DNA from: a virus | Virus record (IMG/VR): IMGVR_UViG_3300043788_000040 | Location: 32,001-96,000 of that record | Reading direction: 5' to 3' (one strand) | Length of the DNA stretch: 64,000 nt | Shown: one piece after another, positions 1 through 64,000 of the stretch | Position numbering within the stretch: position 1 is the stretch's first letter | How the letters are laid out: the number at the start of each line of letters is the position of its first letter | Translations under genes and position numbers: made by a program | Notes under the pieces: generated by a model | The model's input: only the letters and a program-made list of their open reading frames with translations | Told to the model about the DNA's origin: nothing | Database searches by the model: none

Positions 1-37
1 ACCGAGGACGCGGGTTCGATTCCCGTGTTCCGCTCCA
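1..37 (+). tRNA. 3' part of a tRNA, probably tRNA-Gly (cut by window edge)
   Basis: T-arm GCGGG-TTCGATT-CCCGT and 3' end CCGCTCCA, like the tRNA-Gly at 543-616; anticodon lies outside the window. Confidence 0.7.
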
Positions 38-42
38 AGATT

Positions 43-118
43 GGGGCTGTAGCTCAGTTGGGAGAGCGCATCCATGGCATGGATGAGGTCAGGGGTTCGA
101 CCCCCCTTAGCTCCACCA
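43..118 (+). tRNA. tRNA-Ala(GGC)
   Basis: Cloverleaf; anticodon arm CATCC-ATGGCAT-GGATG; G3:U70; encoded CCA. Confidence 0.95.
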
Positions 119-130
119 GTTTTGTAGTTC

Positions 131-206
131 GGGGAAGTAGCTCATTTGGGAGAGCGCATCGTTCGCAACGATGAGGTAGCGGGTTCGACCCCCGTCTTCT
201 CCACCA
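131..206 (+). tRNA. tRNA-Ala(CGC)
   Basis: Anticodon arm CATCG-TTCGCAA-CGATG; G3:U70; CCA. Confidence 0.95.
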
Positions 207-219
207 GTTTTGTAGCAGT

Positions 220-297
220 GCGCTGTTAGCTCAGCCCGGAGTGAGCGCTTCCTTGACATGGAAGAGGTCAGAGGTTCAAATCCTCTACGGCGCACCA
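220..297 (+). tRNA. tRNA-Val(GAC)
   Basis: Anticodon arm CTTCC-TTGACAT-GGAAG; T-loop TTCAAAT; CCA. Confidence 0.93.
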
Positions 298-305
298 GAT
301 TTTAT

Positions 306-347
306 GCCGGAGGTCGGAGAGATACCGACACAAACTCTCCGGCTCCA
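306..347 (+). ncRNA. 42-nt CCA-terminated minihelix-like RNA
   Basis: GCCGGAG/CTCCGGC 7-bp stem + T + CCA enclosing one hairpin GTCGG-AGAGATA-CCGAC; sits between tRNAs. Confidence 0.5.
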
Positions 348-351
348 GATT

Positions 352-426
352 GGCCCGGTCGTCTACTGGCTAGGACATCAGCCTTTCAAGCTGGGGAAGG
401 GGGATCGAAACCCCCTCGGGCTACCA
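352..426 (+). tRNA. tRNA-Glu(TTC)
   Basis: Anticodon arm TCAGC-CTTTCAA-GCTGG; atypical T-loop ATCGAAA; CCA. Confidence 0.9.
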
Positions 427-435
427 AATTTGAGG

Positions 436-510
436 GCGCGATTAGCTCAGTGGGAGAGCGCTCGCTTCACACGCGAGAGGTCGCAGGTTCAAACCCTGCA
501 TTGCGCACCA
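436..510 (+). tRNA. tRNA-Val(CAC)
   Basis: Anticodon arm CTCGC-TTCACAC-GCGAG; CCA. Confidence 0.95.
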
Positions 511-542
511 GTTTTGCGGTACTATAGTAGAGAGGCTTCAAA

Positions 543-616
543 GCGGAATTTGCATAATGGTAGTGCGAGACCTTGCCAAGGTCTAGGCACGGGTTCGATT
601 CCCGTATTCCGCTCCA
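543..616 (+). tRNA. tRNA-Gly(GCC)
   Basis: Anticodon arm AGACC-TTGCCAA-GGTCT; U73; CCA. Confidence 0.95.
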
Positions 617-631
617 AATTTTGAGTAGTAC

Positions 632-705
632 GCGGGCGTGGTTCAATGGTAGAATTGGAGCTTCCCAAGCTTCGGACGTGGGTTCGATTCCCATCGCCCG
701 CTCCA
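632..705 (+). tRNA. tRNA-Gly(CCC)
   Basis: Anticodon arm GGAGC-TTCCCAA-GCTTC; U73; CCA. Confidence 0.95.
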
Positions 706-719
706 GATTAGAGGCTCTC

Positions 720-1424
720 TTGGAATCGCTGTACAACGTCAACGGACTGATCTTCTGGGGTGAGCGGGAGATCAACGCACGCAAGATAGTGGAGAGCCAC
801 TTAGTTCAGGCGGTCAAGGACAGCCTGAAGAGCATGAACCGGGCGTGGGAGTTCTTCCAGGTGGAGGCTCCGATCCTGACGCCAAAGCCGTTCGTGAACC
901 CGAACTACACGGACGAGGACTTGTTTGCGACAGGCGGCACGGCGAAGGACAGCGACGGGACGGATGTGGCGCTGATTGCCCGTCCTGAGACCACAATGGG
1001 TTCTTACGCGTGCGCGAGGTACCTGTTGAACCCGCACAACGAAACAAAGGTGCGGATGCCTCTGGTGGTCTGGCAGCATGGCAAGAGCTTCCGGCGTGAG
1101 CAAGACCAGCCGACAAAGTTCATGCGGCTGAAAGAGTTTAACCAGCTTGAGTTTCAGTGCATCTACAGTCCGACGACTGCGATGGACTACAGCTTGAAGC
1201 TGCTCGCGGATGTCGCCATCGCGCTGACGAAGTTGGTAGGCGAGACGAGGATCACGCCGAGCGATAGGCTGCCGGACTACAGCGAGTCCACGATAGACAT
1301 TGAACACGCTGAGAGCGGTATGGAGCTTTGCTCCTGCTCAAGGCGCAAGGATTTTGAAGGTGCGAAGGTTCTAGAAGTTGCGGTGGGCACCGACCGCGTT
1401 GTGAAACATTTTCTGGGCGTGTAG
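720..1424 (+). CDS. Glycyl-tRNA synthetase-like protein (class II catalytic core only, ~234 aa)
   Basis: RPETT, GKSFRRE..FMRLKEFNQLEFQ (motif 2) and EVAVGTDR (motif 3) resemble alpha2-type GlyRS; TTG start after GAGG; the upstream part of the track ORF overlaps tRNAs. Confidence 0.8.
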   Translation: MESLYNVNGLIFWGEREINARKIVESHLVQAVKDSLKSMNRAWEFFQVEAPILTPKPFVNPNYTDEDLFATGGTAKDSDGTDVALIARPETTMGSYACARYLLNPHNETKVRMPLVVWQHGKSFRREQDQPTKFMRLKEFNQLEFQCIYSPTTAMDYSLKLLADVAIALTKLVGETRITPSDRLPDYSESTIDIEHAESGMELCSCSRRKDFEGAKVLEVAVGTDRVVKHFLGV

Positions 1425-1490
1425 CTCAACTGGGAGAGCGCGTGCTTTGCAAGCATGAGGTAGCAGGTTCGACCCCTGTCACGTCCACCA
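1415..1490 (+). tRNA. tRNA-Ala(TGC)
   Basis: Anticodon arm CGTGC-TTTGCAA-GCATG; G3:U70; overlaps the last 10 nt of the GlyRS-like CDS. Confidence 0.95.
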
Positions 1491-1495
1491 ATTTT

Positions 1496-1571
1496 GGGGC
1501 TATAGTGCAGCGGCCTAGCACATCACCCTCTCACGGTGAAAACGCGGGTTCAAATCCCGCTAGCCCTACCA
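1496..1571 (+). tRNA. tRNA-Glu(CTC)
   Basis: Anticodon arm TCACC-CTCTCAC-GGTGA; CCA. Confidence 0.95.
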
Positions 1572-1618
1572 ATTTCAAACCCATAGTGTGATTGTTTGTC
1601 GCCGGGATGCGACGCCCT

Positions 1619-1780
1619 ATGGACAAGCGTTGTCTGCACTGTAACGAAGTGATGGATGATGAGCGCGAGAAATACGTAGGCGTTTGCTTCCGGTGCCGCA
1701 GGTTCGGGCTTCTCACCGGAAAATTCCCCAAAAGCTTGGAAGAAAGAAAACGTTGGGAAGAGGGTCTTAAAAACGGCTGA
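1619..1780 (+). CDS. Small CxxC..CxxC protein
   Basis: MDKRCLHC...CFRC. Confidence 0.5.
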   Translation: MDKRCLHCNEVMDDEREKYVGVCFRCRRFGLLTGKFPKSLEERKRWEEGLKNG

Positions 1781-2042
1781 TCCAGCGCCGCCCGAGCCGC
1801 CCGGCTTTCTTGGCAGCACGAGTAGCCGTCCTTCCGGCCTTAGGGCAGTCAATCAGTTTCGCCGAGCAGCGTGGAAGCTCCCCGCCCCTCGGACCCGCCC
1901 CGAAGTACTTTCCCGGTCTCCCGCAACCATACTGGCACAGGACTTCCCCGGATTCTGGCGTGTTCATGCGGTGGTCAAACTCCTCGTCGGTCTCTGCTGG
2001 CTGAGTGTCCTCGGGGAAGGCGGTCTGGAATTTCTCGTCCAT
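1767..2042 (-). CDS. Hypothetical protein (acidic N-terminus, Cys cluster)
   Basis: Fills the gap between + strand genes; CQYGCG..C..C. Confidence 0.5.
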   Translation of the reverse strand: MDEKFQTAFPEDTQPAETDEEFDHRMNTPESGEVLCQYGCGRPGKYFGAGPRGGELPRCSAKLIDCPKAGRTATRAAKKAGRLGRRWISRF

Positions 2043-2076
2043 ACTGAAGATTTCAGTATTTGGTAGAGAGGTTTCT

Positions 2077-2583
2077 ATGGCTAAAGCAAAGGCTCAATTG
2101 AAGGTCATTTACCACGAATTCTTCTGCGACGACGTGCTCAGCGAGTTTGACGGGTTCTTTGAGATCGTCAACGGCAAGGTGGAGTACGTCACCGGGTGGT
2201 TCGCCAACGACGCCAACTGGCGCGGCGAGTACATGGGCGGTCTGATAGAGCACTTCGGCGGTGACGTGCAATCCCTGCCTGAGAAGCACTACAAAGCAGC
2301 CCGCACCTTGGCGGCGAAGGCCTACGGCATAGATGAGCAGGAAGACCACGACGGTGAGTACGAGTACGTCCAGCTTTACTTCCGCAAGGGAACGTCCGAC
2401 AAGGTTTACTACATCAACCTGTCCCGTGACGACAACGGCTGGTTCGTCAACGTAGAGTACGGGCGTCGCAACGGTACTCTCAAGGACGAGATGAAGTGCG
2501 AGGCGACCCACTACACGGAAGCCAAGGGAATTTACGACAGCATTCTGAACGAGAAGCTCAAGAAAGGCTACAAACGCAAGTGA
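2077..2583 (+). CDS. WGR-domain protein
   Basis: C-terminal SDKVYYI..VEYGRRNG..EKLKKGY; GAGG RBS. Confidence 0.75.
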   Translation: MAKAKAQLKVIYHEFFCDDVLSEFDGFFEIVNGKVEYVTGWFANDANWRGEYMGGLIEHFGGDVQSLPEKHYKAARTLAAKAYGIDEQEDHDGEYEYVQLYFRKGTSDKVYYINLSRDDNGWFVNVEYGRRNGTLKDEMKCEATHYTEAKGIYDSILNEKLKKGYKRK

Positions 2584-3245
2584 GAGTAGTTTTCATTTCC
2601 GACACACACGGGCTACACGGACGCATGACTGCTCCGATCCCCGAGGGCGACATCCTGATTCACGCGGGCGACGGCACCAACGTCGGGCGCATGAATGAGA
2701 TCGCGGCCGCAGGAGTGTGGCTGCGCAGCCTGCCCCACAAGCACAAGGTTTTCGTCGCTGGTAACCACGACTGGATGTTTGAGAAGAACTGTGCCATGGC
2801 GGTGCAACTATTGAACCAAGGTCTCACTGGCGATACGTTGAACTCAAAGATCGTGTATCTTGAGGACAGCGCCGTTGAGATTGAGGGTCTGAAAATCTAT
2901 GGCAGCCCTTGGCAGCCGAGGTTCTTGGACTGGGCATTCAACTTGGATCGCGGTGAATCAATCAAGAAGAAGTGGGACTTGATCCCCGAGGGTCTGGACA
3001 TCCTGATCACGCACGGCCCGCCGATGGGAATCCTTGACCAGACCAACCCGGTTCTTGGCACCGATCACCTTGGTTGCGAGGAACTCATCAAAGCGGTTGA
3101 GCGGGCGAAGCCGAAGGTTCACGTCTTCGGTCACATCCATGGCGGGTACGGCAAGGTGCAGTATCCGAACACACTGTTCATCAACGCCGCGATCTGCGAC
3201 GAGGCGTACAAACCTTGGCGGGAGCCTGTTGTCGTTGACCTATGA
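2580..3245 (+). CDS. Calcineurin-like metallophosphoesterase
   Basis: SDTH, HAGD, AGNHD, THGPP, FGHIH motifs; GTG start overlapping the upstream stop. Confidence 0.9.
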   Translation: MRVVFISDTHGLHGRMTAPIPEGDILIHAGDGTNVGRMNEIAAAGVWLRSLPHKHKVFVAGNHDWMFEKNCAMAVQLLNQGLTGDTLNSKIVYLEDSAVEIEGLKIYGSPWQPRFLDWAFNLDRGESIKKKWDLIPEGLDILITHGPPMGILDQTNPVLGTDHLGCEELIKAVERAKPKVHVFGHIHGGYGKVQYPNTLFINAAICDEAYKPWREPVVVDL

Positions 3246-3400
3246 GACGGAAGTGTCAAGTCTACCACGACTGGAAGCAGTGCGAAGAACCCGCCGTGGA
3301 CTACGTTCAGATAGACTACGAGGAAGACACCGTCAGGGTTTGGATGTGCGCCCACCACTGGGACGAACACCAGAAGAGAGTCAAGAATGCAACGCGCTAA
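3242..3400 (+). CDS. Small Cys/His (putative Zn-finger) protein, paralog 1
   Basis: Not in the ORF track; MRRKC-x8-CEEPAV..WMCAHHWD; start overlaps the upstream stop. Confidence 0.6.
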   Translation: MRRKCQVYHDWKQCEEPAVDYVQIDYEEDTVRVWMCAHHWDEHQKRVKNATR

Positions 3401-3662
3401 CCCACAGCTTTCCGCACTTGCCCTCCTTGTGCAGAGATTTGGCAAACAGATTCCGGGCGGATACGAGGTGCATGTCTCAGCGTTGGAGATGACAACCATG
3501 TCTCCGCATGGTATATTCCAAGAGGTGCCCGACGCTGATGGCAGGGGCGTGCGCTGGCAATACTTCCCGAACCACGTCATTGACATTGAAGGCGGCACGG
3601 TTCCCGACGAGAAGCCAGCGGCTCAGTTACCGGAGAAAACAGACAGTGATAGACCCGTATGA
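3387..3662 (+). CDS. Hypothetical protein
   Basis: Tightly packed ORF with a plausible RBS. Confidence 0.6.
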   Translation: MQRANPQLSALALLVQRFGKQIPGGYEVHVSALEMTTMSPHGIFQEVPDADGRGVRWQYFPNHVIDIEGGTVPDEKPAAQLPEKTDSDRPV

Positions 3663-4248
3663 TCTGACGAAGCCGTGGGATGCAGTCCGCCTTCAGGAAT
3701 GGTTCCTTTTCGGCGTATGCGTGGCGGGCAAGAGCGCCAAGCAGACCGCAGCGAAGGTTGAGGCGATGCTGAAGGACATGCGCTTCCAGAAGACAGAGCT
3801 TTTCGGCAGGGGCAGCATGCTCGTCCAGTGCGAGAATCTCACGCCTTTCGCTTGCGTGGATTGCGCCGTCAGGCGTGGCAAACTGGGCTACTACCTCCGC
3901 AAGCACAAGCTGGGTCAGTATGGACGGATCAACAAGGCTTTCCGGGGCATGATCAAAATCAGCCCGGAGACCGTCACGCTGAATGAGCTTGAACAGATTC
4001 ACGGCGTCGGTGCAAAGACCGCCCGGATGCTATTGCTCTACACCCGCCCGGATCAGGAAATGATTCCTCTGGATACCCACGTCCTCAAGTGGCTCCACGC
4101 CCACGGCTACGACGCACCGAAAAGCACCCCACCACCCGGCAAGAAATACCGTGAGCTTGAACTTGCCTTCATCCGCGAGGGTAAGAAGCGTGGGCTGACC
4201 GCCAAGGAGTGGGACACTAAAGTCTGGCAGCAGTACGCGAAAGGATGA
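3646..4248 (+). CDS. HhH-GPD DNA glycosylase/AP lyase (Ogg-like)
   Basis: HhH LEQIHGVGAKTA with Lys, plus catalytic PLDTHV. Confidence 0.8.
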   Translation: MIDPYDLTKPWDAVRLQEWFLFGVCVAGKSAKQTAAKVEAMLKDMRFQKTELFGRGSMLVQCENLTPFACVDCAVRRGKLGYYLRKHKLGQYGRINKAFRGMIKISPETVTLNELEQIHGVGAKTARMLLLYTRPDQEMIPLDTHVLKWLHAHGYDAPKSTPPPGKKYRELELAFIREGKKRGLTAKEWDTKVWQQYAKG

Positions 4249-4251
4249 GCC

Positions 4252-4554
4252 ATGTTCGTTTTGCAGCTTAACCCGATGACCTCCAACGCCGAGAACGTCG
4301 TCCCGGTCGTCCGCGCCGAGACACGTGAGGCTATCGAAGCCCTCCTAAACTCCGAGACCGTGGAGCCGTACACGGACGGACAGTGGCGTAAGGTCTTCCG
4401 GCAGGGCGGCATGTTGGAGTGGTACAACCCGCCGATGGGCGGAGAGTCTTGGATCGGCGTGCCCGCGATCGCGGACATCGGCACAGCCGACGACTGGGCA
4501 CGTCTCGCCCGTGAAGAGTACGAACGTGTTGTTTCGACTATCCCGCAAGTCTGA
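4252..4554 (+). CDS. Hypothetical protein
   Basis: ORF in operon with RBS. Confidence 0.65.
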   Translation: MFVLQLNPMTSNAENVVPVVRAETREAIEALLNSETVEPYTDGQWRKVFRQGGMLEWYNPPMGGESWIGVPAIADIGTADDWARLAREEYERVVSTIPQV

Positions 4555-4631
4555 AAAACCCCCTAAATACAACGATTTCCAATAGCAAATAGGTTCCGTG
4601 ACTTCGGTTCTCTTCAAGTAGGAGAGAGCCT

Positions 4632-5195
4632 GTGCCGATCACCCTACCCATTCCAAAGCTCGCGGCGACCCCAGCCTTGCCGAAGCGGTTCAAGAATGGG
4701 CTTCTTCAGCCTAACTCCAACAAGATGAAGCAGGCAGCCGACCTCCGCGACATCTACGGCGAGATCGCCGGGGAGTGGGGCGGCTTTGAGGACGACCAGT
4801 CCCTCTACGAATTCGCCGAACCGAAGACACGGGAACTTCTTCTTGGAACGGACGAGGACTTGAACGCCGTCCATGATTTTGACACCGCCTCCATGTACGC
4901 CCACAGCGGCAACTGGAAGATGGCGAGTCAGTACCTCGGGTACGCATTGAGGAAGGTCGCCGAAAAGATTGAGAAGCTGGGCTACGGTTACGACGTCAGT
5001 GGTGAAACCGGACGTGGCGGCGGGGGCACAAGCGGTAACGACCGTCATCTCTGGGACACGGGCAACGCCCCAAAGCACGACCACACTGGGGTCAACCCGG
5101 CGAACATGATGTTTGACACGGAAGCGGAGTCAGATTACCCGGAGCTTGCAGCGTTCAAACACAAGCGGGTGCATTGGCCGCCGAGGACTAGATAA
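4632..5195 (+). CDS. Hypothetical protein (first gene of structural block)
   Basis: GGAG RBS, GTG start. Confidence 0.65.
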   Translation: MPITLPIPKLAATPALPKRFKNGLLQPNSNKMKQAADLRDIYGEIAGEWGGFEDDQSLYEFAEPKTRELLLGTDEDLNAVHDFDTASMYAHSGNWKMASQYLGYALRKVAEKIEKLGYGYDVSGETGRGGGGTSGNDRHLWDTGNAPKHDHTGVNPANMMFDTEAESDYPELAAFKHKRVHWPPRTR

Positions 5196-5197
5196 AA

Positions 5198-6523
5198 ATG
5201 GCAACAGTCCAAGTTTGCATTTTCAATCCGGTAACGACGCTCATTGACACAATCACCGCCGCGGCATTCGGTCCGTCGGCGGCTGGTGTCCCCGTTGTCA
5301 CCAACAGCCTTGGTGTCATTGACTCCTCCCTCATCGGTATCGGCGTCACGGCGACGGCTGGACAGAACCTCACCTCGGGACAGCTTGTCAACCTGTACAG
5401 CAACGCTGGAACGCTGACTGCACAGATCGCATCGGCACAGAATACGGGCACGGCTCCCTCCGGCGCTCCCTATCCGATCCAAGCGCAAGGCTACGCAGGG
5501 CTGTCCACATTCGGTGCGACGCAGACGTTCACCGGGGCGAAGCTGACGGTCAACTTCTTCGGCACGTTCACATACATTGACGGCAACGCTGAGTTCAACG
5601 CAGGCACCATCGGTCAGGAAGTGTTCCTGTCTGCCATTACGCCTGGTGGCGTAACGCTGACTCCGGTTACAGCCCTTGAACAGGCGGTCGGCTACGTCGT
5701 TGGATTTGCTGCACCCAACATCGTCTCTATCAGTTTCGCTTCGGGCTTCCAAGACTTCTCACACATCTCCGGCGTCAACCCGATCACCAAGGGCGGCACT
5801 GGTGCTACAACCGCCGTGCAGGCGCTTGACAATCTTTTCGGAACGTTCTCCGCTGGTCAGTTTTGGGCGGGTCCGCTACCCGACGTGGGCGGTGGACCGT
5901 TCGGAGTTGGGGCTTTTGGTGCCGGACCTTTCGGCAGCCCGGCGTCAGCCTTCCCCACGGCTCGCCTCATTTTCAACACTGACTTGCAGGATGCAATCTT
6001 CGGAGCATCTGGTCCGCTTCACAATCCCGGCGCGGTTCCCGACCCCGGCCCGGTTGCTGGCACGACCCACTTCCTGCGGGAAGACGGCACATGGGCAACG
6101 ATTCCGCCCCCTCCGCCCCCTCCGATGCCTATTCAGTCGGATCATCCGGGTCTCACGGCGTCCTTCGGTCCGGTGACCCTACTCGTCCCGGCAGCGACGG
6201 GTATGTTCCGAATCTCGGTTTACGAGGAATGCACGGTCGCTGGCGCAAGCGGCGGTGGCACTCCGTTCGGTGGCGGAATTTTCGGTGGCGGGGTTTTCAA
6301 TGGTTTGGACGACAACCTTCAGACCGTCGTGACTTGGATAGACGACGTTGGAGTGCGCACGGACACGCCGATGGCTATACCTCTTGATCTCGGGAACACG
6401 AATTCTACGAGCGGTGATCTTTTCTTCCGTGCAGTGGGAGGCACCCCGATCACTTTTCAGACGTTTTTGCTAAAGACGGGCACGCCGACATACGGAGTTT
6501 TCGTTAGGCTGGAGAGCTTGTAA
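5198..6523 (+). CDS. Virion structural/fibre-like protein with GxFG motifs
   Basis: Gly/Thr/Ala-rich; ITKGGTGATT and FLREDGTW fibre-type motifs; GPFGVGAFGAGPFG. Confidence 0.7.
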   Translation: MATVQVCIFNPVTTLIDTITAAAFGPSAAGVPVVTNSLGVIDSSLIGIGVTATAGQNLTSGQLVNLYSNAGTLTAQIASAQNTGTAPSGAPYPIQAQGYAGLSTFGATQTFTGAKLTVNFFGTFTYIDGNAEFNAGTIGQEVFLSAITPGGVTLTPVTALEQAVGYVVGFAAPNIVSISFASGFQDFSHISGVNPITKGGTGATTAVQALDNLFGTFSAGQFWAGPLPDVGGGPFGVGAFGAGPFGSPASAFPTARLIFNTDLQDAIFGASGPLHNPGAVPDPGPVAGTTHFLREDGTWATIPPPPPPPMPIQSDHPGLTASFGPVTLLVPAATGMFRISVYEECTVAGASGGGTPFGGGIFGGGVFNGLDDNLQTVVTWIDDVGVRTDTPMAIPLDLGNTNSTSGDLFFRAVGGTPITFQTFLLKTGTPTYGVFVRLESL

Positions 6524-6525
6524 AC

Positions 6526-8043
6526 ATGCCATACATCAACCAACTTGACGCCGCCATCGCAACCGTCATCGCTCAGGTGAACGGCACTACGCCTTTGGCT
6601 GGACAGAATATAATCATCACCCCCAGCCCTAGTGGGACTAGAGTCGCACTTGCGAACAACATCGTCGTAAACAACATCACCGCGAACGGTGTAGAGTCCG
6701 TGAGTGGGATGCTCACCGTGGGTGCGGCGCTTTCCGTAAGCGGTTCAATCACTCTTTTGAACCCTGGCATAGCCACATCTCCGGCGAACGAGTTCGCCGC
6801 ACCGTCATTAGTCTTCACCGGATCGTACTGGCACAACACGCCTCCCGGCGCACACCCCGATAGCTACTCGCTTGATGTGACCATGCTCGGAAGTTCGTTT
6901 GATAACCAGTCTTCGGCTGTTCTGACCTTGAACCACGTAGGCGCGAACATCGCATACTTCACGCTGGGTCCTCAGATTTTCCGTTTCACTTCGGGTGGGG
7001 AGAACGTCCTCGGCACGGTTAGTGGCGTGAACTTCGTGGTCTCCCCGGAGCACAGCGATGGAACAGTCTTTACCTTAACCGCCGCTGCCAACGCAATTGG
7101 GAACCTCACAACCTACACCGGGTCTAACATCGCCGTTGTGCCGCCCGAACCTGGGCAGTATGTCACCATCGCTGGTTTCACCAACGGTGCAAACAATGGA
7201 CGCTTTTTGGTTTCAAGTTCCACGGTGGGCGGCGGCGGTAGCGTCACAGTTTACAATGCTGGTGGTATTGCCGAGACGCATGCTGGAACCTCAACTACCG
7301 ACTTCGCCTACCCCCCTCAAGGCGTGTTTTCATCTGTCGGTTTCGGCAGTGGTGTTTTTCATTTGCTGGGGACGTCTCATAACACTCAAGCCACCTTCAC
7401 AGGGGAACCGGGCACTATCCAGTTGGCAATCGGCATGGATGGTAACGCAACCGACGCTGGGTACATGCGTGTCATCAACGACCCCGTATCAGGCAACCAT
7501 GGTATTGAACTCGGCGCTGTGATTGACGGCACGGGCGTTGCACCAGTCTTCATGCAGCTTGGTCACATCGCGGGACAGTCCACGGCGGCTTTCAACGCTC
7601 CTCTGACTCTCCTCGGATCAACCTCCGGCTCCGCGTCTATCGGCGTCGCCGCAGCGGCGGGCACCCCGAACCAAATCAACCTGCCGACCACGACTGGAAC
7701 TGCTGGTCAGGTCTTGACCACAGACGGAATGAACCCGCAGCAGCTTTCATGGAGTTCCGGTAGCGGTCCGCAGACCGAGACTGTGCGTGTCGTGTACGCG
7801 TCAAACCCACTGGCGGCTGGAGCCTTGAGCAGTTCAATACCCGTGACTTTCTCAAGCCCCTTCGCTGATGCAAACTACACGGTGAGTGTGAGCGTGGAAA
7901 CTGCTGCCGCCATGCAGTCTGCTACAGTCGTTGCCACTTTCCAGAAGCAGGGGACACCGCAGAACGGCGTGAACGTGCAGGTTTTGAACAATGACTCCCT
8001 CTCACATACCGTGACTGTGCATGTCATAGCGAGGCACGACTAA
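6526..8043 (+). CDS. Tail fibre-like protein
   Basis: Gly/Thr/Ser-rich; LPTTTGTAGQVLTTDG..LSW motif; C-terminal VTFSSPFADANYTVSVS. Confidence 0.7.
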   Translation: MPYINQLDAAIATVIAQVNGTTPLAGQNIIITPSPSGTRVALANNIVVNNITANGVESVSGMLTVGAALSVSGSITLLNPGIATSPANEFAAPSLVFTGSYWHNTPPGAHPDSYSLDVTMLGSSFDNQSSAVLTLNHVGANIAYFTLGPQIFRFTSGGENVLGTVSGVNFVVSPEHSDGTVFTLTAAANAIGNLTTYTGSNIAVVPPEPGQYVTIAGFTNGANNGRFLVSSSTVGGGGSVTVYNAGGIAETHAGTSTTDFAYPPQGVFSSVGFGSGVFHLLGTSHNTQATFTGEPGTIQLAIGMDGNATDAGYMRVINDPVSGNHGIELGAVIDGTGVAPVFMQLGHIAGQSTAAFNAPLTLLGSTSGSASIGVAAAAGTPNQINLPTTTGTAGQVLTTDGMNPQQLSWSSGSGPQTETVRVVYASNPLAAGALSSSIPVTFSSPFADANYTVSVSVETAAAMQSATVVATFQKQGTPQNGVNVQVLNNDSLSHTVTVHVIARHD

Positions 8044-9356
8044 TGGGACCGATTAACGACTGGCATTTTGCCCACAATATCGTGGTCGGCGGCAACGCCA
8101 CCATGACTGGCTTCGCGGAAGCCGCGAACGTGTTGATCAACACGAACTCGGTCACGGCCATGCTCGCGGTCGTAGGTTCGGGCGTGCAACCGCTCACGAT
8201 CATCAGCAACAGCGGCAACACGCCCGTCTTCACGATAGACCAGTTCGGTGGGATCGCCGCCGCTGGTGCGTCGCAAAACAGCTTCTCAAACACAGGCGCG
8301 AGCGGCACGCAGATCGTTGATTCTGGCGGTGGCGGGGTCGTCATAACAAACTCTGACACGGGCGGAAGTTTAATCCACATCACAAACAATGGCGCACTCG
8401 GGACGACCATTCTGGATACGGGAGCCGGAGGCATAACCCTCAACTCCAACAACGCAGGCGGAATTTCAATAGACAGCAGCACTGGTGCTGGTACTATCAC
8501 TATCTCGAATAACGGGACTGGCGGCACAAACATCTCGGATGGCGGCACAGGCGGTTTGTCAGTCAGCGTCAGCGGAAACAGCCTCACCCAGCTAGGTTTC
8601 ATCAATCTCTCTAACTCGGGCGGTCTCAACACGGAGGTTGACGACACGGGCGGCGGCGGAATCTTCCTCTATATGGATTCCAGCGGTGCGGTGCCCTACA
8701 CTGTCACTTCCGTTGGCGCTTCCGGGGGCGGCAGCACGACCTACCACGGAACATTCCCATCTGTCAGCATGGGCGGTAACTGGGTGACCATCACAGGCTT
8801 CACGAACTTGTCAAACAATGGCACGTTCCTGATGACCAGCAGCACGGCCACAACGATAGTCGCCAACAATGCCTCCGCCGTCGCTGAAACCCATGCCGCG
8901 ACTGCGACAGAAGCCAGCAGCTTTGTTGTTCAACAGGTTGGCGCAGGCGGCACTCACATCACGGACTCAGGCGGCGGCGGGATCGTGATTGACGCCACGG
9001 GCGCGGGCGCAACCCTCTCCTTGAACCCGAGCGGGAAGCCCGTCAATGCAAATGGAAATCTTGTCAGCCAGACTGTTGCATCCGGGCTAACGGCTCTCGG
9101 TACATCACTGATTGCGTCGGGAGCTTCAGCCACGGTTGTGACCGCAACAGCAACGGGCGCACTGACGACCGACAACCTCGTCGCGGATTTCAGCGCCGAC
9201 CCAACTGGCACTGTCGGATACCAGCCATCAGCGAACGGGATGCTGACCATCATCAAGTTCATCACGGCGGGGCAAGTGAATTTCAAGGTAGTCAACAACA
9301 CTGGAAGCTCAATCACGCCGGGAGCGGTCAGCCTTCAGTGGCGTGTGATCAGGTAA
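8043..9356 (+). CDS. Fibre/spike-like protein with beta-helix-type repeats
   Basis: Repeated DSGGGGI/DTGAGGI units; shares the VTIxGFTNxxNNGxF..AETHA module with the upstream gene. Confidence 0.7.
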   Translation: MGPINDWHFAHNIVVGGNATMTGFAEAANVLINTNSVTAMLAVVGSGVQPLTIISNSGNTPVFTIDQFGGIAAAGASQNSFSNTGASGTQIVDSGGGGVVITNSDTGGSLIHITNNGALGTTILDTGAGGITLNSNNAGGISIDSSTGAGTITISNNGTGGTNISDGGTGGLSVSVSGNSLTQLGFINLSNSGGLNTEVDDTGGGGIFLYMDSSGAVPYTVTSVGASGGGSTTYHGTFPSVSMGGNWVTITGFTNLSNNGTFLMTSSTATTIVANNASAVAETHAATATEASSFVVQQVGAGGTHITDSGGGGIVIDATGAGATLSLNPSGKPVNANGNLVSQTVASGLTALGTSLIASGASATVVTATATGALTTDNLVADFSADPTGTVGYQPSANGMLTIIKFITAGQVNFKVVNNTGSSITPGAVSLQWRVIR

Positions 9357-9800
9357 ATGTCGGCGGCCTCTCGCACGATGGTGTATGCAGACGGGACGAC
9401 GGTAGAAGGCTCCACTCATCCGCAGGTGGACTCGGGGTTCGGCTTCACATGCGACGAAGAGATTCTACCCTTTATCGCTGCTTTTTATTCTGTGGGGATG
9501 CAGACTTTGGGTTCTTGTCAAGGCATCTCGGCGTGGAGTCCAGCGGTTATCGTGGCGTCTACTTTCTCAGCGACGCCTACAGGATTCCCCCGGCGTTGGA
9601 TCGCGTACACGCACACTGACCCACAAGTCGTTTTTAATTTTGCTCTCTATATCAGAGACGGAGTGGGGGAGATTGGCGGATGGGCGCAGGCAGTGATGGC
9701 AGATCACCACTCTGCACCGGATGCCGTTTTTGCTGCACTGGAGTTCACTCCTGATTTTGACGCCAAGATGCTTGACCTAATCAAGGCGTGGGAGGGGTAA
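9357..9800 (+). CDS. Hypothetical protein
   Basis: Abuts the upstream gene; DEEI..GMQTLGSCQG. Confidence 0.6.
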   Translation: MSAASRTMVYADGTTVEGSTHPQVDSGFGFTCDEEILPFIAAFYSVGMQTLGSCQGISAWSPAVIVASTFSATPTGFPRRWIAYTHTDPQVVFNFALYIRDGVGEIGGWAQAVMADHHSAPDAVFAALEFTPDFDAKMLDLIKAWEG

Positions 9801-9801
9801 A

Positions 9802-10089
9802 ATGGCTGTTGTTACGCACTTCACAATCTCCGGTACCTGCAACATAAACGGAACAACGATAACCATAGGCGGCAGCGGCTCTGGAACTCAGATCGTTTCT
9901 GGTGGAACCTATTCCTTTACCGCCGCCTTCGTGGCGGGAAACTTCCCGCTCACCGTCACCCCATCCCTGTCCGGGTTCAATTTCTCCCCGACCGTCATCA
10001 ACGAACCCACGCCTGTCAACGACACGAACGCGAACTTCATTGGCAACACCGTTGCGGGGCAGGTCGGGGCGTTCGCGGTGGGGATTTGA
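9802..10089 (+). CDS. Small beta-rich structural protein
   Basis: Strong RBS; Thr/Gly-rich Ig-like composition. Confidence 0.6.
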   Translation: MAVVTHFTISGTCNINGTTITIGGSGSGTQIVSGGTYSFTAAFVAGNFPLTVTPSLSGFNFSPTVINEPTPVNDTNANFIGNTVAGQVGAFAVGI

Positions 10090-10214
10090 CCCGATTTCGG
10101 CTTTAGCCGCTTCGGGCACAGTAATATACGGGGTTGAAAACGCTGTAAGGGTCTGAAAATGCTTGTAGGTAACCAAAAATTCCGATTTTCAAAGGCTAGA
10201 TAGAGAGGGTAAAA

Positions 10215-11948
10215 ATGTCAACACCAACAGTATACATGGGACTTCCGAACCCGACAGTCGGCGGCGACGCCAACGTCTGGGGTGGTTTCCTCAACACCTG
10301 CATCACCGGATTCGACACCTTGGCGGTCTACAACGTCGTCCCCGTGGCGGCGAACGCGACTCTGGGAATCTTCAACGGCCCGGCGCTCATCAAGGCGACG
10401 GCTGGCGTCGGTGGCATCACCCTCACACTCCCCGACGCAACGATTCCAGCGAATAAGGGTCGTGTTTACAACGTCGTAAAGGTAGACGCCGCAGTCGGCA
10501 CAGTTACCCTATCACCCTTCGGCGGACAGACAATTTCCGGCCAAGCGAGCGTAGTCATTTCCACTCAGTGGTTTGGCGTTGTCATTCAATCTGACGGCGC
10601 GAACTGGATCGTCTTGGACTTTGATTCCGCCCTCCCGGTCTTCACGTCCAACGGCGTCCTAATCGGCAACGGCACCAACACCCCGACGTCCACTTCTGCT
10701 GCACCCCCGAACTCAATCCTGACAGGCGGCACCAGCGCAGGCATCGTGGGAACGCAGTTGCTCACGGCAGCGTCCTACGCAATCCTCGGCGCAAGCGGAG
10801 TCTCCAACACAGGCGCATCGCTGATCGCTGGCGGTAACGTCGGTTCCTTCCCGACCAACACGATCACCGGACTGACGGGCGCTAACTACACGGCACCCGC
10901 ACAGACGGTCACCGCGGTCTCCCAGAACCAGACAGACCTGCAAGCAGCCATTGTTTTCTATCAGGGCTTGACGCCTTCCACTTCCGGTTTGACTTCGTTT
11001 GGCACCACAACTTTCACCGCCGTAGCCACAGGCTACGCTGGCGGTCCCGGCTTCGTCGGTAACGCAGCAAGCACCCTGCACTTCACGGGCGGCACGATCA
11101 CCCTTGACGGCGCAGGACTAACGAACCCCGTGTTCGTCTTCCAGGTTGGTTCGGCACTCAACGTTGACACCGCTACGACTACATTCAACCTGATCAACAA
11201 CGCAACCGCAGCGAACGTGGTCTTCGTGGTCACAAGCTCGGCTGTGTTTGACGCACACCCGCACATCTTCTCTGGAAACATTCTTGCCAGCACGAGCATC
11301 ACGCTCAATGGCGGAACCCTCACGGGTCGTGCTCTTGCACACACGGGAGCGGTCACCCTCTCCTCGGCGACCAACATCGTCGTCCCGGCTGGCGGAAGCG
11401 GCGCACCGTCGTTCTCCTCAACACCGACCCTCACCTCGCTGGCAACGGTCGGAGCGATTGTGGCTGGCACGACCATCGCATCCGCATCTTTGTCAACCAC
11501 AGGCTTCATTTCGGTTGGTTCCACGATCTCCTCGTACAACGGTCAGGTAACCGCTGGCAACGGCATCGCGTCTATCGTAGCAGCTACCTCACAGAAGTCC
11601 GAGTCCGCTGCCGATGCGAACGTCCTCACATTCACCCCGCCAGCGCTGGCAGGCACCTACAGGGTGCGTTTCGTCCTGTCGGTCTCGGCCGCCGCGGCTG
11701 CTGTCCTCGGATGGACGGCAACATGGACGGACTCAAACGGCAACGCTCAGACTCCGACGAATCTTGCTTTGAGCCAAGCCGGAACCGCACCCGCAGCATT
11801 GACATTTACGACGTCCTCCGCAGGAAACTACTACGGTTTCGCTGATATTGACATCAACAACGCTGCAACGCCTATCGTGATCAAGTTTACTCTCACGGGC
11901 GGCACCATCACTGCCAAGGCGTCGGCAACAATTGAACGCATGATCTAA
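10215..11948 (+). CDS. Virion fibre protein containing a DUF3494 ice-binding-like domain
   Basis: N-terminal LPNPTVGGDANVWG; central AASYAILGASGVSNTG..VFVFQVGSAL..AANVVFVV..FSGNILASTSITL..GRALAHTGAVTL. Confidence 0.8.
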   Translation: MSTPTVYMGLPNPTVGGDANVWGGFLNTCITGFDTLAVYNVVPVAANATLGIFNGPALIKATAGVGGITLTLPDATIPANKGRVYNVVKVDAAVGTVTLSPFGGQTISGQASVVISTQWFGVVIQSDGANWIVLDFDSALPVFTSNGVLIGNGTNTPTSTSAAPPNSILTGGTSAGIVGTQLLTAASYAILGASGVSNTGASLIAGGNVGSFPTNTITGLTGANYTAPAQTVTAVSQNQTDLQAAIVFYQGLTPSTSGLTSFGTTTFTAVATGYAGGPGFVGNAASTLHFTGGTITLDGAGLTNPVFVFQVGSALNVDTATTTFNLINNATAANVVFVVTSSAVFDAHPHIFSGNILASTSITLNGGTLTGRALAHTGAVTLSSATNIVVPAGGSGAPSFSSTPTLTSLATVGAIVAGTTIASASLSTTGFISVGSTISSYNGQVTAGNGIASIVAATSQKSESAADANVLTFTPPALAGTYRVRFVLSVSAAAAAVLGWTATWTDSNGNAQTPTNLALSQAGTAPAALTFTTSSAGNYYGFADIDINNAATPIVIKFTLTGGTITAKASATIERMI

Positions 11949-12083
11949 TTCCTCCCGCCCGGCGAGTATTATGTCCTATGGGCGTACGTTCGCCGGGTTT
12001 TAGCCTCTTCAAAGTCAATAAAACAAAGAGCTTATATCTAGCCGTTTTCGCCCCATTCGCTGTATACTAGGGATGGAGGCAAC

Positions 12084-13775
12084 GTGTCAGACACAGCCGA
12101 AAAACTTGTCCAGATCAAGAACCTGACCTCCGAGCGTTCCACCAACCTGCGTGACCATTTCCCTTTCGCCGAAGTGCGTGGCAATCAAGAGGCGACTCTT
12201 GACAAGCTGGCGAAGTGGACTTCTTCTCCCCAAAAATTCTTCCTCTTGGAAGGACCGACTGGATTCGGAAAGTCGCCCGTTGACATTGCCTGTGCGTCGC
12301 ACGCAAAGACTCTGCCGGGCTACGGCACATTTGAACAGGGCGCATACATCCTGACACCGCAGAAGACTCTTGCCGAGCAGTACATGAAGGATTTCCGTGA
12401 TCATGGTTTGGTTGAACTGAAAGGGCGCTCCAACTACACGTGCAGCAAGTGGAGCCAGATCACGGGCGAGGAAGTTGATTGCGAGACGGGCGGCACCCTC
12501 AATGAATCCACCGGGCTGGACGAGAAATGCACGTCCTGCCCCTACCGTGCTGCGAAAGACAACTTCATTGCGCAGCCCTTCGGCACCACGAATTTCGCCT
12601 ACTACCTGAACGAGACGAACCACGCCGGGGAACTTGAGAACCGCAACATGCTGATCTTGGACGAAGGGCACAACACCGAAGATCAGATTCTCAGCCTGAC
12701 CGACACCGAGATCAACCAACGCCGCTGCGATGAATACGGCGCAGGGAAGTTGCCCATCTTTGACGCCGGGGACAACGAAGCCGTCCTGCGGTGGCTTGAC
12801 AACACGTTTGTTCCAGCAGCCAACATCCACGCCTTCAAGCTGGCGAAGGCTTTCAAGGAATCACGGGACGACGAGCGCATCAAGGTTGTACGCAAGCAGA
12901 AGGCGCTGGAAAACTACCTTTCCCGAATCCAGATGTTCAGCAACTCCGCAGACCCCGGCGAGTGGTTCGTGTGGTCTGACTGGTCTGTGAACAAGAACAC
13001 TGGCAAGAGCTACGGCACTGGCGACCTGTTCATCAAGCCGCTGACCGCCCGGCTGTTCGCTGACAAGCTTCTTTTCTCCAAGGCGCAGAAGGTGCTGATC
13101 ACTTCCGCAACCATCCTTGACTTCACGACCTTCATGCGCAACCTTGGCATTGACAAGAACAACGCACAGGTGCAAGCGGTGGATTCCGAGTTCCCGGTTG
13201 AGAACCGCCCGATGTTCTACCGCCCGGTCGGCAGCATGTCGTACAACAACATTGACAAGACACTGCCGCTGATGGCGCAAGAAGTTGAAGCGCTGCTGAC
13301 CCGCTACATGGGGAAGAAGGGCATCGTCCACACCAACTCGTACAAGGTCAACAAGTACATCACCGAGTATCTGATGTCCACGTCACACGCCTCCCGCATC
13401 ATCACGCATGACAATTCTCGTGGCGCACGTGAGGCGGCGCAAGTGAAGCACCTGACGTCAAAAGAGCCGACCGTTTTGTTCTCGCCTTCCATGACCGAAG
13501 GCTTGGACTTGAAAGAAGATTTGAGCCGCTTCCAGATCATCTGCAAGGTGCCGTATCCGGCGCTTGACCCTTACACCCGAGCACGCATGAACCGTGACAG
13601 CCAGTGGTATCAATGGCAGACGGCGCTCAAGCTGGTGCAGGGCACCGGGCGCAGCGTGCGCAGCAAGACCGACCGGGCGCACACCTACATCCTTGACGCC
13701 GACTTCGCCAAGTTCATCCAACAGAACAACCGCACTCTTCCGAAGTACTGGCTAGACGCAATCATTTGGGGATAA
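12084..13775 (+). CDS. DinG/XPD-family SF2 helicase
   Basis: GPTGFGKS, LKGRSNYTC..C..C..CPY (Fe-S), DEGH, TSAT, EGLD, QGTGRSVRS. Confidence 0.9.
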   Translation: MSDTAEKLVQIKNLTSERSTNLRDHFPFAEVRGNQEATLDKLAKWTSSPQKFFLLEGPTGFGKSPVDIACASHAKTLPGYGTFEQGAYILTPQKTLAEQYMKDFRDHGLVELKGRSNYTCSKWSQITGEEVDCETGGTLNESTGLDEKCTSCPYRAAKDNFIAQPFGTTNFAYYLNETNHAGELENRNMLILDEGHNTEDQILSLTDTEINQRRCDEYGAGKLPIFDAGDNEAVLRWLDNTFVPAANIHAFKLAKAFKESRDDERIKVVRKQKALENYLSRIQMFSNSADPGEWFVWSDWSVNKNTGKSYGTGDLFIKPLTARLFADKLLFSKAQKVLITSATILDFTTFMRNLGIDKNNAQVQAVDSEFPVENRPMFYRPVGSMSYNNIDKTLPLMAQEVEALLTRYMGKKGIVHTNSYKVNKYITEYLMSTSHASRIITHDNSRGAREAAQVKHLTSKEPTVLFSPSMTEGLDLKEDLSRFQIICKVPYPALDPYTRARMNRDSQWYQWQTALKLVQGTGRSVRSKTDRAHTYILDADFAKFIQQNNRTLPKYWLDAIIWG

Positions 13776-13787
13776 AGGACTTACGGC

Positions 13788-13817
13788 TAGACAAAATCCC
13801 CCACCCTGCTGTATACT
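13788..13817 (+). promoter_or_regulatory. Sigma70-like promoter
   Basis: TAGACA-18-TATACT; similar CCC..CTGTATACT elements at ~12040-12069 and 39073-39102. Confidence 0.55.
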
Positions 13818-13838
13818 ATAGCTGGAGGAAACGACCAA

Positions 13839-14489
13839 ATGATTAAAGCCTTTGACAAGTCCAACCTGAAAACGCTTCGTGCCGACATTGACGCTGCCTT
13901 CGCAGCCATCCGCCAGAAGCATGGCGTTTCCATCTCCATCGGCAACATCAGCTACAGCCCCGAGAAAGCCACGAGCCGACTCACGTTGGTCGCCGTTGGT
14001 GACCCGAGCCTCGCCAGTGACCCCCGTGCCGCCGCCGCCGTCAAGATGCAGGGCGAGTTCAAACTCTACGCCCCGTCCTTCGGACTCACGGCTGAGCAGT
14101 ACGGTGCGATCATCAAGCACGGGCGTGACACCTACAAGCTGGTCGGCTTCTCGCCACGCTCCCCACGATTCCCGATTCTTGCGACGAACATTGCGAACGG
14201 CAAAACCTTCAAGCTGCCCGAGTCCGCCATCGTCAGCTTGCAGAGCAAAGAGCACAAGGAAATGTTCGGCATCACGTCCTCAACAACGCCAACCGCCTCG
14301 GGTATGTGCTCCAACGACAACGCCTACGACGACAAGTTCAACCCCATCGGCAAGTGCAACCGTCCGGCGACCACGAGCCGCAAGGATGGCTTCGGTCGCC
14401 CCGCCCGGATGCAGCCCTTCTGCACCAAGTGCGCCGAACTGATTGACGAAGCTACTGCCGAAGCCCGTGCGGAAGGGCGAGCGTCCTAA
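13839..14489 (+). CDS. Phage hypothetical protein with C-terminal Cys cluster
   Basis: GGAGG RBS; codon usage like neighbours. Confidence 0.75.
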   Translation: MIKAFDKSNLKTLRADIDAAFAAIRQKHGVSISIGNISYSPEKATSRLTLVAVGDPSLASDPRAAAAVKMQGEFKLYAPSFGLTAEQYGAIIKHGRDTYKLVGFSPRSPRFPILATNIANGKTFKLPESAIVSLQSKEHKEMFGITSSTTPTASGMCSNDNAYDDKFNPIGKCNRPATTSRKDGFGRPARMQPFCTKCAELIDEATAEARAEGRAS

Positions 14490-14625
14490 TGGACGTCGCC
14501 TCGGCTGTTTTCGCTTACCTGTTCTTCGTTGCTGCCATCTTCGTGGCGTACTATGCGATGAAGTTCACGGCGATGCGCCGGGAGCAACGTGAGGAAGCTG
14601 CCAAGCGCCGAGCAAAGATGAAATC

Positions 14626-14823
14626 ATGACCGAACCTAAGATCACCGTTAACGGAGTGGAACTCAGCGTCGGGCAAGCAATGACCCTGCGTGTAGCCCTC
14701 ACCAGCTTCATCTTCGGCATGAAGGAAGATGGGCTTGGCGACGACGAGCACGGCATCGCCATGGCAAGCGGGTACATTGACCGAGGCAGCGAAGTGCTTC
14801 TGCTGATGTTGGGGCAACGATAA
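14626..14823 (+). CDS. Hypothetical protein
   Basis: Small ORF in a tightly coupled operon. Confidence 0.6.
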   Translation: MTEPKITVNGVELSVGQAMTLRVALTSFIFGMKEDGLGDDEHGIAMASGYIDRGSEVLLLMLGQR

Positions 14824-15029
14824 TGGCTCACGAACTGTTTGACATTTGGGAGGTTGAAGAACTCGTTGAGTACCCTTGGCGTGCTCAGCTTATCAACTAC
14901 GTGGGGCAGTTTGCCACGAAGGAACTGGCAGAGCGCTACGTCGCTGCGGTGGTGAAGGCAAGGGCGCAGCAGGAGAAAACGCAGTACATGGAAGCCGCCG
15001 AGATGCCCCGAAAGAAAAACGTCAAGTAA
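14823..15029 (+). CDS. Hypothetical protein
   Basis: TAATG coupling. Confidence 0.6.
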   Translation: MAHELFDIWEVEELVEYPWRAQLINYVGQFATKELAERYVAAVVKARAQQEKTQYMEAAEMPRKKNVK

Positions 15030-15048
15030 AACCCCGTATTAGACCTGC

Positions 15049-15372
15049 ATGCTGACCCACCGCCAGCGAAAGCGGCTCCCCAAAATGAAGGACATCGCCA
15101 TGATGTGGCGGGCGCTTCAAGGCTCAATTCCCATGGACGTGCAGCCTTACCAAGGACTGCGTGAGTCGTACCGGGGGGTTGTCAACTACAGAATTGCGTC
15201 AGCCACCGCCGAACGCGAGTGGACGGTGGATGTCTATCATGGTGGGTACTTTGTGGTTACCGCACGAGGCTACACCCAGCCCTGCCCCACCATTCCTTCC
15301 GCTATCGGACATCTCAGACGTATGTTAGGATTGAGGGATGTACATCGCACGCATACCAAAGCACGTTCCTAA
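15049..15372 (+). CDS. Hypothetical protein
   Basis: GTATT-N8-ATG start. Confidence 0.55.
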   Translation: MLTHRQRKRLPKMKDIAMMWRALQGSIPMDVQPYQGLRESYRGVVNYRIASATAEREWTVDVYHGGYFVVTARGYTQPCPTIPSAIGHLRRMLGLRDVHRTHTKARS

Positions 15373-15616
15373 ACCGCTGCTGCCCGGCCTCAAGGTCGGG
15401 GGGCTTGTCAAGACCATCACCGCCGACTATTCACAGGCGAAGAATAGCTTTGAAACGAAGCTCCTCCCGGCTGGCTCCCTCGGCAGGGTGAAGAAGATTT
15501 GGGACTTCGGTGCGCTCGCCGGGCGTGGTGGTCGCCGCTTCTATTGCGAGGTCAAGATTGAGGGGCATCCCATCACCAGTTTCTATTCGGAAGAGCTTGT
15601 CAAGGTGCGTGTCTGA
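15338..15616 (+). CDS. Hypothetical protein
   Basis: Overlapping ORF in operon. Confidence 0.55.
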   Translation: MYIARIPKHVPKPLLPGLKVGGLVKTITADYSQAKNSFETKLLPAGSLGRVKKIWDFGALAGRGGRRFYCEVKIEGHPITSFYSEELVKVRV

Positions 15617-16203
15617 TGGCGAAGAAGAGAAAGAAGAAACGTGGAACGATTGTCCCGATCCACTCCAGAGAGGAGTTAGGGAAGGTGCTTGCAATCCAGC
15701 AAGCTGTGTCCGACCGGGCACGACATGAACTGGTGAGCAGCAACCCGGCGACGCCAAAAGAGTTCGTTGAAATAGCCGCTAAAACATTGGAGAAATACGC
15801 ACGCTACTCCACTATGACCGAGTACCAGTTCGCACCGAACCTCGCGGACAGTGAAAAATGGGGTGCGACATTCGGCGTGACAGCCCTCGTGGGTGCGCTG
15901 ATTCTTGAACACGCTCGCAGGCTGATGGGCGTGCGTTCCGACCTGATGCTGGAATACCTGCGCTTCCTTGACACCCTCGCTGAACCGGGCGGCGGCAGCA
16001 TTGACATGAACGCCCTCAATCGTGTCTTCGCCGTATTGTCCGAAAATTACGGTATAGTTTGGACAAACGGTGACAGCCTGTCGCTGACAGTCGCCGGGAA
16101 GCGGGTCTACCTGCACATGCTGGACGCGGCGAAGTTCGTGGAGGAGGCGGTCAAGGCACACCGAAAATTCAAGGAATCCAAGGAACCGAGTATTCCCCTG
16201 TGA
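15616..16203 (+). CDS. Hypothetical protein
   Basis: TGATG coupling. Confidence 0.65.
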   Translation: MAKKRKKKRGTIVPIHSREELGKVLAIQQAVSDRARHELVSSNPATPKEFVEIAAKTLEKYARYSTMTEYQFAPNLADSEKWGATFGVTALVGALILEHARRLMGVRSDLMLEYLRFLDTLAEPGGGSIDMNALNRVFAVLSENYGIVWTNGDSLSLTVAGKRVYLHMLDAAKFVEEAVKAHRKFKESKEPSIPL

Positions 16204-16721
16204 TGCGTCGAATCTACCTAGCTGCGCCATTTGACTGGATAGGCCGGATGAAGGTCTATGCGGAGCAGCTTCGTGCCCTCGGCTTTGAGGTCACTTCACG
16301 CTGGCTGGACGAGCAGGACAAGGGTGGCGACACCGACCTCACCGACGCGGATGGCGGCACCCAGCTTGACAAAACCGAGCTTGCGATCAGCTTCGCAGTG
16401 CGTGACATCCGCAACATCCTCATCGCGGACACCATCATTGAGTTCAACCCAGGTAAGGCTCTCGTGCGTAACACACGCTTGGCGGAATTCGGCGGGGCGC
16501 TGTTTCTCGGTAAGCAGTGCATCGTAATCGGCCCGGAAAACCCAAAGCACAAGAATCGCATTGATACGGTCTTCTGTCTCCTCGGCGAAGGCTCCATCCC
16601 AGAGGACTTGGCAACGGCGGGAATTAAACCCGTTAAGCATTACGATACGTGGGGAGATTTCCTTGAGTTCGCTGTGATGGAGGCTGCTAAGAAAAATGGG
16701 ACTGCCGTACCTACCACATGA
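16203..16721 (+). CDS. Nucleoside 2-deoxyribosyltransferase-like protein
   Basis: IYLAAPF..VTSRWL..D..ADTII..EFGGA. Confidence 0.65.
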   Translation: MRRIYLAAPFDWIGRMKVYAEQLRALGFEVTSRWLDEQDKGGDTDLTDADGGTQLDKTELAISFAVRDIRNILIADTIIEFNPGKALVRNTRLAEFGGALFLGKQCIVIGPENPKHKNRIDTVFCLLGEGSIPEDLATAGIKPVKHYDTWGDFLEFAVMEAAKKNGTAVPTT

Positions 16722-16995
16722 TCTGACGACCAAGACTGTCTGCCTCGCCATCAGCATGCTGATGGCTCTCTTCATGTACATTCCTCTGTTCAGGCGATTC
16801 GCTAAGCGTCACCATACCCGTGATCTCTCAAAGACTTTCTGCTGGCTCAATTTTGCAGTCCAAGTGAACAACGGCGTGCTGGCATTTTCGGAGCATGCTC
16901 CTTTTCTCGTTTTCTGGTATTCGGTGCAGACCGTTACCACGGGAATTACTCTGTGGCTGGTCTACAAATACTGGGACTTTCCCTCCCCAAAATAG
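16696..16995 (+). CDS. PQ-loop/SemiSWEET-like 3-TM membrane protein
   Basis: YIPLF..TRDLS followed by two more TM helices. Confidence 0.55.
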   Translation: MGLPYLPHDLTTKTVCLAISMLMALFMYIPLFRRFAKRHHTRDLSKTFCWLNFAVQVNNGVLAFSEHAPFLVFWYSVQTVTTGITLWLVYKYWDFPSPK

Positions 16996-17038
16996 CCCCA
17001 AAATACTCACTACGGAACCCTCCTAAGGAGGCATTCAC

Positions 17039-17203
17039 ATGACAATTCTCATCGGTATCCCCAGCGTTATCACCGCCGCACTCACTTGGTCCCACGCAGC
17101 GGTTGCAGTAATCGGTGCGGTTGCGCACAAAATCTGGTCAAAGCTCGTCGGAGCCGAAAAGGCTGCCGCGGCCGAGATCGCAAAGCTCAAGTCCAAGGTC
17201 TAA
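17039..17203 (+). CDS. Small hydrophobic/basic protein
   Basis: AAGGAGG RBS; 54 aa, below the track cut-off. Confidence 0.65.
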   Translation: MTILIGIPSVITAALTWSHAAVAVIGAVAHKIWSKLVGAEKAAAAEIAKLKSKV

Positions 17204-17227
17204 CTCCTTTCTCAACCTGATCAAAGG

Positions 17228-17258
17228 AAAGCCCGCCATGTGCGGGCTTTTCGTTTTT
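17228..17258 (+). terminator. Rho-independent terminator
   Basis: AAAGCCCGC-CATGT-GCGGGCTTT + T tract. Confidence 0.85.
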
Positions 17259-17274
17259 GCGGTATCATGTCTAT

Positions 17275-18072
17275 GTGACCGAATCACTGACAGAATACCC
17301 AACCATCCCGCTCATCCTTGAACGGGTGCCCAAGCGTCACAACGTCCTGATCGGCAACGATCCCATCCAGGTACGTTTCGCTGAACAAGTCCTCTCCATG
17401 CACCACGGCGTTCTTATCAGGCATGAGCAGGTTCCCGAGGTACGTGACGAGATGGTTCTCGGTAAGGACGAGCCTACGCTTTACCTCGTGGATGTCGTCC
17501 AACAGGTTGACCTGTCCCCGGCCGTCAAGGCTAAGACGGGGGTGTGGTCGCTTGATCTGATTGAGAAGGGCAGCGCCGGGATCAACGCCATCATCCGGCA
17601 TGCGGTCAAACTGCTGGGTATTGCGAAGCCGACCAAAGAGGTCATAACGAAAATCGGCAACGATCTTGTCAAGGACAGCGACCCCAGCAAACGGTATCTC
17701 TTAACCGACATCCGAGCCGCTGTCTGGTATGCTGCTTGGCTCCTAACTGGGCCTGCGGAAAGGAAACTGTCGTGGGTTGCGCCGTGGGAGAACTGGCAGA
17801 CGTGGCTCCCACAAGGGGGCGATGCGCCCTACCGCCTCAACTCTCTGTACTGGGAGCTTGTGAGGTGGACGTTCGCCCAGACTGGAGACGAGCGTGGCTA
17901 CCGTAGGACCGGAGGAAGCTGGGACCCTAAGCGGTTCCAGAAGCTAACAACGCTCCAGCTACCGAAGGACAAGGTCTACGACACCCTCACGGTGCTTTCA
18001 GCTTGGCGGGCACACGGATACGACCCCTACGTGTGCGTGATCCGCATATCAAAAATCTGGGTGACCCAGTAA
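17275..18072 (+). CDS. Hypothetical protein (weak clamp-loader delta-like resemblance)
   Basis: Long ORF before HU; N-terminal VLIGNDP. Confidence 0.55.
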   Translation: MTESLTEYPTIPLILERVPKRHNVLIGNDPIQVRFAEQVLSMHHGVLIRHEQVPEVRDEMVLGKDEPTLYLVDVVQQVDLSPAVKAKTGVWSLDLIEKGSAGINAIIRHAVKLLGIAKPTKEVITKIGNDLVKDSDPSKRYLLTDIRAAVWYAAWLLTGPAERKLSWVAPWENWQTWLPQGGDAPYRLNSLYWELVRWTFAQTGDERGYRRTGGSWDPKRFQKLTTLQLPKDKVYDTLTVLSAWRAHGYDPYVCVIRISKIWVTQ

Positions 18073-18132
18073 ACTCGCCTCCTTTTTCCCTTTGTTTCCG
18101 TGAGAACGCGGTATTACATGGCAGAGGGAAAC

Positions 18133-18486
18133 ATGTCAACTGGAAAATCTAAGGCTGGTCGCGAAGATTTGGTCGGGCGGGTGCAGGCAGCCCTCAACCT
18201 GACCACCAAGAAGGAAGCCGAGAACATCGTGGACACGGTGATTGAGGCTCTTGAAGCAACTCTGCTGGCGAACCTCTCCACCGACAAGTTCTCTCTGAAA
18301 CTGAATTCTTTCGGGAAATTCACAGTTAAGCACAAACCCGGTATTTATCGGAAGATACCCTTCACCGGGGAAACGAAGATGACGAGCGCTAAGCGCAAAG
18401 TCAAGTTTGTGACACTCGGTGAACTTCGGAAGAAGGAAGTGGTATCCCAAACTGACACCGAATCTAACACCCAAAAGGAAAACTAA
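18133..18486 (+). CDS. HU/IHF-family DNA-binding protein
   Basis: TKKEAENIVD..LNSFGKFTVK..RKIPFTGE..VKF. Confidence 0.9.
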   Translation: MSTGKSKAGREDLVGRVQAALNLTTKKEAENIVDTVIEALEATLLANLSTDKFSLKLNSFGKFTVKHKPGIYRKIPFTGETKMTSAKRKVKFVTLGELRKKEVVSQTDTESNTQKEN

Positions 18487-18488
18487 CT

Positions 18489-19394
18489 ATGGCAATGAAC
18501 ATGCAAACGTTTGACGATGATTTTGAATCAATCCCGACAGCAAAGGCTGGAACGACCGCAGCGGCAGCAACAGCAACCGCCACGGCTCCGGCAGCCCAAG
18601 CAGGAAACGCATCAGCGGTTCCGGCAAAGTCCACCCCGCCCGCCAAGGCAGCCGCAGCCGAAGAGGAAACCTCTCCGAAAGGCACGACTGTAGACGACAA
18701 CGAGAACCTCTCCACCGACTTTGACGACGAGAAGGTCTACGCTCGCCCCGGCCAACTGAACCGTGTCCGCCCCGATAAGGGCAAAGCTTCACGTTTCGCA
18801 TTCATCCCGAAGGAATGGGTTGCTCCGCAAACCGCCAAGTCCCACTGGGTAGACACGACCCGTGACGGCAAGGCAACAAAGGTTCGTGTGCGCTGCCTCA
18901 CCCCCATCGGCGCTGAAGGTGAGCAGGCATTTTGCTGCACCACCCTCGGAGAAGACGGCAAGATTGAAGTGGTCGCACTGGTTGTCCACTATACCAACGC
19001 CGACCCCGTAACTGGCAAGTACGAGAAGGACAAGGACGGCAACTTCCCTCCGGTTGAGTTTGAGATCGGATTCGTTGGTCTGTCCGGCTTCAACATGCGC
19101 CAGATCAAGAAGCTCCCTGATGAAGACTCCACCCCGTTCAAGATTGACATCGTGATGACTCACGCTGACGGTCGTGCATTCGGGTACGAATTCAACCGCA
19201 AGTCCAACACCCCACGCTGGACGCTGGACCCAGAAGTTGCAGCAAAGGTCAAGGCGGCAGCACAGCGCTTCCTAGACGGTAAGGCGCTGCGTGGAAAACT
19301 CGGCCAGAAGATGAACGAAATCGAGTGGAAGGCACTGCTCTCCGGCAAGAAGGTCGGCGGCGACGCAACACTCGGAAACGTGGAAGAACTGTAA
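18489..19394 (+). CDS. Probable ssDNA-binding/replication protein
   Basis: Strong RBS; Ala-rich N-terminus; H..C..CC cluster; replication context; function inferred. Confidence 0.45.
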   Translation: MAMNMQTFDDDFESIPTAKAGTTAAAATATATAPAAQAGNASAVPAKSTPPAKAAAAEEETSPKGTTVDDNENLSTDFDDEKVYARPGQLNRVRPDKGKASRFAFIPKEWVAPQTAKSHWVDTTRDGKATKVRVRCLTPIGAEGEQAFCCTTLGEDGKIEVVALVVHYTNADPVTGKYEKDKDGNFPPVEFEIGFVGLSGFNMRQIKKLPDEDSTPFKIDIVMTHADGRAFGYEFNRKSNTPRWTLDPEVAAKVKAAAQRFLDGKALRGKLGQKMNEIEWKALLSGKKVGGDATLGNVEEL

Positions 19395-19417
19395 ATCGGC
19401 TGTACATCGGCAGTACC

Positions 19418-19447
19418 GGGGGGTCGGGCAATCCTGACCCCCTTTTT
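19418..19447 (+). terminator. Rho-independent terminator
   Basis: GGGGGTCGGG-CAAT-CCTGACCCCC + TTTTT. Confidence 0.8.
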
Positions 19448-19459
19448 CTTGGAGGAACA

Positions 19460-19702
19460 ATGTCTTATTACACTGTAGATGTAGATTCCGGGGGGACTTT
19501 AGGAAAGATCAAGTTTATCGAAGAAAAGATTGAACTTGGCGACGTGTTCCCACTGGAGGGTAAGGTATACCGTGTGAACTATGTGCTGATTGCGCACCCT
19601 GTTGGGGCAGCTTTCGGCTCAGAGGAGAGGTACTTGCGCGTCACCGACCTGGGAGCAGGACGCCTTGTCCTTCCAGATGTCCGTGTAGAGGCGAGGGTTT
19701 GA
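19460..19702 (+). CDS. Hypothetical protein
   Basis: GGAGG RBS. Confidence 0.6.
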   Translation: MSYYTVDVDSGGTLGKIKFIEEKIELGDVFPLEGKVYRVNYVLIAHPVGAAFGSEERYLRVTDLGAGRLVLPDVRVEARV

Positions 19703-19950
19703 TGGCAGCTTATACACTCAGCCATAATCAAGGCGGTCGTTTTTACGCCGTGCAGCTTGAGATCGTAGGTTCAGACGGACCCGGCGAAATGGGACAATTG
19801 GACAGCGATCCCCGCAACGCGAGGGTAGGCGACATCATCACTTGCGAACATGGAGTTTACAAAGTCCGTCCCGGTGGCAGGCAGATACTAATCGGTGATG
19901 CCCTTGCTAGTCCTTGCCATCTCAAGGTGGAAAAGGTTGAAAATCTGTAA
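19702..19950 (+). CDS. Hypothetical protein
   Basis: TGATG coupling. Confidence 0.55.
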   Translation: MAAYTLSHNQGGRFYAVQLEIVGSDGPGEMGQLDSDPRNARVGDIITCEHGVYKVRPGGRQILIGDALASPCHLKVEKVENL

Positions 19951-20392
19951 GGATTGTGGGCAGGACGAAACGACGGTGATTTTTCCGAAGAATCGTTTGG
20001 TGTGTCGGGAGTGTTTTAACAAGAAGCTTAAGGCTTACCCCTCTCAACAACGGTCATTCCGCGCACCGTACCTGCGTGACTGGCGCATCAAGAATCCGTT
20101 GAAACAGCGTGAGTACGATCTTCGTGCCAGCTATGATGCGACCCCGGAACAGGTAGATGTGATCCTCGCTTGGGATGGCGGGCCTTGTTCCGCGTGCGGG
20201 AAGCAACTGTTGAAGTTCGGAACGGGGTTGGACGAAGCCTGTATTGACCACGACCATGAGACTGGGTCTTTGCGCGGGATCATTTGCGGAGCCTGCAACA
20301 GGGCGATGGGGCTTGTGAAGGACAGCGTTGAGCATCTGAGGCAGTTGGAAGCCTATTTGCAGGGAGAACGGTTATTCTCATACTGGGCCTAG
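19937..20392 (+). CDS. Endonuclease VII-family (His-Me) endonuclease
   Basis: CSACG..IDHDHETGSLRGIICGACNRAMG. Confidence 0.9.
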   Translation: MKICKDCGQDETTVIFPKNRLVCRECFNKKLKAYPSQQRSFRAPYLRDWRIKNPLKQREYDLRASYDATPEQVDVILAWDGGPCSACGKQLLKFGTGLDEACIDHDHETGSLRGIICGACNRAMGLVKDSVEHLRQLEAYLQGERLFSYWA

Positions 20393-21123
20393 ACTTTGAG
20401 ACGACAGGACTGAACATACCGACCATCGGCGTGACGGAAATCGGTATGGTTCTTTGGGACACAGACCTGAACGCCCCCGTCAAGCTATTCGGCACCCTCG
20501 TTGATCCAGCCCCATACGCCGTGTGGGAGCCGGGCGTTGAAAAGGTCAACGGTCTGACTCGTGAAATCTGCGCCAAGTTCGGCATGGAAGATGAGAAAGC
20601 CCTCAAGACTGTGCTCTCGTGGTATGGGAGCGCGGACGTTGCCTGCGCTCACAACGGCAACGCTTTTGACAAACCCCTGCTTGAAACGTGGGCGACTAGG
20701 TACGGCCTCGATGCCCAGAAGAGTAAAGTTTGGCTTGATACACGGGCAGATTTAGAGCGCCCGCCACGTGATAGCCATCGCCTCGGCTACATGGCGTCGG
20801 ATCACGGATTCCTGAATCCCTTCCCCCACAGAGCTATGTTTGACGTCATGACCATGCTCACAATTCTGACAGCCCGTGACATTTCAAAGGCCCCGCCGAA
20901 GTACGATTTGGACTCCGTCTTGGTTGTGGCAAAGTCTCCGCTTCGTGTTGTGAAAGCTCTGGTTAGCTTTGACCAGAAAGAGGCGGCGAAGACACGGGGC
21001 TACCATCCGATTTACGAAAACGGGAAGTTCAACCGTTGGGAACTTGAGGTCAAGGAATGCAATCTTGAGAAGGAACGTGAGGCGGCTCGCCTCGCGGGAT
21101 TTGAAATCGAGATTATTCGATAA
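20374..21123 (+). CDS. DnaQ-like DEDDh 3'-5' exonuclease (probable ATT start)
   Basis: ExoI GLDFETTGL lies upstream of the track start; AHNGNAFD and HRAMFD motifs. Confidence 0.85.
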   Translation: MLILGLDFETTGLNIPTIGVTEIGMVLWDTDLNAPVKLFGTLVDPAPYAVWEPGVEKVNGLTREICAKFGMEDEKALKTVLSWYGSADVACAHNGNAFDKPLLETWATRYGLDAQKSKVWLDTRADLERPPRDSHRLGYMASDHGFLNPFPHRAMFDVMTMLTILTARDISKAPPKYDLDSVLVVAKSPLRVVKALVSFDQKEAAKTRGYHPIYENGKFNRWELEVKECNLEKEREAARLAGFEIEIIR

Positions 21124-21250
21124 ACCGATTGGTTCAATCAACCTTTTGAATTTGCCAGTGTTAGCTAGAAAACTGGCTTTCTAATCCCCTAATCAAGTGC
21201 TAGTATTTAAGTTGAGACGCACGTCGTGGCGGAAGCCACATTGGGGAAAT

Positions 21251-22729
21251 ATGCAGATCAAAAAATTGCTGTTCGCTGCCTTGATGCTCCTTTTCGTCGC
21301 CGGGACGGCATCCGCCCAATCCCAGCCCTCCCAGTTACCGTTCTTCTTTCCAAAGGGGTTCCACCAGACCTCTGACCCGATCCTTCAAAGGGAAGAGTAC
21401 GTCCGCTGGCTGACTAGCACGTGGAATTGCAACCAAGGCGGTAGCGGTGGCTTCAACATGACGATCCCAGGTTCGGACAGCATCCGCATCCAGACCAACA
21501 CCGTCAGCACCGACAGCGTTACCGAGAACCCAGCCAAGATGACGATGGTCTTTGACCACTACATCAAGCAGGCTGACGGGACGATTCGTTACACCGACCT
21601 GTGCCACACCGAAATCCTTACTCCCGCACAGTTCAAGGTCGTCACTGATGGCTTGCAGAAACAGGCTGTTGACGCGGCTCAGCGTGACTACGACTTCTAC
21701 GTGGTCATCTACGACAAGTCCATTGAAGCACGTGCCGCCAAGCTCGGTATCTCCAAGGCTGATTTGATCAAACAGTTGGATGAAAAGGTCCCCGGCTACA
21801 ACGTGACGTGGCGTGAAGTTCACCGCATCCCGAAGCCGATGCACCCGTCTGACTTCGTCCCCCGTGAACTCCACCTCGGGTTCAACCCTCCGCTGGGCGG
21901 AATCCTCGGCGTGACGTGGCTCAACACCGGAGTCATCTACTACAACCCGGATGCGTGGATCACCGACGCCCTGAACGGCATCCCGAAGGTCATGCAGCAC
22001 GAGGAAGTCCACGGCAACATCAACATCCAGAAGTGGCCCCTCTCGCAGGCGTTTGACGTGGAGCTTATCGCTAGCATTCCCGAGATGTTGTACCCTGAGA
22101 ACCAGACGGACTTCCCGTCACACGGCTACGCCAAAGACATCCGTGAGCTTGCGCAGATTTACTACGGCATGGACTGGGCTGAAATGCAGAGGCAGATCGT
22201 GAAGTTTGACTACGCGGGCAACACCGTGTACGACGACGCAAAGTTCGTGTACTACTACAAGCAGATTGACCAGATCAAAGCCGAGATGATGAAGTTCTTC
22301 ATGGACGTCACCATCCCCGAGTTTGAATCCGACCCAGTCTGGTGGAGTGCCGTGAACGATATACGTGGGGACAGCAACACCGTGTTCCGTGTCACGATGG
22401 CAGACCACTACCAGATTTGCTCACTCGGTGGCTGTGCCGCTTCCAGCGAATGGTTGGAGACGCACAAGGATGAAATCCTAGCAACCGCCCAACGAGCCTT
22501 TACTGCCGGAATCGGCAAGGATCGCAGCAGCGGCAACTTCAACGTGACGCCGTGGATGCTGGAACAATACAACAAGCTGTTTACTCCTGCGGAACAGGTG
22601 AACATTGAGAAGTACTTCCGCCAGCACCCGGAACAGCTTAAGAATCTGCGTACGATGACTCCCGCCGAGGCGGTGGTCTTCATGCAGCGCTTCAAAGTCA
22701 ACTCGCTTGACAAGGTGACAGCACAATGA
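21251..22729 (+). CDS. Secreted protein with HExxH motif (putative metallopeptidase)
   Basis: Signal peptide ending ASA; HEEVH followed by a downstream Glu. Confidence 0.6.
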   Translation: MQIKKLLFAALMLLFVAGTASAQSQPSQLPFFFPKGFHQTSDPILQREEYVRWLTSTWNCNQGGSGGFNMTIPGSDSIRIQTNTVSTDSVTENPAKMTMVFDHYIKQADGTIRYTDLCHTEILTPAQFKVVTDGLQKQAVDAAQRDYDFYVVIYDKSIEARAAKLGISKADLIKQLDEKVPGYNVTWREVHRIPKPMHPSDFVPRELHLGFNPPLGGILGVTWLNTGVIYYNPDAWITDALNGIPKVMQHEEVHGNINIQKWPLSQAFDVELIASIPEMLYPENQTDFPSHGYAKDIRELAQIYYGMDWAEMQRQIVKFDYAGNTVYDDAKFVYYYKQIDQIKAEMMKFFMDVTIPEFESDPVWWSAVNDIRGDSNTVFRVTMADHYQICSLGGCAASSEWLETHKDEILATAQRAFTAGIGKDRSSGNFNVTPWMLEQYNKLFTPAEQVNIEKYFRQHPEQLKNLRTMTPAEAVVFMQRFKVNSLDKVTAQ

Positions 22730-24414
22730 AAATCCAAATCGTAGCCACGCTTCTGCTTTCCGCGCTGCTGGTCGGTTGCGCTCCGCCGTACCGCCAGACG
22801 TTCAACGACGAGGGCAGCCAAAAGGGCTGGACTCAGAAGCAGACCGACGCAGCCTTCGCATACGCTGACCGCATCTTCTGGTCACGTGAGACTGCCGACA
22901 ACAAGTACGTCATCGTCTACGGCAAGGTTCCCGTCTCCAAGGTGCGTGAGCAGCTTGAAGGCACCCTGAAGGATTTGGACGCTTCCCTTGACCCGAAGAA
23001 CAAGGAAATGAAGCAGTACCTTGACACGTTCAATCTGCGTGAAGACGCTAAGCACGACCAAGAGGTCGCACAAGCGATTTATGACCGTCTGCGTGCCGCT
23101 GAACTTCAAACCGCGTTCAAGCAGAAGATGGGCGACATCGCCGAGTACGGCCCGGAAGCCGAAATGGCACAGGGCTACAGCGCCCGCCGCCTCTACGTGG
23201 ACAAGCCGCTCGTTGACGCATTCCCATTCAACTCCGACGTGATTGACGCTGCGAGGAAGGCTGGTACACTCAAGCAGGTCGCCACGCTGACCATTGACCA
23301 GTCCAATCAGTACGATCACAAGGACCCGAACCCGAACAACCCGGATGAGCCGAACGATTTCATCTGGAAGGCACGTAATCAGAAGATGATCCTGACCGAG
23401 TACAAGATCATTGACATTGACAAGCCGCTAGACAACAGGGGCGACTACATTGAAGGCTACCGTGTCGTGGACAACAAGCAGGAACAGTACCCGGCTATCA
23501 GGGTGTTCTTCCCGCCGTCCGGCAGCATGGCTCTTATGCTGATTGACGCTGATGAGAACGGCATGCCAGGATTCGGTGTGCCCGACATCATTCAGGAAAT
23601 TTCTTCGCAGACCAACCTGACCGATTTGATGCAGAACTCCAGCTTGATCAACAGCCTCTTTGACAAGAAGGAAGCTAAGAAAGATCAGACGACTGGACCC
23701 GCACAGCTATTCAAGATTGAAATCGCTCCTCTCGGGGCGAAGGTGGACGAATGGACGAAGTCCGGGGACTCTACCGGATGGATCGTGCCGTTCAAGTACA
23801 CGAACCTCACGGGCGATAACTACAACATCCGTATCAAGTACAAGCCCATCGCGCCAGTTGACATCGCCGCAGGCGAGAACGCTGGTCACAGCCACAGTGA
23901 GTACTTGCAGCTTGAGTACATTGAAAAGGAATACACCAAGACCGGGGACAAGTACACGCCGTCCGCTGGCAGGGTGATTGAGTACTACCGCCCGAAGGGG
24001 GACTTTGCCGGGAAGGTGAAGGCTCAAGTGCTGTACAACGAAGACACCAAGAAACTTCAGTTCCAGTTTGAAGACGGCTCCGTCGTTGAGGGGTTTGTCA
24101 CACCGGGCAAGAACAAGTTCATTGAAGATGCCCCGTATGCCAAGTCCTACAACGAAGGGCAGAAGCGTTACTGGATTGAGTCTTCTAACAACGACGGCAA
24201 GTACGACAAGCGCAAGATCGTCGGGCAGCCCATGCAACAGACGGGACAGTACACCGACAACGAAGCGCAAGCAGCGCAGCCGAATCAGGCAAGCGCCAAC
24301 CCAGACATGGACGAGAACCGCAAGCCGCAAATCAACCTCGGCTGCACGAACCACTTTGACATCTTGAACTCACAGTGGGCTTGCGTGCCGAACTCGGCCC
24401 TACCGAAGCAATAA
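22726..24414 (+). CDS. Lipoprotein of unknown function
   Basis: Lipobox LLVG-C; ATGA coupling to the upstream gene. Confidence 0.7.
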   Translation: MKIQIVATLLLSALLVGCAPPYRQTFNDEGSQKGWTQKQTDAAFAYADRIFWSRETADNKYVIVYGKVPVSKVREQLEGTLKDLDASLDPKNKEMKQYLDTFNLREDAKHDQEVAQAIYDRLRAAELQTAFKQKMGDIAEYGPEAEMAQGYSARRLYVDKPLVDAFPFNSDVIDAARKAGTLKQVATLTIDQSNQYDHKDPNPNNPDEPNDFIWKARNQKMILTEYKIIDIDKPLDNRGDYIEGYRVVDNKQEQYPAIRVFFPPSGSMALMLIDADENGMPGFGVPDIIQEISSQTNLTDLMQNSSLINSLFDKKEAKKDQTTGPAQLFKIEIAPLGAKVDEWTKSGDSTGWIVPFKYTNLTGDNYNIRIKYKPIAPVDIAAGENAGHSHSEYLQLEYIEKEYTKTGDKYTPSAGRVIEYYRPKGDFAGKVKAQVLYNEDTKKLQFQFEDGSVVEGFVTPGKNKFIEDAPYAKSYNEGQKRYWIESSNNDGKYDKRKIVGQPMQQTGQYTDNEAQAAQPNQASANPDMDENRKPQINLGCTNHFDILNSQWACVPNSALPKQ

Positions 24415-24648
24415 TACTTTCCGCCCTATGGCATAGGAGCGGAACATGACACCACTGCTTATGTATGCCGCCTTCGCTGGCGGAATGGGTTGGGGAATTA
24501 GTAAGAAAAGGTGGGGCGTGGCTGCATTTTTCGGGGCTATGCTTGTCTGGATGATTGTCGTTCAGCTTGCCGTCGCTCTCATGTCAAGTCACGCGGGCGT
24601 CTCGCTCTAAACCCGTATTGAAAACCCTAAACTGGCGTATTAAGAGGC

Positions 24649-25554
24649 ATGCCTCGCGCCGTCAAAGTCAAAGAGCCTATCCCTCTTTTGTTTCCTGACC
24701 CGAACCCACGCATCAAGCGCTGGATGATTCTCGGTCTTGACCCGTCCGTATCCCGAACTGGATTCGCATTGCTTGATGTTCGCCCCGCACTCGCACACAC
24801 TCCTGAAGAAGGTCCATACACCGACGCGAGATGGCTTGCTGCTGGCTCCGCCAAACCTGACAAGATTGATGACGACCTGCTTGACGCACGCACGACGGTG
24901 TGGATTCGTGCTAAGGCAGTCGCTCTGTATCTTCGGGAAGTCATCAAGTCCGTTGCACCACCAAAGAAAGAGGCGGACAACCCTTATGGCGATTTTGAAC
25001 CGGGACACCCAAAATCCGATGTGGGTCTCATCGTCTCCATGGAATACCCAACACCCAACAACGACTACCTTTGGTCAATGAACAGAATCATCAACCTTGT
25101 CCTGTTTGACGACAGCGAGGTCGCCGAGTCATTCGGTGAAGTCAGGATTATGCTGACCAATGCGAGCACGCTCCGTTCACTGATGGGGTTGACCCAGCGG
25201 GGCAACCAGAACAAGGGCGAGAACATCCTGAAGGCGTACGAGTTCATTGACAGGAAGCGGTTCCCACAGCTTGACTCTGACGCTTGCGACGCGATCCTGC
25301 TGTGCATGATGGGGCGGCATGCGGCCTCCATCACGCTGGGCACCAAAGAAGAAGTACCGGAACGCTTCCTGACCAGCATGTGCAACGCCACGCAGGAGAA
25401 CAAGGGCAAGGGGCGCAACGCCTATGTCCGCACGAAGGGGCAGCTTCACAGGACGGAGTACTGGTACAAGTACGAACGCCGCAGCTATGCGGTCGCCGTC
25501 AAGGATGCTTCTAATCCGAAAAAGAACCTGAGTCGGGTCAATTTCAGTATCTAG
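24649..25554 (+). CDS. RuvC-like Holliday junction resolvase
   Basis: ILGLDPSVSRTGFA, SMEYP, DSDACDA. Confidence 0.75.
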   Translation: MPRAVKVKEPIPLLFPDPNPRIKRWMILGLDPSVSRTGFALLDVRPALAHTPEEGPYTDARWLAAGSAKPDKIDDDLLDARTTVWIRAKAVALYLREVIKSVAPPKKEADNPYGDFEPGHPKSDVGLIVSMEYPTPNNDYLWSMNRIINLVLFDDSEVAESFGEVRIMLTNASTLRSLMGLTQRGNQNKGENILKAYEFIDRKRFPQLDSDACDAILLCMMGRHAASITLGTKEEVPERFLTSMCNATQENKGKGRNAYVRTKGQLHRTEYWYKYERRSYAVAVKDASNPKKNLSRVNFSI

Positions 25555-25610
25555 GTAGAGAGTCGCAAGCCCCGACCTGAGGGTCATACGGCACTGACTC
25601 TGGAGAGCAA

Positions 25611-26891
25611 ATGGCAAAACCAACGAAGCCTACCCCGAAGTCTGCGGATACTCGCAATCTATCAGTTGCAAAGCGCCGCGAAATGTTCCTTGCAGCCCGC
25701 AAGGGAGAAAAACCAGATTATCAAGTCCTCACAGCGGATTTCGTGGACGACCTCGTTCCCTACGATCTGATCACGTTTGACAGCGTGCTCGGACTGGGCG
25801 GCGTCAAGCGCCACGGTTTCGTGTCTCAGGTACACGGCGACGAAGGTGTCGGCAAGTCCACGCTGACGTATCAGATCGCTGCGAACTATCAGAAGCGCAC
25901 GGGCGAGCCGCTGGGCGTGTTTGACTTTGAAGGCACGGGCACACCCGCCTACTTGGAAAAGATCGGCTGCGATATGGAGATGGTACAGTTCATCCAGCCG
26001 GACTGCATGGAAGACGCAGTGAACGACACGCTTGAGTTGATTGACCAAGGCTGCCGCTTCTTCATCTACGACTCAATTCCGTGGATCAACATGCTGGTAG
26101 ACCGCAAGGACATCAAGAGCGGCAAGGCTTTCCGTGCCAGCTACGGTAAGCACGCACAGACCATGGACAAGTTCTTCAAGACTCTACACCCTTACGTCAA
26201 GCGAGCCGACGGCCACATGATGATGGTCAACCAGACCCGCTCCCGCATTGACAACAGCCGTGAAGCGGAATACGCCAACGATTACAGCTACACCAACAAG
26301 ACCTACCAACTTCCTGGCGGACGCATCTGCCGCTTCACTCCGTCCACGATGATTGAGATGCGCATGGTCAAGGCAGTCACGCCATACGACGGTCGTGATG
26401 GGCAGGGGCCAGACAAAGATGCTTGGATCGTTGACCCGGAGACCGAGGCAAATGCCGGGAACCCGTGCGTCAACCGTGTGCGTGTTCGTTCGCTCAAGAA
26501 CAAGGTCACTGGCGCAGGCTTCCGTGAAGGTCACATCTGGGTTCGCCCAGCCACGCACGTCATGCCGGGCATTGACAATCTGATGAGCATTCGGGAACTT
26601 GCCCGTGAGTATGGCTTCATCTTCAACAAGGGCGCAAAGTGGATCGTCGGCGACCCGGACACGGACAACGTCATCACGACGTACCCGAACAAGGACGCTG
26701 GCATCACGGATTTGGTCGTGAACCGCAACCCCGAAGTCCACGCCAAACTGAATGATCTGCTCTCGGCGAAGATCAAGTCAGATACCACGGGACGTCACAG
26801 CACGGTTGTCACCAAGGAAGAAATTGACATGATTGAGGGTGACGACACGGCCGTGGTAGGGAAGGGTTTTGATGTCGAAGAAGCCGAGTAA
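25611..26891 (+). CDS. RecA/UvsX-like recombinase
   Basis: GDEGVGKST, FDFEG, YDSI, NQTR, PGG, KNKV. Confidence 0.9.
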   Translation: MAKPTKPTPKSADTRNLSVAKRREMFLAARKGEKPDYQVLTADFVDDLVPYDLITFDSVLGLGGVKRHGFVSQVHGDEGVGKSTLTYQIAANYQKRTGEPLGVFDFEGTGTPAYLEKIGCDMEMVQFIQPDCMEDAVNDTLELIDQGCRFFIYDSIPWINMLVDRKDIKSGKAFRASYGKHAQTMDKFFKTLHPYVKRADGHMMMVNQTRSRIDNSREAEYANDYSYTNKTYQLPGGRICRFTPSTMIEMRMVKAVTPYDGRDGQGPDKDAWIVDPETEANAGNPCVNRVRVRSLKNKVTGAGFREGHIWVRPATHVMPGIDNLMSIRELAREYGFIFNKGAKWIVGDPDTDNVITTYPNKDAGITDLVVNRNPEVHAKLNDLLSAKIKSDTTGRHSTVVTKEEIDMIEGDDTAVVGKGFDVEEAE

Positions 26892-27129
26892 ACCCGAAGG
26901 GGCTGCGGCTCCGAAGAAACGTAAGAAGAAGGAGTCCGTCCAATTCGCGGGGCGCAGGGACGGCGTCATGAAGCTCTTCAAGACCGAGAATGAAGCCTTC
27001 GAGTACGCCGAGCCGAACTCAACCATCGCGTCGTACAAGACGACCAACGGAACCGACTTTGACTTCGTAGCTGTTGTGGGCATCAAAACGAGCGCGGATC
27101 GGATCGGGAGAATCCTGCAACATGGGTGA
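26872..27129 (+). CDS. Hypothetical protein
   Basis: Small ORF in operon. Confidence 0.6.
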   Translation: MSKKPSKPEGAAAPKKRKKKESVQFAGRRDGVMKLFKTENEAFEYAEPNSTIASYKTTNGTDFDFVAVVGIKTSADRIGRILQHG

Positions 27130-27379
27130 TGAAAAATATCGTCTTACCGAAGAAGGCGCTCAAGAAGCGGTCACGATCTTGGAGCGCACCGGATTCCTAC
27201 CGGAAGCCACGGAGGATGAAGACATCAACACCCTACAACTCATGGCTGCTTGTACAAAGTACATTGACGCGTCCCGTGCCAAGGGAGACAAGCGGACAGA
27301 GTTAGAATGTCAGGACGCTCTGATCGTAGCTTATTTTGAGGCGTTCCTCAAAGCCCTCGTGCGTCGGATCGTGAATTGA
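27122..27379 (+). CDS. Hypothetical protein
   Basis: GGAG RBS. Confidence 0.6.
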   Translation: MGDEKYRLTEEGAQEAVTILERTGFLPEATEDEDINTLQLMAACTKYIDASRAKGDKRTELECQDALIVAYFEAFLKALVRRIVN

Positions 27380-27392
27380 GTATTAGTCCCCT

Positions 27393-28667
27393 GTGAGACT
27401 TTCAGGCAAAAATCTGCAAAGCTGGGCTGCGTTTGACGTGGAGATCAACGGGCTGACCGTGGTCACTGGCCCGTCGGATGTCGGCAAGAGCGCCTTGTTT
27501 CGTGCTCTGAAGGGCGTGCTCCGCAACGAGCTTCCCGCAGAGTGGGTGCGTGACGGTCAAGACGAACCGATGGAAGTGACTGTAGAGGTTGACGGACACA
27601 AGATTTCCGCCAGGCGCAAACGCAAGGGGTCAACCACATACGTCATTGACGGCAAGGACTTCGCCAAGCTCGCTGGGGGAATGCCCGAAGACCTTGCTAA
27701 GATGAAGTTCAGTGAAGTCGTCATCGGCGACTTCGACTTCGATCCAATCTTTGGCAGGCAGAACAGCGCACAGTTTCTTATTGATCCACTGACTTACAAA
27801 CCCACAGAGGTCAACGCGATCCTCGGAGCATTCGGCGGGACGGAGAAACTAGAACATGGAAAGAAGGAAGCCAATCTTCGCAAGACGCAGAAGGACGCGG
27901 AAGCCCGCACTATTGCCACGCAAATCAGAGACTCCGAAGAACGTCGAGCCAAGCTCACCGACATGCAGCTTATCGGTGACCAAACCGCCAGCATCCTGAT
28001 AGACCTTGAGAGGGATGTCCGGGGGCTGGAATCCGAGGCTCACTGGTTAGCGGAGACCGCCCGGTATCGTCAGGAAATCGTCAGGTATCGTCAGATTTTG
28101 GACGCTTTCGTCCTGCCCGACATAGCGGGGCTGGAACTGGAATACCGCCTAGCTCACTTCGCGGAGCAGGCTGCGGAGTCTAACGCCTTCGCCAGATGGC
28201 TATCCAAGCCCATTGCGACCCTTTCCAGCGCATCCGCCTTCTGGGATGACGTCAGACGCCTGCAAGGCGAGATCGTGGCTCTGGAGACCGCCCAGAAGAC
28301 CAGGCGGCAGGCGGAGTGGCTTTCGGGCACGGCTGCATCACTTGAGGTCGGCACCGGGTGGGCAGACGCCCGCCGCCTCTGGAACGAGATCGTCGCCTTG
28401 GAAAACACCGCGGCGGCAGGCAGGCATATCGTATCCACGGACAAGCTCAAGTCCTCCCTGTCCGGGGTTGACACGACCTTTAACGAGGCAGTCCTGCTTT
28501 GGAACAGTATTAAGCGTCTAGAAGCTCTCAGTGCGTTGCTGGGGGAACTAAAGGTTTCGGTTGAGAGACTCGCCGGGGTTGAAGCGGAACTCTCAGCAGC
28601 GCAAGCTGAGCTTCAGAAGGGGTTATGTCCTAAGTGCGGAAAGCCTTTGGGACACCAGTGCGCATGA
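27393..28667 (+). CDS. SbcC/Rad50-like ATPase, N-terminal half ending at the zinc hook
   Basis: KNLQS, TGPSDVGKS Walker A, Q-loop, coiled coil, terminal CPKCG. Confidence 0.8.
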   Translation: MRLSGKNLQSWAAFDVEINGLTVVTGPSDVGKSALFRALKGVLRNELPAEWVRDGQDEPMEVTVEVDGHKISARRKRKGSTTYVIDGKDFAKLAGGMPEDLAKMKFSEVVIGDFDFDPIFGRQNSAQFLIDPLTYKPTEVNAILGAFGGTEKLEHGKKEANLRKTQKDAEARTIATQIRDSEERRAKLTDMQLIGDQTASILIDLERDVRGLESEAHWLAETARYRQEIVRYRQILDAFVLPDIAGLELEYRLAHFAEQAAESNAFARWLSKPIATLSSASAFWDDVRRLQGEIVALETAQKTRRQAEWLSGTAASLEVGTGWADARRLWNEIVALENTAAAGRHIVSTDKLKSSLSGVDTTFNEAVLLWNSIKRLEALSALLGELKVSVERLAGVEAELSAAQAELQKGLCPKCGKPLGHQCA

Positions 28668-28963
28668 GCGAAGTCACACAAGAAACACTGAAAGAAATCC
28701 AAGCCCGAGTCAAGAAGCTTCAGGGCACCCGCGACGAGATTATCGGGACCTTCAAGGTTCAGGAATCCAAAAGGGACGAGGCTTATGCTAAACTGAGAGA
28801 GTTGGGGATTGAGACCCCGGAGAAGATGTCCTCCAAAGAACTCCAAGCCCTAGCCGATCAGAAGCGGGGAGAACTTTCGGAAAAGATCGCTGCCCTGCTT
28901 GAGCAGCTTGCGCAGGGCGAGAAACTGATTGAACAATACAGAGAGTTACAACAGGAGAATTAA
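28664..28963 (+). CDS. Coiled-coil protein
   Basis: ATGA coupling; heptad pattern. Confidence 0.7.
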   Translation: MSEVTQETLKEIQARVKKLQGTRDEIIGTFKVQESKRDEAYAKLRELGIETPEKMSSKELQALADQKRGELSEKIAALLEQLAQGEKLIEQYRELQQEN

Positions 28964-28964
28964 C

Positions 28965-29534
28965 ATGGCAACAGTTCCAATGTCTCACCCAGCCACAGCG
29001 CAGAAGAACTCTGACGGCACGTGGTCTGTCCGTATCCAGCACACCATTGAAGGCTCCATCACCACGGTGGAATTCACGAACACGCTCTTCGCCGAGGTTC
29101 TGGCGAAAGCCTATGCTGACGTGCTGAACGGCAAGGCTGCCGTTGAAGCCAAGCTCGGGCAGATCGCTACCGATCTCGGTCCGGCTGTGACCGATGTCAA
29201 GGCGGACGTGAAGCAGATCATCGCCGACGCCCAAGCCGAGGCACAGAAGCTCATCACTGCGGCAAAGACCGAAGCCGGGAAGATCAAGGCTGACGCCACC
29301 ACGCTCGTGCAGTCCGCCGAGGCAGAAGCCGTGACGCTGAAGGAAGAAGCTGGAAAGGCTTTGACCGCTGCGAAGACCGAAGCCGAGAAGCTCCTGACCG
29401 AAGCCCGCACCGAGGCCTCCAAGATTCTCCATATCGCAGCCTCAAAGGTTGAACCGACCCCGGCTGCTCCGGTAACTCCCGCAACTCCCGTCGCGACCGA
29501 GGCCCCAAAGCCCCCGGTTGTTGAGGAAGAATAA
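28965..29534 (+). CDS. Ala-rich coiled-coil repeat protein
   Basis: 11-residue AKTEA-type repeats; AGGAG RBS. Confidence 0.7.
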   Translation: MATVPMSHPATAQKNSDGTWSVRIQHTIEGSITTVEFTNTLFAEVLAKAYADVLNGKAAVEAKLGQIATDLGPAVTDVKADVKQIIADAQAEAQKLITAAKTEAGKIKADATTLVQSAEAEAVTLKEEAGKALTAAKTEAEKLLTEARTEASKILHIAASKVEPTPAAPVTPATPVATEAPKPPVVEEE

Positions 29535-29568
29535 CCAGTTTTCTTGAGAAATTCCCGTATTGTAGTGC

Positions 29569-29964
29569 ATGAGCCACTACGGGCGACTTGTGTATTTTGC
29601 AAGCCCACTGACACATCCCGATGCCGCAGTCAGGCTGGAACGGTCAGTGGCGGTCGCACGTGCCTGCGGTTGGTTCATGAACAACAAGCGTGAGATATTC
29701 TTTTTCTCTCCCATAACCCACGCCCACACCATAGCCATGGAGTGCTCACTTCCGTACGAGTGGCAGTTCTGGGCCGAAATTGATGAGTGCATGCTTTCAA
29801 GGTGTGAGGAGATTTGGGTGCTCTGCATCCCCGGATTTAAGAAGTCCACTGGCGTGAACGCGGAGCGGAAGATTGCTGAGCGTCTCGGTTTGCCATGCAG
29901 GTTCGTGATCCCACAGCCGGACGGTTCTTACGTCGTCTCGGATACGGAGCCGGAAGATGTGTGA
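29569..29964 (+). CDS. DUF1937-like (NDT-fold) protein
   Basis: VYFASPLTHPD..FSPITHAH..STGVNAE. Confidence 0.75.
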   Translation: MSHYGRLVYFASPLTHPDAAVRLERSVAVARACGWFMNNKREIFFFSPITHAHTIAMECSLPYEWQFWAEIDECMLSRCEEIWVLCIPGFKKSTGVNAERKIAERLGLPCRFVIPQPDGSYVVSDTEPEDV

Positions 29965-30256
29965 AGAGTGCCCAGTTTGCAGCGCCCAGATGAAGGAGCA
30001 CATTGACACCATTGATTGGGGTGGCCCGATCTGTGAGCATGTGGCGACGTGTCCCAACGGGTGCTACTCCTATGAGTATCTCTATGGCTACACCAGCGTC
30101 CATGTGGCTGACTCGCAATTCGGCTGGGGTTATAGCGACGACAGACAAGTAGTGAAAGCACAGACCGACGCCATAGATGTCGCAATTGAGGCGGTACGTC
30201 TCGCCCGTGGAATCCCAAGTGAAGATAAAACTGGACGACCCCAAGAATCGCGTTAA
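29957..30256 (+). CDS. Hypothetical Cys-containing protein
   Basis: CPVC..CPNGC. Confidence 0.55.
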   Translation: MCEECPVCSAQMKEHIDTIDWGGPICEHVATCPNGCYSYEYLYGYTSVHVADSQFGWGYSDDRQVVKAQTDAIDVAIEAVRLARGIPSEDKTGRPQESR

Positions 30257-31226
30257 CCTCGTTTGGACGACGGACTGGCACTTCAGCGATGTCCCGCCCG
30301 GACGCCGTAGGGACGACTATCGTCTTGCCCTGCTTGACAAGCTCGCTTTCGTGCGTGACCTCACGGAAAAACTTCATGGTGCGGCGCTCTGCGGTGGCGA
30401 CGTGTTCCACATCAAGAAGCCCAACCACAACGGTAATAGCTTCCGCCTCATCATTGAACTTATCGGCGCTCTTCGGCGCTTCCCGCACGAACGGGTGTTC
30501 GGCAGCGTCGGCAACCACGACATCTCGTACGACCGCATGGATTCCCTACCTCGTCAACCGCTAGGATTGCTGATGGAGGTGGGCGCGTACCACAACCTGA
30601 ACCGAGAACCTGTTTTCTTCACCAACCGAGATGAGACCGTCAAGGTTTCGGTAGAGACCTTCCCCTACGCCGAGGGTGTGGAGACCATCCAGAACATCAT
30701 GAACGTCGGCCCGAGGCAGCCCGGCGTGACCTACAGGATCGGCATCGTCCACGCCTACGGGCACCCCGGCGACGCGGCGGACATGTTCGGAACACGCACG
30801 ATAGGGTACAATGAGCTTGAGGGCAGCGATTTTGACATCCTGCTCTGGGGACATGACCATTCTCGCCACGGGGTTGACGAGGTAGGCAAGACGACGCACA
30901 TCAACCTTGGCAGCATGGCACGGGCGGCGTTCACCTATGACGAGCTTGACCGCCCAGTCGTAGCGGCGATCTTGTCCTTTCAGCCGGACGGGACTTTTCA
31001 GTACGGCGAGAAGCCGATCCCGGTCAAGCCGATTGAGCAGGTCTTCGCATCGGCGGACAAGGGCGTGGAGATGGTTGCCAAGTCCGAGGAGATCAGCAAC
31101 TTCTTCGCGGAGATGGACGAGGCTGTTTCGGGGATAGAAGTTAACGATCCCCGTGCCGTCATCCACGAGCTATGTGGCGACGACGCTAAACTTGAGAGCC
31201 TAGTTTTGGAGGTTTGTGATCTGTGA
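30219..31226 (+). CDS. SbcD/Mre11-like nuclease
   Basis: TDWH, GGDVFH, GNHD, GHDH, NLGSMAR; close to the SbcC-like gene. Confidence 0.85.
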   Translation: MKIKLDDPKNRVNLVWTTDWHFSDVPPGRRRDDYRLALLDKLAFVRDLTEKLHGAALCGGDVFHIKKPNHNGNSFRLIIELIGALRRFPHERVFGSVGNHDISYDRMDSLPRQPLGLLMEVGAYHNLNREPVFFTNRDETVKVSVETFPYAEGVETIQNIMNVGPRQPGVTYRIGIVHAYGHPGDAADMFGTRTIGYNELEGSDFDILLWGHDHSRHGVDEVGKTTHINLGSMARAAFTYDELDRPVVAAILSFQPDGTFQYGEKPIPVKPIEQVFASADKGVEMVAKSEEISNFFAEMDEAVSGIEVNDPRAVIHELCGDDAKLESLVLEVCDL

Positions 31227-31394
31227 GTGTGGCGTATGTATGCAAGGAGTGCGGCGAGTGGATGCGCCTTTGGTGCCATTGCTGCGGCCTGTGCCTCCAC
31301 GAGCCGGAGGGTCCGCAATGCTGCAAATGCACGGTGCTGGTCGGCGGCCCTAGTGTTGTGGAGCCGCTTTGGAAGTGGCTGAAGGGGTTGTTCA

Positions 31395-31715
31395 ATGAGT
31401 GAATATCAACACGGCATCTGGTGCTCCGGCAGCAGGCAGCACCCCCGTACACCCGGTAACTCCTGCTCCTGCCACTCTTGCGACGTGTTTTACAACCGCC
31501 TTGATGTCCTCCGGCACGACGAAGATCAGATCAAGCGCACCCTGCGGATAGCCACGTGCCCCGGCTGCCACAACCGTACCGAGTTTCCGTTCACCAGTGA
31601 GAGCGTCCCAAAGGAAGTTTTCTGCATCAAATGTTCTGTATGGGCACCCGTAGAGACAATCTCATGGGATGGATTGGACTTCGCCAAACTTCTGCCAGTC
31701 TTAGAGCGCCCGTGA
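31395..31715 (+). CDS. Cys-rich hypothetical protein
   Basis: Multiple CxxC. Confidence 0.6.
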   Translation: MSEYQHGIWCSGSRQHPRTPGNSCSCHSCDVFYNRLDVLRHDEDQIKRTLRIATCPGCHNRTEFPFTSESVPKEVFCIKCSVWAPVETISWDGLDFAKLLPVLERP

Positions 31716-32146
31716 GACCTTGGTTTTCTCTCCTCTACCTCGCCCTTGCGCTGGTTTCATTCCGCATGTGGGAACAATCCTCTGACCTGTGGTGGACTCT
31801 GGGTGCGGCGGGCTTTGCCTTGGCGTCCATCAGGGAGACCCTCCTGTATTTGAAAGAGACGTTCCGACAATGAGCACGGCGGCAAGCTTCGCGAATCCTT
31901 CAATAGGCGTGAGGCGTGTCATGGCGAGACGACGCAAAAGGGATCGGGTCGAGGAAAGAATCTACAAGACGGTCTGGCATATCTTGATCGCTGCTGTCGG
32001 TGTATACGAGCTTCGCAACCACAAAACCAAACTCTCCAAAGTCTTAGCCTGCGGTCTGATAGCCTTCCACGTTGACGCGGCCGTTTCGGATGCACTTGAC
32101 AAAGCCCCCCTCTCTCGGCGTATACTAGATAAGTTGCGCCCACACC

Positions 32147-32494
32147 ATGACAGCCACACCAAAAGCGGCACCTGATAGGATTTACCTGTTCTGCTACGGC
32201 ACTTTGAAGCGGGGCGAGCCAGGACACGAACTTATGTCCGGCGCTACCTTCATCGGCACGGTGAAGGTGGATCATCTCTGTTGGATCAGGGACGCCGAGT
32301 ACCCCTCCTGTATTGAGACCACCAGCGCAGCCGACACAGTCGTTGGAGAAATCTGGGAAGTCCCGATGTCCGACCTCCCGATCATCAACGAGTACGAGGG
32401 CAAGAACTACAGGCTGGTGAAGCTCAAGGACTCCAACCTACACGCCTACCTGCTGAAAGAGAATGAGTCTGACAGATTCGTTGAGACCACCTAA
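32147..32494 (+). CDS. Gamma-glutamylcyclotransferase-family protein
   Basis: LFCYGTLKRGEPGH..GEIW..YEG. Confidence 0.85.
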   Translation: MTATPKAAPDRIYLFCYGTLKRGEPGHELMSGATFIGTVKVDHLCWIRDAEYPSCIETTSAADTVVGEIWEVPMSDLPIINEYEGKNYRLVKLKDSNLHAYLLKENESDRFVETT

Positions 32495-32515
32495 ATCCCC
32501 AGTATTAAGGGGAGA

Positions 32516-33136
32516 ATGAACATTCTCTCCAAACCGAACATCTTTTTCACCAGCGACTACCACATCTACCACGAGAACATCCTCAAGCTGGGCAAGGGGC
32601 GTCCCTTCGCCAGCACGGAGGAGATGCACGCGGCGATAGCTGACCGCCACAACGCCGTGGTGCGCCCCGGTGACCGTGTCTTCAATCTCGGGGACTTCGC
32701 CCTCAAGTGTAAGTGGGAGCAGGCGTACGCCTTCCGCCAGCGGCTCATGGGGCAGCAGCACTTCCTGTTTGGCAACCACGACAACATCGCATGGGACATG
32801 ATTCGGAACGTGCCTGACTGCTTCGTGCGGGTGTGGGGCGACCCGGATTCCCCCGGATCGTACGTTCTCCGGCTGAAGGGCTACGACGTCCCGAAAATTC
32901 AGATGGGGCACTTTGCTGCAAGGACTTGGACTTCATCGCACAAGGGAAGCTGGAACCTCTACGGGCACTCGCACAACCAACTCCCCGAGGAGCCAAATTT
33001 TCTTGCGTTTGACGTCGGTGTTGACTGCTGGGATTACGCCCCGGTCAGTATTGAAGAAGTGGCGCAGAAGATGAAAGCCAAGACCCCCGCTTGGGAAAAA
33101 TGGCGTGCGACCCTACCCGAAGGAAGAATGGAATAA
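32516..33136 (+). CDS. Metallophosphoesterase
   Basis: TSDYH, LGDF, GNHD, GHSH, DVGVD. Confidence 0.9.
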   Translation: MNILSKPNIFFTSDYHIYHENILKLGKGRPFASTEEMHAAIADRHNAVVRPGDRVFNLGDFALKCKWEQAYAFRQRLMGQQHFLFGNHDNIAWDMIRNVPDCFVRVWGDPDSPGSYVLRLKGYDVPKIQMGHFAARTWTSSHKGSWNLYGHSHNQLPEEPNFLAFDVGVDCWDYAPVSIEEVAQKMKAKTPAWEKWRATLPEGRME

Positions 33137-33480
33137 TGTCAGAACACTTTGATCCAGAAGCCGGACAGCCGTTGCCCATCACGACCAAGAAGAGCGTGGA
33201 CGTAGCTGTAGAAGTAGCGAACGATCTGAAGAGGGCTGACCTATCAAACATCGCCGAGGACGTTGAGGCTCGCATCCGCATCGGCGAGAAGAAGTACGGC
33301 AAGCGGCTCCAATCATTCAACGGTCGTGATGCCGTCAAGGACCTGTACGACGAGGTGCTTGATGCCCTGAACTATTCAAAGCAACTTGAGCTTGAGGGCA
33401 AGGATAACGGCAACATCTTCCGAGACCTCATCAGCCTCGCCGCTACAGTGAAGGCACGACTGGACAGCACGGCAGTCTAA
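33136..33480 (+). CDS. Helical phage protein (possible nucleotide pyrophosphohydrolase)
   Basis: GEKKYG..DLYDEVLDALNY. Confidence 0.55.
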   Translation: MSEHFDPEAGQPLPITTKKSVDVAVEVANDLKRADLSNIAEDVEARIRIGEKKYGKRLQSFNGRDAVKDLYDEVLDALNYSKQLELEGKDNGNIFRDLISLAATVKARLDSTAV

Positions 33481-33571
33481 TGAGCGACATGGCAGCGTTC
33501 TTCCTGCTTTACGTTGGATCAATCGTCGGCGTCATCCTGCTGACCATTTTCTTGTACCGCAGGGGCAAGCA

Positions 33572-34567
33572 GTGATACACGCGCAGGCACTAGGAGTTCT
33601 CCAGATGAACGAGATGTACGAAGCAGCGGCGAAGCATTTTGCCGAGCGTGTTGAAGCCATGTTTCAATCTGAGCAGACGCTTGAAGCAGCATTCAAGCTC
33701 CTCTACCCCGGTCTGCCCTTTGATCGCACCGACCACTGGGCGCATGTCTTTGAGACGCTGCTCAACGAGGCGTGGGATGTCAAGGGTCCGGTTGTCAAGA
33801 GCAACCCCACCGCCATGGATCGCCTGCATATCATCCGGGCGCTCCACCCGCTGCTTGACTACAACCTCTTCACCCAAGTGCTCCTCAACCTCCAAGGCTA
33901 TACGGGCATGTTCTACCTGACCGGGGATGTGGAGAAGGAAATCACACGCCTGAAGGACTATTGGAAGTCAAGGCAGTGGCAGTCCGACCCGTTCGCCCCG
34001 AAAGCCAAGATGGTGAAGCGGTCGGCGACCATCACGGATGAGCAGAGCGAGTACAACAACATTCTGTCCACGCTCAAGGCGCTCCGCACCATCACGCAGT
34101 TCACCCCGCAGATCAGTTTCCGTGTGTCGCCCAAGGGCGGCACCCCGGCGTTCGCCGATTCCCGCAACATCAGCATGATCGGCGTCGGCGGTGACAAGTA
34201 CCTGCGCACCATCCCTGCTCTTCGGGCGTTCTACATCACGTGGGATCAAGTTCCGCAGATGGCGATCCCGACCGGGACTAAGGTCGTGGACGACAAGCCT
34301 GCCATCGTGTTCAAGGCGGACGACATTCCGTACGAGTTCCTCTCCAAGTCCGGGGGCGAGATCATCCAAGAGGTGCTGTTCGCCCGCAAACTGATGTGGT
34401 ACATCTTCGCCGGGGTGGACACGACCAAGGAAACCTGCATCATGCTGCCCCGCATCAACTCCCTGCTGGTGGTCACCGACGCAGGCGGCGCAAGCCTCCT
34501 TGACGCCTTCACGCTGGTGCGAGAGAAGTTCCCCATGGTACAATTGACCGAGGGTGCGCGTGCGTAG
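33572..34567 (+). CDS. Hypothetical protein
   Basis: 331-aa ORF with typical codon usage. Confidence 0.7.
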   Translation: MIHAQALGVLQMNEMYEAAAKHFAERVEAMFQSEQTLEAAFKLLYPGLPFDRTDHWAHVFETLLNEAWDVKGPVVKSNPTAMDRLHIIRALHPLLDYNLFTQVLLNLQGYTGMFYLTGDVEKEITRLKDYWKSRQWQSDPFAPKAKMVKRSATITDEQSEYNNILSTLKALRTITQFTPQISFRVSPKGGTPAFADSRNISMIGVGGDKYLRTIPALRAFYITWDQVPQMAIPTGTKVVDDKPAIVFKADDIPYEFLSKSGGEIIQEVLFARKLMWYIFAGVDTTKETCIMLPRINSLLVVTDAGGASLLDAFTLVREKFPMVQLTEGARA

Positions 34568-34733
34568 GCTTTGTGATTTTGACTTCTCGGACGGAGCGGA
34601 GTGTCTTAAGCCTGCCGTAGCAAACATCCATCATTTGTGGTATTGTGCTGAACACTACGATGTGTGGGTAGACTATTTCCGCCGTAGGGACGACCCGGAC
34701 GCTAAACGGATACTGAGGGAAGCACGTGCATGA
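34560..34733 (+). CDS. Small Cys/His (putative Zn-finger) protein, paralog 2
   Basis: MRRLC-x9-CLKPAV..WYCAEHYD; not in the track. Confidence 0.6.
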   Translation: MRRLCDFDFSDGAECLKPAVANIHHLWYCAEHYDVWVDYFRRRDDPDAKRILREARA

Positions 34734-34872
34734 CATTCCGGCAAGTTGGCTCAGGCATCCTTTCCTGACTGTAGCAATAGCATCTGTCCTCTCAGCGGTG
34801 TTCAACACAGGCTTGGTCGCTCTCTTTGTGATGTTCGGCAAGAAGATGGGCTGGAAGAGGTTTCAGGAATGA
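34726..34872 (+). CDS. Small single-TM protein
   Basis: GTG start; hydrophobic stretch then KKMGWKR; coupled on both sides. Confidence 0.5.
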   Translation: MHDIPASWLRHPFLTVAIASVLSAVFNTGLVALFVMFGKKMGWKRFQE

Positions 34873-35057
34873 AACAGTGCTGTTGGCAGGGCGATGACAT
34901 AAGGTGCGAGAAGCCGGGCGTCTGTTCCATAGACTGGCCCGATTGCGGTGACGACGGCAGCAGCATCTTTTGGTACTGCGCCGAGCACTATGACCACCTG
35001 ATTGCTCGTCTGAAAGAATCTGGGCGGATAGCCGTACTGAAGGGAAAGCATGCCTAA
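34869..35057 (+). CDS. Small Cys/His (putative Zn-finger) protein, paralog 3
   Basis: MKQCC..CEKPGV..WYCAEHYD. Confidence 0.6.
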   Translation: MKQCCWQGDDIRCEKPGVCSIDWPDCGDDGSSIFWYCAEHYDHLIARLKESGRIAVLKGKHA

Positions 35058-36036
35058 GAGAATTTTCCTGCTCGACACGATGTCGCAAGTCTACCGTGCT
35101 TACCACGCGGGGGCGCACCAGCGCATCCAGATGACCACCAAGGCAGGCTTCCCCACGGGCGCAACTTACATCCTAGCCCGCATGTTCAAGAAACTCTTCG
35201 CCGACCACAAGCCCGAGTACATGATCGCCTGCATGGAAGGCGGCTCCGGCGCTACGAATCGTGAGAAGATGTACCCCGAGTACAAAGCGAACAGACGCGG
35301 CGAGACTCCGAACGAACTTACACGGCAGTTCCCGTACATCAACGGCTTGATTGACGCCTACAATCTGAAACGCATCAGCGTGGAGGGGTATGAGGCGGAC
35401 GACATCATCGGAACACTGTCAAAGCAGTTCTACGAGAGCGACCCGGAGAACCAGATTTTCATCGTGACAGGCGACAAGGACATGTTCCAGCTTGTCAACG
35501 ACCGCATCTTCATCGTGAACCCGATGAAAGACCTCCTTGCCGACACGCAGAAGGTTGAGCTTATCGTCGGCGTGCCTCCCGCACTGGTAACCGATGTCAT
35601 GGCGCTGCGTGGCGACACCGTGGACAACGTACCTGGCGCACCAGGCATCGGCGACAAAGGTTCCGTCGCCATCATCAAGCAATTCGGATCGCTGACTGCT
35701 GCCCTTGACCGTGCAGCCGAAGTGACACGCAAGAGCTATCGTGAGTCGCTCCAGAACAACCGGGCGCAGATTGAACTCAGCCACAAGCTGGTCACCATTG
35801 ACCGTGACGCACCCGTGGGAGTCGGCTTGGATCAGTACGTGTTCAACGGGGCTGATGCCGAGGCACTGAAGAAGATTTACGCCGAGCTTGAGTTCGCATC
35901 GCTGCTAAGCAAGGAATCGCTGGATGCGGTTGAAGACTTTGCCGAGATCGTGCAGCCCGAGGCTCCAGCCGTGGTTGACACACGCACGACGATGACCGAT
36001 GACCAAGCGGACAAGCTGATTGACAGCCTGTTCTAG
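35050..36036 (+). CDS. 5'-3' exonuclease / flap endonuclease (PolI N-terminal-like)
   Basis: YRAYHA, YKANR, EADDIIG, GDKD, GDTVDNVPGAPGIGDK. Confidence 0.95.
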   Translation: MPKRIFLLDTMSQVYRAYHAGAHQRIQMTTKAGFPTGATYILARMFKKLFADHKPEYMIACMEGGSGATNREKMYPEYKANRRGETPNELTRQFPYINGLIDAYNLKRISVEGYEADDIIGTLSKQFYESDPENQIFIVTGDKDMFQLVNDRIFIVNPMKDLLADTQKVELIVGVPPALVTDVMALRGDTVDNVPGAPGIGDKGSVAIIKQFGSLTAALDRAAEVTRKSYRESLQNNRAQIELSHKLVTIDRDAPVGVGLDQYVFNGADAEALKKIYAELEFASLLSKESLDAVEDFAEIVQPEAPAVVDTRTTMTDDQADKLIDSLF

Positions 36037-36044
36037 GAGTAGAC

Positions 36045-36266
36045 ATGCCACAACCGTATCGGTGGTCAGACGGGTACAACCCGAACATTCCGCGTAACTG
36101 CACAGCCTGCGGGGAACTTCTCCTGTTGGAGAACCTATACGTGGACGATGGGTGTCCCTGTAATTCCGCAAGGGGCGTCAATTTCAAGCCCCAGCCGTGT
36201 GATCTATGCCAACTTGACTGTTGTGTCAAGCCGGGGCATCGGCTATCTCAGCTATTCGGCTCCTAA
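36045..36266 (+). CDS. Cys-rich small protein
   Basis: AGGAG RBS; several Cys pairs. Confidence 0.6.
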   Translation: MPQPYRWSDGYNPNIPRNCTACGELLLLENLYVDDGCPCNSARGVNFKPQPCDLCQLDCCVKPGHRLSQLFGS

Positions 36267-36285
36267 AAATAGTGAAAATCAGTTG

Positions 36286-36314
36286 TTGACAATTTCTCAG
36301 CTACGCAGTATTCT
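36286..36314 (+). promoter_or_regulatory. Sigma70 promoter of the Tyr/Leu tRNA operon
   Basis: TTGACA-17-TATTCT. Confidence 0.8.
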
Positions 36315-36323
36315 TTTAGAGCC

Positions 36324-36398
36324 ATGACAAACCTTACCCTATCCCTGACCTTGTATAGCCTGCTTAGCGGGCTTCACGGCGGTGTGTTCATCGGGTAA
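36324..36398 (+). CDS. Leu-rich attenuator leader peptide MTNLTLSLTLYSLLSGLHGGVFIG
   Basis: 7 Leu (CTT x3, CTA, CTG x2, TTG) + TAT; overlaps the antiterminator 5' strand. Confidence 0.75.
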   Translation: MTNLTLSLTLYSLLSGLHGGVFIG

Positions 36399-36424
36399 GA
36401 CAAGAATCAAACCCAGATTAGAAC

Positions 36425-36455
36425 AGCCGCCGAAGTCAGGCGGCTTTCGTATTTT
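36425..36455 (+). terminator. Attenuator terminator (alternative antiterminator 36377-36432)
   Basis: AGCCGCC-GAAGTCA-GGCGGCT-TTCGTATTTT; CGGCGGTGTGTTC pairs with GAACAGCCGCCG. Confidence 0.75.
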
Positions 36456-36466
36456 ATGGGCAAAAT

Positions 36467-36554
36467 GGAGGGGATGGCACAATGGCGTGCCAGCAGACTG
36501 TAAATCTGCCGACCCTTGCGGTCATGGTGGGTTCGATCCCCACCCTCTCCACCA
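36467..36554 (+). tRNA. tRNA-Tyr(GTA)
   Basis: GCAGA-CTGTAAA-TCTGC; long variable arm; CCA. Confidence 0.9.
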
Positions 36555-36569
36555 ATTTTGGAGCATCAA

Positions 36570-36800
36570 ATGAAAGTAACCCAGACGCACCTGATGAGGA
36601 AGACTGAGCAAGGCACCGAGGTCCACACGATATGCTGGCTCGATGTAAAGCCGAATGTGAAGGTTGGCTCAAGGGTGTCCTTAGAGGACTCGCCAAACGA
36701 GTGGTGGACTGTCTTGTCTCAGGGTGGGTTGCAAGACTCCTCAGAGATCAACCGGAAGTGGGGTCTGGACCTGCCGAAGACTCAACGGCTGGAAAGGTAA
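36570..36800 (+). CDS. Hypothetical protein
   Basis: GGAG RBS; ATG after the tRNA. Confidence 0.6.
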   Translation: MKVTQTHLMRKTEQGTEVHTICWLDVKPNVKVGSRVSLEDSPNEWWTVLSQGGLQDSSEINRKWGLDLPKTQRLER

Positions 36801-37091
36801 AGCGAAAGGGCATTGAGTCCGGCAAGGTCACGGTGTGCAAGCACTGCGACACGAAGCACCCCATGTACGCGAACGGGACGATTTGCTTCATGGCTTTCTT
36901 CTACATCTACGAGCGTGACTTGCTCTGGATGGCAAGTCACGACGGCACCGATGGCATATCGGGCTGGCGTGCGCTAGCGAATGATCTGGGGTTCAAGGAT
37001 GCAAAGATAGACGTGCCTTGGACATTCCCAGACGAGGGTCGTCTGATCCCGTACCGGAGGATCAAGGACGGCAAGTTTTTGAGCAAGTAAT

Positions 37092-37177
37092 GCGAGCGTG
37101 GCGGAATTGGCAGACGCAACAGGTCGAGAGCCTGTCGGTTAACAGCCATGGAGGTTCAAGTCCTCTCGCTCGCACCA
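37092..37177 (+). tRNA. tRNA-Leu(GAG), atypical loop (C33, A37, G38)
   Basis: Leu-type D-arm and variable arm; ACAGG-TCGAGAG-CCTGT; CCA. Confidence 0.8.
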
Positions 37178-37181
37178 AGAT

Positions 37182-37290
37182 TGTCGGGCTAATTCTGTGA
37201 AACGGATGTCGGCAGAACCCCCGGTGACGCGAGCCTAGCTGTGGCAGGCGAATTGACGCCAAGGCGCTTTGAGGCTGTGGTCGCCCGACA
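37182..37290 (+). ncRNA. Structured RNA of unknown class
   Basis: Closing stem TGTCGGGC/GCCCGACA spans the inter-tRNA spacer. Confidence 0.45.
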
Positions 37291-37298
37291 AAGAATTT

Positions 37299-37385
37299 GC
37301 GGATATGGCGGAGTTGGCAGACGCGCTGGTCTCAGAAGCCAGTGGGGTAAAACCCGTGGAGGTTCGAGTCCTCTTATCCGCACCA
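37299..37385 (+). tRNA. tRNA-Leu(CAG)
   Basis: CTGGT-CTCAGAA-GCCAG; long variable arm; CCA. Confidence 0.93.
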
Positions 37386-37388
37386 AGT

Positions 37389-37534
37389 TTGAGAGCGTTG
37401 AGTGGGGGAACTGGCATACCCGGAGCGCCGTAAGGTGACTCCACGTCCCCGAATTGACGGGGGCTGCGGCGCAGCGTGGCGAAGGCAGTGCGGGTTCGAT
37501 TCCCGCCTCGGAAAGCTGCGACAACCGCTCTCAA
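37389..37534 (+). ncRNA. Anticodon-less tRNA-like RNA (GTAA-capped arm)
   Basis: Leu-type D-arm, GGAG-CGCC-GTAA-GGTG-A-CTCC, T-arm GCGGG-TTCGATT-CCCGC, outer stem TTGAGAGCG/CGCTCTCAA. Confidence 0.6.
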
Positions 37535-37538
37535 GAAT

Positions 37539-37663
37539 TTCGGGCGACTTCGTTGTTCATGACAGCGAAGCAGTGAGTAAGTGGCGGAATATGGCAGACG
37601 CGGCACTTCGGTGCTTGGATGCAAATCCTTGTGGGTTCGATTCCCACCGCTCCATCGCCCGAA
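37539..37663 (+). ncRNA. Anticodon-less tRNA-Leu-like RNA (UUCG-capped arm)
   Basis: D-arm TGGCGGAATATGGCAGACGC, GGCAC-TTCG-GTGCT, variable arm, T-arm, outer stem TTCGGGCGA/TCGCCCGAA. Confidence 0.65.
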
Positions 37664-37679
37664 CGCGTATTGAGGTCTT

Positions 37680-38066
37680 ATGGCGAAGTTTGAAGACCAT
37701 TGCAAGGACTGTGAACGCATCCTCGGCAACAAGCGCGAGGACGTGAACCGCTGGATGGACGAGCTTTTCAAGCAGTACGGACCTCGTCATCGTAGGCATC
37801 GTCACTGCTGGCACGGGGTGCGCACGGCGCTCAAGTTGTTTGGTATTGAGGGTGCGAAAGCTGCTATCATCCATATCGTGCGCGACTGTGGCGAGGTGCC
37901 GAGCCAGCGCACTTACGACGAGACGGCGCTGGGTGGCGGTGGAATTGTCATCGCACCGGAGTACACGTACTCAGACGGCGAAGCGGCGCAGAAGTCGTTC
38001 GCTGATGTAGTGAACAAAGAGTTTGAACGTGCTGCTGGGATAATTGGTAAGGACTGGCAGCAATAA
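37680..38066 (+). CDS. His-rich phage protein (DUF6915-like)
   Basis: WMD..HRRHRH..HIVRDCG pattern. Confidence 0.6.
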   Translation: MAKFEDHCKDCERILGNKREDVNRWMDELFKQYGPRHRRHRHCWHGVRTALKLFGIEGAKAAIIHIVRDCGEVPSQRTYDETALGGGGIVIAPEYTYSDGEAAQKSFADVVNKEFERAAGIIGKDWQQ

Positions 38067-38152
38067 GCGCGAGTGGCGGAATGGCAGACGCACTAGCTTG
38101 AGGTGCTAGCGGTGGAAACATCGTGGAGGTTCGACTCCTCTCTCGCGCACCA
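38067..38152 (+). tRNA. tRNA-Leu(GAG)
   Basis: CTAGC-TTGAGGT-GCTAG; CCA. Confidence 0.95.
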
Positions 38153-38157
38153 AATTT

Positions 38158-38296
38158 GGGGGAATAGCATTGTGGAATGCGCCGGGGGTAACCCGGAGAA
38201 GTCGGTTCGACTCCGACTCTATATTCGGCAGTTGCGTTGTTCCCGACCGGATTGATTCCGGCTCGCGGTGAGCAGAGGGCGATACTTCCCCCACCA
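38158..38296 (+). ncRNA. CCA-ended tRNA-like RNA with a 5-nt anticodon loop and an insert after the T-arm
   Basis: GGGGGAA/TTCCCCC-A-CCA; D-arm GCATT-GTGG-AATGC; CCGGG-GGTAA-CCCGG; T-arm GTCGG-TTCGACT-CCGAC. Confidence 0.65.
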
Positions 38297-38303
38297 AGTT
38301 AGG

Positions 38304-38397
38304 GGAAGCTCCGTTGTGCTGTCGGTTCGACTCCGACGACGTAGGGAAGGGCAAGCCGTGTAGACGGCCCGATTCTCGGAGAGGCACAACGACTTCC
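38304..38397 (+). ncRNA. T-arm-containing structured RNA
   Basis: Outer stem GGAAG..CGTTGTGC/GCACAACG..CTTCC; 17-nt T-arm identical to the preceding element. Confidence 0.55.
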
Positions 38398-38405
38398 ATA
38401 AGTTT

Positions 38406-38491
38406 GCGGCTGTGGCGGAATTGGCAGACGCGCTAGCCTTAGGAGCTAGTGGCTAATAACCGTGGGGGTTCGAGTCCCTCCAGCCGCACCA
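38406..38491 (+). tRNA. tRNA-Leu(TAG)
   Basis: CTAGC-CTTAGGA-GCTAG; CCA. Confidence 0.95.
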
Positions 38492-38497
38492 AGCTTT

Positions 38498-38571
38498 GGG
38501 CGCGGAATATGTCGCCGTGGCGGATCGTATGCCGACACGGTGCCCGCACATTCGGGGTAGCGCCCACACCA
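38498..38571 (+). ncRNA. tRNA-sized CCA-ended RNA without a canonical cloverleaf
   Basis: TGGGCGC/GCGCCCA stem followed by CACCA. Confidence 0.45.
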
Positions 38572-38575
38572 GATT

Positions 38576-38662
38576 GCCGGGATGGCGGAATTGGCAGACG
38601 CGGCGGCCTCAAACACCGTTGCCTTAAAAAGCGTGCAGGTTCGACTCCTGTTCCCGGCACCA
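38576..38662 (+). tRNA. tRNA-Leu(CAA)
   Basis: Loop CTCAAAC; Leu-type body; CCA. Confidence 0.9.
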
Positions 38663-38697
38663 ATTCCAGTATTATCGTGGTAGGGAGCTACACTACC

Positions 38698-39039
38698 ATG
38701 AAAATCTTCACCGCAGTTCTTTTGACTCTGTCGTTCGCCACACTGGCATCAGCCGCGACCATCAAGGCGTTCTCAGTGAACAACGTCGTTCGGGTCAAGG
38801 ACAACATCTACACCGCTGAGAAGTACATCGCCGACACGCACGGGGAAGCCAACGCAGGCGACATCGCCGAGCAGTACATCACGTTCAAGACCGAGGGCTG
38901 CCTACACAACCCCGCTGCCAACACCAGCGCGATCTATGTGACAACCCCGGACGGCGCAAAGCTGATCTTTTCCGATGGCGGCACTTGCACGGTTGATGTC
39001 ATGCAGAGCGACTCCAAAGCGCCTGCCGTCACAAAGTAA
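38698..39039 (+). CDS. Secreted small protein
   Basis: Signal peptide ending ASA; two Cys. Confidence 0.7.
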   Translation: MKIFTAVLLTLSFATLASAATIKAFSVNNVVRVKDNIYTAEKYIADTHGEANAGDIAEQYITFKTEGCLHNPAANTSAIYVTTPDGAKLIFSDGGTCTVDVMQSDSKAPAVTK

Positions 39040-39108
39040 CCTGTAAGCTTCTCCGTTTCAACCACTTACTGGTGGACAAATCTACACCCCTGCCTGTATA
39101 CTATTCCC

Positions 39109-39330
39109 ATGAAGCTGACTTACTGGATCGCTGACTGCCTCAACGACGCTCCGTGCTATTCTGTCCGTGCGAAGACACGCCGGGAAGTCAAAGCAGAGTT
39201 GGCTAACCGTGAAGTCCGGGGCGGTGATTACGGCAAGCCACGCAAGGTCACGGTTGAATACGCCGGGGCTTTTGACCTCGTGCTCCAATGCACGGGAGAA
39301 GGCGGTCTTTACGAAGGGAAGCGCCAATGA
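39109..39330 (+). CDS. Hypothetical protein (probably leaderless)
   Basis: TGGACA-18-TATACT ends 6 nt before the ATG. Confidence 0.6.
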   Translation: MKLTYWIADCLNDAPCYSVRAKTRREVKAELANREVRGGDYGKPRKVTVEYAGAFDLVLQCTGEGGLYEGKRQ

Positions 39331-39441
39331 AGCGCCCAAACAAGATCAGGCTGGTGGGGTCAAAACAACAGTCCAAAATCGGGCTGTTTGACGAAGTGCG
39401 GATCGTGCGAATTCAAGTCAAGCGTACGGTTAAGGCATCTA

Positions 39442-39786
39442 ATGACCGTGGGTAAAGAGCTTTGGGAAATTCTGGTGCCGTGCGTACGCAACGACGGGCG
39501 ACCGATTCACACTCGGTTCCACAGGGTGTGGGATCGCAAGGTTGAAGCGATCTGCGGTGGTCTGACTGTCCTCACGCCTGTCGGCAAAGGTACGTGGGTG
39601 CATGAAGGGCGCACTCTCCGTGAGCGCATGATTCCCGTGCGTGTCATGTGTACTCGGGAACAGGTTGACGAAATCATTGATTTGACGCTTGAGTACTACG
39701 AACAACTCGCTGTCATGGCTTACAGGATAAGCGACATGGTAATCCTGAGACACCGGGCGGCGAGGAAAGGCGACAAAAATGTCTAA
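39442..39786 (+). CDS. Hypothetical protein
   Basis: LWEILVP..GGLT..GKGTW..RMIPVR. Confidence 0.6.
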   Translation: MTVGKELWEILVPCVRNDGRPIHTRFHRVWDRKVEAICGGLTVLTPVGKGTWVHEGRTLRERMIPVRVMCTREQVDEIIDLTLEYYEQLAVMAYRISDMVILRHRAARKGDKNV

Positions 39787-39895
39787 CGAAAGGGGAAAGC
39801 TTGGAGTGTTCGGGGCGTTGGTGGCAGTGCTCATCATTTTGGGTCTGCTCTCTCTGTTCGCCAACTACATCGGCATTCTACCCAAGTACTAACCT

Positions 39896-40126
39896 ATGGC
39901 GCTGCGACTTGAATACAAGGACGACGTCGGCAACACGCACTCCCGGCAGTGGCACTACAGTGAACCCCTGCCCGAGGAATACAAGCGGGCACGTGTCCTC
40001 AAAATAACCGCCGATGGCGATGAACTGGACTTGATCCTGCACACGTTGACCGCAACGATCAAGCCAACCGTGACGATTGATGCGACACCAGCGCCAGCCG
40101 CACTGACGAAAGGGAGCGGACAATGA
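39896..40126 (+). CDS. Hypothetical protein
   Basis: Coupled to the downstream gene. Confidence 0.55.
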   Translation: MALRLEYKDDVGNTHSRQWHYSEPLPEEYKRARVLKITADGDELDLILHTLTATIKPTVTIDATPAPAALTKGSGQ

Positions 40127-40470
40127 GAATCCTGATTGCTGAGGATCATGAAGTTCTACGTGATCTACTCGCCAATTTATTGACAGCCAAGGGGCACACC
40201 GTCGTCGCCACGAAAGACGGCGAGGAAGCGCTTCGCACCTTCTACAAAGACGACGGCGGGTTTGACTACGTGATCACCGATTACCAGATGCCACGCAAGA
40301 ACGGCGTCGTGCTCATCATGGACATTCGCCGCATGAATCCTGCCCAAAAGTGCATCCTTGTCTCCGGCGATCCACCACAGATGACGGACATCATCCGCAA
40401 AGAAGCTGGCGAGTTTCCGATCCTGACGAAGCCCTACGGCACCGCCGATTTGTTAGAACTGCTCAAGTAA
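40123..40470 (+). CDS. Single-domain response regulator (CheY-like receiver)
   Basis: ILIAEDH, ITDYQMPRKNG, SG, LTKP. Confidence 0.9.
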   Translation: MRILIAEDHEVLRDLLANLLTAKGHTVVATKDGEEALRTFYKDDGGFDYVITDYQMPRKNGVVLIMDIRRMNPAQKCILVSGDPPQMTDIIRKEAGEFPILTKPYGTADLLELLK

Positions 40471-40518
40471 CGACGGCCGTTGTTTTGAAATTGCCCATTC
40501 CCAAGGTATTATTGGGTT

Positions 40519-41529
40519 ATGGCGAACCCCTTTGGTAACAGATCAAACGACGAAGCAGAAACCGCAAACACACCTGCACCAACCAGTGCGCAAGGCAACG
40601 CGGCAGCCAAGGCAGACGACGACGATCAGGCGTACTACCACTGGTCAAAGCGTAACGGCCTCTACCGCCCCGTGGGACACACGCAGGACACCGTCCCGGC
40701 TGGCATCTACGAAATAGACAACGACAACTCCGGTTGGTACCTATCCAAGGTGAAGTTCCCCTCCGACGCCCTGCTCCGCCTGCCGGGCATGCCCATTGAC
40801 TATATCCTCGGGCAGATTGACACCTTCTGGCAGCGTGAGAAACTGTTCACTCAGACCGGGCTTCTCCACAAGCGTGGCATTCTGATGTATGGACCCGCTG
40901 GCTGCGGCAAGACCTCAATCATCCGCCTGCTTTGCGACGACATCGTCAACAAGCGTGACGGCATCGTCATCATGGTCACGAACTGCCGTCTTGCAGAGAC
41001 CGCCCTCGGCGGCATCCGCCAGATTGAGCCACGTCGTCCGATCCTCACTATCATTGAGGACATTGAGACATTCATGGGACAGAGCGATGAGTCATCATCG
41101 GCTCGTGCGCTCTTGGCTCTCCTTGACGGCGAGACGCAGATCAACCACGTCGTCCACTTGGCGACGACCAACAAGCCTGACTTACTTGAAGACCGCGTTG
41201 TGAAGCGCCCAGGACGTTTTGATCTCGTCATCGGGCTGAACCACCCCGTCGCCGACGCACGCAAGGCGTACTTGTTCAACCTCCTGCAAGAGCACGTGTC
41301 CGCAGACGAGCTTCAGTCCATGGTGGACGAGACGGAAGGTCTCGGGCTTGCTCACCTACGTGAACTGGTTGCGGCGTCGTACTGCTTGGGGCTGGATCGC
41401 AAAGAGACACTTGCCCGCTTGAAATCCAACTTCAAGAAGAAGCTCAAGAACACCGAGAGCAAGGGCAACATCATGGGGTTCACGACGAACTTCGTTGACG
41501 AGGATGGAAAGGTCAAGCTCAACGACTAG
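40519..41529 (+). CDS. AAA+ ATPase
   Basis: GPAGCGKT, IIEDIE, TTN, RPGRFD. Confidence 0.9.
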   Translation: MANPFGNRSNDEAETANTPAPTSAQGNAAAKADDDDQAYYHWSKRNGLYRPVGHTQDTVPAGIYEIDNDNSGWYLSKVKFPSDALLRLPGMPIDYILGQIDTFWQREKLFTQTGLLHKRGILMYGPAGCGKTSIIRLLCDDIVNKRDGIVIMVTNCRLAETALGGIRQIEPRRPILTIIEDIETFMGQSDESSSARALLALLDGETQINHVVHLATTNKPDLLEDRVVKRPGRFDLVIGLNHPVADARKAYLFNLLQEHVSADELQSMVDETEGLGLAHLRELVAASYCLGLDRKETLARLKSNFKKKLKNTESKGNIMGFTTNFVDEDGKVKLND

Positions 41530-41531
41530 GC

Positions 41532-42008
41532 ATGAACAGGATCATCCAGTTCGCCTACGAGTACGACTTCCTTTCCAACTTTTACACCACCACTGTTCAC
41601 CTTGACGGCTTGGCATACGCCTCGGTGGAGCACGCATACCAAGCCGCCAAGACTCTCAACCCCGAGAAGCGTCTGATCTTCACGCTGGATAATCCGAGCC
41701 TGACAGCCCGGCAAGCCAAGAAGATAGGACAAAATCTCAAACTGCGCGATGACTGGGATAAGGTCAAAGTTCCGATCATGCGTGAGCTTTTGTTCCAGAA
41801 GTTCTCCGGTGACCTCAAGCAGAAGCTCCTCGCCACAGGGGATGCTTATCTGGAAGAGGGCAACTGGTGGCACGACATCTTCTGGGGCGTATGTCATCAC
41901 AAGATGGAAGGCAAGACCTGCCGTGAGCCGGAGCATAGGCCTTTCGGAGGGAACCACCTCGGGTACCTGCTAATGGACGTCCGTGCCTACCATCCTCCTG
42001 TGCTATAA
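41532..42008 (+). CDS. NADAR (YbiA/DUF1768) family protein
   Basis: FLSNFY, SVEHAYQAAK, LLATGDAYLEEGNWWHDIFWG, NHLG. Confidence 0.9.
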   Translation: MNRIIQFAYEYDFLSNFYTTTVHLDGLAYASVEHAYQAAKTLNPEKRLIFTLDNPSLTARQAKKIGQNLKLRDDWDKVKVPIMRELLFQKFSGDLKQKLLATGDAYLEEGNWWHDIFWGVCHHKMEGKTCREPEHRPFGGNHLGYLLMDVRAYHPPVL

Positions 42009-42026
42009 TCGGCACTGGAGGAACAC

Positions 42027-42395
42027 ATGGCAACTCTCAAGGAACAAGTAGCCGAACGGATCGCGACCCTCGGACCGACGGTGCAGGATGGCGTTGTTTC
42101 GGTTTTGGTAGAACAGGTCAAAGAGAAGCGCATCAAGGCTGTTCTCACGGCGCTGAGTCTTTTGGAAGACACACAGAAGGAACTCAAGAAAATCAAGCCC
42201 GAGCAGACGTTTGACGGCGACGGTAAGGTTCTCACCGAGTTCTACACCAAGGCGACCACTGAAGCACGCAAAAAGCTGACCGAGAAGATCACCAAGATTG
42301 AGACCGCGCTGACGCAAGCCCTCAGCGAAACCCCGAACTTCGAGAAGCTGTTCGCGGTCACGCAGGGCAAGGAAACCTCCAGCAGCGACGAGTAA
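42027..42395 (+). CDS. Hypothetical coiled-coil protein
   Basis: TG-TATAAT -10 element and GGAGG RBS. Confidence 0.7.
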   Translation: MATLKEQVAERIATLGPTVQDGVVSVLVEQVKEKRIKAVLTALSLLEDTQKELKKIKPEQTFDGDGKVLTEFYTKATTEARKKLTEKITKIETALTQALSETPNFEKLFAVTQGKETSSSDE

Positions 42396-42397
42396 CC

Positions 42398-42790
42398 TTG
42401 ACAACGTCCGAGCATCTCTGGGCACTGGCAACGGAGAGGGCGAACGCCCCCGAACACATGCGGGAATTGTTCGCTCTCGCCATTGACCGCGCCACGTGGG
42501 AAGCAGCCGACAAAATCAATCACGACGTCGGACGTTCCATTTCTTACGACTATCCGCTTTCATCTCGTTGGCAGGGATCGGAACGGCGTTTTTACGCTGA
42601 GGCGCTTCATCGCTACGTTCAACTCAAGCTGGCGCTCCACCGGGTGAAGACAAGGCTTTCGTGGCACACGCCGTCAGAAGACGAAGAGGTCTTCCTTCAC
42701 CACAAAGAGACAGCGCTCCGTGCCCAGATTAAAGCTGCACGAGCCGCCAAGGGCGAAGCGATCTGGGGCGATTTGACGCCCGAAAAATAA
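42398..42790 (+). CDS. Hypothetical protein
   Basis: Follows the upstream gene directly. Confidence 0.55.
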   Translation: MTTSEHLWALATERANAPEHMRELFALAIDRATWEAADKINHDVGRSISYDYPLSSRWQGSERRFYAEALHRYVQLKLALHRVKTRLSWHTPSEDEEVFLHHKETALRAQIKAARAAKGEAIWGDLTPEK

Positions 42791-42794
42791 CCTC

Positions 42795-42823
42795 TTGACA
42801 GTTTCCCGATTTCTTGGTACTAT
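42795..42823 (+). promoter_or_regulatory. Sigma70 promoter of the Pro/Met/Phe tRNA region
   Basis: TTGACA-17-TACTAT with extended TG. Confidence 0.85.
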
Positions 42824-42876
42824 ATGTGAGTACAAACTAAGCGGCGAAGTAAGCCGCTCATAGGTGCTGCCTTCAA

Positions 42877-42951
42877 ATGAACACGATGCGACCATTTTCG
42901 GGATTCCGACCGTACACGCCACCCAGCGTGCGCGGGGTCGCAAGTCTCTGA
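42877..42951 (+). CDS. Pro/Phe/Met-containing attenuator leader peptide MNTMRPFSGFRPYTPPSVRGVASL
   Basis: CCA, CCG, CCA, CCC, TTT, TTC and an internal ATG; AGGT RBS; 3' end overlaps the antiterminator. Confidence 0.7.
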   Translation: MNTMRPFSGFRPYTPPSVRGVASL

Positions 42952-42961
42952 CTTAGGAGAC

Positions 42962-42991
42962 AGCCCCCGCGCTGCAAGGCGTCGGGGCTTT
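42962..42991 (+). terminator. Attenuator terminator-like hairpin (alternative antiterminator 42930-42972)
   Basis: AGCCCC-C-GCGCT-GCAA-GGCGT-C-GGGGCT-TT (weak U tract); GCGCGGGG pairs with CCCCGCGC. Confidence 0.6.
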
Positions 42992-43051
42992 GTGGGTTAT
43001 GAAATTCCCAACAAAGAAGCAATTTTAGCCGCCCCGACTGTAGTTCTGTAT

Positions 43052-43139
43052 CGGGACGTAGCCTCGTAAATGGAAGCGATCTCGCTTTGGAAGCGAGAGC
43101 TTAACCGCCTTGGGAGTTCGAGTCTCCCCGTCCCGACCA
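43052..43139 (+). tRNA. tRNA-Pro(TGG), atypical (long variable region, A37)
   Basis: CGGGACG/CGTCCCG-A-CCA; CTCGC-TTTGGAA-GCGAG. Confidence 0.8.
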
Positions 43140-43168
43140 AGTTTCGTTCGTGAAGTCAACGAACATGT

Positions 43169-43245
43169 CAGGGCGTAGCGCAGTCTGGTAGCGCACTCGT
43201 TTCGGATACGAGGGGTCGCTGGTTCGAATCCAGTCGCCCTGACCA
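43169..43245 (+). tRNA. tRNA-Pro(CGG) (A37)
   Basis: CTCGT-TTCGGAT-ACGAG; CCA. Confidence 0.92.
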
Positions 43246-43250
43246 AGTTT

Positions 43251-43430
43251 GAGAGGCCCGGTGGACGTACCCATCGGCGTAAGTGGGTGGTTACATCCAG
43301 CCTCGTTGAGTGTGAGGTGGAGCGACATACGGGAAGGCGGCTGGCGATCAGCCCCCGGAGTCGTGGTACCGCAAGGTCCATAGTGCTGCCTGCCTAACCG
43401 CTCGCCGGATGGCAGCACGAGTCGCCCATA
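43251..43430 (+). ncRNA. Multi-hairpin structured RNA
   Basis: Non-coding spacer between tRNAs with several stems, e.g. GTGCTGCC/GGCAGCAC. Confidence 0.45.
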
Positions 43431-43434
43431 ATTT

Positions 43435-43511
43435 CGGGACGTAGCGAAGCCTGGTATCGCGCACCCTTGGGGTGGGTGAGGCCCCGAGTTCGAATCTCGG
43501 CGTCCCGACCA
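43435..43511 (+). tRNA. tRNA-Pro(GGG)
   Basis: CACCC-TTGGGGT-GGGTG; CCA. Confidence 0.95.
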
Positions 43512-43639
43512 AATTTTAGTAGTCAAAGGAAGCAATGATGAACAAACAACGCGGCTGGTACACAAGGATTTCAATGTAAGGCACCCTCACGTCCGTTTCG
43601 GTCGGAGGGATACTATCCCTCTGGGAAAGGAGACGGACG

Positions 43640-43825
43640 ATGAAGGTCGTGAAGGTGAAGTTTAACGCCAAGATGTTTTTCGTGAAGTTTGTGTTTTTCG
43701 TTGTTATCGCTGTGGTTGTGATCGCGATCTTCAAGAAGATCGGCGAGTTGGTTACCGCAGCGAAGTTGGTTGAGATGGCAGGCGAGGCTGTAAGCGAGGC
43801 TTTGTCTGAGGCAATCGACGTTTAA
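43640..43825 (+). CDS. Small membrane protein
   Basis: AGGAG RBS; one TM segment. Confidence 0.6.
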   Translation: MKVVKVKFNAKMFFVKFVFFVVIAVVVIAIFKKIGELVTAAKLVEMAGEAVSEALSEAIDV

Positions 43826-43828
43826 GTT

Positions 43829-43932
43829 TTGCAGGTTCGGATTGAGGGGCAGGGTTAATGGCCCTGCTCCGTCCCGTGTGGGTGACCCATTATCACCCTT
43901 AAGCGCCAGTGAAAAGCTGGAGCCTGCGACCA
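43829..43932 (+). ncRNA. CCA-ended structured RNA
   Basis: TTGCAGGTTC/GAGCCTGCGA closing stem then CCA; internal GGGCAGGG/CCCTGCTC hairpin. Confidence 0.45.
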
Positions 43933-43936
43933 GTTT

Positions 43937-44008
43937 TGCGGGGAAGTGAATTGGATCACGTCAGCCTCATAAGCTGAAAACCCGGTTCGAATCCGGCGAC
44001 CGCAACCA
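43937..44008 (+). tRNA. tRNA-Met(CAT)-like, degenerate acceptor stem
   Basis: TCAGC-CTCATAA-GCTGA; T-arm; CCGCAACCA end. Confidence 0.65.
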
Positions 44009-44080
44009 ATTTGGGCAGGTAGTGCCTCCGAACGGCGGGCACGTAAAGCGGAATCAACCGCCATCCTAGCCCGACATTTT

Positions 44081-44686
44081 ATGGAACAGTACCCAGAGAT
44101 ACCCGGCGCGAAGAAAGCTCCCCTCGGGGAGAAGTGCATCGCGTTCTACAAGTACGACGGCTCCAACCTCCGGTGGGAATGGAGTCCGAAGCGTGGCTGG
44201 TACAAGTTCGGCACACGGACGGAATTGTTTGCCCCGAACCATCCGCTGTGGGGGCAGGCGGTGCCGCTCTTCAACGCAGTCGGCGACGACATCGTCAAGC
44301 GGGTGCTGGCGAGTGACAAGAAGTTCCGCAACATTGAGCGGATCATAGCGTTCACGGAATTCTTCGGGCCTTCAAGCTTTGCCGGGACGCACGACGAGAA
44401 GGAACAGAAGGAACTCAGGCTCTTTGACGTTTGGCTGTACAAGAAAGGCAGGATGTCCCCCCGGTGGTTTGTGGAGACGTTCGGAGACGCACCCTATGCG
44501 GCTCAGGTGATCTACGAAGGCAACCTGAACATGGAGTTCATCCGCGACGTGCGGACTGGGAAGTATCCGGTGTGGGAAGGAGTCGTGGCGAAGGGCGACG
44601 ACTTCATGGTCAAGATCAAGACCGAGGCGTACATGCTGAAGCTGAAAGAAGTGTACGGTCTGAACTGGGAAAAGTTTTCGGAGTAA
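44081..44686 (+). CDS. RNA ligase-like nucleotidyltransferase
   Basis: Motif I KYDGSN, EFFG, LFDV, EGVVAK, VKIK; located inside the tRNA cluster. Confidence 0.75.
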   Translation: MEQYPEIPGAKKAPLGEKCIAFYKYDGSNLRWEWSPKRGWYKFGTRTELFAPNHPLWGQAVPLFNAVGDDIVKRVLASDKKFRNIERIIAFTEFFGPSSFAGTHDEKEQKELRLFDVWLYKKGRMSPRWFVETFGDAPYAAQVIYEGNLNMEFIRDVRTGKYPVWEGVVAKGDDFMVKIKTEAYMLKLKEVYGLNWEKFSE

Positions 44687-44687
44687 A

Positions 44688-44764
44688 CGGGACGTAGCGT
44701 AGCCTGGTATCGCGCATGCTTCGGGAGCATGAGACCGTGGGTTCGAATCCCACCGTCCCGACCA
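44688..44764 (+). tRNA. tRNA-Pro(CGG) (G37)
   Basis: CATGC-TTCGGGA-GCATG; CCA. Confidence 0.95.
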
Positions 44765-44769
44765 AGCTT

Positions 44770-44958
44770 ATGAGCAACAAGGTCAATCATAGACGGAGTG
44801 GGAAAGTTCGGGCGCAGCGCAGCAGGCGTTCGTCTAATCTGGTCAACGACCCGCGCCGGGACATCGGCAGGAATCACAACGACCAACTTTGCCACTCGGA
44901 GTGGAAGAAGATCAAGACGAGAATTGAGCGTCGCAGGTTAAAGGGAGAAGGAAGATGA
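44770..44958 (+). CDS. Small Arg-rich protein
   Basis: ATG after the tRNA; ATGA-coupled to the RF gene. Confidence 0.55.
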   Translation: MSNKVNHRRSGKVRAQRSRRSSNLVNDPRRDIGRNHNDQLCHSEWKKIKTRIERRRLKGEGR

Positions 44959-45615
44959 TTCTGGAGATAAGAGCAGCGGAAGGAGGCGAGGACGCGAAGC
45001 TCCTCGTTGAAGACCAAGTCACCATCTATGCCCGTGTGGCAACACGGAGGGGTCTTTAGTTTTGAGATTGTGGAGAAGCGACCGGGTCTCGTCGTATTGA
45101 GGATCACGGGCGCTGGGGCGGAAAGCATACTCGCCAACGAATCGGGTGGTCACCGCTGGCAAAGGGTACCGCCGACCGAGAGGCGAGGCAGGGTGCAGAC
45201 GAGCACGATCACCGTCGCAACGTTCGCCGAGGTGGCGACGGAAGAGTTCAAGGTGAACCCCACTGACTTAGAATGGGACACCATGCGAAGCGGGGGCAAG
45301 GGCGGGCAGAACGTGAACAAGGTTGAGTCCTGCGTTCGTGTCACGCACAAGCCGACCGGGCTGGCAGTACGATGTGAGTCCGAGCGGTCGCAGTCACGCA
45401 ACAGGGCGACGGCGCTTGCTACCCTGACTGCCCGGCTGGCAGCAGCGCACCGGGAGCGGGAGCAGGGCGCACAGTCCGCCGACCGGAAGGCGCAGATCGG
45501 CACGGGACAGCGTGGGGACAAGCGTAGGACAATCCGTGAGAAGGACGGGGTCGTGACAGACCACATCCTAAACCGGAAATGGCGATACGCGGACTATGTA
45601 CGTGGGCTGTGGTAA
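44955..45615 (+). CDS. RF1-type peptide chain release factor (no domain 1), made by +1 programmed frameshift
   Basis: Frame 0 MILEIRAAEGGEDA..RRGL-TAG; +1 frame ESGGHRWQRVPPTE..GRVQTST and GGKGGQNVNK; GGAGG-GGT-CTT-TAG at 45046-45059. Confidence 0.85.
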
Positions 45616-45618
45616 GAT

Positions 45619-45696
45619 GGCGGTGTAGCTCAGTTGGCTAAGAGCGCTGGTCTCATAAACCAGAGGTCGCTGGTTCGATCCCAGCCACCGCTACCA
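45619..45696 (+). tRNA. tRNA-Met/Ile2(CAT), elongator type
   Basis: CTGGT-CTCATAA-ACCAG; CCA. Confidence 0.9.
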
Positions 45697-45783
45697 AATT
45701 TTGCAGTACAAGGAGACAACGATGGCTAACCTTAGCAAGACCACTCATGCCGCGTAAGGCGTGGGCGGTCAAAGGAGAACCAA

Positions 45784-46299
45784 ATGTTGTCAGAAATCAA
45801 AAAGGCGGTCTCGCTGTACTTTGAGCCGCTCAAGAAGCTGTTGCAGTTCCGCGTAAAGCGCTGGCATACGGCTATGCGCGGCTGGGACGAGAAGGACATC
45901 CGGGTCATCATCTGTCTTGAAGACTTGATCTGGTACTGGATGGTTTTGGAATGGCTGTTCTGGGACAATGGCACGTACATCTGCCACTGGCTCCATTACG
46001 TCCCGCTTCCAAAATTTATCTGCAACTGGGAGCGTCACTGGGACAAGGACGACCCGGAGTACTTCGCCAAGTTCGGTGATTGGTTCGGCGATGACTTCGG
46101 ATGCCTGTGGCACGTATGGGTCTGTGACCCGTTGTGCCAGTGGGTGTGGAAGCACAAGGATTTCCACAAGGCGTGGCCTCAGTGGGAATTGACGCTGGAA
46201 GAAGCTCGCAAGACGTTTGCCCATGATCCGGCCATTTATGAGTGGGTTGAAAAAGAGCTTGAACAGCACAAGAAGTGGGATGCAGAAAAGGCTGAATAG
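45784..46299 (+). CDS. Trp-rich hypothetical protein
   Basis: AGGAG RBS. Confidence 0.65.
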   Translation: MLSEIKKAVSLYFEPLKKLLQFRVKRWHTAMRGWDEKDIRVIICLEDLIWYWMVLEWLFWDNGTYICHWLHYVPLPKFICNWERHWDKDDPEYFAKFGDWFGDDFGCLWHVWVCDPLCQWVWKHKDFHKAWPQWELTLEEARKTFAHDPAIYEWVEKELEQHKKWDAEKAE

Positions 46300-46318
46300 C
46301 GGTATCATATACAGAGTG

Positions 46319-46458
46319 GGAACCCCTCACTAACCTGACGAGGGGAGTTACCTGAAGACGCGGGATGGCCCAAAAGCGCTAGTTACCCGGCAGTCTAGGC
46401 TCTTAATCGCGTAACGGCTGAATAGCCGGAGCCGATGGTAACGGGGTTCTCACGCCAA
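46319..46458 (+). ncRNA. Structured RNA of unknown class
   Basis: GGGAACCCC/GGGGTTCTC closing stem followed by ACGCCA; internal hairpins. Confidence 0.45.
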
Positions 46459-46512
46459 GTTTTCAGTCCCAGTCCTGTCTGACTGGGTGGTTGCGGGGGC
46501 AAAAATTTCTGT

Positions 46513-46589
46513 CGCGGGATGGAGCAGCCCGGAAGCTCGCTTGGCTCATAACCAAGAGGTCGGTGGTTCAAATCCACCTCCCGCTACCA
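46513..46589 (+). tRNA. Initiator-type tRNA-Met(CAT)
   Basis: C1/U72 mismatch; fMet-type D-arm GAGCAGCCCGGAAGCTC; CTTGG-CTCATAA-CCAAG. Confidence 0.9.
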
Positions 46590-46594
46590 GTTCA

Positions 46595-47005
46595 ACGCCC
46601 GTAGGCTACGAGCCGAGAAGCAGAAGGGCTAGCAGAGTCATACGACCTTATAGGACGGGAAAGCTCTGCAACAGATGTGGCACGGGAGAACCGATGCGGG
46701 GAAGTCGCCTGTAAGTTTCCGTGCCGTCGTTTTCGGTTCCGTGTTCGTTTAAGGCGCAAGCCGGGTTCGTCACGGATTAAAGTGGTGGTCCAACGGAGAC
46801 GCCCCACGCCGAAGTGAGTTAACGCTCTAATACGGGAGCCAATCAATAACTCCCGTGGGGGCAGGTAAGACGCATTCGCTGAGTAATCTCCGGTTATCCG
46901 GTTGGTGCAGCGGTGAAATCGCGAATCATAGCGTCTTCTTAAACCGCCAGCCATGAGGGTCCCTGACGTCGGGTGGTGCAGTACTTCATGGAGCAATTTG
47001 GCGGT
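46595..47005 (+). ncRNA. ~410-nt structured non-coding region
   Basis: No credible ORF; many stems (GGCACGGGA/TTCCGTGCC, ACGGGAG/CTCCCGT, AAGACGC/GCGTCTT, ACCGCCA/TGGCGGT). Confidence 0.5.
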
Positions 47006-47011
47006 ACGAGT

Positions 47012-47153
47012 TTCGCAGCGGTGTATTGTACGGTTACTTCATGCAACCAGTAGGTCGCGGGTTCGAATCCCGTCATCCCAACGCTTTACGGGGTGTAGCT
47101 CAGTGGTAGAGCGACAGGTAAGAAAAACGCCGTGCATCTTTGTTCCCTGCGGA
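47012..47153 (+). ncRNA. YrlA-like bacterial Y RNA
   Basis: Permuted tRNA-like domain (T-arm, loop-closed acceptor CATCCC/GGGGTG, D-arm) on a long outer stem with GGTTACTTC. Confidence 0.75.
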
Positions 47154-47162
47154 TTAACTTTT

Positions 47163-47339
47163 CCTCGTTTAGCAAAACGAGGTGGCGCAGCGGAGAAGCT
47201 TTAGCGACTCCGTCAGCCGTTCTCGGACGTAAACCGAGTGGTGGAGGCGGGCACACTGTGCTCGCCCCTCAATGTCAGTTGAAGTACCGACGAGGCACGA
47301 AATGTGTGAACCGTTGACTCGGGAAAAAGACTGGCACCA
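47163..47339 (+). ncRNA. Multi-hairpin RNA ending in CACCA
   Basis: Series of hairpins; no credible ORF. Confidence 0.4.
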
Positions 47340-47525
47340 AATTTGAAGATGTTGTCCCAGTCAAGCTGTCGGACTAAACTCTGGACCCGGAGTAATGGGC
47401 TTGAAAGAAGCCATGCCCTAATAAGGAAGGCTGACAGCAAAAGATTACAATGAAGCTCACGTCCCAACTCGACACGTTTACCACGCCGCTTAAGGCGGCG
47501 CAGTAAACCTATCTGTGTACTGTAC

Positions 47526-47601
47526 CCGGACGTAGCTGATGTGGACTTAGCGCCACCCTGAAAAAGTGGAGATGGGAGTTCGATTCTCCCCGTCCGGACC
47601 A
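47526..47601 (+). tRNA. tRNA-Phe(GAA) (A37)
   Basis: Loop CTGAAAA; CCGGACG/CGTCCGG-A-CCA. Confidence 0.8.
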
Positions 47602-47603
47602 AC

Positions 47604-47681
47604 GGGGAGCGAGCTAGTCCGGTGATTTAGCGTCCGCCTGAAGAGCGGAAGAATTCGGTTCGACTCCGAGGCTCCCCGCCA
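47604..47681 (+). tRNA. tRNA-Phe(GAA) (G37, G73)
   Basis: TCCGC-CTGAAGA-GCGGA; CCA. Confidence 0.8.
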
Positions 47682-48042
47682 CTCCTTCAAAAATTCTACC
47701 TTCGTACTTCGCAGCCTCATCCAACCACTTTTGTTCAGTTCTATTTGAATGCTCGATACGATGACAGTTTGAGCACAGCAGATCACATTTGTCTAATTCT
47801 GCTTTGATCACTTCCCAGCTTCTATTGGCGACGTCACCGATACCGAAGTCCTTTTCGTTCGGATCACGGTGGTGGAATTCAAAAGCAGCCGGGTGCCCGT
47901 TGAATCCACATCGCAAACATTTGCCACCAAGATATGCAATAGCAGCATTTTTAGCGCGTATGCGTCTGATTTTCGTGTTGCAAGAGTTGCAGCGATAGCG
48001 ACGCTGGTCGGGATGATCACGCCCACAGAGAGGACATTGCAT
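47614..48042 (-). CDS. HNH endonuclease
   Basis: CLRCG..EFHHRDP..KCDLLCSNCHRIEH; lower GC; its tail runs antisense through tRNA-Phe. Confidence 0.85.
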   Translation of the reverse strand: MQCPLCGRDHPDQRRYRCNSCNTKIRRIRAKNAAIAYLGGKCLRCGFNGHPAAFEFHHRDPNEKDFGIGDVANRSWEVIKAELDKCDLLCSNCHRIEHSNRTEQKWLDEAAKYEGRIFEGVAGSLGVEPNSSALQADAKSPD

Positions 48043-48138
48043 TGGTAGAGCACTCCTTGTTCTACCTTACCTTTGTTCCTGACAAATTGCAACGGCCTCA
48101 GTATTATATTGTCACGAGCACTAGAGGTCTCGTGAGAT

Positions 48139-48498
48139 ATGGCACACCAAAAAGTAGCTGGACGTGGGTGTATTTACTGCATTTACGAAAGCACCGACAA
48201 CACTCCGCTAGACAAGCAAAGCGCACGATACGTGGGAAAAACCTTTGATTTTGACGCCCGGTTAGCCGGACACAATCGAGAAATCCAAGCCCAACAAGAT
48301 GGGAAAAAGACCGCCTCCCTTAACGTGGATAGGAAGATTGCGTCGGGTCGGCGTGGCGGTAAGAGATACACGATGGAGTGTATCAAGCACCACGTGGCAA
48401 GCACAGATTTGAGTGCGTGGGAAAAGCATCTCATTGCTGAGTACAACACATACGGCGCTGCCGCCGAGCTTCAGTGGAACGAGACTGAAGGCGGATAG
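48139..48498 (+). CDS. GIY-YIG-like endonuclease
   Basis: GCIY..YVGKT..R..H..WEKHLI..N. Confidence 0.7.
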   Translation: MAHQKVAGRGCIYCIYESTDNTPLDKQSARYVGKTFDFDARLAGHNREIQAQQDGKKTASLNVDRKIASGRRGGKRYTMECIKHHVASTDLSAWEKHLIAEYNTYGAAAELQWNETEGG

Positions 48499-48515
48499 TC
48501 CAGTATTAGTCATGG

Positions 48516-51500
48516 ATGGACGAACTTTTCCCGCAAGAACAAACAACCGAAACGCCCGCCAAGAAGACACGCAAGCCGCGAGCACCCAAGGCTGAAAAGC
48601 CGAAGAAGGTGAAGCCCGCACGTGACATCCGAACTGTGTTCCGTGAGAAGCTCGCTGGTATAACCGTTGATGGCATCAAGAAGCCATGGATGGCGGAGAA
48701 GGTTTTCCGCTTGGTCACAACGGCGGAGGAGCTTGAGGCATGGGCGGACGGCATTCTAGCCGACACGTCTAGGCACCACGCTTGGGCAGGCAACACTTGC
48801 CCTGTCATTGCAGTTGACACCGAAACGACCAGTCTAGACACCCGCATCTTCACCGACATCAAGCAAGACTCAGATGGTAACTGGTACCTAGTTTATGAAG
48901 TCAAGACTGAGATCGCCGGGGTCTGCCTGTCTGCTGACGGTATTGAGGGGCTGTACATTCCGGTCAACCACGAAAAGGGCGTGAACGTTCCCCGTGCTGA
49001 CGTAGCACGAATCCTCCAGAGGCTCTTTGATAAGTCCCACCTGATTTTCTACAACGGAAAATTTGACCGTGAGGTCATGAAGATCACGCTGGGCATGACG
49101 TTCCGTGGCTACCCCCACTTTGAAGACGTCCAAGTTTTGAACTACATCAACGACCCGAAGGCTGACTTCGGCGACAAGGCAAGCTTTCAAGGCGGTGCGG
49201 AGGGGCTGAAGAAACTCTCCGAACGAGTACTCGGAATTGAACAGATTGAAATTGACGAGGTCGCTAAGGTTCGCTGCCACGTCTGGAACAATGAAACACA
49301 GAAGAACACGCTGAAGCAGAAGGTCGTCCCGTTCACTTGGATTCCACCCGACATCGCTTTGTGGTACGCCGCAGCCGACGCGATATGCACGTGGCTCTTG
49401 TGGAGCCGCATGAAGGACTTGGCACGAAGCCGCAAGCTGGTTCACAGGATTGACCATGAGCTTGTTGATTCGCTCGCATACGTTGAACGCCAGCGCTTCC
49501 TCGTTGACGTGGACCGCCAACACCGCACCGCTCGCTGGCATGGGCGCACACTTGCGGAATTGAAGGCGAAGCTGGTGAAGCTTGCCGAGGCGGCTGGCTG
49601 GACGCAGGAGTTCAATCCTGGTTCCCCTCCGCAACTTGCCAAGTTGCTGTTCACCATGATGGGCTTCACGTCTACCATCACCACCGACAGCGGTGCGAAG
49701 TCTACCAACAAGGAGACGCTGACGGAGCTTGTCAAGGATCACCCGGATAACGAGTTTCTGAAGGCGCTTCAGGACTACCGTGAGCTTGCAGCGCTGCACC
49801 CGGACAACTTGCGCTACGACCCGAAGGACAACTCGGCGAGAATCTACCTCAAGCAGAACGTCGTCGCCGGGGGACGCCTCTCGGGCGGTGGTGGAGAGTT
49901 TGAGAAGGACGGCGGGCTGGAATGGAACCCGCAGGGCGTCAAGAAGCTGGAGAAGGAAGACTTCTGGCGTGTGTACGGCCACGTGTTGGAGCCGGACTCT
50001 GTGGAAGCGTACGACATTGAAGAGCATGATGAGAGTGAGCTTCACCCGTCCTGCTTCGTTGAGGAAAGAGGAGTCAAGACGAAGGCTCCCGGCATCATCA
50101 AGAACCACATCGGTCTGTACCAAGACTATGCGATCTGCCTCGTGCCCGGCTGCAAGACCTGTAGGGACAGGTTCGGTCTTCTGATTGAAGACACGTCGCT
50201 GGATGCGAATCAAGTTGTCAACCTCCGCGTGCTGATGACTGCGCTCAAGGGCTGGACGTTCTTCAGCATTGACTACTCAAACATTGAGATGCGTGCAATG
50301 GCGAACCTGTCCGGTGAGCCGAAGTACGTTCAGGAATTCATGACCGGAAGCGGCGACTTCCATGACCTGACTGCTAAGAACATCTTCCCGCAGTACAGCG
50401 ACCCGACGTCAAAGGACTACAAGTCCAAGACGCTGCGTGGCGTTGCCAAGATCATCAACTTCGCCATCAACTACGGCGGCACTGCTCATGCTATCTACAA
50501 GAACCTGATCAAGAAAGACCCGGCCATGACCATGAAAAGAGCCGAGGAACTGGTTGATAAGTATTGGGCGGGCGTGCCGGAGTTTAGGAAATGGTGCGAC
50601 GTCAAGCAGGCTCGGGCAAAGAATGACTTCGTGACGGAGACCGCTACGGGGCGTGTGATTGACTTCAAGTCGGCGATGGAGCATGAGCACATCCACACAC
50701 CGACGCAGCAGGAAAAGGCGCTCCTGAAAAAGTACTACGACTACAAGCGTGAAGCCAAGGCTGCGAAGGAACGTGGTGACAAGGAAGTTGAGCAGTCGTA
50801 CCAGAACGCAGGAGACAGGCTGTGGAAGAACCCGGAGACGGGCGTCCGCAACGCTATTGACTACAACCAGTTCATCGGTAAGGCGCAGCGCGTGGCGGTC
50901 AACACTCCGGTGCAGGGACTCTGCGGCGACTTCATGCGCATCTCCATCAACCGCATCAAGAAGTGGGTTGAAAAAGACCCGGACGTTCAAAGAGTGTTCC
51001 GTTTCCACGGCTCTGTCCACGACGAAATTGACGTGTCCATCAAGAATGAGTATGTGCCGTTCATTCTGCCACGTCTCACACGCTGGATGAAGCTGCGCAA
51101 GTACCACGAGAGTATGCAGTGGCCCGTTCCCATTGAGTGCGATGCGGAATATGGTCGTAGCTGGGATGTGGACTGGAGCATCAACAAGGTCGGGTACACG
51201 TACATTGACGGTCTTGAGACCTACGTGCCTGACGTGTTCAACTCGGTCACGATCAACAATCTGTACAAGGCTATCGCCTCTGGCGACGAGACGAAACGTG
51301 AGAAGGCTAAGGGCTACCTTCAGCAGTCACTTCATCCACGTGCCTTTGAGTCCACGAAAACCCTGTTCAAATCGCAGGACAGGAAAGAAATCCAGAACCA
51401 GCTTATCGCCGTGCTCCAGCTTCACGAGTACTGGACGATTGATCACACGCCAGACGGAGACGACGGTGACAAGAGTCTTGAGACGCTGGCACAGTACGAG

Positions 51501-51731
51501 GAACGCATGGGCATCAGCGCACGTGATCCGCTCTGCCCGGAGTTCGGGTACATGGGGCCGATTCCGCTGGACAACCCGAATGTGATCCGCCCGGAACCGA
51601 ATCTGCTTGACGGACCAGTCGGCGAGATTACGACCCCGGAAACTTCCGAACCGCAAACGGAAGAAACTGCTTGGGTTGAGACTTCTCTTGACGATCCGCA
51701 GGCCTTCCTGACGCATAAAGTAGGAGCGTAG
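48516..51731 (+). CDS. Family A DNA polymerase with 3'-5' exonuclease domain
   Basis: DTETT, NGKFD, YAAAD; DYSNIEMR (A), RGVAKIINFAINYG (B), VHDEI (C). Confidence 0.95.
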   Translation: MDELFPQEQTTETPAKKTRKPRAPKAEKPKKVKPARDIRTVFREKLAGITVDGIKKPWMAEKVFRLVTTAEELEAWADGILADTSRHHAWAGNTCPVIAVDTETTSLDTRIFTDIKQDSDGNWYLVYEVKTEIAGVCLSADGIEGLYIPVNHEKGVNVPRADVARILQRLFDKSHLIFYNGKFDREVMKITLGMTFRGYPHFEDVQVLNYINDPKADFGDKASFQGGAEGLKKLSERVLGIEQIEIDEVAKVRCHVWNNETQKNTLKQKVVPFTWIPPDIALWYAAADAICTWLLWSRMKDLARSRKLVHRIDHELVDSLAYVERQRFLVDVDRQHRTARWHGRTLAELKAKLVKLAEAAGWTQEFNPGSPPQLAKLLFTMMGFTSTITTDSGAKSTNKETLTELVKDHPDNEFLKALQDYRELAALHPDNLRYDPKDNSARIYLKQNVVAGGRLSGGGGEFEKDGGLEWNPQGVKKLEKEDFWRVYGHVLEPDSVEAYDIEEHDESELHPSCFVEERGVKTKAPGIIKNHIGLYQDYAICLVPGCKTCRDRFGLLIEDTSLDANQVVNLRVLMTALKGWTFFSIDYSNIEMRAMANLSGEPKYVQEFMTGSGDFHDLTAKNIFPQYSDPTSKDYKSKTLRGVAKIINFAINYGGTAHAIYKNLIKKDPAMTMKRAEELVDKYWAGVPEFRKWCDVKQARAKNDFVTETATGRVIDFKSAMEHEHIHTPTQQEKALLKKYYDYKREAKAAKERGDKEVEQSYQNAGDRLWKNPETGVRNAIDYNQFIGKAQRVAVNTPVQGLCGDFMRISINRIKKWVEKDPDVQRVFRFHGSVHDEIDVSIKNEYVPFILPRLTRWMKLRKYHESMQWPVPIECDAEYGRSWDVDWSINKVGYTYIDGLETYVPDVFNSVTINNLYKAIASGDETKREKAKGYLQQSLHPRAFESTKTLFKSQDRKEIQNQLIAVLQLHEYWTIDHTPDGDDGDKSLETLAQYEERMGISARDPLCPEFGYMGPIPLDNPNVIRPEPNLLDGPVGEITTPETSEPQTEETAWVETSLDDPQAFLTHKVGA

Positions 51732-51732
51732 G

Positions 51733-52539
51733 ATGGCGGGTTCAGAACACAAGCATAAGCGCTGCCCGCAGTGCGGCGGCGAGATTGACTACTTCGGCTC
51801 GTGCCGCAGGTGCGGTCGCGAATGGACCGAAACCCTCGAAGACGACGAGGTCGCCGATGGTCTGCCCGAGGGACAGCAGCACCCGGCTGAGATAAAGCCC
51901 CCGCCCAGCAAGAAGCCCCGCAAGAACCGCTACACGAAGTCATCCAAACAGGCTGCCTCGGCTGACAAGTACTCCCTCTGGCGCATAGACGCCGACAACG
52001 ACGACGACACCGAGATTACCAGAAAGCGTTCGTTGATGCGGCTGGATTCCCGCAAGACATACAACGCAATGGGGTTGTCCCTCCGTGCGCACGAGGCGGA
52101 GAAAGCCGCGCTGCTGTGGCTTTCAAGGTTGTGGGAGTTCTTGTCTAAGGAAGAGCAGGATGCACTCACTCCGGCTGTTGATCACCTGAAGCGCAGCTTT
52201 GCGGATGTCAGGCTTGTAGCGCAGTCAAAAGTCAACGAAGCGGCACGGATGGAAATAGAGTTGGAGAAAGAGCACAAGGCGGCACGGACGGCTCGCATTC
52301 GGCTCATAAAAGCGGCAACCAAGAAACAGGTAGAGGCAGCCAAGCAGATCACACCGGGGCAGGACACGGAAGGCATGAACCTTCCCGATCCAGCGGTACT
52401 TGACCCGAAGGCGCTGGGGCTGCTTTCGCAAGAGGACCTTCTGGAACTTGCCAAGGAGAAACTGTCTAACCTTGACCAAGAGAAGGCTTTGCGGCGTCGC
52501 ACCGAGCGCCCCACGGACGATGACAGCCCAGAGGAATAA
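51733..52539 (+). CDS. Hypothetical protein with N-terminal Zn ribbon
   Basis: CPQCG..CRRCG; helical C-terminus; precedes the portal. Confidence 0.7.
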   Translation: MAGSEHKHKRCPQCGGEIDYFGSCRRCGREWTETLEDDEVADGLPEGQQHPAEIKPPPSKKPRKNRYTKSSKQAASADKYSLWRIDADNDDDTEITRKRSLMRLDSRKTYNAMGLSLRAHEAEKAALLWLSRLWEFLSKEEQDALTPAVDHLKRSFADVRLVAQSKVNEAARMEIELEKEHKAARTARIRLIKAATKKQVEAAKQITPGQDTEGMNLPDPAVLDPKALGLLSQEDLLELAKEKLSNLDQEKALRRRTERPTDDDSPEE

Positions 52540-52574
52540 AGCTGGCTATCTGATTGCATTTATAGGGAATAAGC

Positions 52575-55211
52575 ATGGCAGACGAGAAAAAGCCCTCCAA
52601 GCGTGTCCGTAACGGCAACGTGCAGGTGGGTAAAACCATTGAATCCCGCAAGGTAGCGACCGCCACCGACAAGGATGGGGTCGTCCGTGAGTTTGCGTCT
52701 GCCGGGCGCTACACCACCTTTGACGGCAAGGAAATCCGTGACGACGTAGCCTACCGCACCAAGCTCCGCTCCCTGCGTGGGCTGGCTGACTCCTTCCTTG
52801 GCGATGATGAGACCCGCCAGTCCGGCAAGATGGCAGGTATGTTCGGCGGCGACGGTGGTCTCGGCTACGCTGACATTGCCGACTCCAACAACATCGGCTA
52901 CTACTCCTACGAATTCCCGGTTGACGCACTTGAACTCCCCGCCTCCCGTGCTGAAGAACTTCGTTTCTATCGCCTCGCATACGACCGTGATCCCATCGTC
53001 GGCCGTGCCATTGACTTGCACACCGAGCTTCCGCTGTCCAAGATGGAACTCAGCAAGCCGAAGTCTTCCAGCGAGGAATACGCGGACTTTGTTTTTGACG
53101 AATATCAGCGTGTCGTGCAAAGCACGAGGTTGTTTCAAGTCCTGATTGATGCGGTGCGTGAGTACTGGACAATCGGCGAGACCTTCATCTTCGTTGAGAA
53201 GCCAGCCGACATTGAGCCATGCAAGGAAGCGACGAAGCAGCTTGAGAAGGGCAAGAAGGGCGACGCAGCCGAACCCGGCAAAGAGTCCCAGTTCAACACC
53301 CCGCTGGGCGGCACGTCCGACCGGATCATTGAGTACCTTGAACCGTCAAAGAAATCCTCGTGGTTAAAGAAGCGTGCCTTTGAGATTGACAGGCTGGTGA
53401 AAGCTGGGGTCGGTTTTGACTTTGATGAGGATGTTGAAAAGGTCGCAGGAGCCATCAAGGAGAAGCGTGCTTCGCTGAACCAGAAGACACGCAAGTACGC
53501 GAAGGTTGCTGGAGTCCCGGCTAAGAAGCTTGCGAAGCTCATCATAGCGGCGGACTCAGGCGGCACCCTCGCCCTTGACAGGATCGCGGCGCTCGCCAAG
53601 GCGACGCTGGCGAAACTCATCGGTCGCACCGACGTAGACGACTCACTCAACGCCCCGATCCAGCAGATCGCAGCCATTACCAAGACCGCACAGCCTCCCG
53701 GTGTCACTGACCCCGGCGCTGCGGCTCCGGCTGCTCCCGCTGCGGGCGGTGCTGGTGAAGCTGGCGGCGGCGCACCTCCGGGCGCTGAAGGCGAAGCTTT
53801 ACCTAGCGTTCCTGGTGCCGAAGGTGCCATGCCGGGCGCAGAGGGCGCTCCCCTCGGCGATGCCGGGCTTGGCGACATTGATGGCGGTGGCGGTATGCCC
53901 ATGGGTGGCGGTGGAGGCGGTGGAGCAGGTATCCCCGCTGACATGGCTGGCGAGGCGCAGGACGCCATCGCAACTGGCGCAAGCATCACGGCGCAGCGTG
54001 AACTCATGGAGATGAAGCACCTCCTCGGCTTGCTTGAAAAGAAGAAGGAACTGCTTGAGGAGTTGAAGGAAATCCGTGAGAAGAAGCAGGAAGAGCTTGA
54101 GCTTTTCTCGCACATCACCAACAAGGACTACGACGGACCGACGAAGATTCAAATCCTGCCCCCGGAACAGATGGAGATCGCCAACGAGGGTCAGATGGAA
54201 GACGGCCCGACGATCTACTACAAACCGCCCGAGAACCAGAAGCAGGCGTATCTGGAAGACCCGGATGTGCCGTCTGAGGTCAAGGAAAAGATTCAGACCG
54301 AGGGTAAGATTCCGCTCAATCAAGACCCGATGAAGGGCAGCTATGTGATTCACCTTGCCCGCAAGAAGTCGGGCTATGAGCTTCACGGGCGCTCAATCCT
54401 TCAGCGCTGCATCCGCACGGTCATCTACCGTGAGAAGCTGCGCCAAGTTCAGTCCACGCTGGCGTCCCGCAACATGACGCCGAAGACCATGGTCATCGCA
54501 CCGGGCATCCCGACGTCTGAAGTCATGGCTCTCCGTGCTCACATTGACGAGGCAAAGGCTGATCCAGACTACTCCGTCGTGCTCAACTACGAAGCCCGCT
54601 GGGACGAAATCGGTTCCGAGGGTCGCCTGCTTGTGCTTGACGGCGAGTACTCGCACACCAACTCAGACTTGGCAATTGGTCTGGGTTTGTCCCCCGAAAT
54701 CCTGATCGGTGAGGGCATGTATTCCGGCAACCGCATTCAGATGCAGTTGATTGAGACCTCGTACACGCAGTTCCGTGACTTGCTCACGGGCATCATTGAA
54801 GACCAAATCTTCAAGCCCATCGCCATGGAGAAGGGCTTCTATGAGATGGACAAGTACGGACGCCCGCGCTGGATTTTCCCGAAGGTGTCATTCAGCCGCA
54901 TGGCTCTCCGCGACTCCGGCGACCTGTACGACATGCTGTTCAACCTGTACAGCAAGGGTTCGCTCCCGGTTGACATCATTTACGAGTTCTTGAACCTCGA
55001 CCCCGAGGACTGCGAACGCAAGCTTGAGGACGCACTTTTCACGGTCAAAGACAGCAAATTCAACGAGATGCTCAGTAATATCTATGGTTCGGTGGGCGAG
55101 TGGATGATGGCGAACACCGACCTTGGCAAGCGCCTAACCAAGGGTCTGACTTTGAACGAGGTAGACCATACCGAGGACGAAGGACCAGAGGGTTCTGGCG
55201 AAGGTGTCTAA
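52575..55211 (+). CDS. Portal protein with a large internal insertion
   Basis: DPIVGRAIDLHTELPLS, EYWTIGETF, VIHLARKKSGYELHGRSILQRC, LAIGLGL. Confidence 0.75.
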   Translation: MADEKKPSKRVRNGNVQVGKTIESRKVATATDKDGVVREFASAGRYTTFDGKEIRDDVAYRTKLRSLRGLADSFLGDDETRQSGKMAGMFGGDGGLGYADIADSNNIGYYSYEFPVDALELPASRAEELRFYRLAYDRDPIVGRAIDLHTELPLSKMELSKPKSSSEEYADFVFDEYQRVVQSTRLFQVLIDAVREYWTIGETFIFVEKPADIEPCKEATKQLEKGKKGDAAEPGKESQFNTPLGGTSDRIIEYLEPSKKSSWLKKRAFEIDRLVKAGVGFDFDEDVEKVAGAIKEKRASLNQKTRKYAKVAGVPAKKLAKLIIAADSGGTLALDRIAALAKATLAKLIGRTDVDDSLNAPIQQIAAITKTAQPPGVTDPGAAAPAAPAAGGAGEAGGGAPPGAEGEALPSVPGAEGAMPGAEGAPLGDAGLGDIDGGGGMPMGGGGGGGAGIPADMAGEAQDAIATGASITAQRELMEMKHLLGLLEKKKELLEELKEIREKKQEELELFSHITNKDYDGPTKIQILPPEQMEIANEGQMEDGPTIYYKPPENQKQAYLEDPDVPSEVKEKIQTEGKIPLNQDPMKGSYVIHLARKKSGYELHGRSILQRCIRTVIYREKLRQVQSTLASRNMTPKTMVIAPGIPTSEVMALRAHIDEAKADPDYSVVLNYEARWDEIGSEGRLLVLDGEYSHTNSDLAIGLGLSPEILIGEGMYSGNRIQMQLIETSYTQFRDLLTGIIEDQIFKPIAMEKGFYEMDKYGRPRWIFPKVSFSRMALRDSGDLYDMLFNLYSKGSLPVDIIYEFLNLDPEDCERKLEDALFTVKDSKFNEMLSNIYGSVGEWMMANTDLGKRLTKGLTLNEVDHTEDEGPEGSGEGV

Positions 55212-55248
55212 TTTTCCGGCTTTCAAGCCCTAATTTGAGGGACAACTC

Positions 55249-55935
55249 ATGGCAATCGTAAACGGCAATAAGATCACAAGCATCATGGTATCAGCCGCCA
55301 ACGGCGATACTTATGGCGACGCTGAGCGCAAGCTTTTCCGTGGCATCCAGTCGCTCGTCATGCCCAACGTCATTAGCATGGCGCTGAACACACCCCCAGT
55401 CTCGCCGACCTTCGGTCAGACCTACGTGGTCGCCTCTTCCCCCTCCGGCGCGTGGGCTGGACAGGCGAACAGCATCACGGCGTGGGCTATTGACCCCCAA
55501 GACGGCACTGTCACCTCCGGCGCATGGGAATTCTATGCACCGCAGACTGGCTGGCGTGTTTACGACCAGAACACCAATGCTTTCTACACATGGAGCGGTT
55601 CGGCATGGGTTCTGGACAAGTCGGCTCCCAAGCTGGCTGTCACAGCAACCGCGACGACCACTCTCAGCCCTGCCTCCAATAGCAGCTTCCGTGTCAACCT
55701 GAACAACAACGCCACTGTCACCCTCAACATTAACAACGGCGCGTTTGACGGTCAGGAAATCACGATTCTGTACGTTCAAGGCGGCACAACCGGATCAACG
55801 GTCACCGCGGCAGCCAACGTTCACGGCTTCACGACCCCGTCTGCTGGACTCAATACCGTGTCCGCACAGCGGTTTACGTGGGATGTCACGAACACCACCT
55901 GGTACGCCCTGGCTGTTGGCACCACAGGCATGTAA
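55249..55935 (+). CDS. DUF2793-like virion protein
   Basis: TPPVSPTFGQTYVVASSPSGAWAGQAN..WEFYAPQTGWRVYD. Confidence 0.75.
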   Translation: MAIVNGNKITSIMVSAANGDTYGDAERKLFRGIQSLVMPNVISMALNTPPVSPTFGQTYVVASSPSGAWAGQANSITAWAIDPQDGTVTSGAWEFYAPQTGWRVYDQNTNAFYTWSGSAWVLDKSAPKLAVTATATTTLSPASNSSFRVNLNNNATVTLNINNGAFDGQEITILYVQGGTTGSTVTAAANVHGFTTPSAGLNTVSAQRFTWDVTNTTWYALAVGTTGM

Positions 55936-55962
55936 GCCTGAACGCCACGCTCAAAATACTGG

Positions 55963-55993
55963 AAAGGCGGCACTTACAAAGTGCCGCCTTTTC
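55963..55993 (+). terminator. Rho-independent terminator
   Basis: AAAGGCGGCACTT-ACA-AAGTGCCGCCTTT. Confidence 0.85.
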
Positions 55994-56029
55994 TTGTCTT
56001 TGGCGAGCCTTTAGTAGGGGAATGACGCC

Positions 56030-59000
56030 TTGATCACTACGCTCGACACGCTTAGCTGGAGTCCTGAGCTTGTAACAGGCAACGCTGAATTCATCGAACT
56101 TTCGCAGCCCGGATTTGGTTCGGGCTTCTACGGCTTCGGTCCCTTCGGCGGCGGAACTGGCGCGAGCATCTTCGTCATCTCCAACGTTCGCAACAACAGC
56201 GCTGGATTCGGATTTGATTTCGGAGTAACTTTCGGCAGTCAGTTCAGCTTTGAAGTTCTGCAATCAGGTGCGACGCCTCCGGCTCCCGGACCCGGATCAA
56301 CATTTCAGACAGTCGCTTCCTACGTATTTCCACAACCGAACTACACATTTGACCCGGTGGCGGTCTACGCCCCTGCGATCTTCGTGGCTCCGCCAGGATT
56401 TGGTACTGGTACATTCGGCTCTGGACCATTCGGCGAGGTGATTCCCAACGCGAACCCAGCGATCCACATCGTTGGCACCCGCAACACGCCCACGGGTGCG
56501 ATCACATCAAGCAATCAGTATAGCGACGTAATCAAGTTCACGTACGATACGGTTGCGCAAACCCTGACTGGACCGATTGTATTGAGTTCCGGCACACGTA
56601 TTCGAGGAGCCTACGACATCGCGGTGCTCCCGAACGGGAACCAAGTTGTTGCCATGGCTCTTGCAGAACCCGCCATCCAAGGCTCCAACCAAGTCACTTT
56701 CGTCTCGGTTCAGAACAATATCGCAACGTTGACTTTTGCTGGCGACATAACCCCGTTCGTCCCCGGTCAGTGGGTGCTTCTTGACAACTTTGCCAACGCA
56801 GGATTTCTGAATGGGCAGCTAGTGCAGGTGATCTCCGCGAACAGCGGCTCGTTCTCCTTTGTCTTCCAGCTTCCGACCACGGGCTTCGGCATCAACTTCG
56901 GCAACATGTTCGGCAGCTACAGCCAGCCGGAAACTGCGACCCCATTCGCCTATGCCACGCCAGTGGGCGACTGCATCCTTGTCGTGGAGCTTGACGCAAA
57001 TAGCGCCGTCCCGCAGGGATTCGGCTACATTTTCGGCGAGAGCTTTGGCAGCAATGAGGTGGTGCTCGCTGCGACCATCATTGAAAGTTCCCCCGCCCGT
57101 AGCGGGAACTCCTTTGACGCCCTGTCGCTGGTAACTGACGGGAACAACATTGAACTTTACTATCAGACGCACCCGAAGGTGGTCACGTTCCAAGATCAAG
57201 TCTTCACGATCAAGCTAGCTACTGCCGTCCCCGCTGACTTCGGGTACGACTTCGGATTTTCATTTGGGTCCGGCCCGCTGGCTTGGAACCTGCCAGCGAC
57301 GGTGCTCACGACGTACACCGCAAGGTACTCGGACAACAGGCTCACGGTCATCGCCGACGCGGCTGGTAACCGCTATCTCAGCCAGACATACTGGAACCAG
57401 TTCAATCATCCATACGGCATTCTTGGCAATGCTCTTATCGGATACAAGCCATCCGCTGGACCTTGGTTCTTCCACTCAGCCATCGGTTCGTTCATGGGCG
57501 GTTCCATCATCCAGAGCACTCTTGCAATCGCCCAAGACGGCACGGTCAACCTCGTGTATCTGCTCCAGCCCTTTGACCAGATCACCAACCCTCCGTCTGC
57601 GACTGTGGCTGCGTGGCCCTTGCAGGTCGCCACGGTGACCACGAACCCCCCGACTCTTGATCTCACACAAGTGCCGGGCTTCTACAACGATGTCAACTTC
57701 ACGTGGCTGCGTGGAACCAAGTCTGCGATTGACGACGGATCAGTGTGGGCTATCGTGGGCGAACGAGAAATCCTAACGACCGTCTCGGGAGAACAACAGA
57801 CGATCCCGGCTCTCCCAGCGCAGACCGCCGTCCAAGTTACGAACCACGTCGGCTACTTTGAGAACATCGCGGTTAATTACGCCATATCTGGTATCCCCCT
57901 CATACAGGTTGCGACTGCTCCTGATGAGGGACAGTACACCGTTGAGCCGTCTACCGGGGAGTACTCGTTCAACAGAAATGATGCTGGCGCACGGATCATA
58001 ATCAGCTACAACTACGTCTCAAGCATCCAGCCAGTTTACGTGAGTCTGTTCAACGTCCCTCCGGTCGCCGTGCTCTCGCCCGAGGTCGTGACAGTGTATC
58101 GTGGCGGTACGTTCTACTCAACCGACACAGCAAACATCACGCAGATCAACCTCACCGGGGGCAGCGTCACCGTCATCGTCAACAACGATTTCAAAGTGGG
58201 GGATCAGGTAGCCATGTACGGCATCAGCGGTGCGGTTGGGCCGTTCGGTCAAGGCCCCTTCGGCGCTGGACTATTCAGCCCGGCGTTCAACGCCACTGCA
58301 TCATTCCTAAACGGCATCCTGCTGACTGTAGCCAGTGCGACGGCTACTCAGTTCACCGCTTTCTTCTCCCCGCAGCTTGCGGCGACAGTAGAGTTGCTGA
58401 GTGAGTTGGGCTTCGGCTTCAATTTCGGTAACAGCTTCAGCGAATTCAGCGAGCTAGTGTCGGGCACCGTTGCCGATCTCATACCTGGGGCGCTCACCCT
58501 TTCTGCTGCTGGGTCAACCGATGCGGACAACGATGCGTTGGAGTTCTTCTGGTCGGAAAACGATCCCGATCTCAAGGACGTTACGCTTACACCTAACGGC
58601 AGTCAAGCCACCCTCAACGTGGCGAGAAAAGTGGGACCAGCATCACGTAACTTCAACGTGGGCGTCTCGGTAGTTGACCTCAATCCAGACCTCATCACCC
58701 AGAGACATCCCGCTCTGTTGATCTCAAACGCCACGGTCACAGGAGCCGATAGCATAACGCTTACTTTTGCGCCTCCGGGCGGCGCAGGCTTTGGCGCTGC
58801 CTTCGGCGCACAGTTCGGCTTGCCCGTTCCTGCGGGAGCCGTTGTTCCCATCGCAGGCGATCAAGTCATGATGTACGACATGATGCTGACTGCACCGCAA
58901 CCTCCGACGTTGGGTCAGATACCGGGTGGTTCGCTGCCTCCGCAGCCCAACCTATCCGTAATCATCACGTATGTGAACAACGCAGGCGAAACGGTTGGAA

Positions 59001-62000
59001 GCAGCAATGCCATTCTCAGCGTGAGTGCAAACAACCTGCTGACTGTGAACTCGCCAGGCGGCAACGGGTCTGCGACAGCATACAACGTGTACGTCGGACA
59101 ACCCGGCAACGAGACGCTACAAACGTTGACACCGCAGCCCCTCGGCTCAACGTTCGTTGAGTCCACCGGGGGATTCATTTCGTCGTTCACGACACCGCCC
59201 GTGACGAGCACGGCTCTGGAAGTGGTGCTCAACGACGAAGTGCTTACGCTCACGAACGCCACCTCAAGCACAATGACTGCCCCGTTCACGACTGCCGGGA
59301 CGTTCGGTCTTGACTTCGGCTTCTCGTTCAACGGCAACTACACGGCGTCGCTCACAGGCTTTGCGATTAAAGAATTCCAGTGGGAAATTGCCAACATCTT
59401 CGTACCTCAAAACGTTGCACCCACCATCGTCTTCCCTGCCCCGTTGTGGAGGGCGAACGCACTGGGCGTCTCCGCAGTCACAGCGACCTCGGCATCGTCA
59501 AACGTACTCACGGTCATGTGTGCGAACGCTTTCGTCGTGGGCGAGATGGTTACCCTGAGTGGTACGGCCGAGATCGTCCTGAACGGACAGCTTCTCACGG
59601 TCACCTCGGCGAACTCAACTCAGTTCACTGCGAACTTCACCATCGCTGACTACACGAACAACGTTGACACGGGCACGGCGACGCTGAGACTCGCACGCAA
59701 CACGCAGATCACCATCACGCCGACGCCGAAAGCATCTGATCCAACCACCCAGTTCCCTGTCGTGTACACCGGAATCTACGACCCGGACGATTCGGTCAGC
59801 TACCTCTGGACGCAGACGGCAGGCACCCCCGTCACTCTCGTGGGGGGTAACAATAACTCGTCGCTCTCGTTCCTCACGAACGGAGTCAACATCAATGGCG
59901 AGACCCTGACGTTCAGCCTGACCGTGAACGACAGCGTCAACTCTCCGGTCACGGCGAGCTTCACCGTCAACGTCGCATCGTTCAACTTCGCAGGCACGAA
60001 GGACACGGAACAACTGTCACGTTCCACTTGGAGCCAGACGGCGAACATCACCAACGTGGCGATCACCTCGGGCGTGGTTACCGTCACAGCCAACAACAGC
60101 TTCCTCGTGGGGGAACCTGTCAGGCTTACGGGTCTTGTAAATGCGATATTCCTGAACGACACCGTGGGCTTCTACGTTACGTCAGCCAACGCGACCCAGT
60201 TCACATTCACGACCACGTTCCCGAACTACCCGTCCACATCAGACACAGGCATCGCCTATGCCAAGGTGCCGATCTCGCAGCGCAACTCGCCTCAGATTTG
60301 GTCGCCCATGGACATCTCCGTCCTCTTCAGCGACTTGATCAGCATCAAGCGTGTGTCTGTGATTGACGGCAGCGACCGCTACATCCTGATCTCGCCCTAC
60401 AGCGTCCTCGTGTACGGCGTGTTCCCATCCGCTACTCCAGTGGCGATCCTCCTGCGCAAGCTCCTGACGCCTAACCGCACGACTATCTTAGACGCCGTCC
60501 ACACCGAGCAGGACTACACGCTGGTGCTGGACAACCAAGGCAACATCTTCCGCTACACGACCGCCCCGTTGATTGACACGGACAACCCGGACACCACGCT
60601 GACTCTGTCAAGCATCACGTCGGTCAGCTTCACAGACGCCGATCTTGACAGCGACGTGAAGATCATGACGACGCCGAGCTTTGGTAACAAGCGCATAGTG
60701 GTGCTGTCGGGCGAGCAGGGTGCGGTGCTGATGCAACTCAATACCACGACGCTCGTGGTAGAAGGTGTGCTGGACTTCCTAACTTCCGACCACTTGATCT
60801 ACGGGTCAAACGCAATCCAGTTCGTGCGTTGGGTCAACATGGACAACCTGCACACCGGACGCGTGCTCCTTGGCTCCGTGGTGTACAACACTGCGAACGT
60901 CACCAATGTGTCCATCCTCAACAACGCCCTGACGTTCACTGGTTCCAACAGCTTCGTCGTCGGAGACAAGCTCGTGCTGTCGGGCTTCCAGAACGCAGCG
61001 TTCCTCAACGGTCTTACCGTCATCGTCATCAGCGCCACGTCCACATCGTTCACGGCGTCGTTCCAGTTCTCGGGAAGCTACGGCCCGTCTGGCGAAGCCT
61101 CAGCCGTCGCCGAGGCACAGTTCTCCGGCACTACCTACGAGACGCTTGTGGACTTGTCTCAAGGACAGATCGTCGGCACGTGGGACAAGAGCAAGCTCCG
61201 CAACCAGTTCGTCCAATCGGGAGAAATCCTGTTCACGCCGGACACGACGTACGGCGGCTCTCCGATTCCGCCAGTGCTGTTGCAGCCGACATCTGCCGTG
61301 CAGAATGGGAAGACCTTTGTCACCATTTCTTGGCAGCAGGAGCGCCCGGACCTCATCACTTCTTACATCGTGAGCTACGCCACCGAGACCTTGGTCAACA
61401 ACGTGGTACCGCTTGTGGCTCCGTACACGGTTCAGATTCCCATCGCGTTCACCTTCACGGCGGACGAAGGGGCAACGGACACGGCGTCGCCCATCACCAT
61501 CACTCAAGCGACGGTCACGGGAAACGTCCTTACCATCACCGGGAACAACAACTTCGCTATCGGACAGGGCGTAAGCTTCAGCAGTCTGACAGGTCTTCCA
61601 TCACTGATCGGTACGACCTTGCCTATCTCAACGCTGATCGGAGTAGGCCCGACGTACACCGGGTTCACCGCACCGTTCACACATGCCGACTACGGGCACT
61701 TGGCAAATGTGGCGAACGTGACGATTGTTTCAAACGTGCTTGAAATCCAGACAGCCGTGAACCACACGTTCCTGCCGGGCACGCAGGTCTCGTTCAACAC
61801 CGTTGTGGGTACGGCAAGCTTCCTCAACGGTCAGACTGTGACCATCGTGAGCGTGCCGACAGCCAACACGTTCCACGCCAGCTTCAACCACGTGGACTAC
61901 CCGACCACCGTGAACACAGGTAACATCGTGGATGCGGACACTGGCAGTGGCTTCGTGTTCGTGAACACGCCTCTCGTCGCCGTCACGGGCACCCCGCAGG

Positions 62001-62236
62001 CGGGGCAGTACACAGTCACCCCGACCGGGCTATACACGTTCAATGCGGCGCAAGCGGGGCACTCCGTAAGCCTCTCCATCCGCCAGTCCTTCAACGCGTT
62101 GCAGAACGTGGGAAGCGGCGCTACGCAGTCAATCACCGTGCAGATGGCTACCGGGCAGACGTACTTCTTTGAAGTGCAGGCCTTCGGTCTGGACGGAGCT
62201 TCCGGTGAATCCAACACCGTCTCAATTTCCATATAA
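56030..62236 (+). CDS. 2068-aa virion structural protein with repeated beta modules and FG motifs
   Basis: About 7 copies of N-x-F-x-VG..FLNG..V.SA.A..FT; PKD-like YLWTQTAGTPV; FnIII-like C-terminus; FGxxFGxxFG motifs. Confidence 0.8.
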   Translation: MITTLDTLSWSPELVTGNAEFIELSQPGFGSGFYGFGPFGGGTGASIFVISNVRNNSAGFGFDFGVTFGSQFSFEVLQSGATPPAPGPGSTFQTVASYVFPQPNYTFDPVAVYAPAIFVAPPGFGTGTFGSGPFGEVIPNANPAIHIVGTRNTPTGAITSSNQYSDVIKFTYDTVAQTLTGPIVLSSGTRIRGAYDIAVLPNGNQVVAMALAEPAIQGSNQVTFVSVQNNIATLTFAGDITPFVPGQWVLLDNFANAGFLNGQLVQVISANSGSFSFVFQLPTTGFGINFGNMFGSYSQPETATPFAYATPVGDCILVVELDANSAVPQGFGYIFGESFGSNEVVLAATIIESSPARSGNSFDALSLVTDGNNIELYYQTHPKVVTFQDQVFTIKLATAVPADFGYDFGFSFGSGPLAWNLPATVLTTYTARYSDNRLTVIADAAGNRYLSQTYWNQFNHPYGILGNALIGYKPSAGPWFFHSAIGSFMGGSIIQSTLAIAQDGTVNLVYLLQPFDQITNPPSATVAAWPLQVATVTTNPPTLDLTQVPGFYNDVNFTWLRGTKSAIDDGSVWAIVGEREILTTVSGEQQTIPALPAQTAVQVTNHVGYFENIAVNYAISGIPLIQVATAPDEGQYTVEPSTGEYSFNRNDAGARIIISYNYVSSIQPVYVSLFNVPPVAVLSPEVVTVYRGGTFYSTDTANITQINLTGGSVTVIVNNDFKVGDQVAMYGISGAVGPFGQGPFGAGLFSPAFNATASFLNGILLTVASATATQFTAFFSPQLAATVELLSELGFGFNFGNSFSEFSELVSGTVADLIPGALTLSAAGSTDADNDALEFFWSENDPDLKDVTLTPNGSQATLNVARKVGPASRNFNVGVSVVDLNPDLITQRHPALLISNATVTGADSITLTFAPPGGAGFGAAFGAQFGLPVPAGAVVPIAGDQVMMYDMMLTAPQPPTLGQIPGGSLPPQPNLSVIITYVNNAGETVGSSNAILSVSANNLLTVNSPGGNGSATAYNVYVGQPGNETLQTLTPQPLGSTFVESTGGFISSFTTPPVTSTALEVVLNDEVLTLTNATSSTMTAPFTTAGTFGLDFGFSFNGNYTASLTGFAIKEFQWEIANIFVPQNVAPTIVFPAPLWRANALGVSAVTATSASSNVLTVMCANAFVVGEMVTLSGTAEIVLNGQLLTVTSANSTQFTANFTIADYTNNVDTGTATLRLARNTQITITPTPKASDPTTQFPVVYTGIYDPDDSVSYLWTQTAGTPVTLVGGNNNSSLSFLTNGVNINGETLTFSLTVNDSVNSPVTASFTVNVASFNFAGTKDTEQLSRSTWSQTANITNVAITSGVVTVTANNSFLVGEPVRLTGLVNAIFLNDTVGFYVTSANATQFTFTTTFPNYPSTSDTGIAYAKVPISQRNSPQIWSPMDISVLFSDLISIKRVSVIDGSDRYILISPYSVLVYGVFPSATPVAILLRKLLTPNRTTILDAVHTEQDYTLVLDNQGNIFRYTTAPLIDTDNPDTTLTLSSITSVSFTDADLDSDVKIMTTPSFGNKRIVVLSGEQGAVLMQLNTTTLVVEGVLDFLTSDHLIYGSNAIQFVRWVNMDNLHTGRVLLGSVVYNTANVTNVSILNNALTFTGSNSFVVGDKLVLSGFQNAAFLNGLTVIVISATSTSFTASFQFSGSYGPSGEASAVAEAQFSGTTYETLVDLSQGQIVGTWDKSKLRNQFVQSGEILFTPDTTYGGSPIPPVLLQPTSAVQNGKTFVTISWQQERPDLITSYIVSYATETLVNNVVPLVAPYTVQIPIAFTFTADEGATDTASPITITQATVTGNVLTITGNNNFAIGQGVSFSSLTGLPSLIGTTLPISTLIGVGPTYTGFTAPFTHADYGHLANVANVTIVSNVLEIQTAVNHTFLPGTQVSFNTVVGTASFLNGQTVTIVSVPTANTFHASFNHVDYPTTVNTGNIVDADTGSGFVFVNTPLVAVTGTPQAGQYTVTPTGLYTFNAAQAGHSVSLSIRQSFNALQNVGSGATQSITVQMATGQTYFFEVQAFGLDGASGESNTVSISI

Positions 62237-62251
62237 TGGGTATTGTCCCTC

Positions 62252-63286
62252 ATGGGGACTGCTGCCCTTATGCTGGTTAACAAGAAAGACCTGCTCCTAC
62301 CTCTCAAAGCTCTTGAAGCCTTTGACTACAAGGGTGCGCCTTACGTCGGCGTCCAACTCGTGGACGGGCACAAGCCGATGTTCCTCCGCTCCAACAACGA
62401 CGGCATCATCCGATCCAAAGAGTACGGTGTGTTCCCCACGACCTACGTCTCCCTCGGTCACCTGAAGAACGTCCTCAAGAACTGCCCCGAGGACAGCATT
62501 GAACTCAGCGTCAACGAACGTGGGATCATGCGCATGTACGGTACGAGCGAGGTCGGCTCAAACACCGAGACCAATGTCCACACGGTGAGCGAGAAGCAGG
62601 CGGGCACCAAGATTCACGACATCGGGGTCAACATGGTGTCGCTTGACACCCAGACATTCGTTGGGTTTAACATTGACAAGTTCACGTTGGTGTCTGAGCC
62701 TGTGCTCGCACACGGTAAGCTCATGCTTGCGACCAACAAGGGTGCAGTCGTGATGTGGAAGAACGAACTTTTCAGTAGCCAACCCGTGAACCTCAGCCCG
62801 AGGGAATCTTTTCTCCGTATGGTCTGCGGACAGGAGGTAAGCGAACTCTCGCTCACCAAGAACGGCTACTGGGGCGCTGGGATCGGCGATCTCGTGACCT
62901 ACACGAAGGGGCACATTCTCGGACGCCAGCTTTTTGACAGCTACAACCAGCCGGGCACTGGGGCAGCACAGATTCCTGCCGAGCGTTTACTGACCTGCCT
63001 GCGTGCGGCCGTGGGGCTGCTGGATGAACAGGAAGTAATTGAGGTTGACCCCAAGCTGGGCGTCATCGCCAAGGGCACGTTCGGCGAGAACCGAAACTCC
63101 CTCGGAGAGACTGGGGATTGGAAACGCTTCAGCCTGCAAGCCAAGACTGCCAAGGTCGTCATTGACGCCCTATCGCAAACAGCCGGAGATTATGCTACAC
63201 TGGAACTCACGTCAACCGGATCGGGACCGTCCTCCACGATGAGGCTAGTTCGTGGCGAGGTGGCGGTGAATTTCAGGAGCTTCTGA
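62252..63286 (+). CDS. Hypothetical protein (possible sliding-clamp-like)
   Basis: ~345 aa alpha/beta; GTATT-N7-ATG start; function is a guess. Confidence 0.5.
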   Translation: MGTAALMLVNKKDLLLPLKALEAFDYKGAPYVGVQLVDGHKPMFLRSNNDGIIRSKEYGVFPTTYVSLGHLKNVLKNCPEDSIELSVNERGIMRMYGTSEVGSNTETNVHTVSEKQAGTKIHDIGVNMVSLDTQTFVGFNIDKFTLVSEPVLAHGKLMLATNKGAVVMWKNELFSSQPVNLSPRESFLRMVCGQEVSELSLTKNGYWGAGIGDLVTYTKGHILGRQLFDSYNQPGTGAAQIPAERLLTCLRAAVGLLDEQEVIEVDPKLGVIAKGTFGENRNSLGETGDWKRFSLQAKTAKVVIDALSQTAGDYATLELTSTGSGPSSTMRLVRGEVAVNFRSF

Positions 63287-63471
63287 TGGCAAAATTCAAG
63301 TACCACACCAACAAAGGATTCACAGCAGCCACCTACAACGACATTGATCCAGAAAACGTGGACACTGTCGGCGAAGGCAACAACGCAGTCGTCGTACTCT
63401 CGGATGACGACGGCGTGAAAGCCGTCATCCACCTCGCTCCTGGCGACTACATTGAAAGGATCAACGACTAA
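63286..63471 (+). CDS. Hypothetical protein
   Basis: AGGAG RBS; TGATG coupling. Confidence 0.6.
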   Translation: MAKFKYHTNKGFTAATYNDIDPENVDTVGEGNNAVVVLSDDDGVKAVIHLAPGDYIERIND

Positions 63472-63797
63472 TGCAAGTCACAGACGAAACGTTCCAGCAG
63501 GAAGTCCTCGCTTCAGAAACCCCGGTGCTTGTGGATTTCTACGCCGATTGGTGCGGTCCATGCCGTGCGGCCGCTCCTGTCATTGAAGCCCTCGCCGAGG
63601 AGTACGCGGGCAAGATCAAGGTGGTCAAGGTGGACGTGGACACCAGCAGCAAGAACGCTGTGGAACACGGCGTGCGTGGCATCCCCAACTTCATTGTTTT
63701 CAAGGGCGGGCAGCGTGTGGCGCAGTTCATCGGTTGGGGTGAGAATCGTGCCGAAGAGATTCGTGCAGCATTGGAAACTGCTCTGGCATCTAATTAG
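63471..63797 (+). CDS. trxA: Thioredoxin
   Basis: VLVDFYADWCGPC..GVRGIP. Confidence 0.95.
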   Translation: MQVTDETFQQEVLASETPVLVDFYADWCGPCRAAAPVIEALAEEYAGKIKVVKVDVDTSSKNAVEHGVRGIPNFIVFKGGQRVAQFIGWGENRAEEIRAALETALASN

Positions 63798-63866
63798 CAG
63801 AAGATTTTTGTAAAAATTACGCCGTCCGGGCGGTTATATACAGTAGAGCCAAAAGGAGGCTCTCGC

Positions 63867-64000
63867 ATGTTGACATTTCTCGCAAGTTTACTTGCCCTCG
63901 GCACCATCGGGTTCTGGCTTTTGGTGCTCGTTGACTTCATCGTGATCACCGCCTTGGTTGAGAACGAGGAAGGCGTTTGGGCCACCGTCGTAGCCATCGG
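63867..64000 (+). CDS. Membrane protein, N-terminal part (runs off the window)
   Basis: AGGAGG RBS; hydrophobic stretches. Confidence 0.6.
   Translation, partial: MLTFLASLLALGTIGFWLLVLVDFIVITALVENEEGVWATVVAI

Follow-up and report, generated by a model that had tools for sequence, protein, structure and literature searches.

Bacteria adjust the transcription of their tRNA genes chiefly at the promoter, in response to growth rate and through the stringent response, and the tRNA genes carried by phages are usually treated as constitutive cargo. Leader-peptide attenuation of a translation-apparatus gene is exemplified by the pheST attenuator of Escherichia coli, whose leader, pheM, contains cognate Phe codons. 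T-box elements act without translation: a single specifier codon and a conserved T-box sequence let the RNA bind uncharged tRNA directly. The amino-acid operon leaders thrL (Thr/Ile), ilvL/ivbL (Ile/Leu/Val), leuL, hisL, pheL and trpL are organised around a promoter-proximal short ORF with regulatory codons, a terminator and an overlapping antiterminator, and the locus described here is organised likewise. It lies in front of a block of Tyr and Leu tRNA genes, in a window of 64,000 nucleotides that corresponds to positions 32,001 to 96,000 of the 170-kb IMG/VR virus record IMGVR_UViG_3300043788_000040. The original prediction knew of no described attenuation control of phage tRNA genes; in the papers that we searched, too, there was no attenuator described for phage tRNA genes and no such control of tRNA genes.

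We propose that this locus is a ribosome-mediated (leader-peptide) transcription attenuator gating a phage tRNA operon, and that it belongs to a set gating every amino-acid-sorted block in the phage family; we put the probability of this reading at roughly 85%. We favour it because sequence and comparison show that its parts are present, exclude one another, are conserved and covary, and that codons match anticodons. Translation of the leader, termination at the hairpin and the direction of the switch in vivo are predicted from the sequence. The original prediction had already read the region as a leader-peptide attenuator, and conserved, mutually exclusive structures, folding with a masked ribosome footprint and the codon-to-tRNA match across leaders lend it support.

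All features are given in window coordinates on the + strand. The Tyr/Leu tRNA operon is headed by a sigma-70-type promoter, TTGACA-17-TATTCT (36286..36314), which matches at 10/12 positions. Sites of the form TTGACA-N16-18-TAnnnT number only five in the 170-kb record, and three of these five precede tRNA-block leaders. Promoter-like sites as a class show no enrichment (8 found against 8.3 expected), and the Tyr/Leu promoter is regarded as supported because relatives have promoter-like sites at the same relative place before the leader. The leader ORF (36324..36398; 24 codons, ATG to TAA) starts 10 nt past the -10 hexamer, leaving a very short 5' UTR, and only a weak purine motif lies upstream of its ATG, which counts against the proposal. 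It specifies seven Leu and one Tyr, using CTT three times, CTG twice, CTA and TTG once each and a single TAT, with no TTA. The regulatory codon run, which includes region 1, extends over codons 4–14 (36333..36365), with Leu at 4, 6, 8, 10, 13 and 14 and Tyr at 11. A small in-ORF hairpin of 7 bp with a TTA loop (36357..36373; 36357-36363 with 36367-36373) possibly acts as an RNA polymerase pause hairpin. Region 2, the antiterminator 5' arm (36377..36396), occupies the last seven ORF codons and leaves the stop codon at the edge of the apical loop, while region 3, the antiterminator 3' arm (36411..36432), overlaps the terminator 5' arm at 36425-36431.

The intrinsic terminator (36425..36455) consists of a G+C-rich stem of 7 bp (36425-36431 with 36439-36445), a 7-nt loop and a T-rich tail that runs to 36455. 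It is the top + strand terminator match in a 19-kb scan; its T tract is interrupted (TTTCGTATTTT), which counts against the proposal. Only 11 nt separate the end of the terminator from tRNA-Tyr, with no room for a separate promoter, and the tRNAs are therefore reachable only via read-through. The block comprises tRNA-Tyr(GTA) (36467..36554), tRNA-Leu(GAG) (37092..37177), tRNA-Leu(CAG) (37299..37385), a second copy of tRNA-Leu(GAG) (38067..38152), tRNA-Leu(TAG) (38406..38491) and tRNA-Leu(CAA) (38576..38662); tRNA-Leu(TAA) is absent from the whole 170-kb record. For the small ORFs interleaved with the tRNAs, searches of Pfam and PHROGs gave no function, the best match being a sub-threshold DUF6915. 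The promoter, the near-leaderless 24-codon ORF with its listed codons, the 5' hairpin after the Leu run, the antiterminator that excludes the terminator and the downstream set of six tRNAs had all been claimed in the original prediction, and each was located.

According to the proposed mechanism, transcription would start at the strong host-type promoter and the 24-codon leader would be translated at once. Under slow decoding, a ribosome held at the Leu/Tyr codons 6–14 would leave the last seven ORF codons free to pair with 36411-36432 as soon as this segment is transcribed; the terminator 5' arm would then be tied up, and RNA polymerase would continue into the tRNA-Tyr gene and the five tRNA-Leu genes. 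Under fast decoding, the ribosome would reach the stop codon and melt or cover the antiterminator 5' arm, the hairpin 36425-36445 would form, and transcription would end 11 nt before the first tRNA. The tRNA set is thus probably made only when ribosomes read its codons slowly. The natural trigger may be depletion or cleavage of host tRNAs, a mismatch in codon usage, or plain homeostasis.

Folding of the leader reproduces this stall-dependent exchange between terminator and antiterminator. The leader region as a whole folds with z = -3.1, and the Tyr/Leu antiterminator, at -30.0 kcal/mol (z = -5.0), is matched by 0/500 dinucleotide shuffles; z values for the three leaders of this record are -5.0, -3.8 and -4.6, again with 0/500 shuffles matching. 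The switch itself was assessed, as the original prediction had suggested, by folding with and without a ribosome footprint, which was masked codon by codon on the full-length RNA. Free full-length RNA adopts region 1:2 pairing plus the terminator (-45.0 kcal/mol), with 36333-36339 and 36348-36354 paired with the ORF 3' end. When the ribosomal A site is placed at codons 2–14 (codon 4 excepted), the antiterminator takes all 12 nt of region 3 and 0 terminator pairs remain; once the A site is at codon 15 or further on, as far as the stop, the terminator is back. The behaviour of the Tyr/Leu leader in this folding is trp-like. In homologues with stronger terminators (8–10 bp), equilibrium folding always keeps the terminator, whatever is masked. 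These were refolded, in place of equilibrium mask folding, as transcripts ending before the terminator 3' arm, and the stall-versus-finish geometry appears in the homologues only under such co-transcriptional (truncated) folding, so that their switching is modelled to rely on co-transcriptional order. In transcripts ending before the terminator 3' arm the antiterminator forms without any ribosome, so that an untranslated leader may not default to the state seen in trp superattenuation.

Viral and metagenome contigs yielded 15 distinct variants that conserve the Tyr/Leu element. In 14 of them tRNA-Tyr/Leu genes follow wherever downstream DNA is available, the leader start and stop keep their positions, the stop being TAA in some and TGA in others, and every indel within the ORF has a length divisible by three. 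The fifteenth, L155, reached solely by gene neighbourhood via a neighbouring protein, differs at the ORF 3' end and has an antiterminator of its own. Across the variants the terminator hairpin ranges from -14 to -19 kcal/mol, and in 15/15 the antiterminator (-24 to -31 kcal/mol) engages at least 5 nt of the terminator 5' arm. Covariation in related phages, named in the original prediction as a further line of evidence, accompanies the conservation of the ORF, the terminator and the antiterminator that excludes it: pairing is kept in 78.8% of cells, compared with at most 49% when the partners are slid, and seven pairs have changed on both sides, a count reached by 0/500 shuffles. Within the in-ORF hairpin, 4/5 aligned pairs show both-sided changes (five homologues). 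Between L167 and L171 there is a three-way change: where region 3 goes from C to T, regions 2 and 4 each go correspondingly from G to A.

The truncated foldings and the conserved geometry bear in opposite directions on an inverse, pyrBI-type logic of coupling, under which a ribosome close behind RNA polymerase would prevent termination and good translation would turn the tRNA genes on. Ribosome-free formation of the antiterminator in truncated transcripts means that the default is not clearly 'off', as this logic would allow. However, in 15/15 variants 27 nt separate the stop codon, placed where the antiterminator loop begins or ends, from the terminator stem, so that a terminating ribosome would cover the antiterminator arm and not the terminator, and such coupling gives the block-specific enrichment of codons no role. 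We therefore consider it very unlikely and retain a switch in which slow decoding favours read-through.

Searches gave no close cultured relative. Megablast and blastn of the region against GenBank phages either had no match or aligned just 70 nt of tRNA-Tyr with Xanthomonas phages, and among cultured phages the nearest protein to the neighbouring 5'-3' exonuclease was at most 36% identical in tblastn. The source phage is uncultured. Xanthomonas phage XacN1 has 56 tRNA genes (PMC5852040), a large phage-borne set interleaved with small ORFs as here, but in its first 50 kb the tRNAs are intermingled irrespective of amino acid and form no sorted blocks, and it was rejected as a cultured model for this reason.

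The same layout recurs in this record before two further blocks, one of Pro/Met/Phe and one of Val/Ala/Asp/Cys/Gly/Glu tRNAs. The Pro/Met/Phe leader unit, which is unrelated in sequence to the Tyr/Leu leader and is conserved in relatives, begins with a TG-extended promoter, TTGACA-17-TACTAT (42795..42823). Its 24-codon leader ORF (42877..42951) contains the Pro codons CCA (twice), CCG and CCC, an internal ATG, and the Phe codons TTT and TTC. The second switch (42930..42989) pairs 42930-42937 with 42965-42972 in a perfect 8-bp antiterminator (z = -3.8) that competes with the terminator hairpin 42962-42973/42978-42989 and its T-rich tail. Downstream, between 43052 and 47681 (43052..47681), lie tRNAs for Pro (TGG, CGG twice, GGG), Met (CAT, three copies) and Phe (GAA, two copies), together with interleaved ORFs. 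A 14-nt pattern for the Val/Ala leader proved too unspecific, giving more than 120 matches of which 3 were real. Six leaders of this kind were found in a 463-kb relative, and relatives rated 100% complete add leaders for Ile/Thr/Gln, for Ser plus Leu-TTA, and for Trp/His/Arg/Asn/Gln/Lys. The last of these has a single copy each of CGA, CGG, CGT and CGC, and four Arg tRNAs follow it.

Leu and Tyr account for 8/23 residues of the Tyr/Leu leader, where 2.6 would be expected (p = 0.003), and none of the record's 632 short ORFs has a higher L+Y fraction. Each of this record's three leaders is enriched only for the amino acids of its own block (p = 0.003, 0.003 and 0.012; off-diagonal p at least 0.75). 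A cognate codon is present for every anticodon of the own block in all three (13/13, 5/5 and 5/5; random expectation 9e-4, 2.6e-3 and 5e-3), both the Tyr/Leu and the Pro/Met/Phe leader covering 5/5. Enrichment tied to the regulated tRNAs is also seen in eight other leader types or copies, and for the nine leaders in two cross-tables taken together the own block scores highest or ties for highest, the sole exception being the Pro/Met/Phe leader of G002, whose block is covered only partly. Single-leader enrichments are moderate, and the strength lies in their combination. In addition, frame 0 of 14/14 leaders tested is richer in residues of the own set than either other frame, by a factor of at least 1.5 and mostly of about two to three.

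None of the 78 Leu codons of 14 Tyr/Leu leaders is TTA, and the single TTA among the leaders of the 463-kb relative occurs in that of the Ser block, which holds tRNA-Leu(TAA). In the close relative L168 a tRNA-like gene called as Leu(taa) lies in a block whose leader is without TTA; it was set aside as a counter-example, having been judged aberrant (it lacks U33 and has a poor acceptor stem). The original prediction had paired the leader without TTA with a cluster without Leu(TAA), and had held that leader codons match the tRNAs downstream. The former agrees with these counts, and the latter extends from this leader to two more in the record and six in the complete relative. The stall window also contains Thr, Ser and Asn codons, whose tRNAs are in other blocks, and cross-talk is therefore possible.

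These patterns also bear on a reading of the short ORFs as small proteins with terminators of their own, or as untranslated, with tRNAs made by constitutive leak-through and the codon match being coincidental or serving as a specifier at the RNA level (T-box-like). In its hydrophobicity the Tyr/Leu leader peptide resembles a small membrane peptide, but the other blocks have leaders rich in Thr, rich in Ser or basic; a toxin-like role as a small hydrophobic peptide was rejected because those other leaders are polar or basic. The own-block scores of the nine leaders (G002 Pro/Met/Phe excepted) and the conserved reading frame, stop position and indel phase also count against this reading, as do the conserved ORF 3' ends, which fall on the antiterminator arm and are thus conserved as RNA. 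As for an RNA-level specifier, the T-box covariance model (RF00230) has no match at E <= 1 in 35000-40000, in 42500-48200 or in the loci of relatives, and none of the Rfam Thr, Leu, His, Trp and Phe operon leader models matches these loci at the same threshold, nor does any other Rfam family match a leader. We find this reading hardly credible, and the likeness of the phage leaders to amino-acid operon leaders is one of design, not of sequence family.

If the leaders are attenuators, the quantity that they report has to be considered. Each holds at least one codon per anticodon species of its block, and the sensed quantity would therefore be the decoding activity that the products of the block supply; those tRNAs would in turn close a negative-feedback loop on tRNA supply. 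Alternatively, a real attenuator might report amino-acid supply (tRNA charging) or general translation capacity and not tRNA abundance, with tRNA output tuned to host nutrition. A stalled ribosome cannot distinguish a missing from an uncharged tRNA, classical attenuators such as those of the trp, his and leu operons respond to charging, and the folding and shuffle results do not separate the two. On the other hand, extra tRNA gives starvation no relief, so that the loop would be futile, and coverage of every anticodon species of the block, the rare CTA included, fits isoacceptor sensing better. We regard a sensor of amino-acid supply as unlikely and prefer one of tRNA supply. More broadly, there is a good chance that these viruses form a giant-phage family with a phage-wide regulon of decoding-speed sensors, in which tRNAs are sorted in amino-acid blocks, each governed in a closed loop by its leader, which samples a codon for every isoacceptor, and each transcribed only when its own codons are read slowly.

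A classic sensing device would thus be re-used so that tRNA genes are switched by the decoding of their own codons, isoacceptor by isoacceptor. If true, this would be the first leader-peptide attenuation of RNA genes, with the gene products as the sensed molecules, and the phage would respond automatically when host tRNAs are depleted or anticodon-nuclease defences act. Confirmation would explain the sorting of tRNA genes by amino acid in these phages and would point to on-demand replacement of host tRNAs, which bears on defences that cleave tRNA and on how phages drive turnover of the host's translation apparatus. It would also provide a set of compact, orthogonal sensors of codon-specific decoding speed. 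With a consensus sigma-70 promoter and intrinsic terminators as its parts, the proposed device lends itself to direct testing in a defined translation system or in extracts of E. coli.

Compared with known systems, the phage leaders resemble the T-box in that the state of a specific tRNA sets the choice between terminator and antiterminator, but in place of a T-box model match they have a conserved ORF with many cognate codons. The pheST attenuator differs from them in controlling a synthetase, a protein, in residing in a cellular genome and in sensing a single amino acid. The enterobacterial leaders are closest in design: their stop codon is likewise placed so that a finishing ribosome blocks the antiterminator, they share region 1:2 pairing in free RNA with the Tyr/Leu leader, and the Ile/Thr/Gln leader of relatives resembles thrL in composition. 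In contrast to these, the phage leaders are viral, sample the codon of each isoacceptor rather than repeating one codon, and partition the amino acids among several parallel units. Finally, whereas enterobacterial leaders control biosynthetic enzymes, the phage leaders would control tRNAs, closing the loop on decoding capacity itself.

The IMG/VR virus record under study (170,563 bp, G+C 56%, estimated to be 54% complete), of which the window spans bases 32001-96000, is part of a phage genome of some 300 kb or larger, and sequence searches found no close relative among GenBank phages. Its 31 tRNA genes lie in three blocks, each sorted by amino acid: a Val/Ala/Asp/Cys/Gly/Glu block with its first tRNA at record position 30590, a Tyr/Leu block (window 36467-38662) and a Pro/Met/Phe block (window 43052-47681). 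The tRNA-Tyr has a long variable arm of the bacterial type. Every part of the leader originally predicted in front of the Tyr/Leu block was recovered, namely the promoter-like TTGACA-17-TATTCT (36286-36314), the 24-codon ORF (36324-36398), a hairpin within this ORF (36357-36373), the complementary stretches of the antiterminator (36377-36396 and 36411-36432) and a terminator stem (36425-36445) with a T-rich tail; the six downstream tRNAs also bear the anticodons assigned to them. Only 11 nt separate the end of the terminator from tRNA-Tyr, so that no separate promoter can serve the Tyr/Leu tRNAs. The leader has a very short 5' UTR and a weak ribosome-binding motif, its T tract is interrupted, and its region folds more stably than 200 of 200 shuffles (z = -3.1).

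The region 36321-36456 was folded with a 30-nt ribosome footprint forced unpaired and the A site moved one codon at a time. In the free RNA (-45.0 kcal/mol), the Leu/Tyr-rich 5' half of the ORF pairs with the ORF 3' end and the terminator forms. When the A site occupies codons 2-14, codon 4 excepted, the terminator retains no pairs and the antiterminator takes all 12 nt of 36421-36432; these A-site positions cover five of the seven Leu codons and the single Tyr codon, together with non-cognate codons. Once the A site is at codon 15 or later, up to the stop, the terminator forms again. Dinucleotide shuffling of the upstream arm gives antiterminators 5 sd weaker than the real one (-30.0 kcal/mol), and none of 500 shuffles matches it. 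A stalled ribosome is thus predicted to favour the antiterminator, and free RNA or a finishing ribosome the terminator; in these models, such codon-dependent folding is what the trp paradigm shows. Homologs display the switch only under co-transcriptional folding.

The direction of the switch can be read from its layout. In every variant the ORF stops at the edge of the antiterminator loop (in the window, 27 nt upstream of the terminator stem), and a finishing ribosome would therefore remove the antiterminator and be unable to cover the terminator. The feedback loop would close on decoding capacity. The natural trigger may be cleavage of tRNAs by host defences, a phage-induced loss of host tRNAs, a mismatch in codon usage or simple homeostasis.

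Two relatives traced through the neighbouring 5'-3' exonuclease, one in a complete 332-kb record (G001, locus L004) and one on a 76-kb contig (L002), carry the same promoter, Leu/Tyr-rich ORF and terminator before tRNA-Tyr and tRNA-Leu genes. Further variants came from pattern searches of viral contigs and of metagenome contigs, where 19 of 21 matches were real leaders, bringing the total to 14 distinct variants. A fifteenth (L155), located only via the protein gene after tRNA-Tyr, differs at the ORF 3' end, yet its own antiterminator folds and overlaps its own terminator. The ORF and the pairing are kept in all 15 variants, with antiterminators of -24 to -31 kcal/mol that engage at least 5 nt of the terminator 5' arm, and terminator hairpins of -14 to -19 kcal/mol. 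Covariation is also present: in a five-sequence alignment, 78.8% of cells pair, against at most 49% for slid partners, and seven pairs show changes on both sides, a number reached in 0 of 500 shuffles. Between variants L167 and L171, a single C-to-T change in one antiterminator arm (region 3) is accompanied by matching G-to-A changes in both alternative partners, the other antiterminator arm (region 2) and the terminator 3' arm (region 4), as expected of helices that exclude one another. Translation of the ORF is indicated by start and stop positions fixed among variants, by a stop identity that alternates between TAA and TGA, and by in-ORF indels that are all multiples of three, whereas those after the stop are not.

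The proposed match between leader codons and downstream tRNAs also stands. Leu and Tyr account for 8 of 23 codons where 2.6 would be expected (p = 0.003), a fraction that tops all 632 short ORFs in the record, and the leader holds a cognate codon for all five anticodons in the block. All 14 variants keep at least one each of CTA, CTG, CTT or CTC, TTG, and TAT or TAC, and TTA is absent from their 78 Leu codons. In a complete 463-kb relative with 69 tRNAs and six leaders (G002), the Ser leader has eight Ser codons and a single TTA, before four tRNA-Ser and tRNA-Leu(TAA). This placement is the strongest possible answer to the original remark on the missing TTA.

Leaders of the same design and unrelated sequence precede the other two blocks of the record. 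The Pro/Met/Phe leader comprises a promoter at 42795, an ORF (42877-42951), a terminator (42962-42989) and a perfect 8-bp antiterminator (42930-42937 with 42965-42972); the Val/Ala/Asp/Cys/Gly/Glu leader has a 46-codon ORF (record 30385-30525) and a terminator just before 30590. The three leaders are enriched solely for the amino acids of their own block (p = 0.003, 0.003 and 0.012; all other combinations p >= 0.75) and cover 13/13, 5/5 and 5/5 of its anticodons, which random codon draws reach with probabilities of 9e-4, 2.6e-3 and 5e-3, respectively. In each of the 14 leaders tested, own-block enrichment was frame-specific. The complete relatives supply leader types beyond those of the fragmentary record, including an Ile/Thr/Gln leader in which 13 of the first 15 codons are cognate (G001) and a Trp/His/Arg/Asn/Gln/Lys leader with CGA, CGG, CGT and CGC once each, before Arg anticodons TCG, CCG, ACG and GCG (G002). 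In the Ile/Thr/Gln and Tyr/Leu blocks of G002 (L162 reverse strand 2975-3528; L012/L159), a protein gene lies between terminator and first tRNA, so that the attenuators would also gate small proteins; the window holds a homolog, an ORF of no known family (36570-36797). The motif TTGACA-N16-18-TAnnnT occurs at only five sites in the 170-kb record (30338, 68286, 74795 and 126567 on the plus strand, 42221 on the minus strand), three of which head tRNA-block leaders, and consensus host-type promoters seem reserved for RNA-gene operons. An ORF at record ~29700-29960, ending before the first leader, by eye looks like region 4 of a sigma-70-family factor.

Other RNA elements accompany the blocks. A full-length bacterial type A RNase P RNA (RF00010, 181 bits, gathering score 100; record 31609-31959) lies between tRNA-Cys and tRNA-Gly of the first block, as in the near-identical contig L150, and ends 42 nt before the first base of the window; it would process the long 5' leaders of read-through transcripts. 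Among the tRNA-Leu genes, tRNA-like elements (37439-37514, 37570-37654 and 38256-38345) have intact T arms and aberrant anticodon loops, and are called by ARAGORN only at relaxed threshold, with 2- or 4-nt 'anticodons'; 38164-38218 is a borderline Rfam tRNA match. Comparable elements in relatives are a 'Leu(taa)' without U33 (L168) and a 'Phe(aaa)' with a long variable arm (L159, L167). Within the Pro/Met/Phe operon, 47027-47139 matches the Y RNA-like YrlA below the gathering score (RF02553, 45 against 69 bits, E = 7e-8), and weaker matches in G001 (L008:2229-2466) adjoin suppressor tRNAs. Genes for such CTA-anticodon tRNAs (amber suppressors) number two in G001 (L008:2203-2279 and 2414-2489) and three in G002 (L162 reverse strand), in a block that also holds tRNA-Lys(TTT), joined in G001 alone by tRNA-Gln(TTG); no leader was seen within 330 nt upstream of this block. 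In G001, the Pro/Met/Phe leader ends in TAG, and amber recoding is possible. Immediately before tRNA-Gln in G001 (L008:1391-1550), a tRNA-like gene is split into halves by an intron-like insert of ~90 nt.

Folding switch, conservation, covariation and codon matching support the original interpretation, and the best reading of the Tyr/Leu element is classical ribosome-mediated attenuation, apparently re-used for gating tRNA operons. The proposed gating of tRNA blocks is unexpected, general within one phage lineage and directly testable. Leader-peptide control of phage tRNA genes is apparently unpublished: full-text searches covering few subscription journals turned up no description of such attenuation for tRNA genes. 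Rfam leader models and the T-box model gave no matches at the leaders. In the first 50 kb of the cultured, tRNA-rich phage XacN1 the tRNAs are mixed, unlike the amino-acid-sorted blocks described here. The phage leaders have the same design as the thr, ilv, leu, his, phe and trp leaders, from which they differ in the class of genes controlled, tRNAs, and in their viral setting.

Follow-up and report, generated by a model that had tools for sequence, protein, structure and literature searches.

The DNA analysed here is a 64,000-nt stretch from a large uncultured phage (the window), in which an array of Pro, Met and Phe tRNA genes on the plus strand is preceded by a compact leader. The question raised by this locus is whether the leader merely precedes the tRNAs or decides when they are made. 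Phage tRNA genes are commonly regarded as passive additions to the codon-usage capacity of the host or as reserves against host defences that cut tRNAs. The comparative sequence evidence gives good support to a leader that combines a sensor with a switch. We judge it reasonably probable that the region at 42795-43051 would act as a ribosome-read sensor and RNA switch of the Pro/Met/Phe tRNA operon, with premature 3'-end formation as the OFF state.

The leader begins with a putative sigma-70-type promoter, identified by sequence scan at 42795-42823, in which a -35 box TTGACA (42795-42800) is followed by a 17-nt spacer and an extended -10 element, TG-n-TACTAT, that ends at 42823. This layout is common to the relatives L031, L055, L060, L078 and L080. 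Perfect sites of the form TTGAC[AT]-N16-18-TAnnnT occur only three times on the plus strand of the 170-kb contig: one is the leader promoter, and the remaining two lead to a Tyr/Leu tRNA array and to an RNA operon at genome position 126567. A hairpin near the 5' end of the transcript, GCGGC...GCCGC (42838-42860), lies directly 5' of an SD-like AGGTG (42862-42866), and in relatives the equivalent place is taken by a hairpin that differs in sequence, then by GGAG/AGGT and CCTTCAA ahead of the ATG. The 24-codon leader ORF (MNTMRPFSGFRPYTPPSVRGVASL) spans 42877-42951, and the tRNA array occupies 43052-47681 in the order Pro TGG, CGG and GGG, Met (CAT), Pro CGG, CAT, CAT and two Phe GAA. These nine tRNA genes are interspersed with ORFs, among them a release-factor-like gene at 45007-45615. 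Scans for a consensus promoter or a canonical terminator within 43052-47681 found none, and the next promoter-like site after the array is at 48079. The promoter, ORF, helices, hairpin and tRNAs listed in a preliminary description of this locus all lie where it placed them. A search of the GenBank phage collection returned tRNA-sized matches only, and no close relative was found there.

Both the ORF and the helices described below are kept in about 15 distinct metagenomic relatives, always with a Pro/Met/Phe array downstream. The leader ATG is conserved in 15/15 distinct homologues, with either an SD-like GGAG/AGGT 11-13 nt upstream or an apparently leaderless start, and indels within the ORF are of 3 or 6 nt only. 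In all 15 homologues the stop codon sits in a hairpin loop; the stem sequences are all different, and TGA, TAA and TAG are found at this one structural spot. As in ribosome-mediated attenuators, the short ORF is promoter-proximal, has start signals and lies ahead of the genes in question, here tRNAs. Conservation of the bases in ATGCGACC...TTYCGACCGT is in part built in, since 13 of the 15 homologues were retrieved with a search pattern that fixes them. Frame +2 is also open in 13/15 homologues, so an open frame by itself is little proof. Another short ORF, which lies within the middle hairpin (ATG at 43000, MKFPTKKQF), was set aside because, judged by eye, its frame and start are unconserved in relatives.

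The codons of the leader correspond closely to the tRNAs that follow it. The ORF contains CCA, CCG, CCA, CCC, TTT and TTC as well as an internal ATG, arranged as ATG at codon 4, CGA-CCA at 5-6, TTT at 7, TTC at 10, CGA-CCG at 11-12, CCA at 15 and CCC at 16, and these sensor codons all fall within codons 3-17. An exact cognate codon is present for 5/5 anticodon types of the downstream array, whereas random 23-codon stretches of phage coding sequence matched all five in 0.3% of trials. Together, Pro, Met and Phe make up 7/23 leader codons (binomial P = 0.011), which is the kind of regulatory-codon enrichment that marks ribosome-mediated attenuators, and in relatives' leaders the enrichment reaches P values down to 6e-5. 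One relative, G002, has an array without tRNA-Phe and a leader without Phe codons, the sole such member of the family. The leader also carries conserved non-cognate codons (Arg CGA, Cys/Tyr and Thr), and some relatives' arrays include tRNA-Gln(TTG), Leu(CAA) and Ala(AGC), for which the leader offers no codon. The preliminary description had counted the Arg codons, which lack an Arg tRNA in the window, as a caveat. This caveat can be recast, as CGA makes up 7% of the phage's Arg codons, yet is fixed directly before both early Pro codons.

A modular design, with a leader matched to each array, had been proposed from the window alone, along with a Gly/Ala/Val/Glu-rich leader expected before the array at 1-1571. 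We found this leader as a 46-codon ORF at genome 30385-30525, which has the exact codon for 13/13 anticodons and a strong terminator behind it. All three tRNA arrays of the contig have their own cognate leader, as does nearly every array inspected in four related genomes, and the match matrix of the three leaders against the three arrays of this genome is diagonal. Across 18 leader-array pairs from five genomes, the fraction of anticodons covered by a leader is 0.80-1.00 in its own array, compared to means of 0.24-0.70 in arrays for other amino-acid classes, and in each of the five genomes no permutation scores as well as the true pairing. Six unrelated leader families correspond to six different tRNA sets, the other five being Ser; Trp/His/Arg/Asn/Gln/Lys; Ile/Thr/Gln; Val/Gly/Ala/Asp/Cys/Glu; and Tyr/Leu. 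Further relatives' arrays carry Ser, basic/amide and Ile/Thr/Gln leaders, in agreement with the modular proposal. Its extension to other arrays held for nearly all of those inspected. The Pro/Met/Phe tRNAs of L005/G001 have no Pro-type leader between the Leu and Pro tRNAs of that genome, and no leader was found for the Ile/Thr/Gln array of G004 (L123) in the 1.4 kb of sequence available there. Two apparent signs of matching were rejected. TTA in the Ser leader of G003 does not match a tRNA-Leu(TAA), which that array lacks (TTA and Leu-TAA occur together in G002 only), and Phe codons in Val/Gly/Ala leaders are uninformative as a sign of the moved tRNA-Phe of G002, as other such leaders share them. 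Codon-matched leaders are probably a system found across this phage group, each array having its own.

These comparisons bear on an explanation without any sensing, in which the helices would only give structure to the 5' end of the tRNA precursor, for stability or processing, and the ORF and its codons would be GC-rich by-products. The mostly open frame +2, the modest enrichment in the single window leader (P = 0.011) and the fact that the search pattern itself imposes some of the conserved bases are all consistent with it. It does not account for six unrelated leader families that each match their own array, for the conserved ATG and SD and the indels in threes, for a stop codon that stays structurally fixed while the surrounding sequence varies, or for the fixation of rare codons (CGA here and CTA in Leu leaders), and we consider it very improbable.

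From the end of the sensor codons onward, the leader can form three mutually exclusive helices. Segment A (GCGCGGGG, leader codons 18-20, 42930-42937) pairs with segment B (CCCCCGCGC, 42964-42972, with CCCCGCGC at 42965-42972); between them is an inner hairpin, GTCTC/GAGAC (42944-48/42957-61), that spans 42944-42961 and has the TGA stop at the 5' edge of its loop. Segment B can also pair with segment C (GCG-T-CGGGGC, 42979-42988), giving a GCAA-capped hairpin at 42962-42989 (-18.9 kcal/mol), and C can pair with segment D (GCCCCGAC, 43031-43038), which resembles the 3' acceptor strand and discriminator of a tRNA-Pro. A middle hairpin, TTTGTGGG/CCCAACAAA, at 42989-43015 overlaps the conserved motif GAA(A)TTTCCCAAC. 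In the comparison of homologues, pairing holds in 100% of cells for A:B (3 covarying pairs), in 99% for B:C (compensatory changes) and, across 13 long-form homologues, in 97% for C:D (2 covarying pairs and a further 7 pair types). The competition between antiterminator and hairpin in the preliminary description is borne out, as A:B and B:C compete and both covary; the fourth conserved segment, D, and its pairing with C were absent from that account. We also considered a T-box-like display of a Pro codon in the conserved GAATTTCCCAAC motif and rejected it, as the CCC lies inside a stem and L032 and L057 break the pattern.

The two states of the leader lie within <3 kcal/mol of each other, and masking a ribosome footprint flips the predicted fold from one to the other. 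With the footprint masked at codons 2-15 the predicted fold is A:B plus C:D, and with the footprint at codons 16-20, or without a ribosome, it is B:C. The Tyr/Leu leader, which has a canonical terminator, flips likewise under footprint masking. The mutually exclusive helices that define ribosome-mediated attenuators are therefore present, and modelling suggests that a real ribosome would select among them. In the 46-codon leader, footprint masking gave an antiterminator for codons 8 and 32-36 only, so static folding does not explain the long leader. In the short form L096, static folding predicts a B-tRNA pairing whatever the state, meaning that thermodynamics alone is insufficient for the direction of the switch.

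We infer leader translation, stalling and the direction of the switch, and propose the following course of events. A host-type RNA polymerase would start at the TTGACA/TACTAT promoter, and ribosomes would translate the 24-codon leader. When decoding is fast, the ribosome would pass segment A to the stop codon, leaving B to pair with C in the OFF state, and an untranslated leader would also adopt B:C and be OFF. When decoding of Pro, Phe or Met codons is slow, the ribosome would wait at codons 4-15, and the rare CGA codons just before CCA and CCG may sharpen this wait. Segment A, being free, would then pair with B once it is made, C would pair with D, and the tRNAs would be produced (ON). New tRNAs would speed up translation of the leader and turn the operon off again, a negative feedback through which the phage probably makes these tRNAs only when ribosomes decode the matched codons slowly. 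The least certain step is the OFF output, which we propose to be premature 3'-end formation at or just past B:C (42962-42998, tail UUUGUGGGUU), possibly weak or factor-aided.

The uncertainty about this step comes from the terminator. The B:C hairpin was taken in the preliminary description for an intrinsic terminator, with the caveat of a weak U-tract, and the caveat was correct. The tail after the hairpin (TTTGTGGGTT, 42989-42998) has 5 T in 9 nt. Across Pro-type leaders the first 9 nt past the stem contain 2-6 T (2-4 in most relatives), and short forms have no U-tract; the 14/14 non-Pro leaders of these phages have canonical U-tracts with 6-8 T. In two lineages, L078 and L096, tRNA-Pro itself supplies the 3' arm of B:C with its 5' acceptor strand, which excludes a terminator role for B:C there. 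An intrinsic terminator at B:C is not conserved in the Pro-type family. Both the conserved C:D helix and the middle hairpin are superfluous to a simple terminator model.

The same sensor and switch could have another output, the gating of tRNA maturation, which we regard as possible but doubtful. A C-rich 'anti-acceptor' (segment B in short forms; segment D, once freed, in long forms such as the window leader) would in the OFF state capture the emerging 5' acceptor strand of the first tRNA-Pro, and the misfolded precursor would escape cutting by RNase P. In the ON state A:B, plus C:D, would lock the anti-acceptor away. The C:D helix of the long forms may also mimic an acceptor stem and be cut by RNase P, which would release the array from the leader. 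What suggests this is that B of L078 and L096 pairs with tRNA-Pro nt 1-5 plus the GCG just upstream, that the L096 flank TTTATACCCCG is complementary to tRNA nt 1-11, and that short forms occur in two different branches of the leader family (peptides judged by eye). The unconserved U-tract points the same way, and D, as (C)GCCCCGA-C, is like a tRNA-Pro 3' acceptor strand with discriminator, 13-25 nt ahead of the tRNA. A designed system in which a sequestered tRNA 5' leader controls RNase P cleavage offers a precedent (PMC7897497). In the window, however, D has one central mismatch to the tRNA 5' strand (CGGGACG), which would make the pairing weak. Only the first of nine tRNAs would be controlled directly, and the mature tRNA fold is so stable that the trap would have to be kinetic. 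The Rfam tRNA model did not recognise 42962-43051 as tRNA-like, and we therefore dropped the idea that the C-to-D stretch is a degenerate tRNA and kept it as a resemblance only. We hold it unlikely, though worth stating, that in the Pro/Met/Phe leaders nature has a gate on tRNA maturation that is driven by translation and involves no terminator. A helix relay (A:B, B:C, C:D, and D or B with the tRNA 5' strand) would, in this reading, pass the position of the ribosome to the acceptor stem of the first tRNA and decide its processing by RNase P.

Rho-dependent termination, by analogy with the Salmonella mgtA leader, would be a further output of this sensor and switch, with OFF baring a C-rich stretch around D for Rho loading and ON hiding it in C:D. 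The Pro-codon leaders mgtL and mgtP do without intrinsic terminators, and Rho acts at mgtA (PMC3641672). In the phage leader, C is abundant in both B and D, and a canonical terminator was not found. Yet the single-stranded stretch around D in the B:C state is about 35-40 nt with a modest excess of C over G, and short forms have no such stretch. We consider this output improbable.

The proposed sensor and switch can be set beside the closest known systems. Classical leader-peptide attenuators include trpL, hisL, pheL and leuL, the multivalent thrL and ilv leaders, and the pheM leader of pheST. The phage leader shares with them a promoter-proximal short ORF enriched in regulatory codons, a proposed choice between exclusive helices by ribosome position, a stop codon between segments 1 and 2, and a predicted negative feedback through the supply of charged tRNA. 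It differs in that it belongs to a phage and would act on tRNA genes, that each leader takes stock of several amino acids, down to single synonymous codons, and that the Pro/Met/Phe member lacks the canonical hairpin plus U-tract and has an extra conserved C:D helix. T-box riboswitches are likewise cis-acting leaders that respond to the state of tRNA and regulate translation-apparatus genes. They bind uncharged tRNA directly and need no translation, in contrast to the phage element with its putatively translated ORF. Rfam gave no T-box match in the whole window at gathering score or in 42780-43560 with E up to 5, and no match of the leader to any other family. A T-box identity, which calls for a stem I with specifier loop and for the T-box sequence that pairs with the tRNA acceptor end, was therefore rejected. 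In Salmonella, the Pro-codon short ORFs mgtL (of mgtA) and mgtP (of mgtCBR) sense Pro-charged tRNA-Pro and choose between alternative stem-loops (PMC3641672). The phage leader resembles them in its Pro-codon short ORF and its alternative stem-loops; mgtL and mgtP have no intrinsic terminator. It has no sequence similarity to them, also senses Phe and Met codons in our reading, and precedes its cognate tRNA set, whereas mgtL and mgtP control a Mg2+ transporter and virulence genes. In the designed RNase P riboswitch of Ender et al. 2021, the maturation of a tRNA precursor is controlled by alternative pairing, which either masks its 5' side or leaves it accessible (PMC7897497). The short-form relatives look, by their sequence, as if built to hide the tRNA 5' side in this way, but the designed switch is synthetic and ligand-driven, and by analogy the phage trigger would be the position of the ribosome.

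A literature search found no published description of codon-matched leaders before phage tRNA arrays. As the Pro/Met/Phe copy keeps the sensor but not the terminator, it points either to a second output, in which tRNA maturation is controlled, or to termination signals as yet unrecognised. A leader that tests exactly the codons of its own tRNAs would make the tRNA supply demand-driven and self-limiting, array by array, and would extend attenuation, the oldest known bacterial RNA control, to tRNAs themselves. The leaders would then be a readable, codon-level record of the tRNAs that each operon is meant to replace.

The window occupies bases 32001-96000 of a 170,563-bp virus contig. Nearly all long ORFs lie on the + strand, and the encoded proteins include a family-A DNA polymerase, a 5'-3' exonuclease, a NADAR protein and a release-factor-like protein. 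Comparison of the contig with GenBank phages returned only tRNA-sized matches. The DNA polymerase led to relatives (47-74% identity) that are contigs of uncultured phages; two are complete, at 455 and 463 kb, and give 64 and 69 tRNA hits, respectively. The contig itself carries 31 tRNA genes in three arrays (Val/Ala/Asp/Cys/Gly/Glu; Tyr/Leu; Pro/Met/Phe). Related large phages have two or three tRNAs each with the amber-reading anticodon CTA (called 'Pyl' by ARAGORN; loci L120, G003:234000-241000; L124, G004:25000-27500; L135, G005:128000-134500), adjoined by odd tRNA calls with 2- or 4-base anticodons. These calls hint that stop codons may be reassigned or suppressed among these phages.

The + strand of the contig holds only three perfect TTGAC[AT]-N16-18-TAnnnT sites, none of them within the Pro/Met/Phe array. 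One is the promoter of the Pro/Met/Phe leader (42795-42823, + strand, TTGACA-17-TG-n-TACTAT; site at genome 74770-74823, window 42770-42823), and the other two precede the Tyr/Leu array (genome 68260-68314, window 36260-36314) and the RNA operon at genome 126567 (genome 126540-126595, window 94540-94595). A further site (genome 30330-30370, window -1670 to -1630), not a perfect match to the consensus, also stands before a tRNA array, so that the four sites together precede all three tRNA arrays and one RNA locus besides. An A-rich AAAAATA-type element lies just 5' of the -35 box at the three perfect sites, and is also present in most of the leader promoters of the relatives.

The preliminary description had proposed a codon-sensing attenuator ahead of the Pro/Met/Phe array, and we recovered its promoter, 24-codon leader ORF (42877-42951, + strand), two antiterminator arms, stop-codon hairpin, GCAA-capped hairpin and nine tRNAs where it had placed them. 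We collected the family by searching viral and metagenome contigs with a pattern built from the conserved core, and found about 15 distinct leader sequences, each directly 5' of an array of Pro (TGG, CGG, GGG and others), Met and Phe tRNAs; those of the window and of loci L001, L002, L003 and L009, as well as a distant form (L010), were recovered independently via the polymerase. The peptides follow the pattern M-N-T/L-M-R-P-[FT]-x-x-F-R-P-[CY]-x-P-..., and the ATG is invariant. Some members have an SD-like GGAG/AGGT 11-13 nt 5' of this ATG, while others appear leaderless, with a -10 box 9 nt before it. Length varies by 3 or 6 nt only, and TGA, TAA and TAG stops alike fall at the 5' edge of the loop of the small hairpin (GTCTC/GAGAC around the TGA in the window), the stem sequence of which differs in each lineage. 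The start, the indel sizes and the fixed stop position together lead us to read this frame as translated; its openness by itself is weak evidence, as 13 of 15 homologues have an open frame +2 too.

Codons for Pro, Met and Phe make up 6-10 of the 22-24 codons of each leader (binomial 0.045 to 6e-5) and are restricted to codons 3-17. CGA, although only 7% of the Arg codons in the phage, stands before each of the two early Pro codons. Its decoding relies on an I:A wobble of low efficiency and may delay the ribosome exactly where Pro-tRNA would be tested, which would account for the Arg codons that had been noted earlier as a caveat. In the window, all five downstream anticodon types have an exact Watson-Crick match among the leader codons (CCA, CCG, CCC, ATG, TTC), a result obtained with 0.3% of random 23-codon stretches from the phage's own coding sequence. 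The distant leader form of relative G002 (MRNLNPMRPQPKWLGVYVTD) has no Phe codon, and the Pro-type array of that genome lacks tRNA-Phe, which is located in its Val/Gly/Ala array instead.

The correspondence extends to other arrays. A Gly/Ala/Val/Glu-rich leader had been predicted, with the sequence unseen, for the array at the left edge of the window; we found it at genome 30385-30525, where it encodes MSFLNANSTAADTIFGRNVVACAGTVAAEAAAVNEGDTMSLGGFGE and matches 13 of 13 anticodons with exact codons (chance probability 8e-5), followed by a strong terminator directly 5' of the first tRNA. The Tyr/Leu leader (36324-36398) covers 5/5 anticodons by wobble, the rare CTA among them, and the 3x3 leader-by-array matrix of the contig is diagonal. 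In the relatives, arrays of other codon sets are preceded by additional leader families, all of which have canonical terminators: Ser (MNRISSLSSSSSSF... and MVRIHALSSSSSSS...), Trp/His/Arg/Asn/Gln/Lys (MTSMKHNTVARKQWRNRRH... and MTFMTAKSSRKHQRRNNRW...) and Ile/Thr/Gln (MKQTLQTRTTTQQITIT... and MKQTQTTRTTTTQRITIT...). Over 18 leader-array pairs from five genomes, leaders covered 0.80-1.00 of the anticodons of their own array and a mean of 0.24-0.70 of those of other-class arrays, and the true pairing was the single best permutation in every genome. As exceptions, tRNA-Gln, Leu(CAA) or Ala(AGC) in some Pro-type arrays has no matching leader codon, one relative has Pro/Met/Phe tRNAs without a Pro-type leader, and one Ile/Thr/Gln array in a relative showed no leader within the 1.4 kb available. 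A Ser leader (L118 1723-1803, G003) and a Tyr/Leu leader (L126 993-1079, G004) have in common a 3' part encoding GGFGERVRWRGW, which suggests that leaders swap their codon-sensing and structural halves as modules.

The first tRNA-Pro(TGG) of the Pro/Met/Phe array (43052-43139) is an atypical 88 nt long: three extra nucleotides follow position 9, the variable region measures 12 nt, and the score against the Rfam tRNA model is only 40 bits. In relatives this tRNA measures 87-92 nt, and some also have a 90-93-nt tRNA-Pro(CGG). Each of the three CAT-anticodon tRNAs (43937-44008, 45619-45696 and 46513-46589) may be an initiator, elongator Met or Ile2 tRNA; the third has a C1-U72 mismatch but lacks a GGG/CCC anticodon stem, and no ATA codon occurs in the leader. 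Two spacers, one GC-rich and apparently structured (43246-43434, 189 nt) and one of 425 nt (43512-43936), are non-coding except for a 61-aa ORF in the latter, and neither has a match in Rfam. The release-factor-like protein is encoded by a 202-aa ORF within the array (45007-45615), in which a complete RF-1 domain and the terminal part of a PCRF domain are recognisable. In several arrays (L122, L120 and L127 in relatives, and window 36570-37090), a small protein gene separates the first tRNA from the leader-terminator unit or is placed among the tRNAs. With protein genes embedded in the arrays, the leaders would control these as well.

Four RNA segments of the Pro-type leader can form alternative helices: A (GCGCGGGG, 42930-37, within leader codons 18-20), B (42964-72, containing the partner arm CCCCGCGC at 42965-72), C (42979-88) and D (43031-38), the last of which the preliminary description had missed. 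In the family alignment, 100% of cells pair in A:B, which shows three covarying pairs; the figures are 99% and one covarying pair (CG 6, UA 6, UG 1) for B:C, and 97% and two covarying pairs, as well as seven extra pair types, for C:D. In shifted registers only 31-73% of cells pair. Pairing of B with A or with C is mutually exclusive, as is that of C with B or with D, and the predicted energies of the two states in the window are nearly equal (-85.8 kcal/mol for B:C, -83.0 kcal/mol for A:B plus C:D). We repeated the folding with a ribosome-sized footprint blocked at every leader codon in turn. The predicted fold without a ribosome has B:C formed and A sequestered by upstream leader sequence; blocking with the A site at codons 2-15 gives A:B plus C:D, and blocking at codons 16-20 gives B:C. 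In the Tyr/Leu leader, masking at codons 2-15 is predicted to yield the antiterminator and every other state the canonical terminator. A ribosome held at the sensor codons would thus lead to A:B being chosen, and the masked folds of both leaders agree with this proposal.

The assignment of B:C as the terminator of the Pro/Met/Phe leader is doubtful. In each of the 14 non-Pro leaders examined, the 9 nt after a GC-rich stem include 6-8 T, whereas the Pro-type leaders have 2-6, most relatives two to four. The window has five T in 9 nt in its B:C tail (TTGTGGGTT), after the GCAA-capped hairpin of -18.9 kcal/mol (42962-42989). Weak or factor-assisted termination after B:C may still be the OFF output; the window is consistent with this, as are three or four relatives, and it would parallel all other leaders. 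A second option arises from two short forms, L078 (in the 463-kb phage) and L096, in which the C-to-D stretch is absent and B pairs instead with tRNA-Pro(TGG), at its 5' acceptor strand; the L096 flank TTTATACCCCG is complementary to tRNA nt 1-11. In long forms, D lies 13-25 nt 5' of the tRNA and resembles the tRNA-Pro 3' acceptor strand plus discriminator. The leader may therefore capture the tRNA 5' strand and block maturation by RNase P, which is the sole remaining option for the short forms, and the principle has been demonstrated in a designed riboswitch (PMC7897497). Termination may also be Rho-dependent, by analogy with the Pro-codon leaders of Salmonella mgtA and mgtCBR, which have no intrinsic terminators (PMC3641672). 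Static folding did not tell these outputs apart.

Judged from sequence and modelled folds, the Pro/Met/Phe element appears to work like a multivalent leader-peptide attenuator in its ORF, codons and competing helices, and it is not a T-box. The attenuator reading thus stands in part, as codon sensing and modularity are strongly supported and the terminator is in doubt. In the literature searched, we found no account of tRNA genes being controlled by leader peptides. What is new here is that the target of control is the phage's tRNA genes, that the leader holds a codon-by-codon inventory and, for the Pro/Met/Phe family, that a sensor with no recognisable terminator is tied to the tRNA's own acceptor strand.
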